Positions 1-64,000 of a DNA stretch of 64,000 nucleotides are shown in pieces. The notes beneath the pieces are model-generated. The model worked only from the letters and a program-made list of their open reading frames with translations. It was not told the DNA's origin and made no database searches. This DNA comes from Promethearchaeota archaeon (GTDB lineage: Archaea > Asgardarchaeota > Lokiarchaeia > Sigyniarchaeales > SOKP01). Numbering within the stretch: the stretch's first letter is position 1; each line of letters opens with the position of its first letter. Location of the stretch: NCBI GenBank assembly GCA_048938025.1, contig JBHLMP010000002.1, forward strand, positions 1-64,000, in the 5' to 3' direction. The position numbers and the translations under genes were made by a program.

Positions 1-915
1 GACACGAAACAAGAATTTAAACCATCAGATATGAGAGGATATTTTGATTATGACCCATATGATATCAACGAGATGATAAGATATACAATTGCAGAATATT
101 GCGATGCTATGGGAATTAATGTAGAATGTATCCACCATGAAGTTGCATATGGGCAACATGAAGTAGATTTCCGTTATGATGAAGCGGTAAACACGGCAGA
201 TAACACAATTACAATAAAAACTATAGTAAAAACTGTTGCTGCAAATCAAAACCTTGTTGGAACGTTTATGCCCAAACCATTCCATGGAATAAACGGTTCA
301 GGTATGCATGTGCATCAATCTCTGTGGAGGGATGGAAATAATATGTTTTATGATGAAAAAGATATGAATAGTATCTCTTACACGATGAAGAAATGGATTG
401 CGGGCCAATTAATACATTCAAGATCGATGTGTGCAGTGTTAAGTAGCTGGCCGAATTCTTATAAGAGACTTGTGCCTGGTTATGAAGCTCCTGTTTACCT
501 TGCTTGGGGATTTAGAAATAGGTCACCCTTAATTAGGGTTCCCGATTTTCACGGCAAACCTAGTGCTGCTAGATGTGAGATTCGATGCCCAGATCCGTCT
601 GGGAATCCATATCTTCAATTTAGCGTATTATTAGCTTCTGGTTTGGAAGGTGTTTTAGCAAATGACATCGAAATTTTTGAACCAACAGATAGAAATGTTT
701 ATCATCTTTCTAGTAAAGAAATGGAAAAACAGGGAATTATATCTTTACCAGGAAATTTATTTGAAGCGTTAAAAGAATTTCAACAATCGGAATTAATGAG
801 AGAAATTTTTGGAGAAACTGCTTTTAAGAACTATTATTATGCTAAATTAGAGGAATATGATGCATATCGCGTTGTCGTTAGCGAATGGGAAAGGAATCGC
901 TACATAAGATTATAA
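1..915 (+). CDS. glnA: Glutamine synthetase type I, 5'-truncated by the window edge
   Basis: Motifs HHEVAYGQHEV, TFMPKP, NGSGMHVHQSL, NSYKRLVPGYEAP, NRSPLIRVP, RCEIRCPDPSGNPY. The frame is open from base 1. Confidence 0.95.
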   Translation, partial: DTKQEFKPSDMRGYFDYDPYDINEMIRYTIAEYCDAMGINVECIHHEVAYGQHEVDFRYDEAVNTADNTITIKTIVKTVAANQNLVGTFMPKPFHGINGSGMHVHQSLWRDGNNMFYDEKDMNSISYTMKKWIAGQLIHSRSMCAVLSSWPNSYKRLVPGYEAPVYLAWGFRNRSPLIRVPDFHGKPSAARCEIRCPDPSGNPYLQFSVLLASGLEGVLANDIEIFEPTDRNVYHLSSKEMEKQGIISLPGNLFEALKEFQQSELMREIFGETAFKNYYYAKLEEYDAYRVVVSEWERNRYIRL

Positions 916-925
916 CTCTTTAAAA

Positions 926-947
926 TTTTTTTTTTCAAATTTTTTTA
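926..947 (+). terminator. Putative archaeal oligo-T terminator after glnA
   Basis: T10 and T7 runs just downstream of the stop codon. Confidence 0.45.
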
Positions 948-1020
948 ATTATGAAATTCTTTTAAATTTTTAAGATTTTTAAGATATTGACAAAAATATT
1001 TTCTTAAAACTGATTTAACG

Positions 1021-2670
1021 ATGAAAAATAGAAATTTAAAAGTAGTTCTTGCTCAAATTAATCCAATTGTAGGAGATATAGAGTATAATGAGAGAAAAAT
1101 TGCAGAGATCATTAAGAATAATCAAAATGCTGATATAATTATCTTTCCAGAAATGTCTTTAGTAGGCTATCCACTTATGGATCATATACTTGATCCTTTA
1201 ATTCAACAAAAAAATCTACATGCTATTGAAAATATAAAGAAAATTAATTCTAAAGCAACAATCATTCTTGGAACATTCATAAAACCTATTGAATTGAGAG
1301 AAAGATTTCAACACTTCTATAATTCTGCCTTGGTTATCGAAGGAAATGAAGTGATCCATATTGAAAACAAACGGTTATTACCCAATTATGATGTATTTGA
1401 CGAGAGAAGATATTTCTCTTTTGATAATAAATTTGAACCAATTAATATTAAAGGTTTTAAGTGTGGTATTTTAATATGCGAAGATATATGGGATGAGCAT
1501 TATGAAACCAAAGTTGCTGAGAACCTTGTTAATAATGGTGCTGAATTCTTGATTGTGATAAATGCTTCTCCTTATCATATTAACAAATTTAAATTAAGGG
1601 CAGATTTAATTTGTCAAAAATCTAAAACTCTTTCTGTTCCGATCGTATATATCAATATGGTCGGTGGAATTGATGAGATAGTTTATGATGGTCAAAGTTT
1701 CATCACAAATAGTTTTGGTCAAATTGTCTATAAAGCAAAAGAATTTAAAGAAGACGCTCCTATGGTGAAAATAAAAATAGAAGGTTCTCCTTTAGACATT
1801 ATACAGAATTATGAAATCGACTGGAGAGACGAGGTGCTTAAAGCACTCCGGTTAAACCTAAATGATTACTTTCAAAAAAGTGGAATATTTGATGGAGTAG
1901 TTTTAGGATTGAGTGGAGGTATTGACTCGGCATTTACAGCTTATATATGTGCTACAGCATTAGGACCTGAGAATGTAACATGTGTTATGATGCCAACAAG
2001 ATTTACATCTCAAGAGAGCATTAATTTAGCGAGTGAAATTTGTGATAATCTTAAGATAAAATATATAATATTTCCCATAGATGATCTTTTTACTGCATAT
2101 GAAAAAGATATGGAAAAAAATCTTGGGAAGCAACCATTCGATGTAGCAGATGAGAATCTTCAAGCTCGTATTAGAGCCAATATTTTAATGTATTATTCAA
2201 ATAAGTTCAATTGGTTATTGGTATCTACTGGAAATAAATCAGAAATTGCAGTAGGTTATTGCACTCTTTATGGAGATACATGTGGTGGTAAAAATGTTCC
2301 TGGAGATCTTTTGAAGGTTCAAATTTATGATTTATGCAATTGGATTAATCGGGAAAAAGAAATAATCCCCAAAAAGATTATAGAAAGACCTCCAACTGCG
2401 GAACTACGTGAAAATCAGAAAGATAGTGATTCTTTACCTCCATATAAGATCTTAGATGCAATATTAGAGGAAATAATTGAGAATGGGATTGGTTCTGAAT
2501 TTGAACGTTCAAAAAATCTGGGTTTTGATATAAAGACAATTAATAAAGTAAGAAAGCTCTATTTAAATTCAGAATATAAACGTAGACAATTAGTTCAAAC
2601 AATAAAAGTAAGTGAAAGTGCTTTTGGAATTGGGAGAAGATATCCTGTTTTAAAAAAAATTGAATTCTAA
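1021..2670 (+). CDS. nadE: Glutamine-dependent NAD+ synthetase (nitrilase-like domain + synthetase domain)
   Basis: FPEMSLVGYP, KRLLPNYDVFDERRYF, ICEDIW; SGGIDS P-loop, ENLQARIR, TGNKSE, PPTAEL. Confidence 0.95.
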   Translation: MKNRNLKVVLAQINPIVGDIEYNERKIAEIIKNNQNADIIIFPEMSLVGYPLMDHILDPLIQQKNLHAIENIKKINSKATIILGTFIKPIELRERFQHFYNSALVIEGNEVIHIENKRLLPNYDVFDERRYFSFDNKFEPINIKGFKCGILICEDIWDEHYETKVAENLVNNGAEFLIVINASPYHINKFKLRADLICQKSKTLSVPIVYINMVGGIDEIVYDGQSFITNSFGQIVYKAKEFKEDAPMVKIKIEGSPLDIIQNYEIDWRDEVLKALRLNLNDYFQKSGIFDGVVLGLSGGIDSAFTAYICATALGPENVTCVMMPTRFTSQESINLASEICDNLKIKYIIFPIDDLFTAYEKDMEKNLGKQPFDVADENLQARIRANILMYYSNKFNWLLVSTGNKSEIAVGYCTLYGDTCGGKNVPGDLLKVQIYDLCNWINREKEIIPKKIIERPPTAELRENQKDSDSLPPYKILDAILEEIIENGIGSEFERSKNLGFDIKTINKVRKLYLNSEYKRRQLVQTIKVSESAFGIGRRYPVLKKIEF

Positions 2671-2671
2671 C

Positions 2672-2687
2672 TTTTTTTATTTTTTTT
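2672..2687 (+). terminator. Putative oligo-T terminator after nadE
   Basis: T7-A-T8 immediately after the stop codon. Confidence 0.45.
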
Positions 2688-2894
2688 ATGATTTAGCTAG
2701 TTACAAATATCCTTTACTTTTTCTCTATTGCTTCAAATCTAACCTTAAGTACTATCTTTTATTGATTCTATTTACATAAATGTAAGACTTCATGGAATGA
2801 AAATTTTCATCAAAAGCAGGCATTTCCAAACCTTTAATTTGCATCGCAAATTAGATATCAGTTGATTAAGATAAGTTACAAGAAAGTCATTTAA

Positions 2895-4703
2895 TTATAC
2901 TAATTCTTTCACTTTTTCTATATATTCTAGTGACTGGTGGCGGAAGTAAGTGTTATAAAGCTCAGCGTACATTCCACCCTTAGCTATTAACTCATCATGA
3001 TTACCCTCTTCCATAATTTTCCCATGGTCGAGCACAATAATCCGGTCTACATGACGGACTGTCCAAAGTCGATGAGCAATTATGATTGATGTGCGCCCTT
3101 CAATTGTTTTCTGTAATGCATCTTGAATCCGAGTTTCAGTGAAAGGATCAACTGAAGCTGTTGCTTCATCTAGAATAAGGATAGAAGGATTCTCTAGAAG
3201 AACTCGAGCAAAAACTACTAATTGTCGTTGTCCCATTGAAATTAAACTTCCTCTTTCACCAGTTTTAGTTCTTAATCCTTTTGATAAATCTTGTATCCAA
3301 TCAGACCCACTTGTAGCTTCTAATGCGCCATAGACGTCTTCTCTTGATGCTTTTCTATTCCCGTATTTAATATTTTTCTCAATAGTGTCTGCCCAAAGAA
3401 ATGGCGTTTGTGGAATGATTCCTACTTGTTTACGGTATTCCGAAAGATCATAATTTCTTATGCTTATCCCATCTATTAAAATATCTCCTTCTTGAAACTC
3501 ATAAAATCTAGCTAAAAGTTTCGCCAGACTAGATTTTCCAGCACCAGTATGACCGACAATTGCAAGAGATTCTCCAGATTCAATTTTTAGATTAAATTTT
3601 TCAAAAACTTCTTTAGATTCTTCATATTCAAAGGTTAGATTTTTAAATTCAATCTCACCATTAAGCTTGGTTGGTTTTATATTATCGTTTTGAATTACTA
3701 AAGGCAGAGTATCAATAAGAGCAAATATTCTTTCTGATGCAGCCATACCAGTCTGAAAAGTAGGCCAAAAAGACGCTAATGTTAACAATGGAAAGAATAG
3801 ATAGGATAATCCTTGGATAAATAGACTTAATTCTCCTACACTTATGGTATTTCCTAAAACACTGCTTCCACCATAGAACACTAGTAATGTTAAAACAATT
3901 CCTTGGATAAACCCTAATGAAGGAAATATAGCATTTAGTACAAAAGCCCTTCGTAAATTAACTTTATATGAGGTAGTATTTACTTCATTGAAATTATTAT
4001 ATAATTTCTCCTCTTGTCGAAAAGTTTTCGCAATTTGAATACCAGAAAAACTTTCTTTTACATAAGCATTGACTGAAGCTAAAGCTCTTTGACCTAATAA
4101 TGTTTTTTGACGGGCTAATTTCCTATAAGATAATGCTATTACAAAAAAGAGTGGGAAAGTAATAGTTGTAATTAATGTGAGTACAGGATTAATAAAGGAC
4201 ATAATAATTAATAGAAAGATAATAACCAAAATTGAGGATATTAAATTAAGTGTTAAATCTATAACCGTTCCAAAATCGCGGGAATCAGAATTTGTTCTTG
4301 AGACAATTTTTCCAATAGGATTTTTATCAAAAAATGAAAGATCATGATTCAAGATAGCCCGTCCAGCATCTCGTCTTAGATCTAAAACAACGTTTCCAAT
4401 AACATCCACAGAATATTTTATTGTAAAATAATTAAAAACCCAAGAAAATAGGTTTAGTATAAGAATAGTACTTATTAGCAAAAGAAGATAGAAAATATTT
4501 CTATTTGTTTCTAAGCTATTGATTGATATACTAACAAGAACAGGTACAAAAGCATAAGTGAGAGAAGAAATTGTTAAGAAAAGAATCACAATACCCATTG
4601 AGCGTTTATATGGGCTGAAATAATGAAAAATACGTTTTAATAAAATTTTATCTTTATAAACTCTATCATATTCTTCTGCCTCAAGCCCAACATACATACC
4701 CAT
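2895..4703 (-). CDS. ABC exporter half-transporter (TMD+NBD), subunit 2 of a heterodimer
   Basis: Six TM segments, GHTGAGKS, degenerate signature ISMGQ, ILDEAT, AHRL. Confidence 0.92.
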   Translation of the reverse strand: MGMYVGLEAEEYDRVYKDKILLKRIFHYFSPYKRSMGIVILFLTISSLTYAFVPVLVSISINSLETNRNIFYLLLLISTILILNLFSWVFNYFTIKYSVDVIGNVVLDLRRDAGRAILNHDLSFFDKNPIGKIVSRTNSDSRDFGTVIDLTLNLISSILVIIFLLIIMSFINPVLTLITTITFPLFFVIALSYRKLARQKTLLGQRALASVNAYVKESFSGIQIAKTFRQEEKLYNNFNEVNTTSYKVNLRRAFVLNAIFPSLGFIQGIVLTLLVFYGGSSVLGNTISVGELSLFIQGLSYLFFPLLTLASFWPTFQTGMAASERIFALIDTLPLVIQNDNIKPTKLNGEIEFKNLTFEYEESKEVFEKFNLKIESGESLAIVGHTGAGKSSLAKLLARFYEFQEGDILIDGISIRNYDLSEYRKQVGIIPQTPFLWADTIEKNIKYGNRKASREDVYGALEATSGSDWIQDLSKGLRTKTGERGSLISMGQRQLVVFARVLLENPSILILDEATASVDPFTETRIQDALQKTIEGRTSIIIAHRLWTVRHVDRIIVLDHGKIMEEGNHDELIAKGGMYAELYNTYFRHQSLEYIEKVKELV

Positions 4704-6542
4704 CTAGAGATCCCCCTTTTGCTTAATTAGTTGGCTGATATCGACATCAAACTTTTTGATAAATATTTTTTGATATTCTTCAGATGATTTCAAGAGATCC
4801 TCATGAGTACCTACGGCAGAAATTTCACCTTTTTTCAAAACAATTATTAAATCTGCCCAGCGAATTTGAGACAATCTGTGGGTTATTAGAATTGTTGTTC
4901 TATCTTTAAGAATATTTTGAATTGCTCTTTGTATTTTATCTTCGGTATTTGAATCGATTGCTGAGGTTGAATCATCTAAGATAAGGATTTTAGGATCAGA
5001 GAGAAAAGCACGAGCAATTGCTATCCTCTGCCTCTCCCCCCCACTTAGTTGAACCCCTCTTTCCCCTACTTCTGATTCGTATTGATTTGGAAAATCTCTA
5101 ATAAAATCATCAGCTTGAGCTTCCTTAGCAACTTGAATAATATCATTCATTGAGGAGGTTCTTCCAAATGAAATATTGTTGAAAATTGTATCAGAAAATA
5201 AGAAAACATCTTGTTCAATAAAAGAGATTTGGCTTCTTAATGATTCCAAAGCATATTCTCTGATATCAATATTATCAATTAATATTCTTCCTTCACTTAC
5301 GTCATACAAACGAGAAATCAATTTAGTAAGAGTAGATTTTCCAGATCCTGTAGTTCCAACAATGGCGACCGTCTGACCAGGGTAAACAGTAAAGTTGATA
5401 TTTTTAAGTACGGGTTTTTTACTTTCAGGATAAGTAAACGATACCTCTTCAAATTTAATTTCACCTTCTATAGTCTTTTTAACTCCTTCTATGTTTTCAT
5501 CAATTTCGGTTTCCTCATTCATTAATTCAAGTAATCTATCAGAACTAGAAATTGCTAGTCGTATGATTGCAAATACAAAAATAGAGATAAATGTTGGAAA
5601 ACGTAATTGTACGATTATTCCATAATATGCTATGATATCTCCAATACTCATTAAATCGTGAAAATTCAAAATTATGGCATGAGCAAATCCTAATGAGATC
5701 GATATTGATAAAATTAATATTGGTAAATATTTTGCTTGAACTCTTCCTTGATCTAGATATGCATTTCGATACCTTTCTGCTTTCGAATAATACTTTTCCA
5801 TCTCTTTGGCTTCTTGAACTGTAGCTTTAACCACTTCTATTCCAGTAAGCGTCTCGTTTAATGTGGCATTCATCATACCAAATGATCCTCTCAACCTTGC
5901 TGTAATTGGACCTAACTTACGAACATAGGATCTTAAGGAAAATAGAAAGAGTACAGAAAATAAAACAGGTGCAAATATTAACTGAGGTGGAAAAAATAGG
6001 ACTATATAAATAAGCGGTATAATTAAAGCTGTAAATGATTCAAATATTAGAGAGAGTGCTGGACTTATCAAAAAATTAAGCATGCGAACGTCATCTGTCA
6101 CTCTCGCCATAAGCTCTCCAATCTTTTGTTGCTCATGAAATGACTGACTTTTTCCTAAAAGATTTGTATAAAACTCCCTTCTACAATCTCTCTCCATTCT
6201 CTGTGCAATTACTTCTCGTAACAAATAATTAGTGAGTCTCATTATTGGTGTTCCTACACTTAATGACAAGATAAGAACAGTGTAGAAAAGTAATGAGGAA
6301 TCGTTCCCAAATAAGAAATCATTGATAGCCCTTCCAATAATTACAAAAATAATTGAATTTAGATTTGAAGTAATTATAGTCGTTATTAGAACAATTAAAA
6401 GTAGAATTTTGTTAGAACCGTAAAAAATATGTTTTAATATCCAGCTTCGAGATCCTTTACGTCTAGCTTTTTCGAAAGGATCTTTGCCCGGTGAAAACTC
6501 TACATAGTGAGTATTGATTGTATCAACTTTACGATTCTGCAT
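4704..6542 (-). CDS. ABC exporter half-transporter (TMD+NBD), subunit 1 of a heterodimer
   Basis: GTTGSGKS, LSGGERQR, non-canonical Walker B ILDDST; abuts the partner gene (TM287/288-type arrangement). Confidence 0.92.
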   Translation of the reverse strand: MQNRKVDTINTHYVEFSPGKDPFEKARRKGSRSWILKHIFYGSNKILLLIVLITTIITSNLNSIIFVIIGRAINDFLFGNDSSLLFYTVLILSLSVGTPIMRLTNYLLREVIAQRMERDCRREFYTNLLGKSQSFHEQQKIGELMARVTDDVRMLNFLISPALSLIFESFTALIIPLIYIVLFFPPQLIFAPVLFSVLFLFSLRSYVRKLGPITARLRGSFGMMNATLNETLTGIEVVKATVQEAKEMEKYYSKAERYRNAYLDQGRVQAKYLPILILSISISLGFAHAIILNFHDLMSIGDIIAYYGIIVQLRFPTFISIFVFAIIRLAISSSDRLLELMNEETEIDENIEGVKKTIEGEIKFEEVSFTYPESKKPVLKNINFTVYPGQTVAIVGTTGSGKSTLTKLISRLYDVSEGRILIDNIDIREYALESLRSQISFIEQDVFLFSDTIFNNISFGRTSSMNDIIQVAKEAQADDFIRDFPNQYESEVGERGVQLSGGERQRIAIARAFLSDPKILILDDSTSAIDSNTEDKIQRAIQNILKDRTTILITHRLSQIRWADLIIVLKKGEISAVGTHEDLLKSSEEYQKIFIKKFDVDISQLIKQKGDL

Positions 6543-6758
6543 TGATTAATTCAATCTAATTTAGAAAAAATTATAATTTTCGAGTTATTTTTTTTGAAAT
6601 ATTCAATTCTTAATAGATTTTTTACATTTAAATTATAAATACTAGTTCTTGATAATTCTGTCATTAAATCAAATAAATTATTAACCCATTAATAATGAAG
6701 CTGAACTATATATTCTATTAAGGATCCATTTAAATAGTTAGAACATTATTTATCAATT

Positions 6759-6914
6759 ATGTCGGATAAAGAAATTGTATACGACGTTAGGTTGGAAGAA
6801 CAGTTAGAAGAATTAAAACTTAAAATATGGATGAATGAAGAATTACAAATTCAGCCTAAACAATTACATCAATTAATTGTTGAAAATCTTTTAAAGCTTA
6901 TTAGTTATAACTAG
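6759..6914 (+). CDS. Small hypothetical protein, 51 aa (not in ORF track)
   Basis: ATG..TAG, MSDKEIVYDVRLEEQLEELKLKIWMNEELQIQPKQLHQLIVENLLKLISYN; protein-like composition, TATA-like TTTAAATA upstream. Confidence 0.6.
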   Translation: MSDKEIVYDVRLEEQLEELKLKIWMNEELQIQPKQLHQLIVENLLKLISYN

Positions 6915-7003
6915 GACTTTTTCTTCAATAATTCATTTTTGAGTTAATCTTAATTTTATTTATTTTATGGAATTGTGTTTCTTTTTTATGAGAATTGCAT
7001 AAG

Positions 7004-7029
7004 ATATATATTTCTATATAGAATATATA
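7004..7029. promoter_or_regulatory. Candidate phosphate-regulon operator (palindrome TTCTATATAGAA)
   Basis: The reverse complement of 7014-7029 equals 16123-16138 (TATATATTCTATATAG) upstream of the PhoU regulator. Confidence 0.5.
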
Positions 7030-7088
7030 AGAATTATTTATTTTCAAAGAAAGAAGAGTTGTATTAATAAACAGTTTAGAATCATCTT

Positions 7089-7187
7089 ATGAAAAGATTG
7101 GTAATATATCTTATTATTCTTATATTAGGAATTTTAAGTGGCGTTATATTTGCACTTGTAGATAATTATATCAAATCTTTTATTTAG
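7089..7187 (+). CDS. Putative 32-aa single-TM small protein
   Basis: MKRLVIYLIILILGILSGVIFALVDNYIKSFI; basic N-terminus and hydrophobic helix; first ORF ahead of the ABC operon. Confidence 0.45.
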   Translation: MKRLVIYLIILILGILSGVIFALVDNYIKSFI

Positions 7188-7208
7188 AAGAACAACTAGA
7201 ATGCCTTT

Positions 7209-8339
7209 TTGATTATGAAACGTTCACGTAAAGCTAAAAAGCGGAGCAAAGCAAATCTTCTTATAATTCTCCTAATTGGTTTTCTTATTGGAAATTTTTC
7301 AACAAATTTAATACTTAGTTTGGGTAAAAAAGAAACACATATTACTATAATTTATAGTTCTGAAAAAGCAAGTTGGATGACGATTGCGTATACTGATTTT
7401 ATGGCTTATTGGAAAAATACACATCCAAATGAATCTATTTCAATTAATATGCATCCTTATGGATCTTCAGATTCCATAATCAGTATTTTAAACGGAGAAA
7501 TCTTTCCCACTATTTGGAGCCCAGCAAGTTCCATTTGGTTGCCATTTCTTAATACAAAATGGGCAGAATTAACTGGAAGTTCTACCCCAATCGTAGATAT
7601 TGATGCTGCTGTCAAAATAATTTATTCACCAATAGTTATTGCCACTTGGGAAGCTTTTAACCAAACACATAATATTAAAGGATTTTCCGACGTACATGAT
7701 TTAAACTTAAACCATAGTGTAAATGTAAAAATGGCACATACAGATCCCCGATTATCAAACTCTGGTTTTATGAGTGTTATAATGGCACTATCAGCTGTCT
7801 CTGGTACCCCCTCCGAAAATTTGACAATGTCAGATCTAACTAATACGACTAATCAAAGGTGGCTCAAAGAATTTGAGTCAAGTGCTGTTCTGTATGGAAA
7901 GTCAACAGGTTTTTTAGCTCAATACATGAAAACTCAAGGACCTAGTGCTTTAAATATCGTTTTTCTTTATGAAAATCTAATAAGAGATATTTCAAGTACG
8001 TCTACAGGAGGTAAAGTAATAGCTATATACCCTGAGGAAGGAACGTTATATAGTAACCATCCATTTTGTATTTTAAATGCAGAGTGGATTACTCCTACTC
8101 AGAGAGTTGTAGCAGAGGAATTTTTGAATTTTCTACAGCAATATGATACGGTAGTGAGTGCCATGGAATATGGATTTAGGCCGATAAATGCGTCCATACC
8201 CTTAGATCCTGAAGTCTTTAATTATGAAAATAATGGAATTGCCTTTAATATCACTGTACCTGAATTAAATACACCTAGAGATGGAGATGTTTTATTAAAA
8301 ATTCCTGATTTATGGTTATTGTGTAGAGCTACAGCATAA
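7209..8339 (+). CDS. Membrane-anchored ABC substrate-binding protein, of the family usually fused to vWA domains
   Basis: N-terminal basic+TM anchor; motifs WSPASSIW, SPIVIA, HTDPRLSNSG, YENL, YPEEGTLYSNHPF. Confidence 0.8.
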   Translation: MIMKRSRKAKKRSKANLLIILLIGFLIGNFSTNLILSLGKKETHITIIYSSEKASWMTIAYTDFMAYWKNTHPNESISINMHPYGSSDSIISILNGEIFPTIWSPASSIWLPFLNTKWAELTGSSTPIVDIDAAVKIIYSPIVIATWEAFNQTHNIKGFSDVHDLNLNHSVNVKMAHTDPRLSNSGFMSVIMALSAVSGTPSENLTMSDLTNTTNQRWLKEFESSAVLYGKSTGFLAQYMKTQGPSALNIVFLYENLIRDISSTSTGGKVIAIYPEEGTLYSNHPFCILNAEWITPTQRVVAEEFLNFLQQYDTVVSAMEYGFRPINASIPLDPEVFNYENNGIAFNITVPELNTPRDGDVLLKIPDLWLLCRATA

Positions 8340-8368
8340 AAATAGACAATTTTAGAATAGGTGAAAAC

Positions 8369-10036
8369 TTGAATAAAAAAAAACAAACTCTGAACGAAGA
8401 AGAGATTGGTGTAGAAGCAAAATTACCTATTAGTTTAAAAATTGATCATTTTTTTTCCAAACCTGTCTATCGTAAAGGTTTAGATACCATAACAATTCTA
8501 TTTTTTGTTTTAGTCATTATTGGACCTATTGTATATATTTTTTCAACTATTTTTTTAAATCTAGATTCAATAAATCGGGATGTATTTAATGACGAGTTAA
8601 TGGGAGATTTGCAATGGCGTAACATCTTAACATCGTTAGGTTACTCTTTTTCAATTGCAGCTATAGCTGTAGGAGTAGATCTTATTATAGCATTCCCAAT
8701 ATCAATAATATTAACACGATATAACTTTAGGGGTAAAAAAATTCTTGATGCTTTAGTAGATTTGCCCATGGCAGTGCCAACTAGCGCTTTAGGTTTTTCA
8801 GTATTATTATTCTGGGCAATTTTTGGAGTTCAACCGGGATTTTCTTTAATAATTTTTGGTCATATTGTTTTTACATTTCCGTATATAGTGCGTAATATGA
8901 AAATTGTATTAGAAAAAGCAGATACTTTATATGAAGATGCTGCTAGAACACTTGGTGCGTCTGGAATTACCGTATTTAGAACCATTACTCTTCCAATGAT
9001 GAAAGAAGGCATTATAGCAGGTGCTATTCTTGCTTTTACAAGAAGTCTTGGTGAGACAGGTGCTACAATCATTCTATCTGGTTTAGTTGAAACTGCACCT
9101 ATTATGATTGTCGGATTTAGAAGACAATTAGAATTACCTTCTGCTTCTCTCTTAGCGGGAATTTTAATTACTATCTCAATATTACTCCTCTTTTCAATAA
9201 AGCTATTTACGAGAAGAGTTGGTTTTCCTGTGAAATCTGTTTGGCCTAAAATTGAGAGATTTTTTAGTAATAGATACCTACGCTATTTTAGAGATGGGAT
9301 TTTTTTAATAATTCTCATTGTACTCATTTTAACTCCGGCATTGTATATTATTACCCAGATTATTGGAGAAGATTTCATAACAGAGTTGTTCTTGGGACAA
9401 GATTATAAATGGGCATATTTATATGTAAGTCTTGTAAATTCAATAAAAATTGGTGCTTTAGCTGTGTTTTTTAATCTAATTTTTGGTATCCCATTCGCCT
9501 TTATAATCACAAAAAGAAATTGGGGTAAAATAATTACACTTTTAGATACGATCCTTGATATCCCTATTGCTATTCCTTCAGCAGCGCTAGGATTTGCTAC
9601 TTTCTTATTTTGGGGACCTGCAGGTTTAGGCCTTTTCCAGTCTGGTTTTTATATGATCCTTTTTGTTCATATTGCTTTCACCTTTCCCTACATGGTAAGA
9701 CCAATTATAGGAGTTTTAGAGAGTTCAAATAAAGGGGTTGAGGAAGCTGCTCGTACTTTAGGAGCATCTAATTTAACTGTTTTTAGAAAGATAACTCTGC
9801 CAAATATTAAACAAGGAATAATTGCAGGGAGTATTATGGTATTTACAAGAAGCTTAGGAGAAACAGGAGCTACAATTGTAGTAATGGGTAATATCCGCAC
9901 TGTGCCTGTGCTAATTGTAGATTGGGTTGAGGCAAATGCATATCCTTCAGCAATCTTTGCCAGTATCATTGTCATAATCTTTAGTGCTTTCTTGATCTTC
10001 GCTTTAAGGACAGTTACAAAAAGGAGAGGTGCATAA
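8369..10036 (+). CDS. ABC importer permease, fused duplicate CysT/ModB/FbpB-like domains
   Basis: Two repeats of DLPMAVP..ALG, E(D/E)AARTLGAS (EAA loop) and FTRSLGETGAT. Confidence 0.92.
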   Translation: MNKKKQTLNEEEIGVEAKLPISLKIDHFFSKPVYRKGLDTITILFFVLVIIGPIVYIFSTIFLNLDSINRDVFNDELMGDLQWRNILTSLGYSFSIAAIAVGVDLIIAFPISIILTRYNFRGKKILDALVDLPMAVPTSALGFSVLLFWAIFGVQPGFSLIIFGHIVFTFPYIVRNMKIVLEKADTLYEDAARTLGASGITVFRTITLPMMKEGIIAGAILAFTRSLGETGATIILSGLVETAPIMIVGFRRQLELPSASLLAGILITISILLLFSIKLFTRRVGFPVKSVWPKIERFFSNRYLRYFRDGIFLIILIVLILTPALYIITQIIGEDFITELFLGQDYKWAYLYVSLVNSIKIGALAVFFNLIFGIPFAFIITKRNWGKIITLLDTILDIPIAIPSAALGFATFLFWGPAGLGLFQSGFYMILFVHIAFTFPYMVRPIIGVLESSNKGVEEAARTLGASNLTVFRKITLPNIKQGIIAGSIMVFTRSLGETGATIVVMGNIRTVPVLIVDWVEANAYPSAIFASIIVIIFSAFLIFALRTVTKRRGA

Positions 10037-10038
10037 AA

Positions 10039-11184
10039 ATGCCAACTATAGAATTAGTAAACGTAACAAAAACTTTTAATGAAGGAAGAGTTCTGGCTGT
10101 TGACAATATTTCGGTAAAGATTGAGGATGGAGAATATGTATTTCTAATAGGTCCTACAGGCTGTGGAAAGACCACAACACTTAGAATGATCGCTGGGCTC
10201 GAAGAACCTACAAAGGGAAAAGTATTAATAGATGGAAAAGACGTTAAGGGCATACCACCTGAAGACAGAGATATGGGTTTTATATTTCAGCATTTTGAGA
10301 TATTTGATCATCTTACCGTATGGGAAAATGTAACTTTTGGTTTAGAAATGAGAGGTTATAATGATGATTATATAATTGAACAAGCTGAAAAAGCTCTAAA
10401 AATAGTAGATCTACTAAAATACGCTGATGAATACCCTAATATTTTTGGGAATCCTGGTTTGCAAAAATTAGGAATTGCAAGAGCTATAGCAACTGGAGCT
10501 AAGATCTTAATAATGGATGAGCCATTAGGGTCATTAGATCCAAAGGTTTCAAAAGTATTTCGTCATGAATTAAGGAATTTGATTAAAGACCTAGGTTTAA
10601 CAGCTATACATGTAACTCACAATCAACAAGAAGCAATGGCTATAGCAGATAAAATTATAATCATGAGAAATGGAAGATTGCTCCAAATGGGAACGCCCTA
10701 TGAGTTATATGAAAATCCTAACAGTATTTTTATAGCAAACTTTTTGGGAGAGACTAATTTTTTACAAGGTTTTGTATTTAAATTGCTCGAAAATGAAACA
10801 ATGGAGATATGGATTCGTTTAGGAGGTCCAAAAATATTATGTAATAATTTTCATAATAAATTCAATTTAGATGAGAATATAGTTATCGCTTTCCGTTTTG
10901 AGGATGTTTATCTATTTCAAGATGATTATGATTTTGAGAACAGTCAATATGATTGGTCTGAGGTGCAATTTTGCGAAGCTACTTTAGAAATATCAAGATT
11001 TATAGGCGCAACAAAGAGATTTTACTTGACCTTAGACACTGGAGATAAGTTCTTATCAATTAAACCCGGCAATTTTGAGGAAAATTTTGTCCCAGGACAA
11101 AAATTAAAAATAGGAATCCATAAGGATGATATTCATGTATTCAAAACTCCTGAAAATTTTTTGTATGAATTATCTTTATCATGA
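10039..11184 (+). CDS. ABC importer ATP-binding subunit (MalK/PotA-like) with degenerate signature
   Basis: GPTGCGKT, MDEP, VTH; LSGGQ replaced by FGNPG; C-terminal TOBE-like region. Confidence 0.9.
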   Translation: MPTIELVNVTKTFNEGRVLAVDNISVKIEDGEYVFLIGPTGCGKTTTLRMIAGLEEPTKGKVLIDGKDVKGIPPEDRDMGFIFQHFEIFDHLTVWENVTFGLEMRGYNDDYIIEQAEKALKIVDLLKYADEYPNIFGNPGLQKLGIARAIATGAKILIMDEPLGSLDPKVSKVFRHELRNLIKDLGLTAIHVTHNQQEAMAIADKIIIMRNGRLLQMGTPYELYENPNSIFIANFLGETNFLQGFVFKLLENETMEIWIRLGGPKILCNNFHNKFNLDENIVIAFRFEDVYLFQDDYDFENSQYDWSEVQFCEATLEISRFIGATKRFYLTLDTGDKFLSIKPGNFEENFVPGQKLKIGIHKDDIHVFKTPENFLYELSLS

Positions 11185-11201
11185 AAAAAGGTGAAATGTA
11201 A

Positions 11202-12428
11202 ATGGTAAATATAAAATTAGAAAATATTTCTAAATCTTTTAGAAATGTTAAGGCTCTTCATAATGTCTCTCTTGAAATACTTAATAAAGAATATTTCATA
11301 ATTCTAGGTCCTACTGGAGCAGGTAAAACTACTTTACTTAAAATTATTGCTGGACTTATTAAACCTGATAAGGGGGGGAATATTTATTTCGATAGGAAAA
11401 ATATGACTAAGCTAACACCAGGAGAACGAAATTTAGGATTCATGTTTGAGAATTATGCTTTATTTCCAAATATGGATATAGTAGAAAATATATCATATAG
11501 CGGTCGGGTTCATGCTCGAGATTCTAAGACTACTCAAATACTCGTTGAACAAGTTTTAATGATGACATTACTAACAGGAAGAAATGATGCAAAGCCAGAA
11601 GAACTAAGTGGAGGGATGAAACAACGAGTTGCATTATGTCGAGCTCTATTGAATTTAGAGCAAACAAAGTTACTTATTTTAGATGAGCCACTAAAAGCAC
11701 TCGATGCTGGGCTTAGAATGAACTTAAGGGAAGAATTATTATTAATGGCAAAATCTAAGCAATTAGAGTTGACAGTAATACATGTAACAAATGAAGAACA
11801 AGAAGCAATGATGCTTGCTGATCGAATAGCAATTATTAATGATGGAAAAGTTATACAAGTGGGAACTCCACATGAAATTTATTATCATCCTAAAAATTTT
11901 TTTGTAGCAAACTTCATGAGTGAAATTAATTATTTTGAAGGAATTTCGAAAAAAGAAGAAGAACCTATTTGGGATATCCATAGAAAATCGAAACAAGGCG
12001 ATAAATTTTATGAACAAATTCATGAAGATTCACTTCCAATGCCAATTGATATAGGACTTAAGGACATGTTTGCATCATATGTAATGAAAGAGACTTATAA
12101 TAGAATTAATCATGGGGATAAAATCTTGCTTGTGGTAAGAGCAAATCATATAAAAATTCGATCAGGTAACCGTGTAAGAGAGAAAAGAAATGCTATTCTT
12201 GGAAAAATACATCGACGTAAATTTATGGGTGTATTTTATCGATTTGAGGTCGATATAAATATAAATGGTAAAGATAAAGTTATCATTGTTATCACACCAG
12301 CTACTACTGAAATTCACAATACTTTAAAGGAAAATTTAGAAGTAACAATCTATTTTCCAAAAGAATTAGGAATCTTATTTAAGCATCCTGGTGATAATGT
12401 TATAAAAGAAGTATTAAAATTAGAATAA
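11202..12428 (+). CDS. ABC importer ATP-binding subunit (MalK/PotA-like)
   Basis: GPTGAGKT, LSGGMKQR, LDEP; the switch His is replaced (HVTNEEQEA). Confidence 0.9.
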   Translation: MVNIKLENISKSFRNVKALHNVSLEILNKEYFIILGPTGAGKTTLLKIIAGLIKPDKGGNIYFDRKNMTKLTPGERNLGFMFENYALFPNMDIVENISYSGRVHARDSKTTQILVEQVLMMTLLTGRNDAKPEELSGGMKQRVALCRALLNLEQTKLLILDEPLKALDAGLRMNLREELLLMAKSKQLELTVIHVTNEEQEAMMLADRIAIINDGKVIQVGTPHEIYYHPKNFFVANFMSEINYFEGISKKEEEPIWDIHRKSKQGDKFYEQIHEDSLPMPIDIGLKDMFASYVMKETYNRINHGDKILLVVRANHIKIRSGNRVREKRNAILGKIHRRKFMGVFYRFEVDININGKDKVIIVITPATTEIHNTLKENLEVTIYFPKELGILFKHPGDNVIKEVLKLE

Positions 12429-12473
12429 AAATAATAAAACATAATAAGAATTAATGATTAACAGGTAATTTTT

Positions 12474-13157
12474 ATGAGTTCATTATTTGAATGGTTTAAA
12501 ACGCGAAATGAAGAAAGTGCTATTAACAAAACTTTAGTGTTTATGCAAAAAATTCTCGAATGTATTGTAGAATTTGAAAAAGGATTATCATTCCTTCTTG
12601 AAGAGAAAAATATTGATCTTGCCCTTAAAGTTTTTTTTAGAGTTAATGAACTTGAACATCAAGCTGATGGTATGCGCCGGGATATTCTCAATATGCTCAC
12701 TAAAGCAGAACTCTCTCCAACTATTCGTGAAAATTTAATTCATCTAACACAAAAAATAGATGATGTAGCAAATGCCGCTAATGGAAGTGCTAGGATTCTC
12801 ATATACATTAATCATGCAGAATTTCTAAAATTCGATAATCTAATTCATTCAAAGATTTTAGAAATGACAAGGATCTCAGTTGAGGCAGTTAAAACATTAA
12901 ATAGAATGGTTAATGGTTTATTAAAAGCTGAGGAAGTAGAAATCCGTGAATTAGGAGAAGAGGTTAATCTTTTAGAGCATCAGTGTGATGAGATACATTT
13001 CGCTATAAATCGAATGTTATTATCAAACAATCTTAATATTAACCCATTTTTAGCTATAGAAATTTATAATAGTATAGCACTTATAGAAATTATTAGTGAT
13101 AACGCTGAAGATGTCGCTGACTATATTATTATGTTAACATTAGCAAAAAGACCTTAA
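12474..13157 (+). CDS. DUF47 / PhoU-like phosphate transport regulator
   Basis: ELEHQADGMRR, KIDDVAN, LEHQCDEI, ISDNAEDVAD. Confidence 0.9.
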   Translation: MSSLFEWFKTRNEESAINKTLVFMQKILECIVEFEKGLSFLLEEKNIDLALKVFFRVNELEHQADGMRRDILNMLTKAELSPTIRENLIHLTQKIDDVANAANGSARILIYINHAEFLKFDNLIHSKILEMTRISVEAVKTLNRMVNGLLKAEEVEIRELGEEVNLLEHQCDEIHFAINRMLLSNNLNINPFLAIEIYNSIALIEIISDNAEDVADYIIMLTLAKRP

Positions 13158-13311
13158 TAAAATAGCTTACTTTAGTTTTGCTTTCATTTTTAAATACAAT
13201 TGCAGTTTTAGTTTCACTCTCTAGTTATACATTATATAAGTCCATAAATTCTTTAAGTAAAATATTTAAAGATTAATAAGACAAAAATAAAATTAAATTA
13301 AGTATGGAAAA

Positions 13312-13326
13312 TATATAGAAATATAG
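13312..13326. promoter_or_regulatory. Variant of the candidate phosphate-regulon motif
   Basis: Reverse complement CTATATTTCTATATA, upstream of the DUF47-Pit pair. Confidence 0.35.
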
Positions 13327-13397
13327 TGTGCTATTGAGAATTGAATAAAAATCTGATTTAATAAATTATTCTACATACACTTTAAAAGGATTTTAAA

Positions 13398-14075
13398 ATG
13401 GTTGAAAATGATCAGATTGAAATTGATGAAAAAGCTCTCAAAAAATTAAGTATTGATGAGTTAACTCAACTCTTTATGGATAATATAAATGCACAAAATT
13501 TAAAATTAATTGAGGGAATTGAATCTCTAGTCGAAGAAAATTTTGAGCAATTTAAAAAAAATATGCAATACGTCATAAAAACCAATACTGAAGTCCAAAT
13601 CAAGAAAAAATTTGAATCTAGAATATTCAAATCAAAACTCATGTTTTCTAAAGCAGATAGGCTAAAGTTATTTACAAAAATTAATGATATCAAAAATATA
13701 GGAGAATTTTTAGCCAACAAAATGCTCCTTTATAGAGCAGTTTTCCCTGATGAGGAATTTAAATTTCAAATTCAGAGCATTCTCAAATCTTTAAAAATTA
13801 TTTCCAATAAATTATCAAATGCAGTGAAATTAATAGGCTCTGATTTAAGCAAAGCTCATGATATTTGTGAAGAAATTAAAGAAGAGCGAAGAAAAATGAG
13901 AAAAGTAGAGTGGAATGTATTAACTCGTCTTTACAATTATGATATGGATTATTTATCAAGGACATTCTTATATCTGAAAGAATTGATTGATAGTATAATG
14001 ATGTTGGCTGATCATATGAAATCCTTTTCTGAATATATTCAGTTTCTTGCAACTAAATACTTAATTTTTGATTAA
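13398..14075 (+). CDS. Divergent DUF47/PhoU-like helical protein
   Basis: Same length and helical pattern as its neighbours (DRLKLFTKINDI, LKELIDSIMMLADHM); the acidic motifs are eroded. Confidence 0.65.
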   Translation: MVENDQIEIDEKALKKLSIDELTQLFMDNINAQNLKLIEGIESLVEENFEQFKKNMQYVIKTNTEVQIKKKFESRIFKSKLMFSKADRLKLFTKINDIKNIGEFLANKMLLYRAVFPDEEFKFQIQSILKSLKIISNKLSNAVKLIGSDLSKAHDICEEIKEERRKMRKVEWNVLTRLYNYDMDYLSRTFLYLKELIDSIMMLADHMKSFSEYIQFLATKYLIFD

Positions 14076-15129
14076 ATATAAAAAGTCAAGATCTGATATG
14101 GCTGACGATTTAACTTCAATCTTAATTATTGTATTAATAATAATGGCTATAGCTCTTGCTTTTTCTATTGGAGCTAATGATGAGACTTTATCAGCATTAG
14201 TAGGTGCAGGAGTCTTAAAATTCAAGATTGCACTTTTTATAGGAGGTGTAGCAATAGGAACCGGAATGATACTCTTCAGCAGTGGTTTTGTAGCAAAAAC
14301 AGTTGGATCTGATATTCTAGGAGAAGATATAACATATACTACCTACATGCTTTTAACAGTATTAATAAGTAGCATTCTTTGGTTAGTTATAGGAAGTTTT
14401 GCCGGGATTCCTTTAAGTAGTACCCATTCATTAGTGGGAAGTGTGGTTGGAGTGTTAATTATTTATGCAATTTTTGAAGGAGGTGTTAATCCTGATACTG
14501 CTTTAAATTGGACTAAGTTAGGAAATGTTTTATTGAGTTGGGTTTTATCACCCTTATTTGGCTTGATAGTCACTTTTTTATTATTTAAATTAATTGCTAA
14601 GCTATACTTATCCCGTTTAAGAGGTTTAAATCAAATCGAATTATCAGAAAAATATTTTAAGTGGCTTCTCTTGATAGCTGTAATTTTTGCTGAAATATGG
14701 GTAGGAGCTAATTCTGGTGAAGCCTTAGGAATTCTTTATGGCCTCTTGGATAATGGATCATTAAATTTAACACAATATTATATTTATGCAATTATATGTG
14801 GTATTTTTGCATGTGTTGGAATATATATTGCTGCTCGCTATGTAATCAGAAATCTAGCATCTCAAATGATCGATTCACGACCCAGCGAAGGACTTGTTAT
14901 TCAAATGAGTTCTGCAATAATTTTAATGATTGCCACGATTTTAGGATTACCTATCTCTCATAGTCATGTAATAGTTTTCTGTATAATAGGAATGAGTATA
15001 GCCCAAAAAAAGGATGTTGATTACAAAACTTTAGGGAAGATGGGAATTTATTGGATTTTAACCTTCCCTTGTGCTGCAATTTTGGCAGGTTTTATTTATT
15101 TAGGTTTCTTTTCATTTGGATTTTCTTGA
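14068..15129 (+). CDS. pit: Inorganic phosphate transporter, Pit/PHO4 family (probable start ATG 14098)
   Basis: GAND signature, GIPLSSTHSLVG, GLPISHSH, ~10 TM segments. Confidence 0.9.
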   Translation: MIKYKKSRSDMADDLTSILIIVLIIMAIALAFSIGANDETLSALVGAGVLKFKIALFIGGVAIGTGMILFSSGFVAKTVGSDILGEDITYTTYMLLTVLISSILWLVIGSFAGIPLSSTHSLVGSVVGVLIIYAIFEGGVNPDTALNWTKLGNVLLSWVLSPLFGLIVTFLLFKLIAKLYLSRLRGLNQIELSEKYFKWLLLIAVIFAEIWVGANSGEALGILYGLLDNGSLNLTQYYIYAIICGIFACVGIYIAARYVIRNLASQMIDSRPSEGLVIQMSSAIILMIATILGLPISHSHVIVFCIIGMSIAQKKDVDYKTLGKMGIYWILTFPCAAILAGFIYLGFFSFGFS

Positions 15130-15167
15130 TAAATTAATAAATTTGAAAAAATATATTTAAATTTCAT

Positions 15168-15180
15168 TATATTCTATATA
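15168..15180 (+). promoter_or_regulatory. Variant of the candidate phosphate-regulon motif
   Basis: TATATTCTATATA about 35 bp upstream of the third DUF47 gene. Confidence 0.35.
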
Positions 15181-15215
15181 ATGATTAAAAATAAGAAAGA
15201 ATTGATGTTTTAAGA

Positions 15216-15899
15216 ATGGGTTCCTTAATTGAATATTTGAAAAGAGAAACAGCATTAAATGCCTTAGAAAAAACTATTAAACATGCTCAAAAAGTACAAG
15301 AATGTGTAAAAACCTTAGATTCAGGGTTACAAATACTTCTAAAAGAAAAAAATCTTGATAAAACACATGATCTTTTTCATAAAGTTGATCTTTTAGAAGC
15401 AGAAGCAGATGATTTAAGAAGAGAACTTCAGAAAGATATTTCAAGAGGAGAATTAAATCCAAGTGTTAGACAAAATCTATCTCATTTAATTAAGAGATTG
15501 GATGATGTTGCTAATTGTTGTACTGGTGTTGCCAGAAGAATTGCAACTGTACCTATAAAATTTTGGGAACAAAGTAGTAATCAGACAATAAATTTAATTA
15601 GTGAAATCATGAAAACGACTGTGGATTGCTCTGAATTTTTAGATAAGATTGTTATAGATTTAGTTAAAGATAGGAAAGAAGTAAAAGAGATTGCAAAAAA
15701 AATTAACTATTATGAGCATGAGGTTGATCTTTTAAACATAAAGTTAAGAGGAAGTCTTCAAGAAACAGATTATCACGTTAATTATTTTACCATTTTCACG
15801 GTAGGGAATATTTTTGATATTCTAGAGGCCATTTCAGATTCAATTGAAGAAGTTGCTGATTATATAATGGTTCTGCTAACGAGCTCTGAACGTCTTTAA
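15216..15899 (+). CDS. DUF47 / PhoU-like phosphate transport regulator
   Basis: LEAEADDLRR, RLDDVAN, YEHEVD, ISDSIEEVAD. Confidence 0.9.
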   Translation: MGSLIEYLKRETALNALEKTIKHAQKVQECVKTLDSGLQILLKEKNLDKTHDLFHKVDLLEAEADDLRRELQKDISRGELNPSVRQNLSHLIKRLDDVANCCTGVARRIATVPIKFWEQSSNQTINLISEIMKTTVDCSEFLDKIVIDLVKDRKEVKEIAKKINYYEHEVDLLNIKLRGSLQETDYHVNYFTIFTVGNIFDILEAISDSIEEVADYIMVLLTSSERL

Positions 15900-16121
15900 T
15901 CTGTTAGATTATTTTTTCTTTTAATGTCTTACACTTATCTCTTGTCCTTTTTGGAATATTGGGATATTTCTTTTTCTCATGCCTTTATTAATAAGATTCA
16001 AATGAGAACTAAAAACTAATAATCTATTTTTTTTTTATTTTTTTTATAATCAAAAAATATATAGGTTTGTTTTGGATTTTTTCAACATTTTTGTATAAGA
16101 AGCTAATAAAAGACTAATAAT

Positions 16122-16138
16122 CTATATATTCTATATAG
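16122..16138 (+). promoter_or_regulatory. Candidate phosphate-regulon operator upstream of AbrB-PhoU
   Basis: CTATATATTCTATATAG; a related inverted copy ATATATGGAATAT lies at 16151-16163. Confidence 0.5.
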
Positions 16139-16254
16139 ATTATAATTAAAATATATGGAATATTTTTTTTATATAATTAGTTAATTTGGTTTTTAGTTTA
16201 AAACTGCCTTAAAACCGATTTATAGGAAAATAACAAAAATTATGGTATTTATTT

Positions 16255-17259
16255 ATGACACTTCATATTGAGACTAGAAAGGTCCAGAAAACCGGTGGGT
16301 CAAGTTTTATAATTAGTCTCCCGATAGTATGGATAAAAAAACATGGTGTTGAAAAAAATGATACTTTGGGTATATTAAGTCAACCGGATGGGAATCTACT
16401 AATTACTCCAAATATAAATTCAGAAGAATATATAAAGAGTAAGAATTTTGATGTAGATGGCATCACTGATCCCCATTATCTATTTCGACTTTTAATAGGA
16501 GCATATATTATGGGATGTACAGTTATTACTATTAAATCAAGTAAGAGGTTTGAGCCGAATATTAGAGATTGTGTAAGAAATTTCACTAAAATAGCTATTG
16601 GACCTGAAATAATTGAAGAATCAAATCAACGAATTTTAATTAAGGATTTACTTAATCCTAAAGAAATGCCATTCGAAAGAACGATAAAAAGAATGTATAT
16701 TTTAGTTCAAACTATGCATGAGGATGCTATAAAAGCTTTAGAAACAGGTGATAAACAACTAGCAGAAGAAGTTATCGAGCGAGATAATGAAATAGATAGA
16801 TTACATTGGTTAGTAGGTCGCCAATCACATATAGTCCTTCGAGATATAATCTTATGCCAAAAAATGGGTATTACATTAGAAGATGCTAGCCATTATCAGT
16901 TTATGAGTAAATTTTTAGAACGTATTGGAGATCACGCAGTTAATATAGCAAAAAATTTATTATTAATTGACTATAAAGAAGTTGACAAGAAGTTATTAGA
17001 AAATATTTCAAATGTTAGTAAATTTTCCTTAGAATTACTTGATATCAGTTTGGATGCTTGGCAACAAAAAAATATAAAATTAGCAAATGAAAATATAGAT
17101 AAAATTAAGAAACTAACAGAAGAATGTGAAAAAATCATAACTATAACAGAAAATAACGTTAAAATATCAGTTCCTCTTGGATATATAATTGAAAGTATTA
17201 GAAGAACTGGAGAATATTCTTCAGATATATCAGAGATTATTATAAATAATCTAATCTAA
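16255..17259 (+). CDS. phoU: Archaeal phosphate uptake regulator (AbrB-like N-terminal domain + PhoU domains)
   Basis: ETRKVQKTGGSSFIISLP..W, ERDNEIDRL, LERIGDHAVNIA, SIRRTGEYS. Confidence 0.93.
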   Translation: MTLHIETRKVQKTGGSSFIISLPIVWIKKHGVEKNDTLGILSQPDGNLLITPNINSEEYIKSKNFDVDGITDPHYLFRLLIGAYIMGCTVITIKSSKRFEPNIRDCVRNFTKIAIGPEIIEESNQRILIKDLLNPKEMPFERTIKRMYILVQTMHEDAIKALETGDKQLAEEVIERDNEIDRLHWLVGRQSHIVLRDIILCQKMGITLEDASHYQFMSKFLERIGDHAVNIAKNLLLIDYKEVDKKLLENISNVSKFSLELLDISLDAWQQKNIKLANENIDKIKKLTEECEKIITITENNVKISVPLGYIIESIRRTGEYSSDISEIIINNLI

Positions 17260-17302
17260 ATTTTTTAATCTCAAATTTGAAAGTAATTATTTGTATTAAG
17301 AA

Positions 17303-17587
17303 TTAGAGTTTATAGTCTTTTCTTAACCCAATAAGAGTTGTTGTTGCTTCAATCCACTGTTGTAAATCCTCATCATTTCTGAAAAAAGAGATAATTTTTT
17401 CCATATCTTCGAGGTTATTAATAACACATTCTACTAATAAATCCCATGCTCCGTAAAGTGGTGTAGAGTATGTGATTTTCCAATCTTCATCTGAGGTCAC
17501 AGGTTTTAATTGTTTTATTTTTTCAATGACTTTCAGCTGAGTTCCAATTATTTTTAGCCGGATTAGTATGTAGCTTTTAAAATAGAT
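17303..17587 (-). CDS. Stand-alone Lrp/AsnC ligand-binding (RAM) domain protein; extends upstream of the tracked GTG
   Basis: In-frame extension KSYILIRLKIIGTQLKVIEKIKQL plus YGAWDLLV..NNLEDM..TTTLI; candidate ATC start after GGTG. Confidence 0.7.
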   Translation of the reverse strand: MYFKSYILIRLKIIGTQLKVIEKIKQLKPVTSDEDWKITYSTPLYGAWDLLVECVINNLEDMEKIISFFRNDEDLQQWIEATTTLIGLRKDYKL

Positions 17588-17805
17588 TTTTAAAGCACCA
17601 ATTGTTTTGCGTAGAATATTAATATATTAGTTTTAACCTTAATTAATAATTTTTTAATAAGCACTTAAATTTACTTTTAATTTAATTATCTCTTAATTAA
17701 AAATTTATATAGACTAAGGAGCTTTGGGCATAATTGTGGTTCTGAGGATGACTATTATCTTGAATGGAATGTAACTTTAAAATAAATAATGTAGATCCAA
17801 TTGAT

Positions 17806-20800
17806 CTACCAATAAATTTCTTTTAATGTATCATGATATTCATTAAGAGATTTAATTTCTACTTTTTTTTGACGAACATTTTCAATTGCTTCTACAATTG
17901 CTTTAGCTAACTGTAAATTAATAATAACTGGGATGTTATAATCTACTGCCATCCTTCTAATTAGATATTCATCCTCCATAATTTTCTTAAATTTTTCTTC
18001 GACGGTTGTTGGTAATGGGATGTTAATTACCATGTCTATGCGACCTTCTTGTAAGCATGCCATTATATTAGGTTCTTTCCCATATTCATGAACTTTATAC
18101 AATCTTACTGCTTCTATTCCACTGGTTTTTAGGGTTAATGCTGTGTCTTCTGTAGCAAAAATGCTAAAACCTAGGGATTTTAATTTCTTAGCAAGAGGAA
18201 TAACTTCTTTTTTCAACGCTTCTCCACCAACAGAAATTAATACATTACCGCCTTCTATTGGAATGTCCATTTCTGTAGCTTCTAATGATTTTATGAGGGC
18301 ATCAGGGAAATCTTGACCGATGCATGCTACTTCACCTGTACTCGCCATCTCTACCCCTAGAACCGGATCAGCTTTATCTAATCTCATAAATGAAAACATT
18401 GGAGCTTTAATTGAAACAAAGGTACCATAAGGAATATTTAATAATCTTTTAGGAATTTTATTCCCCATAATTGTTTCAGCTGCTAATCTCATTAGGTTAA
18501 TACCCCTTGTTTTTGAAACATAAGGCATGCTACGACTTGAACGTAAATTACATTCAATTACATAAACATTACCATTCTTTACTAAATATTGGACATTAAA
18601 AGGTCCTTGAATTTTAAGAGCTAAAGCAATTTGAGTTGTATAATTCTCAATTATATTGATTACGCTTTTAGGAACTGTTTGAGGGGGAATTGCCATTGTA
18701 GCATCTCCACTATGAATTCCTGCATTTTCAATATGTTCAACAATAGCTCCTATTAACACATTATCTCCATCGGATATACCATCACATTCAATTTCTCTGG
18801 CATTTGTAAAGAATTTAGTTATTACAACAGGGTATTCACTCGAAACAGCAGCAGCAAGATCAAGTGTATCTTGAAGAGTCTTCTCATCATAGGAAACTCT
18901 CATAGCTGCTCCACTTAAAACATAAGAGGGTCTAACTAACACAGGATACCCTACTTCTTTTGCAAACCGTAAAGCTTCTTCTTTATTAATTAATGCATTC
19001 CATTGCGGTTGTTTTATATTAAGCTGATCTAATAAAGCACTAAATTTACTTCTATCTTCAGCCATATCTATTCTAGAACCATGAGTTCCGAGGATTTTCA
19101 AATTAGTTTTTCTAAAGAATTCAGAATACTTTGAGATTTTTGTTGCCAAATTATTTGCTATTTGACCACCTGCAGATACCACAATACCGGTAGCTTTTTC
19201 AAGTTCACAAATATCAAGTACTCTCTCACCAGAAATTTCTTCAAAATACAATTTATCGGATATATCATAGTCAGTAGAAACTGTTTCAGGATTGTAATTG
19301 ATCATTATTGCTTGATCAATATCTAGTTTTTTTAAACCCCATAAACAATTGACAGATCCCCAATCAAACTCAACGGAAGCACCAATACGATATGTACCAG
19401 AACCTAGTACAATTATCTTACTTAAATTAGAATTATTTTCTACTGTAAAGTCAATATCATGTTCAGAAGCACTATACGTTAGATACAAATAATTAGTAAT
19501 TGCGGGCCACTCAGCAGCTAAAGTATCAATTCTTTTAACATATGGTTGAATTCCTAGTCTTCTTCGCAACTGTCTTATGAATATAGTATCAACTTCCATA
19601 ATCTTAGCAATTTGTCCATCAGAAAAACCATATCTTTTAGCTCTTTCTAACCAATATTTTTTCTCATTGTCATTGGACTCTAACAGATCAAGATCTTGAA
19701 GATGACGTTCAAGGACAATAATATTTTTTAATTTATGAAGAAACCATTTGTCAACTCTAGATAAACGATAGATTTCATCAAGAGAAACCCCTCTTTTTAT
19801 AGCTTCTGCAAATCTGAACACTCTTAAATCTGTTGGATTTCGTAAAGCATATTTTAATTCGTTTATATCATCAATGGGCTCTAAATCATTTGCAACAAAG
19901 CCTTTCATGCCTATATCAAGCATCCTAATAGCCTTCTGCAATACTTCTTCAAAAGTTCTCCCAATAGCCATTACTTCTCCAACTGATTTCATCTGACTTC
20001 CTATGCGTCGATCCACTTTTTGAAATTTTGTTAGATCCCATCTTGGAATTTTAAGTACTAGATAATCTAATGCAGGTTCAAAACAGGCTGTTGTAATTCC
20101 GGTAATTTTATTCTTTAATTCCGGTAATGTATATCCTATTGCTAGTTTTGCCGCTATATATGCCAAGGGATACCCAGTTGCTTTGGAAGCGAGTGCTGAT
20201 GACCTCGAAAGGCGAGCATTTACTTCAATAGCCCGGAACTCTTTTGAAAATGGGTCCAATCCATATTGAATATTACATTCTCCTATAATACCAAGGTTCC
20301 TAATAACTCTTATAGAGGCTGAACGGAGCATTTGGTATTCCTGATTAGTGAGTGTTTGACTAGGACTTACCACAAGTGACTCTCCTGTATGGAGTCCTAC
20401 TGGATCGAAATTCTCCATATTACAGTTAATAAAACAATTATCTTGAGAGTCTCTTACAACTTCGTATTCGATCTCCTTCCAACCCCATATACTTTCTTCA
20501 ATTAGAATCTGGTTGATTCTTGATTGAGCTAAACCTTTTTTCGCCATTCTTTCAAATTCTTTCATATTATTAACTATCCCAGATCCTCTACCTCCTAAAG
20601 TGTAGGCTACACGAATCATACAAGGGAACCCAATCTCTTTTACAGCTTTTAAAGCTCCAGCATAAGAACTTACTGCTTGACTTTTACACACTTTAACATT
20701 GGATTTTTCCATTGCTTTAACAAAAAGATCTCGATCTTCAGTAGCTTCAATAGCTTTTATTGGAGTGCCAAGAACTCTTACATTATACTTCTTTAAAATT

Positions 20801-21117
20801 CCAAGTTCATTAAGTTCCACGCCAACATTTAAAGCTGTTTGGCCTCCAAATGCTAATAAAATCCCGTCTGGTTTTTCTTTTTTTATTACTTCCTCCACAT
20901 ATTTAACGTTTATTGGTAATAAGTAAACTTTATCTGATAGTTCTGGATCAGTTTGAATAGTTGCAATATTTGGGTTAATTAAAATAGTTTCTATTCCCTC
21001 TTCTTTGAGGGCTTTTAACACTTGACTTCCTGAATAATCAAATTCTCCAGCTTGGCCAATACGGATTCCTCCAGAACCTAAAACCAATGCTTTTCTAATT
21101 TTTTTATCTAATGGCAT
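17806..21117 (-). CDS. carB: Carbamoyl-phosphate synthase large subunit
   Basis: GSGGIRIGQAGEFDYSG, duplicated ATP-grasp domains, NPETVSTDYD, C-terminal MGS domain. Confidence 0.98.
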   Translation of the reverse strand: MPLDKKIRKALVLGSGGIRIGQAGEFDYSGSQVLKALKEEGIETILINPNIATIQTDPELSDKVYLLPINVKYVEEVIKKEKPDGILLAFGGQTALNVGVELNELGILKKYNVRVLGTPIKAIEATEDRDLFVKAMEKSNVKVCKSQAVSSYAGALKAVKEIGFPCMIRVAYTLGGRGSGIVNNMKEFERMAKKGLAQSRINQILIEESIWGWKEIEYEVVRDSQDNCFINCNMENFDPVGLHTGESLVVSPSQTLTNQEYQMLRSASIRVIRNLGIIGECNIQYGLDPFSKEFRAIEVNARLSRSSALASKATGYPLAYIAAKLAIGYTLPELKNKITGITTACFEPALDYLVLKIPRWDLTKFQKVDRRIGSQMKSVGEVMAIGRTFEEVLQKAIRMLDIGMKGFVANDLEPIDDINELKYALRNPTDLRVFRFAEAIKRGVSLDEIYRLSRVDKWFLHKLKNIIVLERHLQDLDLLESNDNEKKYWLERAKRYGFSDGQIAKIMEVDTIFIRQLRRRLGIQPYVKRIDTLAAEWPAITNYLYLTYSASEHDIDFTVENNSNLSKIIVLGSGTYRIGASVEFDWGSVNCLWGLKKLDIDQAIMINYNPETVSTDYDISDKLYFEEISGERVLDICELEKATGIVVSAGGQIANNLATKISKYSEFFRKTNLKILGTHGSRIDMAEDRSKFSALLDQLNIKQPQWNALINKEEALRFAKEVGYPVLVRPSYVLSGAAMRVSYDEKTLQDTLDLAAAVSSEYPVVITKFFTNAREIECDGISDGDNVLIGAIVEHIENAGIHSGDATMAIPPQTVPKSVINIIENYTTQIALALKIQGPFNVQYLVKNGNVYVIECNLRSSRSMPYVSKTRGINLMRLAAETIMGNKIPKRLLNIPYGTFVSIKAPMFSFMRLDKADPVLGVEMASTGEVACIGQDFPDALIKSLEATEMDIPIEGGNVLISVGGEALKKEVIPLAKKLKSLGFSIFATEDTALTLKTSGIEAVRLYKVHEYGKEPNIMACLQEGRIDMVINIPLPTTVEEKFKKIMEDEYLIRRMAVDYNIPVIINLQLAKAIVEAIENVRQKKVEIKSLNEYHDTLKEIYW

Positions 21118-21121
21118 AAAT

Positions 21122-22255
21122 TCATAACTTTATAAATTCTAAAAATTCATCAAATAAATATATGGAATCTAATGGACCTGGAGATGCTTCAGGGTGAAAT
21201 TGAACTGCTAAAATAGGTTTACTTTCATGTTTCAAACCCTCATTCGAGTCATCATCAATATTTCTTAAAAATTCCTTAAAACCACCCTTTTCAAATTCTT
21301 TAACACAAAATCCATGATTTTGTGAAGTAATATAGCATTTATGAGTTTCTGGATTTATAACTGTTTTATTTCCACCTCTATGCCCATATTTCAATTTGTA
21401 GGATACTCCTCCGGCAGCTAAACCAATTATTTGATTACCTAAGCAAATTCCCATTGTTGGAATATCATTTTTAATTAATTTATGGGCAACTTTTATTGCT
21501 CCCTTATACATGGCAGGATCTCCTGGACCGTTAGAAATAAGAACACCATTGGGAAAAAATTCCATAATTTTTTCGTATGTATAATTATATGGAACAAGAA
21601 TGACTTCTAAATTTCTTTTCACTAAATTTCTTAAAATATTATTTTTAACACCCAAATCTAATACAACTATTTTGCCAATAGGATTAGTTGGAATAAACTT
21701 TTTAACTTCTTTTGTGGATACTTCACTTGCTAAGTGTCTAAGGTTAGGATCTTCAACCTTTTTAACCTCTTCACGTAATTCCTTAATATTAGGTTTCTCA
21801 CCTGAATTGAAAACAGAAATTAATCCTAATTGAACGCCTTCTTCCCTTAATATTTTTGTAATAGCCCTTGTATCCATCCATTCAATTCCTGGGACATCTT
21901 CTTCAAGAAGGAATTTCTCTAAAGATTTTACACTTTCATAATGGCTCGGGTCCTTACAACACTCATTTACTACAAGACCGCTTACTTTAATTGAATCTGA
22001 CTCAAAATATTTACTAATACCATATCTATCTTTTTCGTTCGTAGGAACTCCATAATTACCCACCAACGGGTGTGTCATTACTACTATCTGACCTTTATAT
22101 GATGGATCGGTTAAAGTCTCATTATAACCAGCACCAGTTATAGTGGTAAAAACAAGCTCACCTGACACTATTTTTGTGGCACCAAACCCTATCCCTTGAA
22201 AGTAACGACCATCTTGAAGCATTAAAATAGCAGGTCTTTCCTTCTTATAAAGCAT
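21122..22255 (-). CDS. carA: Carbamoyl-phosphate synthase small subunit
   Basis: TDPSYKGQ, SNGPGDP, GICLG, SQNHGF, QFHPEASPGP. Confidence 0.98.
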   Translation of the reverse strand: MLYKKERPAILMLQDGRYFQGIGFGATKIVSGELVFTTITGAGYNETLTDPSYKGQIVVMTHPLVGNYGVPTNEKDRYGISKYFESDSIKVSGLVVNECCKDPSHYESVKSLEKFLLEEDVPGIEWMDTRAITKILREEGVQLGLISVFNSGEKPNIKELREEVKKVEDPNLRHLASEVSTKEVKKFIPTNPIGKIVVLDLGVKNNILRNLVKRNLEVILVPYNYTYEKIMEFFPNGVLISNGPGDPAMYKGAIKVAHKLIKNDIPTMGICLGNQIIGLAAGGVSYKLKYGHRGGNKTVINPETHKCYITSQNHGFCVKEFEKGGFKEFLRNIDDDSNEGLKHESKPILAVQFHPEASPGPLDSIYLFDEFLEFIKL

Positions 22256-22386
22256 CTAAATTAATCTATGATTTTTCTTTTTCAATCTTAAAATAAAGAT
22301 AACTATTATTTTTTATTAAGATTGATTATTAATGTGTTAAACAAAAAATGGTAGGAGTAATTTCTATAAATAAGAAATTTAAGAGA

Positions 22387-23424
22387 TTATTGTTTACTAA
22401 TTGAAAGATAATATTCTTTATAAGTGGTTTTAATAGCTTCAAAAATTGATTCTAAACTTATATTATCAAAATTAGACCACCACGAATAAATTTTGGTGTA
22501 AGATTTTTCTAAATCTTTAGATTTTTGTATAGATATTACATTTTGATCAATTAAAAAAGAGGGATTCAATATATCCTCAGCACCTTCTTCTAAATCTGCT
22601 AAGTTTTGAAGCATGCATTCAAGTAAATCATCATAAAATAGAATGGGGATATATTTTTTTTCTGTAGGTCTCAATTCATTTAATAGAATACTCTGTTCGT
22701 TTTTATTTGTGGGAAAATCCCTCTCATGAAGGTTAAAAATTTCTATGTCTATAAGTTCAGGAAAATATTGAGTCTGTTTTACTTTTTTCCTCTTCTGATG
22801 GATCATTACTTCTTTTACTTTGAAAAGTAAAACATTTCTTTGCCTTCCTCTTATATCAACAAGAATTGAATTTTCATTAATTCTTTTATTACAAATATCT
22901 GTAATTATTTGGCAATACTCGGTAGCAGCTTTAACAAGATCCTCTTCATCTAACTTTGCTTTTACCATTGTATGCAAATAAGCTCTTAAAAAAGCTGAAA
23001 AATCTTCCTCTAAATGAGATAAATTTCCATAAAGATACCTAGTGGAATTCCACCATTTACTTGCCCGTTCAATCGAAAGAGAAGTATAAAATTTTTCTCG
23101 GGCTCTAACCTCAGTGAAATATAATAGTTTTTCTATTCCAAGCTTTATGAATGGGTTTGGGTTGATTGCTGCTACAAGATCTTCGCCGATCATAAAAGAT
23201 ATCGGTTCCCTTGGACGAATTAGAATTGAATTTTCAGCATTATAGACACGATCAACTCTCATTGGTAAAGGCATTATTGGATTGGATTTAATGGATTTTA
23301 TTAATTCGACATAGTGAGGTTGTTTTAAGCCTGAAGTATCTGCTTGGAACACATCAATGAAAAAGAAAAACGGTGCAGCGTCATATTTGTAAGTTTTAAA
23401 TTTATGTATACTTATGAGGTTCAC
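22387..23424 (-). CDS. Hypothetical protein
   Basis: 345-aa ORF with typical composition; no recognised domain. Confidence 0.75.
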   Translation of the reverse strand: MNLISIHKFKTYKYDAAPFFFFIDVFQADTSGLKQPHYVELIKSIKSNPIMPLPMRVDRVYNAENSILIRPREPISFMIGEDLVAAINPNPFIKLGIEKLLYFTEVRAREKFYTSLSIERASKWWNSTRYLYGNLSHLEEDFSAFLRAYLHTMVKAKLDEEDLVKAATEYCQIITDICNKRINENSILVDIRGRQRNVLLFKVKEVMIHQKRKKVKQTQYFPELIDIEIFNLHERDFPTNKNEQSILLNELRPTEKKYIPILFYDDLLECMLQNLADLEEGAEDILNPSFLIDQNVISIQKSKDLEKSYTKIYSWWSNFDNISLESIFEAIKTTYKEYYLSISKQ

Positions 23425-23482
23425 CTGAACATAATCAATAAAAAAATAATACTATTTAGAAAATTAAGAAAAAAAAATAAAT

Positions 23483-24649
23483 TTATTTCATATCTACAAA
23501 TTTTCCACTTTTAAATAAATCACAAGGTTTTAGGTATTCACTCCCAATCTCTTCAGAAATATTTTCCAATTTCTTAAGAAATTTGTTATAATTTTTTATC
23601 CCTTCGCCAAAAGGACCGGGAGTATTCATACCAGCCATATTGGCATCATCAATAACTTGCCAACCACTCGCAATACCCTCTTCTAAGATTCTGCATCCTT
23701 CATTGAGACGAATAGCAAGACCCACATCAGGATCAACCAATCCTGCTTTTTGAATTTTAGAAAAATCTGGTTGTGGTCTTCCTTTTAACCAGTCATAAAA
23801 TCCCTGTCCTGTTTTTCTACCTAATTTTCCTTCCTTGAACATTTTAGTTATTACTTTTCCTGGTCTGAAATCCTCGTGCAATGTTTCAGCATAATAGTTT
23901 CGTCCATGATATGCGGTATCAATACCAGTATAATCCATTAACACAAGTGGAGACATTGGTCCTCCGCTCCCATAATCCGCGTCTAAAGACTCAAATGGAA
24001 TTCCTCTTTCAAAACAAGTATCAAGAAGATAATTTAAATATATTGAATTTGGAGCATTGAGTCTGTTTACAATAAAACCTGGTCTATCTTTTAATACTTT
24101 TGCTATATATCGATCTCCTCTAAGGCATGGTAAACTTTCGCCTACTTTTATTCCAATTTCCATGGATTCTTCAGAAGATTTCTTACCTGCTATAACTTCA
24201 ATTAATCTCATTAAAGGAGCTGGATTAAAAAAATGCATACCAATACATTTATCTTCTCTATTAGTTGCAGTAGCCATTTCGGTTATTGACATAGTTGAAG
24301 TATTTGAAGCAATAATACAGTGAGAAGGAGCATTATTATCACAAATTTTGAAAATCTCTTTCTTAACATCCATTTTTTCAACTACGGCTTCAATAATATA
24401 GTCTGCATTTTTTACTGCAGAAGCTAAGTCTAATGTGGTGTTTAATCGTGCCATATTTTCTACTACTGATAACTTTCCTTTAGCTTCAAGTCTTTTTAAC
24501 CCATCCTCAATGTTAATAATACCTTTATCAATAAATTCTTGCTTTATATCAACTACTGTAACGTTATAGCCTGCCATTAGAGAAACCTGAGCTATACCGG
24601 AACCCATTAACCCAACACCAATAACAATAATATTCTTAACATCACTCAT
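23483..24649 (-). CDS. 3-hydroxyacyl-CoA dehydrogenase with duplicated C-terminal domain
   Basis: GVGLMGSGIA, IEAVVE, SNTST, GMHFFNPAP, GKLGRKTGQGFY. Confidence 0.92.
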   Translation of the reverse strand: MSDVKNIIVIGVGLMGSGIAQVSLMAGYNVTVVDIKQEFIDKGIINIEDGLKRLEAKGKLSVVENMARLNTTLDLASAVKNADYIIEAVVEKMDVKKEIFKICDNNAPSHCIIASNTSTMSITEMATATNREDKCIGMHFFNPAPLMRLIEVIAGKKSSEESMEIGIKVGESLPCLRGDRYIAKVLKDRPGFIVNRLNAPNSIYLNYLLDTCFERGIPFESLDADYGSGGPMSPLVLMDYTGIDTAYHGRNYYAETLHEDFRPGKVITKMFKEGKLGRKTGQGFYDWLKGRPQPDFSKIQKAGLVDPDVGLAIRLNEGCRILEEGIASGWQVIDDANMAGMNTPGPFGEGIKNYNKFLKKLENISEEIGSEYLKPCDLFKSGKFVDMK

Positions 24650-24717
24650 CTTAATCTAAACCAACCTTTCAAAAATTTTTACCCAAATAAATGCTTGTTT
24701 CTAATAAAATCTATTGA

Positions 24718-25611
24718 TTATGGGTTGCTTCTAATAAATTCAACTATAATCTCAGCTAGCTCAGGACCTTTATCTTCTTGTACAAAATGACCGGCACCTT
24801 TAATGGTGGTGTGATTTTGCCCTTGACAACCCGGAACAATTTTCTGCCAAAATCTTTCTCCACCTCTGGTGATTGGATCACTATCAGAAAATGCTGTTAA
24901 AAATGGTTTCTTCCATTTACGAAATTTTCCTGTAGCATTTTTATTAGCATCATGTTCTGGGTCATCTTTACCAATCGGGACTAGCGAGGGCATAATTCGA
25001 GCGCCAGCTTTGAAAGAGTCATCTGGAAATGGTGCATCATATCCTCTTAATATATCATCTGATAATTGAGTGGTTGTACCATCTTGAATGATTGTTTTTA
25101 TATCAAAAACAGGAGAATTTCTCGAAAATTCACGGAATTTTAAAAAAACATTAGACATTCTCTGCTCTCCAGTGGGAAGTCCTCCATTGGATAAAACTAT
25201 TCGCCTAAAACGATCTTGATTTTCTATAGCTACCCGTAAACCTATTAAAGATCCCCAATCTTGGCAAAATAAAGTAATATTATGAAGATTAAGTGTTTTC
25301 ATCCATTTTGTAATCCATTCTACATGCTTACTATAAGTATAGTCACTTTGTTCTGTTGGTTTATCCGATCGTCCAAATCCTACTAAATCTGGTGCCAATA
25401 TCTGATAACCAGCATCTACAAGAATTGGAATCATATGCCTATATAAAAAACACCATGAAGGTTCACCATGCATTAGTAAAACACATTCTGTACTATTCAA
25501 TCCCTCATCTAAATAATGAATCCTAATACCATCAACAACTATATAATTAGGTTTATATGGAAAATTAGGAAGATTTTCAAATTTTTCTTCTGACGTACGT
25601 AATAATTTCAT
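24718..25611 (-). CDS. Haloalkane dehalogenase (DhlA-like, HLD-I)
   Basis: HGEPSW, PDLVGFGRSDKP, QDWG nucleophile, AGHFVQED; the ATG follows AGGTGA. Confidence 0.88.
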   Translation of the reverse strand: MKLLRTSEEKFENLPNFPYKPNYIVVDGIRIHYLDEGLNSTECVLLMHGEPSWCFLYRHMIPILVDAGYQILAPDLVGFGRSDKPTEQSDYTYSKHVEWITKWMKTLNLHNITLFCQDWGSLIGLRVAIENQDRFRRIVLSNGGLPTGEQRMSNVFLKFREFSRNSPVFDIKTIIQDGTTTQLSDDILRGYDAPFPDDSFKAGARIMPSLVPIGKDDPEHDANKNATGKFRKWKKPFLTAFSDSDPITRGGERFWQKIVPGCQGQNHTTIKGAGHFVQEDKGPELAEIIVEFIRSNP

Positions 25612-25629
25612 ATTTTTCACCTTATTTTT

Positions 25630-26196
25630 TTAAAACTTTGTGCTTTTTTTTGACTTAAAAATTATTGCTGGTTTGGTCCTCTCAGAATAAGTGAAATTAT
25701 CTGCTTCTCTAATTTCACCATATTTTGCTTTGAGTTCTTCGAGATTACCCACATAGAGAGCCCGAGGTCGACAAGTTTGAACGCAAACTGGTATTTTATT
25801 TTCTAAGTACCTATCTAAACAAAAGGTGCACTTTCTCATCTTTGCTCCTTTTTCTGGTCCGAATTGGGGTGCATTATAGGGACATGCCTTTAAGCATTTA
25901 GAATCACATTCTTCATTGCCAACGCATTTATCACTATCAACAATAACTATTCCATCTTCTTCTCTTTTTGTTATAGCATTGACAGGACAAACAGGGATGC
26001 AGACGGGATCTTCGCAATGATAACAAGGCCTTACTAAATAACTTACGAAAACATTTGGAGTTTTTCCTTTTTCATTATAAAGTACCTTCATCCAAAATTC
26101 TGGTCCTGCTGGAATATCATTCCAATCTTTGCAAGCGACTATACATGCATTACATCCTGTACATCGAGTTTGATCAAAATAGAAACCAATCTGCAT
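25630..26196 (-). CDS. DmsB-like 4x[4Fe-4S] electron-transfer subunit
   Basis: FDQTRCTGCNACIVACKD, CYHCEDPVC..VCP, KCTFC..R...PVCVQTC. Confidence 0.92.
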   Translation of the reverse strand: MQIGFYFDQTRCTGCNACIVACKDWNDIPAGPEFWMKVLYNEKGKTPNVFVSYLVRPCYHCEDPVCIPVCPVNAITKREEDGIVIVDSDKCVGNEECDSKCLKACPYNAPQFGPEKGAKMRKCTFCLDRYLENKIPVCVQTCRPRALYVGNLEELKAKYGEIREADNFTYSERTKPAIIFKSKKSTKF

Positions 26197-26197
26197 T

Positions 26198-28447
26198 TTA
26201 TATCACCTCCGGTTTATCTTTGCTTACTTGCACAAGACATGTTTTCAAACAACAAGCCCCGTCAGGAGCATAAGCATTTTTTGTCAAAGTATTAGCGCAG
26301 CCGCCTCTATCAATGCCTTCCTCATCAGGAGTATACCATGCCCCTTCATGGATGACTATAACTCCGGGAATAATTCGCTCCGTAACCCATGCTTCAATTG
26401 ATAAAGTCCCTCTATCGTTATAAACATATATTAAATCTCCTGTCTTAATATCTCTAGGTTCAGCATCAATGGAATTAATCCAACACCTATGAGGATCAAC
26501 CTCTTTAAGCCATTCGACAAGATATAATTCGGAATGAACTCTATTCTTAGGGTGCGGAGAAAGCATTTGCAATGGGTATTTTTCGATCAAGGGATCAAAT
26601 CTATCTTCCCAAGTACTTAAATATTTAGGAATGGGGGGTAAATTGGGATCATTTATATCAGCTACTCGTTGCGAAAAGATTTCAATTTTTCCTGAAGGCG
26701 TCTTGAAAGGATTGTTTTCAGGGTCTTCTATTTGTTTTTTAAACGCCACATAAGGTTCGTCTAATTTTACTCTCCAAATTCCATCTTCTTTATATTTATC
26801 ATAATCAGTGACATGCTCTTTAATATCTTTTGTACCTCTCCAAAACCTTTTTAATTGCCTTTCCTCATCGTAATGTTTAAAATCTTCAATACCTAATCTT
26901 TCTGCAAGTTCTTCAGCAATGGTGATATCGTGCTTGCACTCCCCTATGGGTTCAATAGCTTTATTCATATATCCAAAATATGGTCCAGATGGCCAAGGTC
27001 GGGTCAAATCAGATCTTTCTGCCATGCTAGTTGTTGGTAATACGATATCTGCAAATTTAGCTGTGGGGGTCATGAATAATTCAACACTAACCATATAATC
27101 GAGCTTTTTTAATGCTTCTGCATTGTGATTAGTATTACCTAACTGATTTAAAAAATTATTGCCGCAAAACCATCCAAATTTGATGTCGTATGGATATCCA
27201 CCTTCCTTACCTACTAAAATCTGATCAAATATCTTATTAGTATGAACCCTTGTGCGTAAACGATGATTTAAATTCACTGATCCTCGTACTGAAATTCTAT
27301 CAGGATGGTTTTCTTCAACCGGATTCCTACTTGGAGGTAAAATAAATGGTCCAAAAAACATGTGGGCTATTGGAATACCCATTAGTCCACCACAAGCAGC
27401 GCCACCTTTTCGTCCAACATTTCCAGTCATGGCAGATAATGTCATAGCACCTCTAATATATTGTCCACCCATTGCACTGCGTGCTGGTCCTTGACAGTCC
27501 ATCAACGCTGCTGGTTTAGTGTTGGCATATTCACGAGCTAATTCTCTGATCGTTTCTGCTGGTACGTTGCAGATCTTTTCAGCCCATTCTGGTGTTTTTT
27601 CAACCCCATCTTCTTCTCCCATCACATATTCTTTAAATTTATCAAATCCAATCGTATACTTATCCAAAAAAGATTTGTCATGAAGGTTTTCTGTTATCAT
27701 TACATTAGCCATAGCAACCATCATTGCCACATCAGTACCTGGTAAAATAGGTATCCATTTGTCAGCTACTACAATATCCGTATCGGAATATTTAGGATTA
27801 ATACTTATAACTTTAGCACCTTTTTCATGTGCTTTTATAAGATAATATAATGCATCTGTTCCTGAATTCATTCTCGCAGGATTCCAACCCCATAATATTA
27901 TTAATTTTGAATTTAACATATCTTCTCGGCTATGACCTACAAATGGAGACGCATATTGAGTCATTGTCGCCCAAACAGCACCCTCAGAGGATACATTTCC
28001 ATGGTGTGTGGAGAAACCACCAAAATGGGTAAATAATCTAATCATTGCGAGAATAGGATGATGATATGCGCCGATATAACCACCACCCATAGGAAGAAAT
28101 ATTGCCTCATTACCGTATTTTTCTTTTGTATATTTGAGTTTTTCAGCTATCTCATCTAATGCTTCATCCCATGAAATGCGTTTAAACTTACCCTCTCCTT
28201 TTAGTCCGACTCTCTTCAGTGGATACTTAAGCCTCTCTGGATGGTAAATCTCTTTTCGAATAGCGCGACATTTTACACAGGTTCTAAGTTGGTTTTCTTC
28301 ATCAACTAAGTCGTCCCCCTCAACACGGATAATTTTACCATTCTTCACATGAAATTTAATAGGACAACGTCCCCCACAATCGAATGCTGATGTAGTCCTT
28401 ACAACCTTAACCTCGTCAACTTTCTGTTGTTCGTTTTGATTTTCCAT
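26198..28447 (-). CDS. DMSO reductase family molybdopterin oxidoreductase catalytic subunit (DmsA-like, no Tat signal)
   Basis: DCGGRC Fe-S motif, ISWDEALD, WGWNP, PGTD, TPTAKFADIVLP, C-terminal MGD-binding domain. Confidence 0.92.
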   Translation of the reverse strand: MENQNEQQKVDEVKVVRTTSAFDCGGRCPIKFHVKNGKIIRVEGDDLVDEENQLRTCVKCRAIRKEIYHPERLKYPLKRVGLKGEGKFKRISWDEALDEIAEKLKYTKEKYGNEAIFLPMGGGYIGAYHHPILAMIRLFTHFGGFSTHHGNVSSEGAVWATMTQYASPFVGHSREDMLNSKLIILWGWNPARMNSGTDALYYLIKAHEKGAKVISINPKYSDTDIVVADKWIPILPGTDVAMMVAMANVMITENLHDKSFLDKYTIGFDKFKEYVMGEEDGVEKTPEWAEKICNVPAETIRELAREYANTKPAALMDCQGPARSAMGGQYIRGAMTLSAMTGNVGRKGGAACGGLMGIPIAHMFFGPFILPPSRNPVEENHPDRISVRGSVNLNHRLRTRVHTNKIFDQILVGKEGGYPYDIKFGWFCGNNFLNQLGNTNHNAEALKKLDYMVSVELFMTPTAKFADIVLPTTSMAERSDLTRPWPSGPYFGYMNKAIEPIGECKHDITIAEELAERLGIEDFKHYDEERQLKRFWRGTKDIKEHVTDYDKYKEDGIWRVKLDEPYVAFKKQIEDPENNPFKTPSGKIEIFSQRVADINDPNLPPIPKYLSTWEDRFDPLIEKYPLQMLSPHPKNRVHSELYLVEWLKEVDPHRCWINSIDAEPRDIKTGDLIYVYNDRGTLSIEAWVTERIIPGVIVIHEGAWYTPDEEGIDRGGCANTLTKNAYAPDGACCLKTCLVQVSKDKPEVI
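27523..27685 (-). repeat. 163-bp perfect inverted repeat, left copy
   Basis: Reverse complement identical to 29381-29543. Confidence 0.95.
28125..28177 (-). repeat. 53-bp perfect inverted repeat, left copy
   Basis: Reverse complement identical to 28892-28944. Confidence 0.95.
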
Positions 28448-28627
28448 AAAATCATCTTTTATATAATTGTAATATTTTTAGATGTATTAGTTATTAAATT
28501 TTTATAATTAAATGTAAGTTTGCATAAAGAAGTGAGAAGAGAATCATTAAATATATGATTTTTTCATAAAAAGTATTTAAACACTGTATATTTTTTCTAG
28601 TTAAAATTTATCTTAAAATAAAAAAGA

Positions 28628-30916
28628 TTGAGTGAATTTAAAATAGAAATAAAAGACATTGATTTTAAAGTAATTAAAACTGGTTGTTGTCACGATTGTG
28701 GCGGACGTTGTGTTCTTAGAGCACATGTTAAAGATGGTAAAATCATAAGAATTGAAACTGATAATGGAGAAGAACCTCAATTGAGAGCGTGTGTGCGTGG
28801 AAGAGCCTACAGACAAAGGATTTACTCCGCAGAGAGACTAAGATATCCTCTGCGTCGTATTGGCGAACGAGGTGAAGGTATATTTGAACGTATTTCATGG
28901 GATGAAGCATTAGATGAGATAGCTGAAAAACTCAAATATACAAAGGATAAATACGGTAATTCCGCTATATTATTGGTTCCGGGTGGAGGAAACCAAGGGA
29001 TGGTACATGGAATCGTACCAGTTGCTTTAATGCTTCATCAAATCGGAGGATATACTAGAATGTGGGGGGCTCCTTCATATGAGGGGGCACTTTTTGCATC
29101 AATGGCGACTTATGGGACAATGATGACTGGTAATGCACGTGAAGATTTATTAAATTCAAAACTAATTATCATGTGGGGCTGGAATCCTGCTAACACAATC
29201 TGGGATCCTGGGACAAGCCTAATATTAGCTAAAGCTAAAGAGAAAGGAATTAAAATAATAACTATTGATCCTATTTTTACAGATTCAGCAGCAATATTCG
29301 CTAATCAATGGATACCAATTCGACCAGGTACCGATACAGCAATGCTACTTTCAATTGCCTATGTAATTATTAAAGAAAATCTTCATGACAAATCTTTTTT
29401 GGATAAGTATACGATTGGATTTGATAAATTTAAAGAATATGTGATGGGAGAAGAAGATGGGGTTGAAAAAACACCAGAATGGGCTGAAAAGATCTGCAAC
29501 GTACCAGCAGAAACGATCAGAGAATTAGCTCGTGAATATGCCACTTCTAAACCAGCTGCTCTTATAGCAGGTTGGGGGCCAGCCAGAACAGCTTTTGGAG
29601 AACAATATTCTCGTGCTGCTAATGTACTTTGTGCCATTACAGGGAACATTGGGATTAAAGGTGGCTATGCTTCTGGCTTTATGAGAGCATATTATAGTCG
29701 TGAGAGAATAGTACCTGGAGGGAAAAAAACGAAAGATACTTCTACTAAGGAAGAAAAGCCAAAAAAACAAAGATTACAAGATAATCCGGTTGATTTTGGT
29801 GCTTCACCACGTAAAGATGCTTTATATAAATTAAAAGGCGGGACAAATCCTGCCAATACTAGAATTCATTATAATGATTATTACGAAGCAATTTTACAAG
29901 GAAAAAAAGGAGGTTACCCTGCTGATATTAAAATGGCTTATATTGCAGGAACAAATCGTTTAAACCAGTTTAGTAATGTAAATAAAGGTGTTAAGGCTTT
30001 AAAATCTCTTGAATATATAGTTATTCATGAACAATTTATGACACCTACAGCTAAATTTGCTGACATTATTTTACCAATAAATACATTTATGGAACGAAAT
30101 GATGTTGCTGTCCCTTGGCTTGGTTCTCCTTATTACATATATTTGAATAAAGCTATTGATTCCATGTATGAGTCAAAATCGGATTTAGAAATATGCCGGG
30201 AGCTTTTGAAAAGGATGGGTATTAAATCAAGTCTTTTAGATTTGGATGAGGATCAACTATTAAGGTTATTTGTAGCTCCGCGAAAGGACATTAAAAGTTA
30301 TAACAAAATGAAAAGAGATGGCTATTATAAAGTTAAAGTTGAGGAACCATTTGTAGCATTTAAAGATCAAATAGACGATCCTGAGAACAATCCCTTTCCT
30401 ACGTTATCGGGCAAAATTGAAATATATTGTGAACATATAGCAGAAAAAGATATTCCCTTAATGCCACCAATTCCAAAATATTTTAGTCATGATGAACACT
30501 ATGATTCTCCCAAAGTTAAAACGTATCCTCTACAACTTATTACACCTCATAATAAAAGGCGAACACATTCAACCTTAAATATGGTTCCATGGTTGGAAGA
30601 AATAGAAAAACACGCAGTTTGGATTAATCCAGTTGATGCCGAACCAAGAAAAATTAAAGAGGGAGATTTAGTAGACATTTACAATGATAGAGGTAGAATT
30701 CGAATTCCTGCTAAGGTTACAGAAAGGGTGATACCTGGAGTTATAGTAGTATTTCAAGGGAGTTGGTATAATCCTAATAAGGAGGGAGTGGATCTTGGGG
30801 GGTGTGCTAATGTGTTAACAAATGATGTTCACTCTCCGGGAGGGGCTTTTCCAATGAATAGTGCTTTAGTTCAAGTTGAATTATATTCAAAAAATCAAGG
30901 GGAGGGTACAATATGA
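28628..30916 (+). CDS. DMSO reductase family molybdopterin oxidoreductase catalytic subunit (DmsA-like, no Tat signal)
   Basis: CCHDCGGRC..C Fe-S motif, ISWDEALD, WGWNP, IRPGTD, TPTAKFADIILP. Confidence 0.92.
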   Translation: MSEFKIEIKDIDFKVIKTGCCHDCGGRCVLRAHVKDGKIIRIETDNGEEPQLRACVRGRAYRQRIYSAERLRYPLRRIGERGEGIFERISWDEALDEIAEKLKYTKDKYGNSAILLVPGGGNQGMVHGIVPVALMLHQIGGYTRMWGAPSYEGALFASMATYGTMMTGNAREDLLNSKLIIMWGWNPANTIWDPGTSLILAKAKEKGIKIITIDPIFTDSAAIFANQWIPIRPGTDTAMLLSIAYVIIKENLHDKSFLDKYTIGFDKFKEYVMGEEDGVEKTPEWAEKICNVPAETIRELAREYATSKPAALIAGWGPARTAFGEQYSRAANVLCAITGNIGIKGGYASGFMRAYYSRERIVPGGKKTKDTSTKEEKPKKQRLQDNPVDFGASPRKDALYKLKGGTNPANTRIHYNDYYEAILQGKKGGYPADIKMAYIAGTNRLNQFSNVNKGVKALKSLEYIVIHEQFMTPTAKFADIILPINTFMERNDVAVPWLGSPYYIYLNKAIDSMYESKSDLEICRELLKRMGIKSSLLDLDEDQLLRLFVAPRKDIKSYNKMKRDGYYKVKVEEPFVAFKDQIDDPENNPFPTLSGKIEIYCEHIAEKDIPLMPPIPKYFSHDEHYDSPKVKTYPLQLITPHNKRRTHSTLNMVPWLEEIEKHAVWINPVDAEPRKIKEGDLVDIYNDRGRIRIPAKVTERVIPGVIVVFQGSWYNPNKEGVDLGGCANVLTNDVHSPGGAFPMNSALVQVELYSKNQGEGTI
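28892..28944 (+). repeat. 53-bp perfect inverted repeat, right copy
   Basis: Encodes ISWDEALDEIAEKLKYT(K) in both paralogs with identical codons. Confidence 0.95.
29381..29543 (+). repeat. 163-bp perfect inverted repeat, right copy
   Basis: Encodes LHDKSF...RELAREYA in both paralogs with identical codons. Confidence 0.95.
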
Positions 30917-31482
30917 CTCAAATGGGTTTTTATTTTGATCAAACTCGCTGTACTGGGTGCTTCGCGTGTGCTGTTGCCTGTAAAGATTGGCATAATATCC
31001 CAGCGGGGCCAATAAACTGGCTACGAGTTAAAGAAATTGAAAAAGGAAAATATCCTAATTTATTTTTAACTTACCTTGTTATAGCATGTAATCATTGTGC
31101 TGATCCTCCATGTATAAAGGCATGTCCAGTTAATGCAATAATCAAAAGAGAGTCTGATGGAGTAGTAATAGTAAACCAAGAAGTATGCATAGGTAAGAAC
31201 GAATGTGGATTTAAATGCCTAAAAGTATGTCCTTGGGATGCCCCTCAATTTGGGTTCGAGGAAAATTCTAAAATGCAAAAGTGTGATTTATGTATAGAAC
31301 GTTTAGAACAAGGTCAACAAACAATTTGTGTTGAAGCTTGTCCAATGTATGCTTTGGATGTCGGACCTATAAATGAGCTTCGTGAAAAATATGGTAATAA
31401 TATTGATGCAGAAGGTTTTAACTATTCAGAAAAATATAAACCTTCAATAGTGTTTAAACCAAAATTTTTTAATAAAAAATAG
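30913..31482 (+). CDS. DmsB-like 4x[4Fe-4S] electron-transfer subunit
   Basis: CTGCFACAVACKD, CNHCADPPCIKACP, KCDLC; ATGA overlap with the upstream gene. Confidence 0.92.
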   Translation: MTQMGFYFDQTRCTGCFACAVACKDWHNIPAGPINWLRVKEIEKGKYPNLFLTYLVIACNHCADPPCIKACPVNAIIKRESDGVVIVNQEVCIGKNECGFKCLKVCPWDAPQFGFEENSKMQKCDLCIERLEQGQQTICVEACPMYALDVGPINELREKYGNNIDAEGFNYSEKYKPSIVFKPKFFNKK

Positions 31483-31571
31483 ATTAAGTTTTTCTCTAAT
31501 ACTATTTTATTTAACAAATTAATGGATTTAAAAAATTTAATTTAAATCAAAATGAAAAGTGATTATAAAAA

Positions 31572-32399
31572 ATGTCTGAAGAAAAAAAGTATGAACATAT
31601 TAAAATAGAAAAAGTTCCAGATAACAACTATGCTGTAATCATAATAAATCGACCTGATAAATTGAATGCTCTTCAAAATCAAACATTAAGAGAAATTGCC
31701 GAAGCTTTACAATCTATGGATGCAGATCAAAACGTACGATGTGTAGTATTACGAGGGACAAAAGAATTTACTAAAAAAAGAGCTTTTTCCGCAGGAGCAG
31801 ATCTCTCTGATAGAGGGAGTGGTGATCTTGATCCTGATAACTTAAGGCATCAAAGTCATGCTATGTACAGAAGACAAAAATACTATGATTTAATTGAAGA
31901 ATTCCCAAAACCTTTAATTGCAGCTATAGATGGTTATGCTCTGGGTGGTGGATTTGAATTAGTTTTGGTTTGTGATATCTCTATCGCTTCTAGGCGATCA
32001 GCATTTGGATTTCCTGAAATTCAACGAGGCATTTTTCCTGCTAATGGTGGTACTCAAAGATTAATAAGAAATCTTGGTAAACAGAGGGTGAAAAGAATGA
32101 TGTTTTTTGGTGAACATTATACTGCTGAGCAGATGTTTGAGTGGGGAGTTATTTCTTTTGTGGTTGATGATGATAAATTTGAGGATTTTGTTCATGAAAG
32201 AGCATCATGGTTAGGGAATGCCGCTACAAATAGCCTATTTATAATTAAAAAATCCATTGACTACGGAACTCAAGTACCATTAAGAATAGGCTTACAATTT
32301 GAACAAATGGGTTATGCGATTAATTCTAGAAGCAAAGATGTGACTGAAGGGGTCACTGCCTTCCTAGAAAAAAGAAAACCTAAATTTCAAGGTAAATAA
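31572..32399 (+). CDS. Enoyl-CoA hydratase/isomerase (crotonase family)
   Basis: NRPDKLNA, FSAGAD, GYALGGGFEL, FPE..GIFP, FLEKRKP. Confidence 0.93.
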   Translation: MSEEKKYEHIKIEKVPDNNYAVIIINRPDKLNALQNQTLREIAEALQSMDADQNVRCVVLRGTKEFTKKRAFSAGADLSDRGSGDLDPDNLRHQSHAMYRRQKYYDLIEEFPKPLIAAIDGYALGGGFELVLVCDISIASRRSAFGFPEIQRGIFPANGGTQRLIRNLGKQRVKRMMFFGEHYTAEQMFEWGVISFVVDDDKFEDFVHERASWLGNAATNSLFIIKKSIDYGTQVPLRIGLQFEQMGYAINSRSKDVTEGVTAFLEKRKPKFQGK

Positions 32400-32500
32400 G
32401 GAGAATTTTGATATACATTTCTATTTTTTTTTTTAATTTTTGCTTACTTGATAAATTTTATAATAAATGAAGTTTTTTAGAATAAAAAACATCATAAAAA

Positions 32501-33796
32501 TTGAGTGAAAATAGATTGAATTTAAAAGAAGTCTGGTTAATTGATTACACTAGAACACCTTTTTCACGTTCCAGACCAGAACAACCTGAAAGGGATGTTT
32601 TTGGAGAAATTCGTGGAGATGAATTACTTGCTGAATTATTAATAAAGTTTTTTGATGGAAAATTAGCTGATAAAGGCATAGTGAGAAAAGATATTGAGGA
32701 AGCATCAATAGGGATTGCTTCTGGTGTATTAGAAAATTGGACTTACGGTGGAAAAATTCCTCTTTTTTTAGCAGGGTTCCCACCCGAAGTCTCTTCATTT
32801 ATGATAGATAAACAATGTGCTTCAGCAGGCGTAGGAATGCATACATTGATCATGCATATTATGACAGGAAATAGCAAAAGAGTATTAGCAACTGGTATGG
32901 AACATATGACAAGAGTCCGTAGAGTCGGAATTGCACCTGAGTGGGAGCGATTTTCTGACGAGAAAAGCAAATATTACTACCCTGATATTGATATAATGAA
33001 TTCGATTAATATGTTACAAACAGCTCAAAGATTATATGAAGAAGAAGTGCCACGATTTACAAAAGAAGATTTAGATAAGTTTGGCGTAAGATCTCATAAT
33101 TTAACCGTTAAAAATACAGAAGAAGGCTGGTTTAAGGGGGAAATTATTCCAATAAAAGGCCATGTTGAAGGCAATGTTGAGGAACCAATGATGGTGGATA
33201 GAGACATGGCCGCTAGAAAATCTACCTTAGAAGGAGTCGCAGGACTACGTAGAATAACTACACCATTCTATTTAGAAAAAAATGGTGGCAAACAGGGATA
33301 TATTGAGAGAGAAGGAACGGAAGAAGGTGTAATAACAGCGGGAAATTCATCTCCGTTAAATGCTGGAGCTACAGCAGCAGTTCTTATGGAGGCTGAAGAG
33401 GCAAGAAAAAGAGGATTAGAACCAATGGCACGGATTGTTTCAATTGGGTGGGCAGCAGTGGATCCAAGAGTTATGGGAAGAGGACCAGTTCCGGCTACTC
33501 GTAAAGCACTAGAATCTGCTGGTTTACAAGCAGATGATATTGATTACTGGGAAATAAATGAAGCTTTTTGTATAGTTGCTTTGAATTGTATGGACAAATT
33601 CAATATTCCGGAAGAAAAAGTCAATATTATGGGAGGTTCTACTGCGATAGGACATCCTTTAGGATCAACGGTGATTCGTCTTACAGGGACTCTTGCTAGA
33701 ATTTTAAAAGACAGAAAAGCCAGATTCGGAGTAGCTAACGCCTGCGTTGGTGGAGGTCAGGGATTAGCGACTGTAATTGAGAATCTAGATGCTTAA
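32501..33796 (+). CDS. Acetyl-CoA C-acyltransferase (thiolase)
   Basis: KQCASAG catalytic Cys, TAGNSS, EINEAF, GHPLG, CVGGGQG. Confidence 0.95.
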   Translation: MSENRLNLKEVWLIDYTRTPFSRSRPEQPERDVFGEIRGDELLAELLIKFFDGKLADKGIVRKDIEEASIGIASGVLENWTYGGKIPLFLAGFPPEVSSFMIDKQCASAGVGMHTLIMHIMTGNSKRVLATGMEHMTRVRRVGIAPEWERFSDEKSKYYYPDIDIMNSINMLQTAQRLYEEEVPRFTKEDLDKFGVRSHNLTVKNTEEGWFKGEIIPIKGHVEGNVEEPMMVDRDMAARKSTLEGVAGLRRITTPFYLEKNGGKQGYIEREGTEEGVITAGNSSPLNAGATAAVLMEAEEARKRGLEPMARIVSIGWAAVDPRVMGRGPVPATRKALESAGLQADDIDYWEINEAFCIVALNCMDKFNIPEEKVNIMGGSTAIGHPLGSTVIRLTGTLARILKDRKARFGVANACVGGGQGLATVIENLDA

Positions 33797-33866
33797 GAAC
33801 ATTCATAACATAAATCTCTCATTTTTTATTTATTAATTTAGTAAAAACTACAAAGATCTGAATATT

Positions 33867-34751
33867 TTGGTCTATATAAATAAAGAAGGAAAGTTTAATG
33901 CCAATACTTGGTTGATTGATGGATATTTATTTGGACAGAAGGGAAATCTTTCACTTTATATTATTGAAAATGATGGCATAAGATTGATGATTGATGCTTC
34001 TGAAAAAGCAGCAGTACCTAAAATTATTGAAAAATTGAAGAAATTCGAGATTTATCCAATTCATAAAATTTTTCTTACTCATTCCCATTTTGATCACGTA
34101 GATGGGGTCCATGAATTACAGAAATCAATGAAGGATACAAAGATTGAAGTTTTAGCCTCGGAAAATGCAATAGAGAATTTAAAAAATCCAAATAATATGA
34201 ATGAAGTATTTGCAGCCAAAATGGAACCAATAGAAGATGTTATACCTTTAAAAGATAATGAAATTATTAATCTAAATGGCTTAGAATTAGAAGTCCTGAA
34301 TTTTTTCGGACATTCAATGGATTCTATAGCACTTTTTGATAAAAAAAATATGAATATATTCACTGGTGATGCAATTATCGATAAATCTAGTATTTATTAT
34401 TTCCAACCTACCTTTATGCCACCAGATTTCCATGAAACGGAATTATTAAAGACATTTCAGAGACTTAGGAGTATGAAAAATAAATTGAATTCAATATCAC
34501 TAGCCCATTATGGTGTATGGACAGAGGAAGATTTCGAACAAATAGTAAATAGTATGGAAGAATTACATTTCGCTACAAAAAATTCAATTATTAAGTGGTA
34601 TAAAGAAAATCCTTCATTCAATTACTTAGCTCTCAAGTTTCATGAAACTTTCACACCCAAATCTAAAATTATCAAATATGGAAATATAGGATTTTTAGAA
34701 AGACAAATGGAATTTTTTGTTGATAGTTTAAAGAGAAGCGGATTTATTTAA
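33867..34751 (+). CDS. MBL-fold metallo-hydrolase
   Basis: THSHFDHVDG, GHS, FTGD, AHYG. Confidence 0.88.
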   Translation: MVYINKEGKFNANTWLIDGYLFGQKGNLSLYIIENDGIRLMIDASEKAAVPKIIEKLKKFEIYPIHKIFLTHSHFDHVDGVHELQKSMKDTKIEVLASENAIENLKNPNNMNEVFAAKMEPIEDVIPLKDNEIINLNGLELEVLNFFGHSMDSIALFDKKNMNIFTGDAIIDKSSIYYFQPTFMPPDFHETELLKTFQRLRSMKNKLNSISLAHYGVWTEEDFEQIVNSMEELHFATKNSIIKWYKENPSFNYLALKFHETFTPKSKIIKYGNIGFLERQMEFFVDSLKRSGFI

Positions 34752-34813
34752 CATAAAAAATTGATATTCAATATGAAAAATAAATGTATTATTTTGTTAA
34801 AGGTGATAAAATA

Positions 34814-35653
34814 TTGTCTGGATTAAATCTTGATGTTATAGGTAAAAAATTTCCTGAGGTTACTTTTAAATATAATTGGAAAGATGTAGTACTTTATGCT
34901 TTAGGGATTGGGGCTCAGGTTGATGAGTTACAATTTTTATATGAAGGATTCTCTGGAGGATTAAAAGTTTTCCCTAGTTACGCCTGTATAGTCGGAGGGG
35001 CAGGTCTTCAGCTTAATAGGCTTGGTAAAATCGCTTTTTCGCACTTTGTTCATGGGGAACAGTCAATTAAGCTATACAAATCCTTTTCTTCATCAGATGA
35101 AATAATTTGTCAAGGTGAGGTTGAGAATATCTTTGATAAAGGAAAAGCTGCTGTTATTCATATGAACGTTTCAGGACATAAGAAAGGAGGTGAACCTATA
35201 TTTGAAACGAAATGGGTATTTTTTTACCTTAAAGGAGGAGGATTTGGAGGTGATCCAGGTCCTAAAACTAAACCGTTAAATCCTCCAGAAGGGGTAGAAC
35301 CAGATTTTAGGATATCTTATAAAACTAATGAAAATCAAGCAGCTTTGTATAGGCTTAATGGAGATTTAAACCCCTTACATATAGATCCTGAATTTGCCAG
35401 TAGAAGTGGAAGATTTAAAGGACCAATACTCCATGGACTATGTACATATGGTTTTGCAACTCGTGCTATAATTTATGGTGCCTGTAATGGAGACATTGAA
35501 CGTTTTAAAGAGTTCAAAGCACGATTTGCAAGTGAAGTTTATCCCGGAGAACCTTTAACTACAGAGGGTTGGAAAGATAATGGACGGTATATAATTCAAG
35601 TCCGAACAGAAAGAGCTGTTGTTCTTGGAAATGCATATGCTATTGTAGAATGA
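34814..35653 (+). CDS. MaoC-type double hot-dog (R)-specific enoyl-CoA hydratase 2 (start TTG 34814 after AGGTGA)
   Basis: LYALGIGA, VHGEQ, YRLNGDLNPLHIDP hydratase-2 motif, ILHGLCTYG. Confidence 0.9.
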   Translation: MSGLNLDVIGKKFPEVTFKYNWKDVVLYALGIGAQVDELQFLYEGFSGGLKVFPSYACIVGGAGLQLNRLGKIAFSHFVHGEQSIKLYKSFSSSDEIICQGEVENIFDKGKAAVIHMNVSGHKKGGEPIFETKWVFFYLKGGGFGGDPGPKTKPLNPPEGVEPDFRISYKTNENQAALYRLNGDLNPLHIDPEFASRSGRFKGPILHGLCTYGFATRAIIYGACNGDIERFKEFKARFASEVYPGEPLTTEGWKDNGRYIIQVRTERAVVLGNAYAIVE

Positions 35654-35678
35654 AATAATAAGAATAAAAATATTTATT

Positions 35679-36824
35679 TTAATTTTTTCGAGGAGGGAGC
35701 ATTCTAACCATTCTAAAACCTTCAACCATGGATATAGCATTTTCTGGGCAAAAGTAAGCACAAACTCCACAACCAATACAAAATTCCTTGATTCTTTCAG
35801 CTTTATTCTCATCATTCAAAAATATTGCATTATTATAACATTTTTCGATACACGTTCCACATCCTATACATAAGTCTGGATCAATCTGTGCTAAATAAAA
35901 TGTTGCATTAACTACGGCATTATTTTGCACATTTCTGCTATTTGGACAACAACATGAGCAACAATTGCATATTGCTACTTCTTCCTTTGAAATATCTGAA
36001 TGGAGATGATAAGCCTTATGAACTAATCCATCTTGTTCAGACTGTTTTAGGATTTCTAATGCTTCTTCTTTGGTTACCATTCTAGCAAATCCTTGAGTTG
36101 ATGTATGTCTAGCACTTTTTCCTATTGTAAAGCAATTTTCTCTTAGATCTGTAGCTTTACACGGATCTCCAAGCATATCTTTATGTTGACGGCAAAAACA
36201 ATGTCCAACAGCAATATCATCAAATTTTTCAATAATATCTTTTACTGTTTGAGCTGGTAAAATCATTTCAGTAGGAACTTCTAATTCTTTATCAACAAGT
36301 ATATCAATTTCATCGCCGTCTTTATTAATTAAATGAGGGACTGTTCTATCTACTGGTAACCTCTTTTCTATCGTAGAAGCGACAAAATCATAATTATTTT
36401 GAACGAAAGTCTCAATTTCCTCATCAAATTTAGAATAAAGAGTTGCTAATTTTCTAAACTCTTGTGTATTTTCAAGTTTTTTCATAAAAGTATACTCAAA
36501 CTGCCTTGCTACTGGTAATAACCGAAATATCATTAAACCTGTGCGATTGGGTTGATTAAAAATCACACCTTTCTTCGCCAGAGCATCAACTTTTTGCAAA
36601 ATATCTTCTTCACGTAGACCACAACTAGCTTTTAACTGTTCTATTGTTTGAGATAGGTTTTTTTCAAAAGCCATAATAAAGTCTAAGTTTTCCTCTTTTA
36701 TGTTATGCTTTAATATTTCAATTAATGTATCAGTCACAGGATAAGGAAACTGTCCAGCTTTATTAATTATGTCTGCTGCTTTCCTATATTTCATATCTAT
36801 ATTCTTATCTTTTATTTTCGACAT
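35679..36824 (-). CDS. Fe-S protein with C-terminal 2x[4Fe-4S] ferredoxin domain
   Basis: CFCRQ..C..C, GLVH, ICNCCSCCC, CIGCGTC..C, CIGCGVC..CP. Confidence 0.85.
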   Translation of the reverse strand: MSKIKDKNIDMKYRKAADIINKAGQFPYPVTDTLIEILKHNIKEENLDFIMAFEKNLSQTIEQLKASCGLREEDILQKVDALAKKGVIFNQPNRTGLMIFRLLPVARQFEYTFMKKLENTQEFRKLATLYSKFDEEIETFVQNNYDFVASTIEKRLPVDRTVPHLINKDGDEIDILVDKELEVPTEMILPAQTVKDIIEKFDDIAVGHCFCRQHKDMLGDPCKATDLRENCFTIGKSARHTSTQGFARMVTKEEALEILKQSEQDGLVHKAYHLHSDISKEEVAICNCCSCCCPNSRNVQNNAVVNATFYLAQIDPDLCIGCGTCIEKCYNNAIFLNDENKAERIKEFCIGCGVCAYFCPENAISMVEGFRMVRMLPPRKN

Positions 36825-36885
36825 ATTCCTTCAATTTTTTCTTTAATATTTTTCATAAAGTAACATAATTTTAAATTAAATAAAT

Positions 36886-36981
36886 TCATAATCTTCTTTT
36901 TGGTATTGGAGGATTATAATATATTAACGGGTCTGTTCCCTCATCAGGTTTAAATTGAAAAAATATCTTTTCAGAAATCAT
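36886..36981 (-). CDS. Putative 31-aa small protein
   Basis: MISEKIFFQFKPDEGTDPLIYYNPPIPKRRL; locally higher GC than the flanking intergenic DNA. Confidence 0.35.
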   Translation of the reverse strand: MISEKIFFQFKPDEGTDPLIYYNPPIPKRRL

Positions 36982-37128
36982 CTTTCTAAATTTTTTTCCT
37001 TCTTAGTATATTTTTTATGTATATATAAACTTCTCTCAAAAAAATAAAATTTTATAATTAAACAACACAAATTTACTCACCAACAAAAGTTTTAATAAAA
37101 ATAAGAAAGAAGTAGGTAGAAATTTAAA

Positions 37129-37557
37129 ATGGTTGATGAAAATATAATTAAAGAATTAAAAGAATTAAGAGAAAAAGGCGCAAGGCAACCTTCAGATGCT
37201 CTTAAAACTTATGAGTTTGTAAAACAACTTGCTGAAGAAAACGAAGAATTAAAGGAAGAATTAGAAGATATCGATCCTATGGTTGTTCAACTAGTAATTA
37301 CTGATGTAGATTATAAATATTGGGTTAAAATTGGGGAAGGTAAGTTAGATTATGGTGAAGGTGAGGGTAAAGATCCAAGTGTTACCATGTCAGCAACCGG
37401 AGCAACGTGGACAGGATTAACCTCAGGTGAAATTGATTCGACTTCAGCATACATGTCTGGGGATCTTGTTATAGAAGGTAATCTTCAAGATGCAATCGCA
37501 TATGGAGAGGTCATGGCATTAGCACAGGAATTAGGCGCAGATTATTTTGAGGATTAA
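37129..37557 (+). CDS. SCP2 sterol/lipid-binding domain protein
   Basis: PSVTM....TW..L.SGEID...AYMSGDLVIEGNL. Confidence 0.88.
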   Translation: MVDENIIKELKELREKGARQPSDALKTYEFVKQLAEENEELKEELEDIDPMVVQLVITDVDYKYWVKIGEGKLDYGEGEGKDPSVTMSATGATWTGLTSGEIDSTSAYMSGDLVIEGNLQDAIAYGEVMALAQELGADYFED

Positions 37558-37607
37558 ATAATATACTTTAATAATTTTTAAATTATCTTTTCTTTTATTT
37601 TAAAGTC

Positions 37608-39287
37608 TTATTTTAAGTTTTTATGATCAATGCATGCTTTTATGAATTCGAAATATAGAGGAGAGGGTTTATAGGGTCTTGATTTAAACTCTGGGTGGAA
37701 TTGTGTCCCTACCATCCAATGGTCTTTTCTATTTAATTCTATACTGTTAATTATCCTTCCAGTTTCGTCTCGACTGGAAACTATTAGACCTTTATTTTTC
37801 GCTTCTTCAGTTATAAAACGTTCTTGTATGTGATATCTATGTCTAAATCTTTCATAAATCTCTTTTTGTTTATAAGCCTCAAATAATTTGGTATTTTTTT
37901 CAATAACAATCTTTTGAGCTCCAAGTCTCATAGTCCCTCCTTTTTCAGAAATTTCTTTCTGACTTTCTAAAAGATCAACTACTGGGTAAGGTGTTTTAGA
38001 ATCAATTTCCGTAGAATTTGCTTCATTTAAACCTAGATATTTTCTACAGAAAGCTACAAAAAATAATTGTGCCCCAAAACATACTCCAAGAAATGGGATT
38101 TTATTTTCCATAGCATATTCAGCAGATTTTATCATTCCCTCTACAGCTCTTTCCCCAAAGCCTGGTGTGAGTAATATACCATCACAATCCTTTAACTGTT
38201 CTTCAATATTTATATTTTCGTCAATATTTATCATTTTTAATTCTGTCTTATATCCTTGATGGGCAGCAGCATCTTCTATAGCAACATTTATAGATATATA
38301 AGAATCAGAAATGTTAAAGTACTTACCAGGCATTCCAATTGTTATATTCTTATTAGCATCTTTGAACAATTCGACCATTTTTACCCATTCTGAGTAGTTG
38401 GTTACCTCATTATAAGATACTAATTTTGCTTTTAAATCTATAAGCTCACAGATCAAATCGCCTAAACCTTGCTCTTCAAATAATAAAGGCAATTCATATA
38501 CAACTTCTAAATCGGGATTTGAAATCACAGCATTTTCAGGTACGTTAGAGTATAAGGAAATTTTTCTTTTAATATCATGATCTAAGGGTTTTTCACTTCT
38601 GCCTATTATTATATCAGGCTGTAATCCTAGACTTTGCAGCATCTTAACAGAATGTTGTGTTGGTTTTGATTTTTGTTGTCCTACAGCACGAGAATAAGGT
38701 ATAAGAGTTACATGGACAAATGCCGTGCGTTTGGGGTATTCTAATTTTATTTGTCTGAATGCTTCCAAAAAGATACTCGATTCTAAATCACCCACAGTTC
38801 CTCCACATTCAATTAATAAAACATCTAACTCTTCGGATTCTGCTATTTCCATTAACCTTTCTTTTATGATATTTGTTACATGAGGGATTAATTGAACTGT
38901 TTTGCCTAAAAACCTTCCCTTCCTTTCACTAAGGATTGTGGTGAGATAAATTTGTCCAGAGGTTATATTGTGTGAAGGATGCATTTCAATTCCTAATATC
39001 CTAGAATATGTCCCAAAATCTTGATCAATCTCAGAAATTCTATAAGATCTTTCATCAGATTCAAGAACAGGTTGGAAATCCCAAACATTTTCCGTAATAA
39101 AGCATTCTCCATGCTCAATAGGGTTAAGTGTGCCTGGATCTACATTTAAGTAAGGATCTATTTTAACTACTGACACTTTAAATCCACGAAATTGAAGTAC
39201 TTTTCCAATACTTGCAGTGGCGACACCTTTCCCTATACCTGACATAACTCCGCCTGTTACAAATACAAACTTGCACATAGAGCTCAT
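37608..39287 (-). CDS. pyrG: CTP synthase
   Basis: VTGGVMSGIGKG, KIDPYLNVDPGT, GGTVGD, KSKPTQHSV, GVCFG, RHRY, QFHPE. Confidence 0.98.
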   Translation of the reverse strand: MSSMCKFVFVTGGVMSGIGKGVATASIGKVLQFRGFKVSVVKIDPYLNVDPGTLNPIEHGECFITENVWDFQPVLESDERSYRISEIDQDFGTYSRILGIEMHPSHNITSGQIYLTTILSERKGRFLGKTVQLIPHVTNIIKERLMEIAESEELDVLLIECGGTVGDLESSIFLEAFRQIKLEYPKRTAFVHVTLIPYSRAVGQQKSKPTQHSVKMLQSLGLQPDIIIGRSEKPLDHDIKRKISLYSNVPENAVISNPDLEVVYELPLLFEEQGLGDLICELIDLKAKLVSYNEVTNYSEWVKMVELFKDANKNITIGMPGKYFNISDSYISINVAIEDAAAHQGYKTELKMINIDENINIEEQLKDCDGILLTPGFGERAVEGMIKSAEYAMENKIPFLGVCFGAQLFFVAFCRKYLGLNEANSTEIDSKTPYPVVDLLESQKEISEKGGTMRLGAQKIVIEKNTKLFEAYKQKEIYERFRHRYHIQERFITEEAKNKGLIVSSRDETGRIINSIELNRKDHWMVGTQFHPEFKSRPYKPSPLYFEFIKACIDHKNLK

Positions 39288-39418
39288 AATTATTACTTTA
39301 ATAATATAAATTTCTAATATAATAATGTCAAAATAAAAATATTAAATATTAACCACATTTAATAAGAGTTTCGATGAGAATAAAAAATAACATTATTAAT
39401 TTTATAATATTAAATAAT

Positions 39419-40234
39419 TTATTTTCCTTTAAAAACTGGCTCTCTTTTTTGAATTAGTGATTTTAACGATTCTCTGAAATCATGTGTTTTAAATAACTCT
39501 CTAAGTCCTTCATTTTCAAGATCTAAAGTTTTCGATATAATATCTTTAAAATAATTATGCATGGTTTTTTTCATTAACTTAATTGATAAGCTAGGTCCTT
39601 CTGGAGGTATTAACCGTAATGCTTGTTCCCTAGCATATGGTATTAAATCTGCAGAAGGTACAACCTTATTAACTAAACCAAGTTTTTCAGCTTCCCTTGC
39701 ACTAATTCTTTCACCAAAATATACAATTTCTTTTGCCTTTTGAAAGCCTACGTAAAATGGAAGTAAAAAATCAGCACTAAATTCAGGTATAACAGAACGT
39801 TTAACAAAAGATAAACCAATCCAGGCATCCTCTGCCATATATATTAAATCAGCTCCCGCTAATAGCATTGTAAATCCTGCGCCTACTGCTAAACCATTAA
39901 TTGCAGCAATAACAGGCTTAGAAAAATTCCAAAATTTCATACATAACCTTTTTTGAGCAATATCCATTAAATCTATATCTTTCATTATCTCTGGAGGGAT
40001 AGAAGAATACATTTTCATATTGAAATATCCTCCAGACGAGAATGATCCTTCACTTCCTGTAATAATCAAAACTTTCGCACGTTTATCTCCTTCCATATCA
40101 GCTAATACTGTCTCAATTTCTAAGAAAGTAACGTATGACATTGCATTCTTTCTCTTAGGGATATTGAGTGTTATTGTACAAATTCCACTATCTTCCTTTT
40201 CGTATTTTATATCTTTAAATTCTTCAATGTTCAT
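39419..40234 (-). CDS. Enoyl-CoA hydratase/isomerase family protein
   Basis: FSSGG, KPVIAAINGLAVGAG, AREAEKLGLVN, KREPVFKG. Confidence 0.9.
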   Translation of the reverse strand: MNIEEFKDIKYEKEDSGICTITLNIPKRKNAMSYVTFLEIETVLADMEGDKRAKVLIITGSEGSFSSGGYFNMKMYSSIPPEIMKDIDLMDIAQKRLCMKFWNFSKPVIAAINGLAVGAGFTMLLAGADLIYMAEDAWIGLSFVKRSVIPEFSADFLLPFYVGFQKAKEIVYFGERISAREAEKLGLVNKVVPSADLIPYAREQALRLIPPEGPSLSIKLMKKTMHNYFKDIISKTLDLENEGLRELFKTHDFRESLKSLIQKREPVFKGK

Positions 40235-40278
40235 AATAGTAATTTACAACCTGGTTTTAATTAAAAATTAAATTTAAT

Positions 40279-41568
40279 TTATAATAGTTTAAATAATTGT
40301 CTTAGACTAAGGCTCATGATATATTGTTGGATTTGTCTTGTTCCACCTCCCATCTCCTGGATTCTTGATATTCCCAAGAGATCATGCATCAAAGTATTGT
40401 CACAAGCTCCAGCACCTCCCATAAGATTTGCACATTCATAACATACTCTTTCACTTAATTTTGCTGATTGAGATTTCAATTGTGAAGCTGTTGCTACAAG
40501 TGCAAGATTAAAGTCTTTTGGAAGAGTTCCTAATTTCTCTATTTTTTCGTCAATAATTTGACAAATATGTAATGCAGCAAAGGTTAAACTCATAGTCTGA
40601 GCCCACTGGTCTGATAAGGGAAACCCAACGCCTTGATATTTTAATATTTCTTGATCAAATTGCTTTCTCATATTTGCATAAATAACTGCATGTGATAAGG
40701 CATTCCAAGCTTGTGCAACATTAAGAATCACCATTCCCAAACGTTCCAAATTTAATCCTTCAAATAAATGAGATCTACCTTGTCCTGGTGAACCTAATAC
40801 ATATTCTGGAGGAACTTTTAAATCTGTAAATGTTTCTTTACCAACATACATTCTTGGCGTCCAGGGTATATTTACTTTTTCAGCTTCCCAACCCTCCCAT
40901 GAAGTATCCACTAAGAATTGTGCCATTGTGTTTCCATTATTTTTTTCAGCAACAGCATAAATTACTGCCCAATCAGCTTTAGGTCCATTAGTTTGATATA
41001 TTTTTTCACCATTGACAATATAACTTCCATCATCCTGCTCTTCACAGGTAGTTAACATATGGACCGCATCTGAGCCTCTTTCTGGTTCAGTAATACATAA
41101 ACATCCTATTTTTTCACCCATTACCATCTCCTTTACAGCTGTTAACCGTTCCTCCACATCTTCGTGATGTAATAAAACTGGATTGATTGCTAAAATAGTA
41201 GCTCCAGCTGCCATAGCTAATTGAGGGTCAAAAAAATCTATGGCAAGTGTTCTCATAAATTCAGCTGTAAATCCATATGGCTCAAAATTTAATCCTATAT
41301 CATCAAATTTATGAACGCGAGTAATTAAATCTGCTTTTCCAATATCCGGAATCCAGTCATAAAAATCTTCATTATGAGTAATGTTATGCTCTTTTTCAAA
41401 CTTTATAAAAAACTTTTGAGCTTTCTTAAGAAAATCAAAATGTCCTTTTGGCAAATAAGACATTAGATTGTAATTTAAGAAATTATAGCGATTTTTTAAT
41501 GAGAGTTTTTCAAGTATCTCCTCATTTATACATTGTACATCTCCTTTTTTACCAACCATTATATTCAA
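40279..41568 (-). CDS. Acyl-CoA dehydrogenase family protein
   Basis: CITEPERGSDA, NGEKIYQTNG, GLNLERL, RKQF, GGGT..IQ. Confidence 0.92.
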   Translation of the reverse strand: MNIMVGKKGDVQCINEEILEKLSLKNRYNFLNYNLMSYLPKGHFDFLKKAQKFFIKFEKEHNITHNEDFYDWIPDIGKADLITRVHKFDDIGLNFEPYGFTAEFMRTLAIDFFDPQLAMAAGATILAINPVLLHHEDVEERLTAVKEMVMGEKIGCLCITEPERGSDAVHMLTTCEEQDDGSYIVNGEKIYQTNGPKADWAVIYAVAEKNNGNTMAQFLVDTSWEGWEAEKVNIPWTPRMYVGKETFTDLKVPPEYVLGSPGQGRSHLFEGLNLERLGMVILNVAQAWNALSHAVIYANMRKQFDQEILKYQGVGFPLSDQWAQTMSLTFAALHICQIIDEKIEKLGTLPKDFNLALVATASQLKSQSAKLSERVCYECANLMGGAGACDNTLMHDLLGISRIQEMGGGTRQIQQYIMSLSLRQLFKLL

Positions 41569-41649
41569 CCCGATACTTATATAACTTTTTAATTATATGT
41601 ACTATTAACCGATATTCTTAAAATATTTTTAGGAATAATAAAAAAATCT

Positions 41650-42861
41650 TTAATCGTATTCAAAAACTACTTTGATTGAATTGTATTTATCCTTTTGAGA
41701 AGCGACTTCTAATGCTTCTTTATATTTTTCCAAAGAAAACTTATGGGTAACAAAACCAGAGACGTCGATATTTCCAGAAGAGATTAAATCTAAGGCAATC
41801 TGCATTGTTCTTTTTCTCTCATTATTAATCTTTTCAATACCAAAAGTATTTGAAGCAATACTTGTCATTTCTTTAACAAATAATGGTGTCCAATCAATCT
41901 CTAAGGTAGCAGGCTGTCCTATTAATATGAGAGTCCCTTTTGGTTTAACTAATTTAAAACTCGTTGTCAATGATGATGGGATTCCTACGCAATCATAAAC
42001 GATATCAGCTCCACCACCTACTAGTATTGGATCAAGAAATGGTGGTGAAACTGTTCTTGCTCCTAATAATCTCGCAAATTTTCTAATATACATACTTTTA
42101 CTTGCTAAAAATACTTCATCAGCACCTATTTTCATTGCTAAATCAAGCTGTTGTTGTCTTGTATCAATAGCAATGATTTTACATTTAGAAAAGACCTTTA
42201 AAACTAGTATAACAGATAATCCCATAACTCCACATCCAACAACCGCTACATTATCAGCATCTTTTGGAAGAGATTTAAAAACACCATGAATTGAACCCGA
42301 TAGTGGTTCAGCCATCAATGCTTCTTCATAAGGGACTGTATCTGGAATTTTAAAAAGTTGACTTTTATGTGCAATAACATATTCTCCCCAACCACCACCA
42401 GTATCTTTACATAAACCCATCATAAATCCTGGTGCAATATCGCCTTTATCGAAATTATAACATAAGCTAAAATCTCCTTCTTTGCAAGCATCACATAATT
42501 CAAGACCTCTTACTTCACAACTCAGAACCTCGTCAATTAATACTCTATCTCCCACTGAAAAGTTTTCCACATTTGCTCCTAATTCTATTACATTCCCTAC
42601 AATTTCATGACCCGGTATTGCTGGAGTCGAAACAAAATTAAGTTGATATGTAGATTGCTTAATCTCTAAAATATGAATATCTGTTCCGCAAATACCTCCC
42701 AATTTAACTTTTATTTTAACCCAATTTTCATTAATTATTTCTGGCTCAGGGACATCTTTATATGAGACTAATTCAAATATTTTTGGTGTAAATGTAGGCT
42801 CTTCGATTTTTTTTTGTAGTAGTTCAAGAAATTTTTCAGTTGTTAAAATTAATGCTTTCAT
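41650..42861 (-). CDS. Zinc-dependent medium-chain dehydrogenase
   Basis: GICGTD, GHE..G, structural Zn C..C..C..C, GCGVMG. Confidence 0.92.
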   Translation of the reverse strand: MKALILTTEKFLELLQKKIEEPTFTPKIFELVSYKDVPEPEIINENWVKIKVKLGGICGTDIHILEIKQSTYQLNFVSTPAIPGHEIVGNVIELGANVENFSVGDRVLIDEVLSCEVRGLELCDACKEGDFSLCYNFDKGDIAPGFMMGLCKDTGGGWGEYVIAHKSQLFKIPDTVPYEEALMAEPLSGSIHGVFKSLPKDADNVAVVGCGVMGLSVILVLKVFSKCKIIAIDTRQQQLDLAMKIGADEVFLASKSMYIRKFARLLGARTVSPPFLDPILVGGGADIVYDCVGIPSSLTTSFKLVKPKGTLILIGQPATLEIDWTPLFVKEMTSIASNTFGIEKINNERKRTMQIALDLISSGNIDVSGFVTHKFSLEKYKEALEVASQKDKYNSIKVVFEYD

Positions 42862-42927
42862 AATACTATTTCCACTTAAACATTTTCAATTTATTCCATT
42901 TAATTCCTAGGTTAAAATATTAATATT

Positions 42928-44652
42928 CTATAAAACTCCCATTGAACCTAATAATTTCGTGGTGTCTGGAGTATCGAAATCTATTTTTACATCTAAAACT
43001 GCTGGTCTACCAGCATTTTTTGCTCGTTCGAAAGCTGGCTTAATTTCATTAGGATCAGTAACTACTTCACCATAACAGCCAAAACCTTCTGCACATTTAG
43101 CATAGTCAAATTCAGGAAGATCAACATCAATATATCGTTTACCCATAAATAATTTCTGACCTGACTTGATCATACCCCATGCATTATTATTTGCTACGAC
43201 ATATATAAGGTTTTTTAAATTTAGCCTAACGGCAGTTTCTAAATCTTGAATATTAATCATAAAAGCACCATCTCCAGCTATAGCCACTACTTGTTTATCT
43301 GGTTTTGCTAATTTTGTTCCAATTCCATAAGGAACTGCAGTACCTAACTGACCCATTCCAACAGCAACGAGTGTTGAAAGTGGTGGACGACTTTTATACC
43401 AATCAACTTGTTCAGCAACAGAAATTGCAATATCTCCACCGTCCATTATAAGGATTGCATCATCATCTATAGATTCTAATATATCTTTAATTAATCTCTT
43501 TGTCATTATAGGAATTTTATCTTTTGACACCTTTTTGTTTATTTTGTTGATTGTATTTTGACGTGTTTGAACAAGTTCCTCTAACCATTCTCTTTTATCT
43601 ACTTTTTCAGACTTTTTAACTTCATTTAGTATTTGATTCAAAAATTGTTTACAATCTCCAACGATACCTAATGTTATTGGTTTTGCACGCCCAATTATTG
43701 ATGGATCAATATCTATTTGTATTAATTTTTGTGTGTTTTTCCAAAATGGTTCTTCTCCATGTCCTAAAGTAAATGAAAATTTACATCCTAGCGCTAATAT
43801 AACATCTGTTTCAGGCGCAATTCTTAGACCTGGACCTGCTATTGCAGTACCAATTAAACACTTTGATTGTTTTGTAATAGTACCGATACCCATAACCGTT
43901 GTAATAACTGGAATTTGCAAGTATTCAGCAAATTCTCGTAGTTCATGCCATGCTTCTGATCTCGAAACACCACCTCCAGATAAAATTAGTGGTTTTTCTG
44001 AATTCAATATTAAATCTAATGCACTTTTTATTTGTTTATCGTTTATCGATGGCTTATCAATACTACGGTATCTTTCTATATCAAAGATTTGGATTTTATC
44101 TTCTTCAATTTCCTCTAAAAAAGCATCTTCAAAAAATTCTAATAACACTGGTTGTGGTCGACCTCCCATAGCTTCTCTAAATGCTTTATGAACTGCATCA
44201 GGAATTTCTTCAACTTTTCTTACACTTTTTTGATATTTTGTTACAGGCTTATACATTGTTATTTGATCGAGATTTCCTTGTAATGTAAAGGAATCTTGGA
44301 ATTTAGAAATTACTTGAGGTACTACTGTGATTACTGGTATATTATCTGCCCAGGCAGCACCTACTCCCGCAATCAAATTTAATGCTCCAGGACCAACTGT
44401 TCCAAAACATATACCGGGAGTATTAGTCACTCTTGCCCATGCATCCGCAGCATGTGCAGCAGCAGCTTCATGTCTAAATAATACAGTTTGAATACCTTGC
44501 TCTCTTCCCCATTTGTATACTGCATCATACATGTTTAAAAACTGACCACCAGGAATGCCAAACATATATTTAACATTTTCTTTTAAGAGACACTTGATTA
44601 AAACATCCCCACCATTAATCAATTTCTTTTCTTCTCCCATTAAATTCACCAT
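42928..44652 (-). CDS. Thiamine-pyrophosphate enzyme (acetolactate synthase-like / 2-hydroxyacyl-CoA lyase-like)
   Basis: FGIPGG, RHEAAA, GPGALN, GDGAF...NN TPP motif. Confidence 0.9.
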   Translation of the reverse strand: MVNLMGEEKKLINGGDVLIKCLLKENVKYMFGIPGGQFLNMYDAVYKWGREQGIQTVLFRHEAAAAHAADAWARVTNTPGICFGTVGPGALNLIAGVGAAWADNIPVITVVPQVISKFQDSFTLQGNLDQITMYKPVTKYQKSVRKVEEIPDAVHKAFREAMGGRPQPVLLEFFEDAFLEEIEEDKIQIFDIERYRSIDKPSINDKQIKSALDLILNSEKPLILSGGGVSRSEAWHELREFAEYLQIPVITTVMGIGTITKQSKCLIGTAIAGPGLRIAPETDVILALGCKFSFTLGHGEEPFWKNTQKLIQIDIDPSIIGRAKPITLGIVGDCKQFLNQILNEVKKSEKVDKREWLEELVQTRQNTINKINKKVSKDKIPIMTKRLIKDILESIDDDAILIMDGGDIAISVAEQVDWYKSRPPLSTLVAVGMGQLGTAVPYGIGTKLAKPDKQVVAIAGDGAFMINIQDLETAVRLNLKNLIYVVANNNAWGMIKSGQKLFMGKRYIDVDLPEFDYAKCAEGFGCYGEVVTDPNEIKPAFERAKNAGRPAVLDVKIDFDTPDTTKLLGSMGVL

Positions 44653-44758
44653 CTTATAAAATCTAGAATATTGTTGATATTACCTTTATTTTATCTAAAG
44701 ATTTAATGTTAAAAAAATGTTCTAAAAATAACTGCAGTAGTAATCTTTTTTTCTATAT

Positions 44759-45745
44759 TTAATATTTAAAATATTTAAGAGAATTCAAAAAGGGGTTTAA
44801 TGTATCTGGGATTTTTGGAATATTATTATGGTTTAGGTTTAACCTTTCAAGATTTCTGAGGAATCCTATTGATAAAGGAATCTCTTGAATGTTATTATGA
44901 CTTAAATCTAATTTATTAAGTGATTTAAGCTTACTTATTGATTCTGGAATTTTTTGAATGTTGTTTCTTTTTAAAATTAATATCCTTAAATAAGTAAGTC
45001 TAGCAAGTGACTCGGGAATTTTTTGAAGATATATATCATCATAACTGTATTTGCTAATCGAATTGAGATATACATCCAAATATCTCAGCTTTGAAAAAGA
45101 ATCAATAATGTCTTGATTTTCTTTAATAAATTTCCAATTATAATAATTGAAATTTAGAATTTCAACATGCTTATTTTTAATTAAGAGCCAAGGTTCACTG
45201 TCTTTAGAGTCACTTAATTGCTGAAAATTTTTATAGCTATCTGGATCTATCTTATAGTTCGTTTTATTTTGAGCGAATAAAGCTTCAAGATCTAAAAAAA
45301 ATTTTGTTTCTTTTGGCACAATATCCAACATCTCCGAAAAGTCTTTATTCCAATTAGTTAAATTTTGCTCCATTTTTTTAAAACTTTCAACTTCAGAATT
45401 CTCAATCTTATCAAATAATACTCTCAAAACTAAAGGAGATCTATCATTATTAACGACCCATTCTAACAGACCTAACCCTTTATCAGTAAAATTAAGAATA
45501 ATTCCTTTTACTGCTGAAGCTCTTACTATAGCATTCTCATCTGAGACGAGAGAATTTTCAAGAATTTTAAAATTTTCGTTATCTATTACTCCTATGTTAT
45601 TTAATATTTCAATAGATTGCGATCTAATTTGAGCATCATTACTACTTTCAATTAGGGATTTTAAGAGTTCTAAAGCTTTCTCTTTACTTAATTCTCCAGT
45701 CTGTAGAGCATTATTAATTGCTATAGGGGATAAAGGCTTTCTCAT
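44759..45745 (-). CDS. HEAT-like + leucine-rich repeat protein
   Basis: DENAIVRASAV HEAT-like segment; C-terminal LxxLxLxxNxIxxIP repeats. Confidence 0.85.
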   Translation of the reverse strand: MRKPLSPIAINNALQTGELSKEKALELLKSLIESSNDAQIRSQSIEILNNIGVIDNENFKILENSLVSDENAIVRASAVKGIILNFTDKGLGLLEWVVNNDRSPLVLRVLFDKIENSEVESFKKMEQNLTNWNKDFSEMLDIVPKETKFFLDLEALFAQNKTNYKIDPDSYKNFQQLSDSKDSEPWLLIKNKHVEILNFNYYNWKFIKENQDIIDSFSKLRYLDVYLNSISKYSYDDIYLQKIPESLARLTYLRILILKRNNIQKIPESISKLKSLNKLDLSHNNIQEIPLSIGFLRNLERLNLNHNNIPKIPDTLNPFLNSLKYFKY

Positions 45746-45969
45746 CTATAACTCAATTCTAGAAAAGATATTTTTAATTTTAAAATACAGATTTTAATAA
45801 ATTACTATATCTAATTATGAAAAAATAGGAGATCGTAAAAAAGATTATTTTTTAATTGTTTTAAAGAAAAATGTTAAAATAAAAATTAGAGTTATAACTA
45901 ATATTATTGTATTTATTTCAAATTTAATAATAAATAAAAATCTTAAACTAAAGAATGTGGTGAATAAAA

Positions 45970-47505
45970 ATTCGAACGTATGAACAATATATTGAAGATC
46001 TAAAGAAAATGAAACCTAATATATACATTGGCGACGAAAAAGTTGATCGTAAGGATTCCAGACTTGCAGGAGGCATGCGAATAATGAAAGAAACTTTTGA
46101 TAGAGCTCATGATCCGGAATGGGAGGATTTATGCACAGCAACTTCCCATATTACTGGAAAAAAGATTAATAGATTTACGCATATACATCAAAATGAAGAT
46201 GATCTACTCAAAAAGCAACTTATGACTCGTCGACTCTGTCATCTAACTGGAGGATGCATACAGAGATGTATGGGTATTGATGCGTTGAATGCTCTCTCGG
46301 TCATAACTTATGAACTCGATGAAGCTTTAGGAACAGACCATTATCAAAGATTTTTAAAATATATGGAATATTTTCAAGAAAATGATCTTGTAGCAAGTTG
46401 CGCTCAAACTGATGCAAAGGGAGATCGATTAAAGCGTCCTCATCAACAAGATGATCCGGATCAATATCTTCGTGTAATTGAATCAAGAGAGGATGGTATA
46501 GTTGTTAGGGGTTGTAAGATTAATATTACTAATACACCATATGCAGATGAGTGTGTAGTTGTTCCATGTAGATATATGGGTCCTGAGGATAAGGATTATG
46601 CTGTTGCTTTTGCTTTACCAGCAGATTGGGAAGGGCTCAGACTCTTAACAAGACCTGCATATATTAGAGCACCTAAACATTTAGAAATTCCGCACTCTGC
46701 GCTTGGAGATGCTGAAACATTTATTATTTTTGATGATGTCTTTGTCCCAAAAGAGAGAGTATTTCTTAATGGTCATGGAGATCCTAGACAAACACCTTAC
46801 GCTGGATTTTTAGCACTCATGTTTGCTCACTATCACAGGCACAGTTATACTGGTTGCAAGCCTGCTATGTCAGAGGTCTTAGGAAGTGCTGCAGCATTAG
46901 TTGCGGAATACAATGGTATTGAGAGCACTTCTCATGTGCGAGATAAACTTTCACACATAATTGGTACTGCAGAGTTAGTTTTTGCTGCTGGAGAATCAAG
47001 TGCAAAGCATTCAGAAAAAGCACCTTCAGGAACACAAGTACCTGATGAGGTTTTAACTAATGCTGGAAGGCGGCTTGCAGGGGAAATGATATATGAAGAA
47101 TATAAGATCTTAGCTGATCTTTCTGGAGGTATAATTGCAACATTACCGTTTGAAGATTCCTTCTTCAATGAAGAAGTGGGAGAGCTTGCTATGAAATATT
47201 TAACGAGAAATCCTCGAGTTAAACCAGAAAATATGTACAGATGTTTTAAAGGTATTGAAAATCTTGTAGTATCCGATTTGGCAGGATTAATGCAAGTTGC
47301 AGGGCTTCATGGTGGAGGAAGCCCTCAAATGGAAACTATCACGATGATGATGAGGTACGATGTAGAGAGACTTAAGGATATCGCTAAATATCTCTTTGGA
47401 ATAAAATCTAAATTAAAACCTTATGAAAGACCAACTGTGACTCCACGAAAACAACTTGAAAAGTTTAGAGCAGCAATGTTAAGAAAGAAGGAAGAAAATC
47501 CTTAA
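45970..47505 (+). CDS. abfD: 4-hydroxybutyryl-CoA dehydratase-like protein (HpaB/AbfD family); probable ATT start
   Basis: Fe-S ligands CIQRC and H..Y.GCK, TDAKGDR, HGGGSP; in-frame IRTYEQYIEDLKK precedes the tracked ATG. Confidence 0.8.
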   Translation: MRTYEQYIEDLKKMKPNIYIGDEKVDRKDSRLAGGMRIMKETFDRAHDPEWEDLCTATSHITGKKINRFTHIHQNEDDLLKKQLMTRRLCHLTGGCIQRCMGIDALNALSVITYELDEALGTDHYQRFLKYMEYFQENDLVASCAQTDAKGDRLKRPHQQDDPDQYLRVIESREDGIVVRGCKINITNTPYADECVVVPCRYMGPEDKDYAVAFALPADWEGLRLLTRPAYIRAPKHLEIPHSALGDAETFIIFDDVFVPKERVFLNGHGDPRQTPYAGFLALMFAHYHRHSYTGCKPAMSEVLGSAAALVAEYNGIESTSHVRDKLSHIIGTAELVFAAGESSAKHSEKAPSGTQVPDEVLTNAGRRLAGEMIYEEYKILADLSGGIIATLPFEDSFFNEEVGELAMKYLTRNPRVKPENMYRCFKGIENLVVSDLAGLMQVAGLHGGGSPQMETITMMMRYDVERLKDIAKYLFGIKSKLKPYERPTVTPRKQLEKFRAAMLRKKEENP

Positions 47506-47570
47506 AATCAATTTATTTAATCTTTTTTTTTATTTAAATTATATATTGCATCCTTTGCTAATGAATAGCA

Positions 47571-48533
47571 TTATAAAATACATAATACAAATGATTGACT
47601 TTCAGTAAGTGAATCGAGAGTTATTTTTTTGTCTTTTTTTATGAATTGCTTGATTGGAACACCTTTTTCATAAATTTCTTTAAATTTATCATTAAAAATT
47701 TGATAAATATTCTTATTTCGAGAGATATAAGCCCCAATTAAAATATTAGTGGGGTCAAAACTTGGTTGGATAAGCTCATTATCAGTTAAACTGAAATTAC
47801 TGAAATTCTCATCAGTTATTTTTATATCAAATTTTTTAAATTCTAAATTAAAGTTATCAATATGTTTAGATAAAATCTCGAGTTCTCTGCTCCCCAATAG
47901 TTCCCTTACTACTTCTGAATTGAATATAACCTGTATATCTATATTTTTAATGTTTTCCTTAATTCTTTTGATTCCTGTAGCCATATCATCCTTAATATCG
48001 TTAGGTATCCCTTTAATTTGATATTTTTGAATTAAGGAAATCAATGGATTATCATATCTGATTCCAACTGCAATTTTACATAATTTTGGTGCTAAAAATG
48101 AGTAATATGTTTCAGCAAAATTTTTAATATCATAATTTATAAACTCAACGGGTTCTTGAACAACTTGTTCTTCTAGATTATACTTTTTTATGAATTCCTC
48201 AATTGATGTTTCACATCTATTTTGTCTTTCTAAAAATTGATTTTGAAGTTCTTCAATTCTTTTATGGATTAATTTTTGCCAAAGTGTGAGCACCGGAGTT
48301 GCTAGATGGACTTTCATAGGACGATCATAAGTCTGAACAAGTTCCAAATCATTTAATACCGAACAAATCTTATAGCCTCTTTTTAAGGAGAGATTAAATT
48401 GATTGCATACTTGCTTTAACTCATCAATTCTCTTATTCAGTAATAGATAGTGATAAATCCTCTCTATTCCCTTTTCGATAATGCCAATTGAATCGAATAA
48501 TTGGCTCAGAGTTAAAAATTCGGTATCTTCCAT
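47571..48533 (-). CDS. TrmB-like transcription regulator (N-terminal wHTH)
   Basis: IYHYLL...LKRGYKICSVLNDLELV..RP wHTH pattern, followed by a coiled coil and a C-terminal domain. Confidence 0.55.
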   Translation of the reverse strand: MEDTEFLTLSQLFDSIGIIEKGIERIYHYLLLNKRIDELKQVCNQFNLSLKRGYKICSVLNDLELVQTYDRPMKVHLATPVLTLWQKLIHKRIEELQNQFLERQNRCETSIEEFIKKYNLEEQVVQEPVEFINYDIKNFAETYYSFLAPKLCKIAVGIRYDNPLISLIQKYQIKGIPNDIKDDMATGIKRIKENIKNIDIQVIFNSEVVRELLGSRELEILSKHIDNFNLEFKKFDIKITDENFSNFSLTDNELIQPSFDPTNILIGAYISRNKNIYQIFNDKFKEIYEKGVPIKQFIKKDKKITLDSLTESQSFVLCIL

Positions 48534-48537
48534 TTGA

Positions 48538-49068
48538 TCACCTGTTACCTGTTCGTTCTAGAGTTAGTTCAGTCAGAACATTAAAAGATTTTTCAACATT
48601 CAGATTTTCTTTAGCGGAGATTTCAGCAAAACTCGCCATTTTATTTTTTTCAGCAATTTGGATACCATATTCTCTTGGAACTTGACGTTGGGTATTTTCA
48701 AGATCTGTTTTCGAACCAACTAACATAATAGGGATAGGACCACCTTTTTGTCTCACAATTGTAATCCATTCAGAGATATTATCTAATGTGGATGGTCTTG
48801 TAATATCATATAAGAGAAATGCAGCATTTGCACCAAGACAATAGGTTGGTAAAAGGAATCGAAACCTTTCTTCACCCCCCACATCCCAAATTTGGAGCTT
48901 TACCTTTTTACCCATAAGATCAATTGTTTTTACATGGAAATCCACTCCAATAGTTAACCGCTCCGAGGGATTAAAAATATTATAACAATACCTCTTGGTA
49001 AAGGAAGTCTTTCCAACGCTAGCATCTCCTAACAAAAGAATTTTAAAAGTATAATCATAATTTGAAAT
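48538..49068 (-). CDS. Rab-like small GTPase (Asgard); probable ATT start
   Basis: YDYTFKILLLGDASVGKTS, TIGVDF, KLQIWDVGGEERF, LLYDIT, GSKTD, EISAK. Confidence 0.92.
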   Translation of the reverse strand: MSNYDYTFKILLLGDASVGKTSFTKRYCYNIFNPSERLTIGVDFHVKTIDLMGKKVKLQIWDVGGEERFRFLLPTYCLGANAAFLLYDITRPSTLDNISEWITIVRQKGGPIPIMLVGSKTDLENTQRQVPREYGIQIAEKNKMASFAEISAKENLNVEKSFNVLTELTLERTGNR

Positions 49069-49377
49069 TTTAATACACCCAAGTTATAAATTGGTTATAA
49101 TTTTTGATAAAATTTAATTTTCTATTAATTTCACTAAAATTCTGTTTTTGTTAAATTGATAATTCAATTAATATATTTTTATGTTATTATACCACACTTG
49201 TATATCTTTAATAAATTGCACATTTTTAAATATAGTTTGAAAAATTTTTGTACAGATTTTTAGCACATAAATTGTTTTAGATCTCAATTTAAAAAAATTT
49301 TCACTATAGATAAGATTTTATTATTATTATGTAAAATCTTATAATCTTAAATTAAAATAAAGTAAAAAAAAATAATT

Positions 49378-49947
49378 TCAGAATTTTTTAAAAATATTTT
49401 TCACTTTTTCTTTGATTACTGGATTTGATTCTTTTTCAAAGTAATTTTTTAGTTCCCTATAAACTAAGGGATTTTTTATTAGATTATGTGTATCTAAGAA
49501 TTTTGTAGCTGCCCATCGAACGGAATCATCTGGATCATTCAATAAAGGCAATATAAAATTAAGATACTTTAAATCACCTATTTTTGCTATTCTAAGTATT
49601 GTTCTTGCCCTAGTATTAAAATCAGGGTGATATAAATAGGGAACTAAAATATCCTCAATTATTTCATTTTTTATGAAATCGATAATGAAATTAAAAATAT
49701 CGAGTTTAAAGTTATGAATTTTATTCGTTTCTTCGATATATGATTCAATAACAGATTCGGCTCTCTTTCCTATTTTTAAGAGACTTTCAAATGATATAAA
49801 AAAATGGTCTGATAAATCTGGTGTATCCAATTTCAAGTTATTAATCAATCTTCTTATAATTTTGTCGTCTACTTTCGAGATTTCTATTACATCCCAATTT
49901 ACATTTTCTGATTCATCCCAGATTTTATTATTCCTTAAATAACTCAC
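49378..49947 (-). CDS. HEAT repeat protein (probable start GTG 49947)
   Basis: LYHPDFNTRA, LLNDPDDSVRWAA, ESNPVIK; the tracked N-terminal extension looks intergenic. Confidence 0.75.
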   Translation of the reverse strand: MSYLRNNKIWDESENVNWDVIEISKVDDKIIRRLINNLKLDTPDLSDHFFISFESLLKIGKRAESVIESYIEETNKIHNFKLDIFNFIIDFIKNEIIEDILVPYLYHPDFNTRARTILRIAKIGDLKYLNFILPLLNDPDDSVRWAATKFLDTHNLIKNPLVYRELKNYFEKESNPVIKEKVKNIFKKF

Positions 49948-50355
49948 CGTATCTACTTTAATAATTTTTAAGTTAATTACAAAAAAAAATAGGTGAAGTA
50001 CTTTAATTAATTTATTATTAAAATAAAAATAAAAAGCGAACAATATAATAAATTTGCAAGGAATTAACCTTAGTCGATTAATAATAAAATTAATTGATTA
50101 ATAATAAGATAAATTTTGATATATGTTAATTACCTGTTAATTAAATTGCTTACATTGTTATACAAAATATCTTGTTTTTGTTTATTAGAAATTTTTGGTA
50201 AAGTGATTATCTAGTCAATTTCAATTGATAGAGTAGAATCTGAACCATTCAAGATTCTTTTATGAGCTACTGTCCTAATATCTTAAAAGAATTTTTATTT
50301 ATGAAAAAATTATTCATTTTATAATTTATTCCATATATAAAAAGGTTAGAATTAA

Positions 50356-51804
50356 TTGAATGATTTATTTTCGGAAATTGATGACATCTTCCATTCAAGG
50401 TCTCTGGCAATTTATGGTGTGAGTAGAAAAGGTGGTTTAGGAAATATTTTATTACAGGGATTTATTGATCAAGAATTTCCTAAAATATTTATCGTTAATC
50501 CTAAAATAACGGAACCTAATGTTACAATATTGGGAATACCTGTTTTCTCAGATTTGAAATCCATTGGAGAGCCTGTAGATTTGGTTATATGTTCCACTCA
50601 TCCTAAATTTGTTCGAGATATTATTATTGAATGTGGTCAATACGATGTAAAAGCAGTGATAATTTTTTCAGCTGGATTTGGCGAAAAAAATGAAGAAGGT
50701 AAAAAAGCTGAAGAAGAATTATTAAAAATTGCTCGAAAATATCAAATGAGATTAATTGGACCGAATTGTATGGGATTATATTGTCCCAAATCAGGACTTT
50801 CGTTCTTTCCAGCCTTACCAAAAGAATCAGGGACGTTAGGGGTTATTAGCCAAAGCGGTTCAATCGCTAATATCATGGCTTTTAGTTCAATGTTGAAAGG
50901 AATTCATTTTTCCAAATCCATAAGCTATGGCAATGGCATTGATTTAGACTTCAATGACTTTTTAGAATATTTGGGAGATGATCCTGATACTAATCTACTA
51001 GCATGTTACATAGAAGGAGTTAATGATGGAAGAAGATTCATTGAATTAGTACAAAAAATAAAAAAACCTATGATCATTTGGAAGGCTGGAGTCACTCCTG
51101 CTGGATCAAAAGCAGCTCATTCGCACACAGGATCCCTAAGTGGAAAAGATAAACTATGGAATAATGTATTTGACCAATATGGTGTGATCAGGGTATATAA
51201 TTTGGAAGAAATGATTAGTATGATTCAAGCATTCATCAATCCTATGCCATTAAGAAATTGTCGAGTTGCGATTATATCAGGACCAGGAGGACCTGCCGTA
51301 TCATCAGCCGATGCATGTGAGATGAATAATTTAAAATTGGCAGAACTGACCAATGAATCAAAATTGAAACTCCAAGAATATATCCCTGAATTTGGGTCAA
51401 GTATGTCAAACCCTATTGATTTAAGTCTTCAAGCAACATTTGATCCAATATTGGAAAAAAAAGCGTATGAAATCGTTGGAATGGATCCTAATGTTGATAT
51501 GATTCTAATTTATTTAACGATGTTAAATCCTCGTTATAAGGATTTAATAAAGTTACAAGAAAAAATTTCTAAACCAATTGCTATCGTATCTGCCATAGAT
51601 GTAAATGTTTCAGCAGATTCTTTCAGCAATATTGTTAAACGATCATTTATACATATAAGAGCAAAAAAGGTTCCTAATATAATAAAAAATATGAATCAGA
51701 ACGGGATTTCAGTACATCCGAACGAAAATCTAGCCGCTAAGGCGTTATATAACATTTATCAGTTTTATAACAAAACTAAGAAATCGATTGTTTTAAAACA
51801 ATAG
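50356..51804 (+). CDS. Acyl-CoA synthetase (NDP-forming) alpha subunit
   Basis: IFSAGFGE, GPNCMG, SQSG, KAG...AAHSHTGSL phospho-His, NPIDL. Confidence 0.92.
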   Translation: MNDLFSEIDDIFHSRSLAIYGVSRKGGLGNILLQGFIDQEFPKIFIVNPKITEPNVTILGIPVFSDLKSIGEPVDLVICSTHPKFVRDIIIECGQYDVKAVIIFSAGFGEKNEEGKKAEEELLKIARKYQMRLIGPNCMGLYCPKSGLSFFPALPKESGTLGVISQSGSIANIMAFSSMLKGIHFSKSISYGNGIDLDFNDFLEYLGDDPDTNLLACYIEGVNDGRRFIELVQKIKKPMIIWKAGVTPAGSKAAHSHTGSLSGKDKLWNNVFDQYGVIRVYNLEEMISMIQAFINPMPLRNCRVAIISGPGGPAVSSADACEMNNLKLAELTNESKLKLQEYIPEFGSSMSNPIDLSLQATFDPILEKKAYEIVGMDPNVDMILIYLTMLNPRYKDLIKLQEKISKPIAIVSAIDVNVSADSFSNIVKRSFIHIRAKKVPNIIKNMNQNGISVHPNENLAAKALYNIYQFYNKTKKSIVLKQ

Positions 51805-51891
51805 AAAAGACTTTGATATTACCAAGATTCGGATCTTTTAAATTTATACAAATCAAAAAACAATGATTAAATGGAAATAAAAGAAGAAAAG

Positions 51892-52749
51892 TTAATTTTG
51901 CTTTATAAAGATATCATTTTGATATTCCTGAAAAGCTATCCTTAATTCTTCTTCAGTATTCATAACAATGGGTCCACGCCAAGCCACTGGCTCTCCAATT
52001 GGCTTTCCAGAGATTAAAAGAAATCGAACTTTTTCATTTCCAGTACTGATTTTTACCTCATCACCATCTTTGTAAATAACAAGATTTTCTACGCCTATTA
52101 ATTTGTCTCGATCCTGATCAAAATAACCTTTTCCTTCTATAATGTAAGCAAAGACATTATGTCCTCTTTTTACTGGATGAGAAAATTCATAATTAGGATT
52201 TATAGTGATATCTAGATATTCAGGTTCCGTAATAATATCTTGAACGGGTCCTGTTGTACCGTTCACTTTACCACTAATTATTTTAATTTTCACAGTGCCC
52301 TCGTTAAGAGATATTTCAGGGATCTCATCCCTTTTAACGTCTCGATAACGAGGATTCATCATTTTATGAGACGCAGGAAGATTCGCCCATAGCTGAAGTC
52401 CCCAAATTAGAGGATTTTTACCTTTTTTAGGCATTTCTTGATGAATGATTCCACTACCAGCAGTCATCCACTGAACATCCCCTGATTCTATAACCCCACC
52501 ATTTCCTAAGCTGTCGCCATGCTCAACTTTGCCGTGAAGCATATATGTTATGGTTTCTATACCTCGATGAGGATGCCAAGGGAAACCTGCTATATAATCA
52601 TTGGGATTATCGGAATGAAAATCATCTAAAAGTAGAAAAGGATCTAATGAAGAATCAATATAACCAAATGCACGCTTTAAACGAACTCCAGCACCTTCCA
52701 TTGTAGGTCTACTTTTTAATGTTAATTTAACTTTTCGAACAATACTCAT
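51892..52749 (-). CDS. Pirin family protein
   Basis: DPFLLLD, HPHRGIETITY, WMTAGSGIIHQE, GPIVMNT. Confidence 0.95.
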   Translation of the reverse strand: MSIVRKVKLTLKSRPTMEGAGVRLKRAFGYIDSSLDPFLLLDDFHSDNPNDYIAGFPWHPHRGIETITYMLHGKVEHGDSLGNGGVIESGDVQWMTAGSGIIHQEMPKKGKNPLIWGLQLWANLPASHKMMNPRYRDVKRDEIPEISLNEGTVKIKIISGKVNGTTGPVQDIITEPEYLDITINPNYEFSHPVKRGHNVFAYIIEGKGYFDQDRDKLIGVENLVIYKDGDEVKISTGNEKVRFLLISGKPIGEPVAWRGPIVMNTEEELRIAFQEYQNDIFIKQN

Positions 52750-52967
52750 ATTTTATCACTTTATAATTGTAAAAAAAAATATTTTTGTCTTAAAAACCTC
52801 TATAGGTTCTAAGATGGTAAATATTTGATTACAAACTTAAATATTTTCTTTATAACCAATAAATTTGTTATATTTTTGCTTATTAGACTTAACATAAAAA
52901 TATCCAAACCTAATATCATAATAGTTTAATAAATGCACTTATTTTATAATAGAAATTATTATTTTCA

Positions 52968-54155
52968 ATGTTAAATCATAGATTAATAGATCCTCCTAAA
53001 GAGCCTGAAAAATTTGTAAAGGTAGCAGTACAATTTTTACATAAGTATGCTATGGATAAGAAAGTATTTTGTGCTCTTTCCGGTGGTATTGATAGTTCAT
53101 TAACATATCTATTATTAAAAGAAGCAGATATCAATACGATTCCCGTTTTCATAGACCATGGACTTATGAGGATTATAAGAGAAGTAGAAGAACGTGAGTA
53201 TATAAAAAGATTCTTCCCTGATATTGTGATTCTAGACATTAGAGAGCAATTTCTTCCTAAAATCCTAGGGGAAGGTGATGCTGAGAAAAAAAGACATCTT
53301 TTTAAAGATGTTTACTCGGGAACCATTAGTAAAGTAATCAGAGAAGAAAAATGTGATTTGCTTGCAGATGGAACAATTCTTCCAGATATTGAAGAAAGTT
53401 TTGGGGTAAAAATCACAGATTTAAAAGAGACAATGAATATTGAAGAAGAATTAACCTTAAAAGAAAAGTATAAACAAGGATTTGTGAAAAGTCAACATAA
53501 TGTTGAAATTGAATACGATGTTGAAGCCACAATTCAACCAGTTGCAAGTCTTACTAAAAATGAAGTACGTAGTATACTCGAATACTTCAACATGCCGCTG
53601 GAATTAGTTTATAGAAAAGCCTTTCCAGGACCTGCTTTAGCTGCAAGAATCATTGGTCCAGTTACTTATAACAACTTGAATTTTGAGAAGAAAGTACATG
53701 ATCTTGTAGAATCATCAGTAGAGGATTATTACAAGGAGAAATATGGGAAAACAATGATTATAAATCAAAATGGTGAGCAAGAACCATTCCAAGTTTTTGC
53801 TGCTATAAGTAAAGATATTCTTAACAAAAAGGTGACTGGTCTAGTAGATGGAAAGAGGATATATGAAATCCCTCTATGCGAAATTGGAAAGTGGGATTTT
53901 AAGAAACTTACTAAAAAAGCATCCAAAATAAAAGAATATGCAAGAGTCTTGTATAAATTAGGAACTAATCCAGAAGGCCTATATGATGTAGTTATAAGAT
54001 CTATTAATAGTATAGATGCAAGAACAGCAAGTGTTACTCATTTACCAATAGATTTTTTAAATAATTTGACACAAGAAATCCTTAAAATCTCTGAAACCAA
54101 CGCTGTTTTTTTTGATGTTACTCCAAAACCTCCAGCAACAATTGAATATGTTTGA
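52968..54155 (+). CDS. guaAB: GMP synthase ATP-pyrophosphatase subunit B (archaeal split type, divergent)
   Basis: ALSGGIDS, IDHGLMR, GTILPDIEES, KSQHNV, FPGPAL, DVTPKPPATIEY. Confidence 0.85.
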   Translation: MLNHRLIDPPKEPEKFVKVAVQFLHKYAMDKKVFCALSGGIDSSLTYLLLKEADINTIPVFIDHGLMRIIREVEEREYIKRFFPDIVILDIREQFLPKILGEGDAEKKRHLFKDVYSGTISKVIREEKCDLLADGTILPDIEESFGVKITDLKETMNIEEELTLKEKYKQGFVKSQHNVEIEYDVEATIQPVASLTKNEVRSILEYFNMPLELVYRKAFPGPALAARIIGPVTYNNLNFEKKVHDLVESSVEDYYKEKYGKTMIINQNGEQEPFQVFAAISKDILNKKVTGLVDGKRIYEIPLCEIGKWDFKKLTKKASKIKEYARVLYKLGTNPEGLYDVVIRSINSIDARTASVTHLPIDFLNNLTQEILKISETNAVFFDVTPKPPATIEYV

Positions 54156-54325
54156 ATCTTGGAAATATAATCAATTTTCAATAAGGCTCAGGTATAATAT
54201 TAACTGTATAAGTTGCTTTCATACTTTCTTTATAATTAAATCCTTTAAACATAAAAAATAAGAATGATTATTGAAATTAATTAGGAGGATTATTTATTAT
54301 AAAAAATATCTCATTTTTGTAAAAA

Positions 54326-56251
54326 ATGTTGTTAAAAACAAAGAATGAATGGTTTATTGATGAAAAGGGTAGAACAGTATTATTGAGAGGGGTTAATTTA
54401 GGAGGGAGTACAAAAGTTCCTTTTACTCCTAATGGAGCAACTCATATTAAAACTGATTTTAGTGATCATAGAGACGTCTCATTTATAGGTAGACCTTTTC
54501 CAATAAAAGAAGCAGATGAACATTTATCACGATTAAAACACTGGGGTTTTAATTGCTTAAGATTTCTCGTGACTTGGGAGGCAATTGAACATAAGGGTCC
54601 GAAGCAATACGATAAGGAATATTTAGATTATGTAGCAGAGGTTTTAAAGATTGCTGAAAGTCATAAATTTTACACGTTCATAGATCCTCATCAAGATGTC
54701 TGGAGTAGAATGACGGGAGGGGATGGTGCCCCTGGTTGGACATTTGAAAAAGTAGGGTTAGATTTTACAAAGTTTGATGCTTCTGATGTTGCATTAGTTA
54801 TGCAATATAGATATGACCTTAATAATCCTTCTGCATACCCTCCAATGCAATGGTCTAGTAATGCCATAAGATTTGCTAATGCAACTATGTGGACCTTATT
54901 TTTTGGTGGAAAGGATTTTACTCCTTCTTGTAAAATTGATGGAATAAATGCCCAGGACTATTTACAGGAACATTATATAAATGCTATAAAACAAATTGCT
55001 ATACAAGTAAAAGATAATCCCTATGTAATTGGTTTCGACATTCTTAACGAACCTGAGCAAGGATGGATTGAAAAAAAAGTAGATGGTGTTGGAGCTGAAA
55101 AGTTTACTGAACCATTAGGATATGTATTTACTCCTATTGATGCTATGTTAACTGGTTCTGGATATACAAGAGTTGTAGGATTTAATGAAATAAAACGACT
55201 TGGAATTAAGCAGACCAGAATAGATGAAATGAATAAAAAAAATGTGTCATGTTGGCTCAAAGACACAGATGATATTTGGAAAAAAGAAGGTATCTGGGGG
55301 TTAGATAAAAATGGAGAACCAATAATTCTTAACAATGATTATTTTGTATTGAAAAATGGTGAAAATGTAGATTTTTATAGAGATTACCTCTCCCCGTTTA
55401 CTAATAGCTATAGTGAATCAATTAGAAAAGTAATTCCACACACTATCATCTTTTTTGAATCACACCCGATAAGAGTTCTAAAAGGTGAAAAATTTACTCT
55501 TAATGTTCCTGAAAATGCAGTACACGCAGGACATTGGTATGATGGCATTACATTAGTGACTAAGCGATCAATGATAAAGGCTAATTATGATATATTAACT
55601 AATAAAGTGGTTATGGGAAAAAAAAATGTTCAAGCAATGTTCATTAATCAATTAAGTAATATAAAAAACATTGCAGATTCTATTCATGGAGGAATTCCCA
55701 CTTTAATAGGGGAATTTGGATTACCATATGATCTTAATAAAAAAGAAGCATTTCAAAAGTTTAAAACTAATCCCGATGATGCTTGGGAAAAACATATAAA
55801 ACTATTAACTATGTACTATAATGCTCTAGATGCGAATTTATTACATGCAACTCAATGGAATTATACTGCCGATAATAATAATGAATGGGGAGATCTATGG
55901 AATATGGAAGATCTTTCAATTTTTAGTAGGGATCAACAGCTAGATCCAAATGATATTAACAGTGGTGGAAGGGCAATTGAAGGATTTTCTCGCCCTCGTT
56001 TTATTTATTGTGCCGGATCACCAATAAAGATGGAGTTTAATTTCAAAGAAAAATCGTTTAATTTCGAATTTGATGCAGATTCTTCTATAAGAGCACCCAC
56101 GATAATTTATGTACCGAAAATTCAATACCCAAATGGTTATGAAATTAAAGTTTCTGAAGGAAAAATAATTGAAAAAGCAGATGAGCAACTAGTTCACATA
56201 GAAATAGAAAAAGATGGAATCCATGCAGTTAATATAATAAAAAAAATGTAA
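54326..56251 (+). CDS. Glycoside hydrolase family 5 (endoglycoceramidase / EGCrP-like)
   Basis: LRGVNL, TWEAIEH.GP, DPHQDVWSR..GGDGAP, NEP acid/base, HWY, GEFG nucleophile, WNY. Confidence 0.88.
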   Translation: MLLKTKNEWFIDEKGRTVLLRGVNLGGSTKVPFTPNGATHIKTDFSDHRDVSFIGRPFPIKEADEHLSRLKHWGFNCLRFLVTWEAIEHKGPKQYDKEYLDYVAEVLKIAESHKFYTFIDPHQDVWSRMTGGDGAPGWTFEKVGLDFTKFDASDVALVMQYRYDLNNPSAYPPMQWSSNAIRFANATMWTLFFGGKDFTPSCKIDGINAQDYLQEHYINAIKQIAIQVKDNPYVIGFDILNEPEQGWIEKKVDGVGAEKFTEPLGYVFTPIDAMLTGSGYTRVVGFNEIKRLGIKQTRIDEMNKKNVSCWLKDTDDIWKKEGIWGLDKNGEPIILNNDYFVLKNGENVDFYRDYLSPFTNSYSESIRKVIPHTIIFFESHPIRVLKGEKFTLNVPENAVHAGHWYDGITLVTKRSMIKANYDILTNKVVMGKKNVQAMFINQLSNIKNIADSIHGGIPTLIGEFGLPYDLNKKEAFQKFKTNPDDAWEKHIKLLTMYYNALDANLLHATQWNYTADNNNEWGDLWNMEDLSIFSRDQQLDPNDINSGGRAIEGFSRPRFIYCAGSPIKMEFNFKEKSFNFEFDADSSIRAPTIIYVPKIQYPNGYEIKVSEGKIIEKADEQLVHIEIEKDGIHAVNIIKKM

Positions 56252-56358
56252 AATTTTTGTGATATAATTTTCTTTTTAATACTGAATAGATATATAAATT
56301 TAAATGGTATCTCGATAAAAAACTGATAAAAATTATTAAACAAGAGTGAAAAATTATT

Positions 56359-57165
56359 ATGAATAAACACCAAAAAATGATTATTACTGCAACAACAGCT
56401 AACTCCTGGATATATCCAGAGCTAAAAAATTGGTCACAGACAGCTGATGATTTAATCACTGATGTCATAAAATGTTATGAAGCGGGAGCCTCTATTGCTC
56501 ATGTACATTTACCTAGGGGGGAAGAGGTGGAGGTTGTCCAAAGAATAAGAGATAAATGTGATATTATAATTCAAGCAGGAATGTCGATCGAATCAATTCC
56601 AAACAGAAAGGGTGATTTTAAATCTAAACCAGATATGATGTCAGTAATGTTAAGTCATCATGCAGAACATTTTACTCAAATTACTGTTGATGTTTTGCAT
56701 CCTTTAAATGAGTTAGAAGAGTATTGTAAAAAGTGTAAGGAATATAATGTAAAACCGGAATGGGAAGTTTGGCACACAGGTTCATTTTGGAATTTAAAGT
56801 ATTTAATTGATATTGGATTATTAGATTGGTCAAAACCTCATTTTTTAACCTTATTTTTTAACTGGCCAGGAGGAACTTGGACACCTCCGAAGTATGATGA
56901 GTATATGCATAGGAAAAATTACATACCATCGGATTGTATACATAACGTTAGCGTAATGGGTGAAGAACAAATGAAATTATTAGTTTTTGTTCTTACTCAT
57001 GGGGGTAATATTAGGGTAGGAACGGAAGATTATCCCTTTTTAAGCAAGGGAAAACCAGCAAGAGATAATGCCGAAATAATAGAACAATATGTGAATATCA
57101 GTAAATATGTAGAACGAGAGATAGCAGACCCTACAGAAGCACGGAAAATGTTAGGATTAAAATAG
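56359..57165 (+). CDS. Beta-keto acid cleavage enzyme (BKACE / Kce family)
   Basis: IITA, CYEAGASIAHVH, KPEWE, GGNIRVGTED, EARKMLGL. Confidence 0.9.
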   Translation: MNKHQKMIITATTANSWIYPELKNWSQTADDLITDVIKCYEAGASIAHVHLPRGEEVEVVQRIRDKCDIIIQAGMSIESIPNRKGDFKSKPDMMSVMLSHHAEHFTQITVDVLHPLNELEEYCKKCKEYNVKPEWEVWHTGSFWNLKYLIDIGLLDWSKPHFLTLFFNWPGGTWTPPKYDEYMHRKNYIPSDCIHNVSVMGEEQMKLLVFVLTHGGNIRVGTEDYPFLSKGKPARDNAEIIEQYVNISKYVEREIADPTEARKMLGLK

Positions 57166-57173
57166 GTGAAATT

Positions 57174-57350
57174 ATGAAATTAAAGGATAGAATTGCAATT
57201 ATAACTGGAACCGGAGTAGGTATAGGCGAAGCAACTGCTTTTTTATTTGCTAAGGAAGGTGCTAAAGTATGGTGTAATTTAATATCTAAATCTGCTAAAA
57301 TAGTCGCTGAAAAAATCAAATTAAAAAATAAGAAAAAGGTAATAACTTAA
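57174..57350 (+). pseudogene. Truncated short-chain dehydrogenase/reductase (N-terminal 58 aa only)
   Basis: AGGTGA RBS, MKLKDRIAIITGTGVGIGEATAFLFAKEGAKV..., early stop, no YxxxK region. Confidence 0.8.
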
Positions 57351-57365
57351 TCTTAAATGATTTAA

Positions 57366-58322
57366 TCAGGAAATATCTCGTTTTTTCAACATAAATGTTC
57401 CAATAAGTAAAAAGGTTCCTCCAATAATGATTAAATAGAGAAATGAAGCTACAGGATGGTAATAATGGGTTATAACATACCCATAACCATCTCCAGTATC
57501 AACGTATTTTGTAATACCAAACATTGAAAACATAGCCCCTAAATAATCCCAAATATCAGGGACAAAAAATTCTCCGATCCACATGAATACATTAGCAAAA
57601 TGATATCCTATGTCGAAATTGTATAATAAGTATTTTTCATATCTATTTACACCATAACCATACCCTATTAATAATGGTTTGAACATCATAAAAACGAGAA
57701 ATGAAAAAATTACTAACGCAAGCGGGAAGAGTAAAACATTCCTTGGTTTTTCAAATATTGATGAAAAACCCATGGTTATTCCTCCAAAAAAGAATATTAT
57801 AATCAATGAATAGAGAAAATTCATCCCTAAATAAGAAGCAATATCAACAAATGGATATTTAATTGTTGCAATTATACAAACTATAGATAAGCTCACGAAA
57901 CTTACTACTATTCCAAATAGATAAAGAGCAACAAACTTACTTAATACTATTTTTGTTCGATTAATTGGTTTGCTTACTAGAAATAACATCGTTCCTGTTC
58001 TTAATTCTTCAGAAATTAAGGGTCCCGTAGAACCAATAATAATGATTGGAAACATTATGGCAAAATTGTAATACCATGTAACAAATCCTAATCCTGCTAT
58101 CTCTATTACTGATTTTTCTCCAGACAGTGGGGGCATAAAAGCAAATATTAATGCAGGGACTAATACCATGAAAAAAGTCGTAATAATAAGTCTTTTTATC
58201 GTACATAAATCAAAAATAAACGTTTTCTTGATCATTGCAATAGAAGGTATTGAGCTTATTCCTGAAAAAGGATTTCCTTCTTTAAGATTTTCTTTAATTG
58301 GATTGGATTCAGGAGTATTCAT
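57366..58322 (-). CDS. ABC-2 type transporter permease
   Basis: ISEELRTGTMLFLVSKPINRTKIVLSKF; about 6 TM segments. Confidence 0.88.
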   Translation of the reverse strand: MNTPESNPIKENLKEGNPFSGISSIPSIAMIKKTFIFDLCTIKRLIITTFFMVLVPALIFAFMPPLSGEKSVIEIAGLGFVTWYYNFAIMFPIIIIGSTGPLISEELRTGTMLFLVSKPINRTKIVLSKFVALYLFGIVVSFVSLSIVCIIATIKYPFVDIASYLGMNFLYSLIIIFFFGGITMGFSSIFEKPRNVLLFPLALVIFSFLVFMMFKPLLIGYGYGVNRYEKYLLYNFDIGYHFANVFMWIGEFFVPDIWDYLGAMFSMFGITKYVDTGDGYGYVITHYYHPVASFLYLIIIGGTFLLIGTFMLKKRDIS

Positions 58323-59305
58323 TCATTCTTCACCTCATCTTCCATTATTTCTATAAAAATATCCTGTAAAGAAGTTTCAGGTTGATGAAACTCTCTTAAA
58401 ATTACATCATTTTCGATTATAATTCCAGGAATGGCTTTCTGAAGCATTTCAATATCTCTTGATAAGATATGTATTTTATTATCTTGTTTATCAATCCAGA
58501 CATTTCCTATATAATCTTTTTCCTTTAATTGTGGAATAATTTTTTCATTTGAACTGGTATCTAAAATAGTGATATTGCGACCAGCTTTAATTGAATGCAT
58601 TTTTTTGATATTTTTGATGGTGTCTGCAAGAACTATTTTTCCTTTGTTAATCATCGTGACTTTTTCGCACATTTGTTCAATTTCAGATAAAATATGGCTT
58701 GAAACAAACACGCTAACATCTTTTGATAATTCTTTAATGTCTTTTATAATATTAGACCTTCCGATAGGATCTAAATTTGATGTTGGTTCATCCAATATTA
58801 ACAATTTAGGTTCATGTAAAAGAGCAGCGGCAATCCCAATTCTCTGTTTCATTCCCTCTGAATATTTTCCAATTTGCCTATCTCGAGCTTCAAATAACTC
58901 TAATTTTTTTAATAGTTCAAGAGTTTTTTCTTTTGAATTATTTCTTCTCAAACCACTTAATTCCCCTATATATATTAAGTATTGTTCTCCAGTCATGTTA
59001 TCATAAAAAGCAGGGTCTTGAGGTAAAAAACCTATTATTCGGCGCGCTCTTATAGAACCTGCATCTTCACCTTTAATTTTCGCTTCTCCATCAGTAATAG
59101 AAATTGCTCCTATTAACATATTGATTGTTGAAGTTTTTCCCGCACCGTTTGGACCTAAAAATCCGTGAACTCCTGGCTCCACTGAAATATCAATTTTATT
59201 TACTGCTTTTATACTTTGTTCTCCTCTACCATAAATTTTTGTTAAATTATGTGTCCAGATTTCTGGTACTACTGATTTTTCTTTTATCATATTTTTTTTA
59301 CCCAT
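58319..59305 (-). CDS. ABC-2 type transporter ATP-binding protein
   Basis: GPNGAGKT, YSEGMKQR, LDEPT, SSHIL. Confidence 0.92.
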   Translation of the reverse strand: MGKKNMIKEKSVVPEIWTHNLTKIYGRGEQSIKAVNKIDISVEPGVHGFLGPNGAGKTSTINMLIGAISITDGEAKIKGEDAGSIRARRIIGFLPQDPAFYDNMTGEQYLIYIGELSGLRRNNSKEKTLELLKKLELFEARDRQIGKYSEGMKQRIGIAAALLHEPKLLILDEPTSNLDPIGRSNIIKDIKELSKDVSVFVSSHILSEIEQMCEKVTMINKGKIVLADTIKNIKKMHSIKAGRNITILDTSSNEKIIPQLKEKDYIGNVWIDKQDNKIHILSRDIEMLQKAIPGIIIENDVILREFHQPETSLQDIFIEIMEDEVKNE

Positions 59306-59457
59306 TCTCCTTTTATTTTTTTAAAATTTTTTACAAAGATGGATTGTGCCTATATTTTTTGGATATATGTTTAATATAAATTTTTTATACTAATAAAATT
59401 AATATTATTGAAAATGATAATAATAGAATATAGAATATCGAAAGAGATGAAAAAATA

Positions 59458-59880
59458 ATGATGAATGAAGATTTAAAAAGTTTTATCCAAGAACATTTAG
59501 GTTATACTGATGAAGAAATGAAGATATTTTTGGAAAACCCAAAAAATATTAAAATTCTTGCCAAAGCACCTAAAATAATGAATAAAACAATTGTTATTGA
59601 AGTTATGAAATCACATGGATGCAATAGCCAACATAAGGAGGGTGATAAGTTTTATTTTGATGGAATGGGTAATCTCCTTACAAAACTTTGCCCAAAAAGA
59701 ATCTGCATTTCCGCTTTGAGTGCCGTTGAAAAATTAATTTATGCCGCTACTGCCCTTATATATGCAGGATCAGATCCTAACGAGATGGAATTTAACAGAG
59801 TTGGGTGTTCTGATGTAGGACTGCAGTGTGGTGGATGGGGCAATATTGTCATGGAAATTAGAGTGGAAGATCGTAAATAA
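59458..59880 (+). CDS. TIGR04076-like Cys-containing small protein
   Basis: GCNSQHKEGDKFYF, CPKRICISA, GCSD..C pattern. Confidence 0.6.
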   Translation: MMNEDLKSFIQEHLGYTDEEMKIFLENPKNIKILAKAPKIMNKTIVIEVMKSHGCNSQHKEGDKFYFDGMGNLLTKLCPKRICISALSAVEKLIYAATALIYAGSDPNEMEFNRVGCSDVGLQCGGWGNIVMEIRVEDRK

Positions 59881-59941
59881 GAGTATAATTAATTTGAACT
59901 TCTTTCTAATAATCTTATTGTAATTAAAAACAGATAAAAAA

Positions 59942-61435
59942 ATGGAAATCAAAAAGGTTAAGATCCAAACTATTTTTATTAGTAAACCACAGTGGGAAGC
60001 TGGATGGCCTTATATAGGTTATGATAACGAACAAATGAAAAAATTTATTCTTGACCATTTAAACCAGAAATTTCCAGATATTCAGTTCAGTAGCAATGAA
60101 GTCATTACAAATTATGACAAAAAATTAATTGAAAAGATTAAAGAAGATATTGAAAAATCAGATGGAGTTCTAATATATACAATTGGACATTATGGAGATC
60201 CTGGAATTGTAGAAGCAGGCATAGAAATTATTAAAATTGGAAAGCCTACTATTCTTATCAATATTATATACGGAGGGGATCACACATTTACAAAAATTTA
60301 TACAAAAATAAAGGGTGAAAATTTACCAATTTATCCGATATCCTCTCAAAATATTGAAGATTTTGACGATACTATTGAAATTATGCATAACATCCTTCAG
60401 ATTAGAGGAAAAAAGATTTTAATCTATGCTAGTGAATCAAAAGACATAAACTGGAAAACAATATTAGATTTAGTAAATCTAGAACGTAAAAGAATTATTA
60501 TGGATCATCCGGAATTCATTGAGCAAGTTGGAAAGATGAGTGGTGAAAAGTATGAGTTTTATACTGATCTAGATGGATTTGATCAAGCTCACCAGTGGAG
60601 AAAAGATGAGAATAAATACCAAGAAAATTTAAAAGAGATTTTTGGTGTGGAACTGCAAAAAGAAAATCCAGATGTAATCCTTAGCTATTATGATAAAGTA
60701 GAGGAAGAAGAAGCAAAAAAGATTGCAAAGAAATGGATTAATAATGCTAAAAAAGTTCAACCTACTGAAAAAACAATAATAAATTCTGCGAAATTATATC
60801 TTGCTTTTAAAAAGATTTTAACTGAAAAAAAAGGTGAAATACTCGCACCTGATTGCGGTACGTTATTATTACTAGGTAAAATGCCTGCCTACCCTTGTAT
60901 GGCATTTTTCGAATTAACTAATGAGAGAATATATGGTATTTGTGAGTCAGATCTTGATTGTGCAATTAGTTATTTGTTTGGATTGTATTTAACCAATCGA
61001 CCAGGATTTGTATCTAATCATACTCTTGATTTACTTAATAATCAAATAACTTATCTGCATTGTGTGGCCGCAAATAGATTATACGGTGTCAATGGTCCTT
61101 CTGCTGACTTTGATATAGTATATCATGGCGAAACTCATATTATAGGGGCATCACCACGAGTTAAATTCCCAATAGGTCAATTAGCAACAACTATAAAAAT
61201 AAGCATTTTCGAAAGGAAGATTGCTATCCGCCAAGGTAAAATCATAGATAATATTATAGATGATCGTGCTTGCGTCTCAAAAATGCTAGTAGAAGGTGAT
61301 ACAAAGAAAATTTTAGATAATTACGATTGGGATACTTTTGGGTGGCATAGAGTGACTTTTGTTGGTGATTGGAAAGATAAATTTATAATTGGAGCTAAAA
61401 TTTTGGGATTAGAGGTTGTAGAGGAAGATAAATAA
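59942..61435 (+). CDS. L-fucose/L-arabinose isomerase superfamily protein
   Basis: DC..., PCMAF..L, CESD, HC, CVSK, WHRV motifs. Confidence 0.7.
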   Translation: MEIKKVKIQTIFISKPQWEAGWPYIGYDNEQMKKFILDHLNQKFPDIQFSSNEVITNYDKKLIEKIKEDIEKSDGVLIYTIGHYGDPGIVEAGIEIIKIGKPTILINIIYGGDHTFTKIYTKIKGENLPIYPISSQNIEDFDDTIEIMHNILQIRGKKILIYASESKDINWKTILDLVNLERKRIIMDHPEFIEQVGKMSGEKYEFYTDLDGFDQAHQWRKDENKYQENLKEIFGVELQKENPDVILSYYDKVEEEEAKKIAKKWINNAKKVQPTEKTIINSAKLYLAFKKILTEKKGEILAPDCGTLLLLGKMPAYPCMAFFELTNERIYGICESDLDCAISYLFGLYLTNRPGFVSNHTLDLLNNQITYLHCVAANRLYGVNGPSADFDIVYHGETHIIGASPRVKFPIGQLATTIKISIFERKIAIRQGKIIDNIIDDRACVSKMLVEGDTKKILDNYDWDTFGWHRVTFVGDWKDKFIIGAKILGLEVVEEDK

Positions 61436-61543
61436 TTATCCTTTTCTAAATTAGTGCTTCTCTGATTATGTTTTGGAAATATTAAAATATTAATCTAACA
61501 AATTAACATTTACACTAAAGTTTTTATGAAAATCTAAAGGAAT

Positions 61544-62884
61544 TTGAAAATCAATATAACTCAAGAAGAAATAATTGAAAGAAGTAAAAGTACGCCGAGG
61601 AAGTACTTAACATTTGCCCTACCTAATTTATCAACGTCATTAGTTATGGGATTTGCAGACTTTGCGCTTTTTACCCTTTATGCAAGAGCATATGAACTTA
61701 ACACTGTTCTGGTCGGTATTGCTTTAGCTCTTGGAAAGCTCGCTGTAGCTTCTTCCCAGTTTTTCTTTGGATGGTTAAGTGATTCTAAATATACCAAATG
61801 GGGAAGAAGAAAACCATATTTAGTGATTCTAAGTCCAATTTTAACTATCTCATTCCTATTACTATTATTACCAATTCTAGTAATTGATTATACTAATACA
61901 ACAGCTCTATTTAGTTGGTTATTAATTTGGAACATCATATTTAATCTTAGTTATGGAATTACTTCTCCATATCTTTCATGGATGGCGGAACAATTTACAG
62001 TTGAAGATCGTCCTAAAGCATCTCAATATCTAAGTATTATTGGCTTTATTGGTACGGCTGTAATGTCAGTTTTTTCATTACTTGTTTTGACAGATTTTGA
62101 TGATAAATTGAAAGCGAATCCAGATACCATCCCAGCAGAGTTTTTATATAGTGTGATTATCTTTTCTGTTCTGCCTTTAATATTATTTTACTTAACAACC
62201 TTTTTAATACAAATAGAGCCTCATTTTAAAATAAAATCAAAGATGATCCAAAATTTAAAAATTATTTTAAAGAATAGGAATTTCTTGCTAGTTACAATTA
62301 TGCAGGGTATATGTTCTGTCGCATTTATAATGATAGGTCAAACCATGTTATTATTTACTGAAAAAGTCTTAAAATTAAAGGATATGGATTATTATATAGT
62401 AGCAGGTTTAATGGTTATTGGTATTATTACAGCTATCTATCTCTGGAGAAAACTAATAGAGCATTTTGGTAAAAAAAAAACTCTCTTATACGTTTTTCTA
62501 TCAGCAATTATTTTCCTTCCAACGACTTTAATAGGGGCGATTCCAATGGATTCTTATCTAATTTTTGGGATTATTTTTATTCTTGGAATAGCAGCATGTT
62601 TAGGAGGATGGTTTCTCTTTCCTAATATTATGTATGCTGACATTGCTGAAGATGATGAAAAAGAAACAGGAGAACTGAGAGCAGGGATATATATGGGATT
62701 TCCAAGTATAACTCTTAATATTTTTCAAGCAATTGGGTTACTTTTATTAGGCTTTATATTGGATTTGCCAAAAGGCTTAGGCTTTCTGATCTGGGGGCCC
62801 ATTTGCTCAATTATTCTAATTATAGCTTATCTCTATACTGAACGGTTTATAAAAATTGATTTTGATTGGGAAAAACATAAATAA
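61544..62884 (+). CDS. MFS transporter, glycoside-pentoside-hexuronide (MelB-like) family
   Basis: GWLSD..TKWGRRKPY, ADIAEDDE..TGELRAGIY; about 12 TM segments. Confidence 0.9.
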   Translation: MKINITQEEIIERSKSTPRKYLTFALPNLSTSLVMGFADFALFTLYARAYELNTVLVGIALALGKLAVASSQFFFGWLSDSKYTKWGRRKPYLVILSPILTISFLLLLLPILVIDYTNTTALFSWLLIWNIIFNLSYGITSPYLSWMAEQFTVEDRPKASQYLSIIGFIGTAVMSVFSLLVLTDFDDKLKANPDTIPAEFLYSVIIFSVLPLILFYLTTFLIQIEPHFKIKSKMIQNLKIILKNRNFLLVTIMQGICSVAFIMIGQTMLLFTEKVLKLKDMDYYIVAGLMVIGIITAIYLWRKLIEHFGKKKTLLYVFLSAIIFLPTTLIGAIPMDSYLIFGIIFILGIAACLGGWFLFPNIMYADIAEDDEKETGELRAGIYMGFPSITLNIFQAIGLLLLGFILDLPKGLGFLIWGPICSIILIIAYLYTERFIKIDFDWEKHK

Positions 62885-62941
62885 AAATTTATGCAACCTT
62901 CCTTTTTTTTTATATAATTAATTTTCAAAGGTTGATATAAA

Positions 62942-63796
62942 TTGGAATGTGAACTTAAGCGAATTAAAATTTACTATGAAATATACGGCGAAGGACATCC
63001 AATTCTTATGATTCATGGTTTTATGCCTGATCATCGGTTAATGAAAGGATGCATGGAACCCATTTTTAAAGATAGACCAAACTATAAACGTATTTATTTT
63101 GATTTACCAGGAATGGGAAAAACTAAAAGTAAACAATGGATAAAAAATTCTGATCAAATATTCGAACTAGTCTTAGAATTTATAGACAAGATAATTCCAA
63201 ATCAATCGTTTATAATTGCTAGTGAATCATATGGATGTTATTTAGCACGTGGGCTTATCTACAAAAGAATGAAATTTATCGATGGAGTATTATTTTTATG
63301 TCCTCTTATAATACCTCAACCCTCAAAGCGTTCTCTACCAGAACCTATAACTCTGAAAGAAGATAGAAAACTTCTTTCAAAATTAAGTTCTCAAGACAGG
63401 GAAGAGTTTAAAGGTACGGCAGTAGTCCAAAATCAAAGAATTTGGGAAAGGTTTAAGGAGGAAGTTTTAAATGGTATTAGGATTGCAGATGATGAATTTT
63501 TAAACGAGATATTTGAAAAAGGTTATGCATTTTCTTTTGATGTTGATAAGTTAATTTTGAGATTCGATAAACCTACATTATTTCTACTAGGAAGACAAGA
63601 TATTAGTGTGGGTTATAGAGACGCATGGAACACCATTGAACAATACCCTCGAGCTACTTTTGCCATCTTAGATGAAGCAGGACATATTCTTGAAATTGAA
63701 AAAGAAATACTATTTAATTATTTAGTTAATGAGTGGTTAGATCGGGTTGAATATTATATTTCTTCAGAAATACAACAAAATAAAGATAGAAAATAA
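62942..63796 (+). CDS. Alpha/beta fold hydrolase
   Basis: IHGF, DLPGMG, SESYG nucleophile elbow, GRQD, AGH. Confidence 0.9.
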   Translation: MECELKRIKIYYEIYGEGHPILMIHGFMPDHRLMKGCMEPIFKDRPNYKRIYFDLPGMGKTKSKQWIKNSDQIFELVLEFIDKIIPNQSFIIASESYGCYLARGLIYKRMKFIDGVLFLCPLIIPQPSKRSLPEPITLKEDRKLLSKLSSQDREEFKGTAVVQNQRIWERFKEEVLNGIRIADDEFLNEIFEKGYAFSFDVDKLILRFDKPTLFLLGRQDISVGYRDAWNTIEQYPRATFAILDEAGHILEIEKEILFNYLVNEWLDRVEYYISSEIQQNKDRK

Positions 63797-63830
63797 AAAT
63801 AAGAATTTTGTTTTTGATCTTTTAATCAAA

Positions 63831-63998
63831 TTATTTCTTCTTTATAATGATGTAAATTAGACACACTATAGCTAGAGTAGTTGTCCCTATTAAGAAAGTA
63901 AAGCTGAAACCAGGAATAGCCGATTCTTTGGAGGGAAATTTATGCTCCGCTTCTGTTTCATAAATTACACTACTTTCATTATTCTGTAATTTATAACC
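63831..63998 (-). CDS. C-terminal end of a surface protein with a PGF/Loki-CTERM-type sorting tail (partial)
   Basis: ...KESAIPGFSFTFLIGTTTLAIVCLIYIIIKKK*; frame open to the window edge. Confidence 0.75.
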   Translation of the reverse strand, partial: GYKLQNNESSVIYETEAEHKFPSKESAIPGFSFTFLIGTTTLAIVCLIYIIIKKK

Positions 63999-64000
63999 AA

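Follow-up and report, generated by a model that had tools for sequence, protein, structure and literature searches.

Perfect inverted repeats nested within a pair of diverged, divergently transcribed genes raise the question of whether such a locus is a switch that shuffles enzyme modules by inversion, or the trace of an ordinary copying event between paralogs. The window analysed here, a stretch of 64,000 nucleotides (64 kb) from an uncultured Asgard archaeon, contains two DmsA-like molybdoenzyme genes in this arrangement, and a preliminary description of the locus had proposed inversion-based enzyme shuffling. The comparison of these genes with their orthologs in related genomes leads to a different answer, namely that the repeats very probably arose through recent ectopic, non-reciprocal gene conversion from one paralog (A) to the other (B). 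The genome that carries the locus, hereafter G000, is a metagenome-assembled genome (MAG) of 88 contigs, 96.7% complete and with 5.1% contamination.

The divergent gene pair and its identical tracts

Gene A (26198–28447, minus strand) and gene B (28628–30916, plus strand, with a TTG start) encode paralogous DmsA-like molybdopterin oxidoreductase alpha subunits of 749 and 762 amino acids, respectively, and their start codons are separated by an AT-rich divergent intergenic region of 180 bp (28448–28627). A gene for a 4Fe-4S dicluster subunit comes next after each of them, DmsB-like and matching PF13247, at 25630–26196 on the minus strand downstream of A (TIGR02951, 160.9 bits) and at 30913–31482 on the plus strand downstream of B (TIGR02951, 180.6 bits), both scores lying under the family cutoff of 214.1. 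The two alpha subunits share 54.7% amino acid and 63.3% nucleotide identity over 733 aligned codons, with a paralog dS of about 1.75, and even within conserved motifs, LNSKLII.WGWNPA among them, synonymous differences occur, as had been described.

Both alpha subunits contain the Pfam domains Molybdop_Fe4S4 (PF04879), Molybdopterin (PF00384) and Molydop_binding (PF01568), a three-domain architecture with the Fe4S4 domain at the N terminus, and both have a serine at the Mo-ligand position. The serine of GNVSSEGA aligns to that of GDYST in the TMAO reductase 7l5i, and this residue we take to be the Mo ligand. The best-scoring family is TIGR02166 (DmsA/YnfE-type DMSO/selenate reductase A subunit), with 688.7 bits for A and 683.6 bits for B; because both scores miss the cutoff of 777.7, the proteins are relatives rather than certified members of that family. 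Inspection of the catalytic subunit sequences by eye found no RR motif of a twin-arginine signal, with about 20 residues preceding the Fe-S motif, and no gene for a DmsC membrane anchor was found beside the DmsB-like subunit genes, whose neighbors encode an alpha/beta hydrolase and an enoyl-CoA hydratase, neither of them an anchor. The locus lacks the features of a DmsABC respiratory complex (an export signal and a DmsC anchor in the operon), and each of the two genes is predicted to encode the catalytic subunit of a cytoplasmic-looking molybdoenzyme of the DmsAB type.

Within these diverged genes lie two tracts of 100% identity, 163 and 53 bp in length, as exact comparison confirmed. The longer tract occupies 27523–27685 in A (minus strand), where it covers residues 255–308/309 (LHDKSF...LAREYA), and 29381–29543 in B (plus strand); the B copy shows 0/163 differences from A, the one interval being the reverse complement of the other (163/163). 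The shorter tract, which encodes ISWDEALDEIAEKLKYTK, lies at 28125–28177 in A (minus strand) and at 28892–28944 in B (plus strand), again as an exact reverse complement (53/53). For both tracts we designate the copy in A as the donor and the copy in B as the converted one, on grounds given below. Both repeat pairs end exactly and cannot be extended by even one base, and a gap of 439 nt separates the two perfect tracts. The shorter tract starts at nt 271 of A and nt 265 of B, and the longer one at nt 763 of A and nt 754 of B, in every case on codon position 1, which upholds the claim of the preliminary description that the reading frame is the same in both genes. The edges of the 163-bp tract are sharp, with A/B differences at 18/60 positions upstream, 0/163 inside and 25/60 downstream. 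The centers of the two pairs, at 28533.0 and 28534.5, agree with the common center of about 28534 noted previously; it is shared because two collinear paralogs stand head to head, and the A and B arms together form an imperfect inverted repeat centered near this position.

Chance does not explain the two tracts. The 64-kb window has no other exact inverted repeats of at least 22 nt and no exact direct repeats of that length, and in each of 20 shuffled versions of it the longest exact inverted repeat measured 16–19 nt. When the codon columns of the A/B alignment were shuffled 2000 times, the longest identical run had a median of 18 and a maximum of 43, compared with the observed 163. Given how often these columns match in relatives without conversion, a match at every position would have a probability of 1e-26 over the 163-bp tract and of 2e-8 over the 53-bp tract. 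A search of the 88-contig genome found no third copy of the tract, and a third copy or mobile element was rejected as a source.

Direction, age and recurrence of the transfer

With the nearest species, G020 and G015, as ortholog references, the tracts resemble A rather than B. The 163-bp tract matches the A orthologs at 142/163 (G015_A) and 141/163 (G020_A) positions, but the B orthologs at only 107–122/163; the 53-bp tract matches A orthologs at 51/53 (G020_A), 50/53 (G022_A) and 49/53 (G015_A) positions, but B orthologs at only 34–39/53. In sliding windows, G000_A is 83–96% identical in nucleotides to G020_A/G015_A over its whole length. G000_B is B-like except at the tracts, where its identity to G020_B/G015_B is 59–67% (163-bp tract) and 71–72% (53-bp tract), and its identity to G020_A climbs to 86–89%.

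Phylogenetic trees give the same picture. For the N, M and C modules alike, the branch between A and B has a support of 1.0, and G000_A groups with the A orthologs and G000_B with the B orthologs; only in the tree of the 163-bp tract (T163) does G000_B move into the A clade, where it is identical to G000_A. B carries A-type sequence whereas A carries no B-type sequence, a pattern that points firmly to non-reciprocal transfer from A to B. The tracts contain 0 differences in 216 nt, with about 42 synonymous sites, where 10.9–15.3 synonymous differences would be expected had they dated to the split between G000 and G043; we estimate that they are younger than about 0.2–0.3 of the split from the closest relative.

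Within the genus, 43 genomes have a match. Three relatives (G043, G056 and G063) have A and B in the same tight layout, with intergenic regions of 143–326 bp homologous to the 180-bp region here, and in the other relatives examined the two genes lie 3.6–68 kb apart. Long perfect tracts are found in G000 only, with its spacer of 180 bp. The longest exact inverted match in G043 is 28 nt, and exact inverted repeats of at least 24 nt are absent from the fetched loci of G056 and G063, whose contigs end short of the region of the 163-bp tract.

A-like sequence recurs at one conserved segment of B across several species of the genus. In G022, G022_B differs from G022_A at 2/58 positions in the 3' part of the tract, compared with 16–25/58 in unconverted genomes. 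The A-like segment of G022_B bears G022-specific variants, and the same B segment is A-like there despite the 10.5 kb between A and B; an exact 54-nt word is common to three contig ends of this genome (A up to aa 301, A starting at aa 284, and B starting at aa 281). In the 5' part, G043_B differs from G043_A at 14/105 positions, compared with 27–34/105 in unconverted genomes, and this B segment is apparently partly A-like. G056_B shows a weak partial A-likeness (19–23/105), and the proteins P0007 and P0010 contain partial A-like stretches. In all cases seen, the direction is from A to B.

Gene conversion and competing explanations

These observations have the marks of gene conversion. The identity forms sharp-edged islands far above the paralog background; the tract in the recipient groups with the orthologs of the donor, which is itself unchanged; the flanks within the gene retain their own phylogeny; and nucleotide-level constraint, considered last below, does not account for the identity. 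A and B are old paralogs, and in this lineage the two operons have moved into a head-to-head position 180 bp apart. In the proposed course of events, short stretches of A overwrote B's own sequence in frame. Most likely a break in B invaded A at a locally well-conserved segment and was resolved without crossover, a pathway that we infer, with homologous-recombination repair as the most likely route of copying. Two perfect tracts in one lineage call for a pair of recent events or for a single event that was discontinuous. The resulting changes would have been roughly neutral for B, and the tracts show that B-type enzymes can accommodate A-type segments 18 and 54 residues long. As a by-product, conversion would have left two stretches, of 163 and 53 bp, at which homologous recombination could occasionally cause inversion. 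Gene conversion had been named in the preliminary description as a fallback driver, and in this respect it fits the data. Among the matches listed in a literature search on gene conversion in archaeal paralogs or inverted repeats there was no paper on this locus, and a search on Lokiarchaeia molybdopterin oxidoreductases found nothing on the subject.

The alternative that survives best, although we consider it unlikely, is template switching at a giant quasi-palindrome, in which a nascent strand jumps to the other arm, copies it and returns. This is a mechanistic variant of non-reciprocal copying that homogenizes the arms without RadA-type recombination. Since A and B stand head to head as the arms of an imperfect inverted repeat, a nascent strand could switch between them, and the restriction of long perfect tracts to the genome with a 180-bp spacer fits such a process; one study reports that template switching homogenizes the arms of non-identical inverted repeats (PMC8604942). 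Against it stand the A-like segment of G022, formed although the two genes lie far apart in that genome, and the genomes G043, G056 and G063, which are equally tight and yet have no perfect tract of at least 29 nt. Furthermore, the template-switch cases described involve short repeats and short spacers, whereas the tracts here are 0.7–1.7 kb apart.

The preliminary description had instead read the nested perfect inverted repeats as a switch, whose inversion would shuffle the Fe-S and middle modules and so populate the species with chimeric catalytic subunits. We regard this as highly improbable. The geometry was correctly recognized, in that the repeats are inverted, in frame, and placed so that a crossover would swap the 5' modules, and perfect identity over 163 bp suffices as a substrate for homologous recombination. 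The count of 4 configurations and 8 subunits is also right, but two of the eight are parental, which leaves six chimeras rather than eight. For the inversely oriented tuf genes, a published account states that, of the conversions that were selected for at one site, nearly half also inverted the segment between the genes (PMC5485169).

The genomes tell against a switch of this kind. No module is swapped in G000, and the trees of the N, M and C modules, a comparison that had been suggested as a check, are congruent. The orientation in relatives, suggested for the same purpose, is uniform: the tight head-to-head genomes (G000, G043, G056 and G063) are collinear in 4/4 cases, flanks included. Chimeric proteins number 0/120 among the related proteins of a large collection, these being the 120 of 5220 matches that were listed and classified, in 90%-identity clusters that could hide rare variants. 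One-way transfer is not the outcome of crossing-over or inversion, and a contig with the alternative junction is absent from the MAG. The recombinase searches covered two families: profile searches of the genome gave no match to serine recombinases (PF00239) and a single match to tyrosine recombinases (PF00589), located on contig C33 and not on this contig, and the earlier statement that the window has no recombinase holds for these families. The locus differs from a shufflon in that no PF00589 or PF00239 recombinase lies at or near it and in that the inverted repeats are not conserved sites in relatives of the same layout, as the short match in G043 and the G056 and G063 loci illustrate.

Twenty sequencing runs were matched, all as Logan contigs (k=31); those of runs X1–X4 contain only 'skips' and no strand-changing joint, and since contigs of this kind are too short to span the 53- and 163-bp repeats, they are silent on inversion either way. 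There is no sign that inversions are frequent, fixed or used. Rare or low-frequency inversion by homologous recombination in the population is possible, and it is very unlikely that the population flips 27686–29380 and/or 28178–28891 at measurable frequency, with up to six in-frame chimeric DmsA-like subunits as the result. If it did, conversion and inversion would jointly drive the exchange of modules between paralogous redox enzymes of this Asgard archaeon, with the Fe-S module and the Ser-loop module exchanged in chimeric subunits.

An assembly artefact, in which B was routed through A sequence or two similar segments were collapsed while the real B tract differs, is hardly credible. The contamination of the MAG, a largest k that was probably 77 and thus below the length of the 163-bp repeat, and the co-occurrence of several related strains in the best-matching samples could all have contributed to such an error. 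However, where no conversion has taken place, A and B differ at about 30% of the positions concerned, far beyond bubble collapse; G022, an independent MAG, has the same pattern in the same place; and the junctions sit in unique B sequence on both sides. A 310-nt contig from run X2 covers 29101–29410 with 0 differences and stops 30 nt into the B tract, which is how a k=31 unitig behaves at a true repeat edge. What is possible is consensus smoothing of a nearly identical tract, this being a short-read metagenome assembly with a repeat of 163 bp and a k of probably 77.

Finally, a nucleotide-level selected element (a small RNA, a binding site or a mobile insertion) that keeps the tracts identical has nothing in its favor beyond the identity itself, and we reject it as next to impossible because the tracts are ordinary in-frame coding sequence alignable to bacterial TMAO reductase and their synonymous sites vary freely among orthologs, dS between G000_A and G043_A being 0.31 in the tract and 0.26 in the rest of the gene. 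In the same 163-bp columns A and B differ at 46–55/163 positions in five unconverted genomes and at 37/163 in G043, and in the 53-bp columns at 14–23/53 in the other genomes compared, differences that speak clearly against constraint on the nucleotides as the source of the identity.

Significance and known systems

Gene conversion from A to B would turn an apparent DNA switch into an ordinary event, and the locus would be a clear trace, left in nature, of repair of the homologous-recombination type among uncultured Asgard archaea. Tracts of this sort disrupt assembly from short reads, as in the example of G022, and can mislead enzyme phylogenies. The locus also marks a place where long reads could measure the rates of inversion and conversion in an organism that is not genetically tractable.

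Among known systems, shufflons and invertons of the Hin/Gin type work through a site-specific recombinase of their own that acts on short, conserved sites. The present locus is like these programmed inversions in that inverted repeats flank a segment whose flip alters proteins, and unlike them in that no PF00589 or PF00239 recombinase lies nearby, the repeats are absent from relatives, and neither a second orientation nor a chimera turned up. Another parallel comes from the paralogous chaperonin (thermosome) subunits of Archaea, which have undergone recurrent, patchy gene conversion that was detected as phylogenetically discordant segments. Both cases involve patchy homogenization of coding paralogs within an archaeal lineage; the gene family and lineages are different, and here a redox enzyme is affected in the A to B direction only and at a single hot segment. 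Template-switch homogenization, known from short repeats and spacers, differs from the present case, in which the arms measure 53–163 nt and are separated by 0.7–1.7 kb. The likeness lies in the outcome, since imperfect inverted repeats become perfect by arm-to-arm copying in two reports (PMC8604942, PMC7202029), as the arms have done here.

The tufA and tufB genes of Salmonella enterica, which are inversely oriented, offer a well-studied case of gene conversion (PMC5485169). The tuf genes are nearly identical, with 12 differences, and far apart, and inversion of the intervening DNA is an alternative outcome of the same recombination. Here, in contrast, the paralogs are 63% identical and 180 bp apart, small islands are homogenized, inversion is not seen in the relatives compared, and the host is an uncultured Asgard archaeon. 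In both systems, two inversely oriented paralogs on one chromosome undergo one-way transfer that alters the recipient alone, and the tuf conversion tracts measure tens to hundreds of nucleotides.

Two divergent paralogs with identical tracts

The window, with a G+C content of 31%, spans the initial 64 kb of C38, one of 88 contigs in a metagenome-assembled genome (G000; 3.52 Mb, 96.7% complete, 5.1% contamination). Its proteins have close relatives whose source labels include 'Promethearchaeota archaeon' and 'Candidatus Hodarchaeota archaeon', which places the organism among the Asgard archaea. Molybdoenzyme genes A (26198-28447, minus strand, 749 aa) and B (28628-30916, plus strand, 762 aa) diverge from starts 180 bp apart, each encoding Molybdop_Fe4S4, Molybdopterin and Molydop_binding domains and each followed by a DmsB-like 4Fe-4S subunit gene (25630-26196 after A, 30913-31482 after B). 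The top NCBIfam family of both is DmsA/YnfE (TIGR02166), at 688.7 bits for A and 683.6 for B, below the curated cutoff of 777.7, and the nearest solved structure is TMAO reductase 7l5i (E = 5.7e-93). Reading by eye, we saw no twin-arginine leader ahead of the Fe-S motif in A or B, and the neighbors (alpha/beta hydrolase, enoyl-CoA hydratase, 3-hydroxyacyl-CoA dehydrogenase and thiolase) include no membrane anchor gene; the predicted products of both operons look like cytoplasmic two-subunit S/N-oxide-reductase-like enzymes.

Beta-oxidation-type genes lie on both sides of these operons (21122-25620 and 31572-35653), encoding 3-hydroxyacyl-CoA dehydrogenase, enoyl-CoA hydratase, thiolase, alpha/beta hydrolase and a metallo-beta-lactamase-fold protein, while in relatives a paralogous 3-hydroxyacyl-CoA dehydrogenase-like gene sits between A and B; by gene neighborhood, a tie to acyl-CoA metabolism is possible. 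The N-terminal Fe-S motif (28360-28447 in A, 28680-28760 in B, and relatives' loci L004-L042) separates the two types consistently. In each of the 15 A orthologs whose N-terminus is present, the first Cys is missing (S/T/A-x-F-D-C-G-G-R-C) and a further Cys comes after the last motif Cys (C-x2-C-R), so the cluster may be ligated differently in A; the 16 B sequences that include an N-terminus all show the canonical C-x2-C-x3-C...C pattern. The B gene of one relative, G059 (L053, contig C198, 3231-5279), is a single 692-aa open frame matching B residues 1-167 and 278-759, with ~100 nt separating the two parts, an in-frame loss of ~75-110 residues taking in the LNSKLII/WGWNPA region.

The preliminary description of two clearly diverged, divergent DmsA-like genes sharing two 100% identical tracts in the same reading frame is borne out. 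Otherwise, A and B are 54.7% identical in amino acids and 63.3% in nucleotides (733 aligned codons), and dS outside the tracts is ~1.75, near saturation. The 163-bp pair (27523-27685 / 29381-29543) and the 53-bp pair (28125-28177 / 28892-28944) are exact, non-extendable reverse complements, in frame in both genes. No further exact repeat of at least 22 nt, inverted or direct, occurs in the 64-kb window; the longest repeat in 20 shuffles of the window was at most 19 nt, and the longest identical A/B run in 2000 codon-column shuffles of the alignment at most 43 nt. Given how often these columns match in unconverted relatives, all positions would agree by chance with a probability of 1e-26 in the longer tract and 2e-8 in the shorter. 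The edges of the 163-bp tract are sharp, A/B differences passing from 18/60 to 0/163 to 25/60.

Direction and age of the probable transfer

In a first set of relatives, B was matched at E <= 1e-50 in 19 of 24 same-genus genomes and in none of 16 outside the genus; a whole-genus search matched A at E <= 1e-40 in 43 of 54 genomes, G000 included. Aligned over tract columns, the G000 tract sequence matches the A genes of relatives G020 (141/163, 51/53) and G015 (142/163, 49/53), and B orthologs at no more than 107-122/163 and 34-39/53. In sliding windows, G000 A is 83-96% identical to these two A genes over its full length, whereas G000 B, mostly 70-88% identical to their B genes, drops to 59-67% at the 163-bp tract and 71-72% at the 53-bp tract, and climbs to 86-89% identity with G020 A at both. 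In trees built for the N-terminal, middle and C-terminal modules, the A/B split has support 1.0, and G000 A and G000 B each group with their own orthologs; in the 163-bp tract tree, G000 B falls inside the A clade, identical to G000 A, a move seen in no module tree.

Judged from these comparisons, the tracts are a non-reciprocal A-to-B transfer, that is, gene conversion rather than crossover or inversion, because either of the last two would exchange sequence without making the copies identical. Gene conversion had been named earlier as a fallback driver, and it fits tracts that are A-type in B beside a G000 A that is A-like throughout. We consider the likely mechanism to be gene conversion from A into B, recent and recurrent, between the two head-to-head paralogs; template switching, as a variant of the same copying, seems improbable.

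G000 and its closest relative, G043, differ by dS 0.26 in A and 0.36 in B. The ~42 synonymous sites in the tracts show 0 differences, where 10.9-15.3 would be expected if they were as old as the G000-G043 split, which limits the age of the conversion to under 0.2-0.3 of that divergence (95% bound). DNA-level selection keeping the tracts identical is ruled out: A and B differ at 46-55 of the 163 columns in five unconverted genomes and at 14-23 of the 53 columns in the other genomes compared, and synonymous variation among orthologs inside the tract is like that outside. Because the protein segment encoded by the 163-bp tract is well conserved, even against a bacterial enzyme, background A/B nucleotide identity there is locally raised (74-79% in G020 and G015), and this would be a place where recombination can begin.

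Between G000 and G020, whole-gene dS is 0.43 for A versus 1.73 for B, and dN 0.033 versus 0.117. On these values one gene or the other departs from the species divergence, perhaps because DNA at this locus was transferred or recombined between species of the genus.

Recurrence in related genomes

In relative G022, three contig ends (A through residue 301, A from 284 on, and B from 281 on) share one exact 54-nt word inside the 163-bp tract, the pattern left when an assembly graph forks at a repeat. Across the tract's 3' part, its B departs from its A at 2/58 positions (16-25/58 in unconverted genomes); its B also holds G022-specific variants, so the copying took place in the G022 lineage. For G043, 14/105 differences in the 5' part (27-34/105 in unconverted genomes) suggest an older, partly decayed conversion; G056, at 19-23/105, is less clear. 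Among the 120 matches listed, the full A-type segment is absent from all 106 other B-type proteins (highest counts 43/54 and 15/18); P0007, P0107 and P0108 have an A-like 5' part and P0010 an A-like 3' part. The direction is A to B in every readable case.

Elsewhere in G000, a 511-nt exact direct repeat (contig C69, 19860-20370 / 21427-21937) is common to two adjacent same-strand ORFs (519 and 744 aa), its flanks falling off fast to background identity; it may mark another island of conversion between neighboring paralogs.

Locus layout, inversion and assembly

In most relatives, too, A and B share a contig and point away from each other, but at a distance of 3.6-16.6 kb (68 kb in G047); variable genes fill the interval, some with homologs on other G000 contigs. 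The tight layout, with 143-326 bp between genes, is found in G000, G043, G056 and G063, all in the same orientation; G043 is collinear with 20548-36419 (87% identity over 16 kb), and G056 and G063 up to their contig ends. Exact inverted repeats of at least 24 nt occur among the tight-layout relatives only in G043 (28 nt), the G056 and G063 contigs stopping short of the 163-bp region. Contigs from sequencing runs X1-X3 carry alternative sequences at the intergenic 28448-28627, resembling G056-type and G063-type spacers, so several related species or strains with the locus co-occur in these samples.

That the nested inverted repeats drive inversion-based shuffling of enzyme modules, as first proposed, has the geometry right, and a perfect 163-bp inverted repeat is a plausible homologous-recombination substrate; yet we regard it as very unlikely. 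G000 shows no swapped module in sliding windows or trees, and both comparisons proposed earlier went against shuffling, the module trees being congruent and the four tight-layout genomes collinear, with the opposite orientation in no relative compared. Among the 120 matches listed of 5220 there is no A/B chimera: 105 are B-like and 13 A-like in all four modules, and 2 are N-truncated B. The MAG holds no alternative-junction contig. For the two recombinase families searched, PF00589 and PF00239, the earlier statement that the window has none holds: no serine recombinase was found in G000, and its single tyrosine recombinase lies on C33, not C38. All 20 runs found were available as k=31 contigs, which cannot span either repeat; the four aligned to the locus yielded short fragments of several strains occurring together, and none of the joints listed for them changed strand.

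Words of 77 nt recur at many G000 contig starts (such as the first 77 nt of C1, C4, C7, C14, C27 and C46), and G022 contigs overlap by 54 nt. The G000 words indicate that the largest k of its assembly was probably 77. Because the 163-bp repeat is longer than that, the way the middle segment is oriented and the perfect match of the two copies depend on read-pair resolution and consensus. Even with such a k, an assembly artefact is an unlikely source of the identical tracts, as unconverted copies differ by ~30% in tract columns, an A-like segment at the same place appears in the independent MAG G022, and a run X2 contig (310 nt, 0 differences) stops exactly 30 nt into the B-side tract.

Gene conversion remains our likely reading of a locus with no sign of inversion, unlike the inverted tuf genes of Salmonella, where the intervening DNA was inverted in almost half of the conversions selected at one site (PMC5485169).
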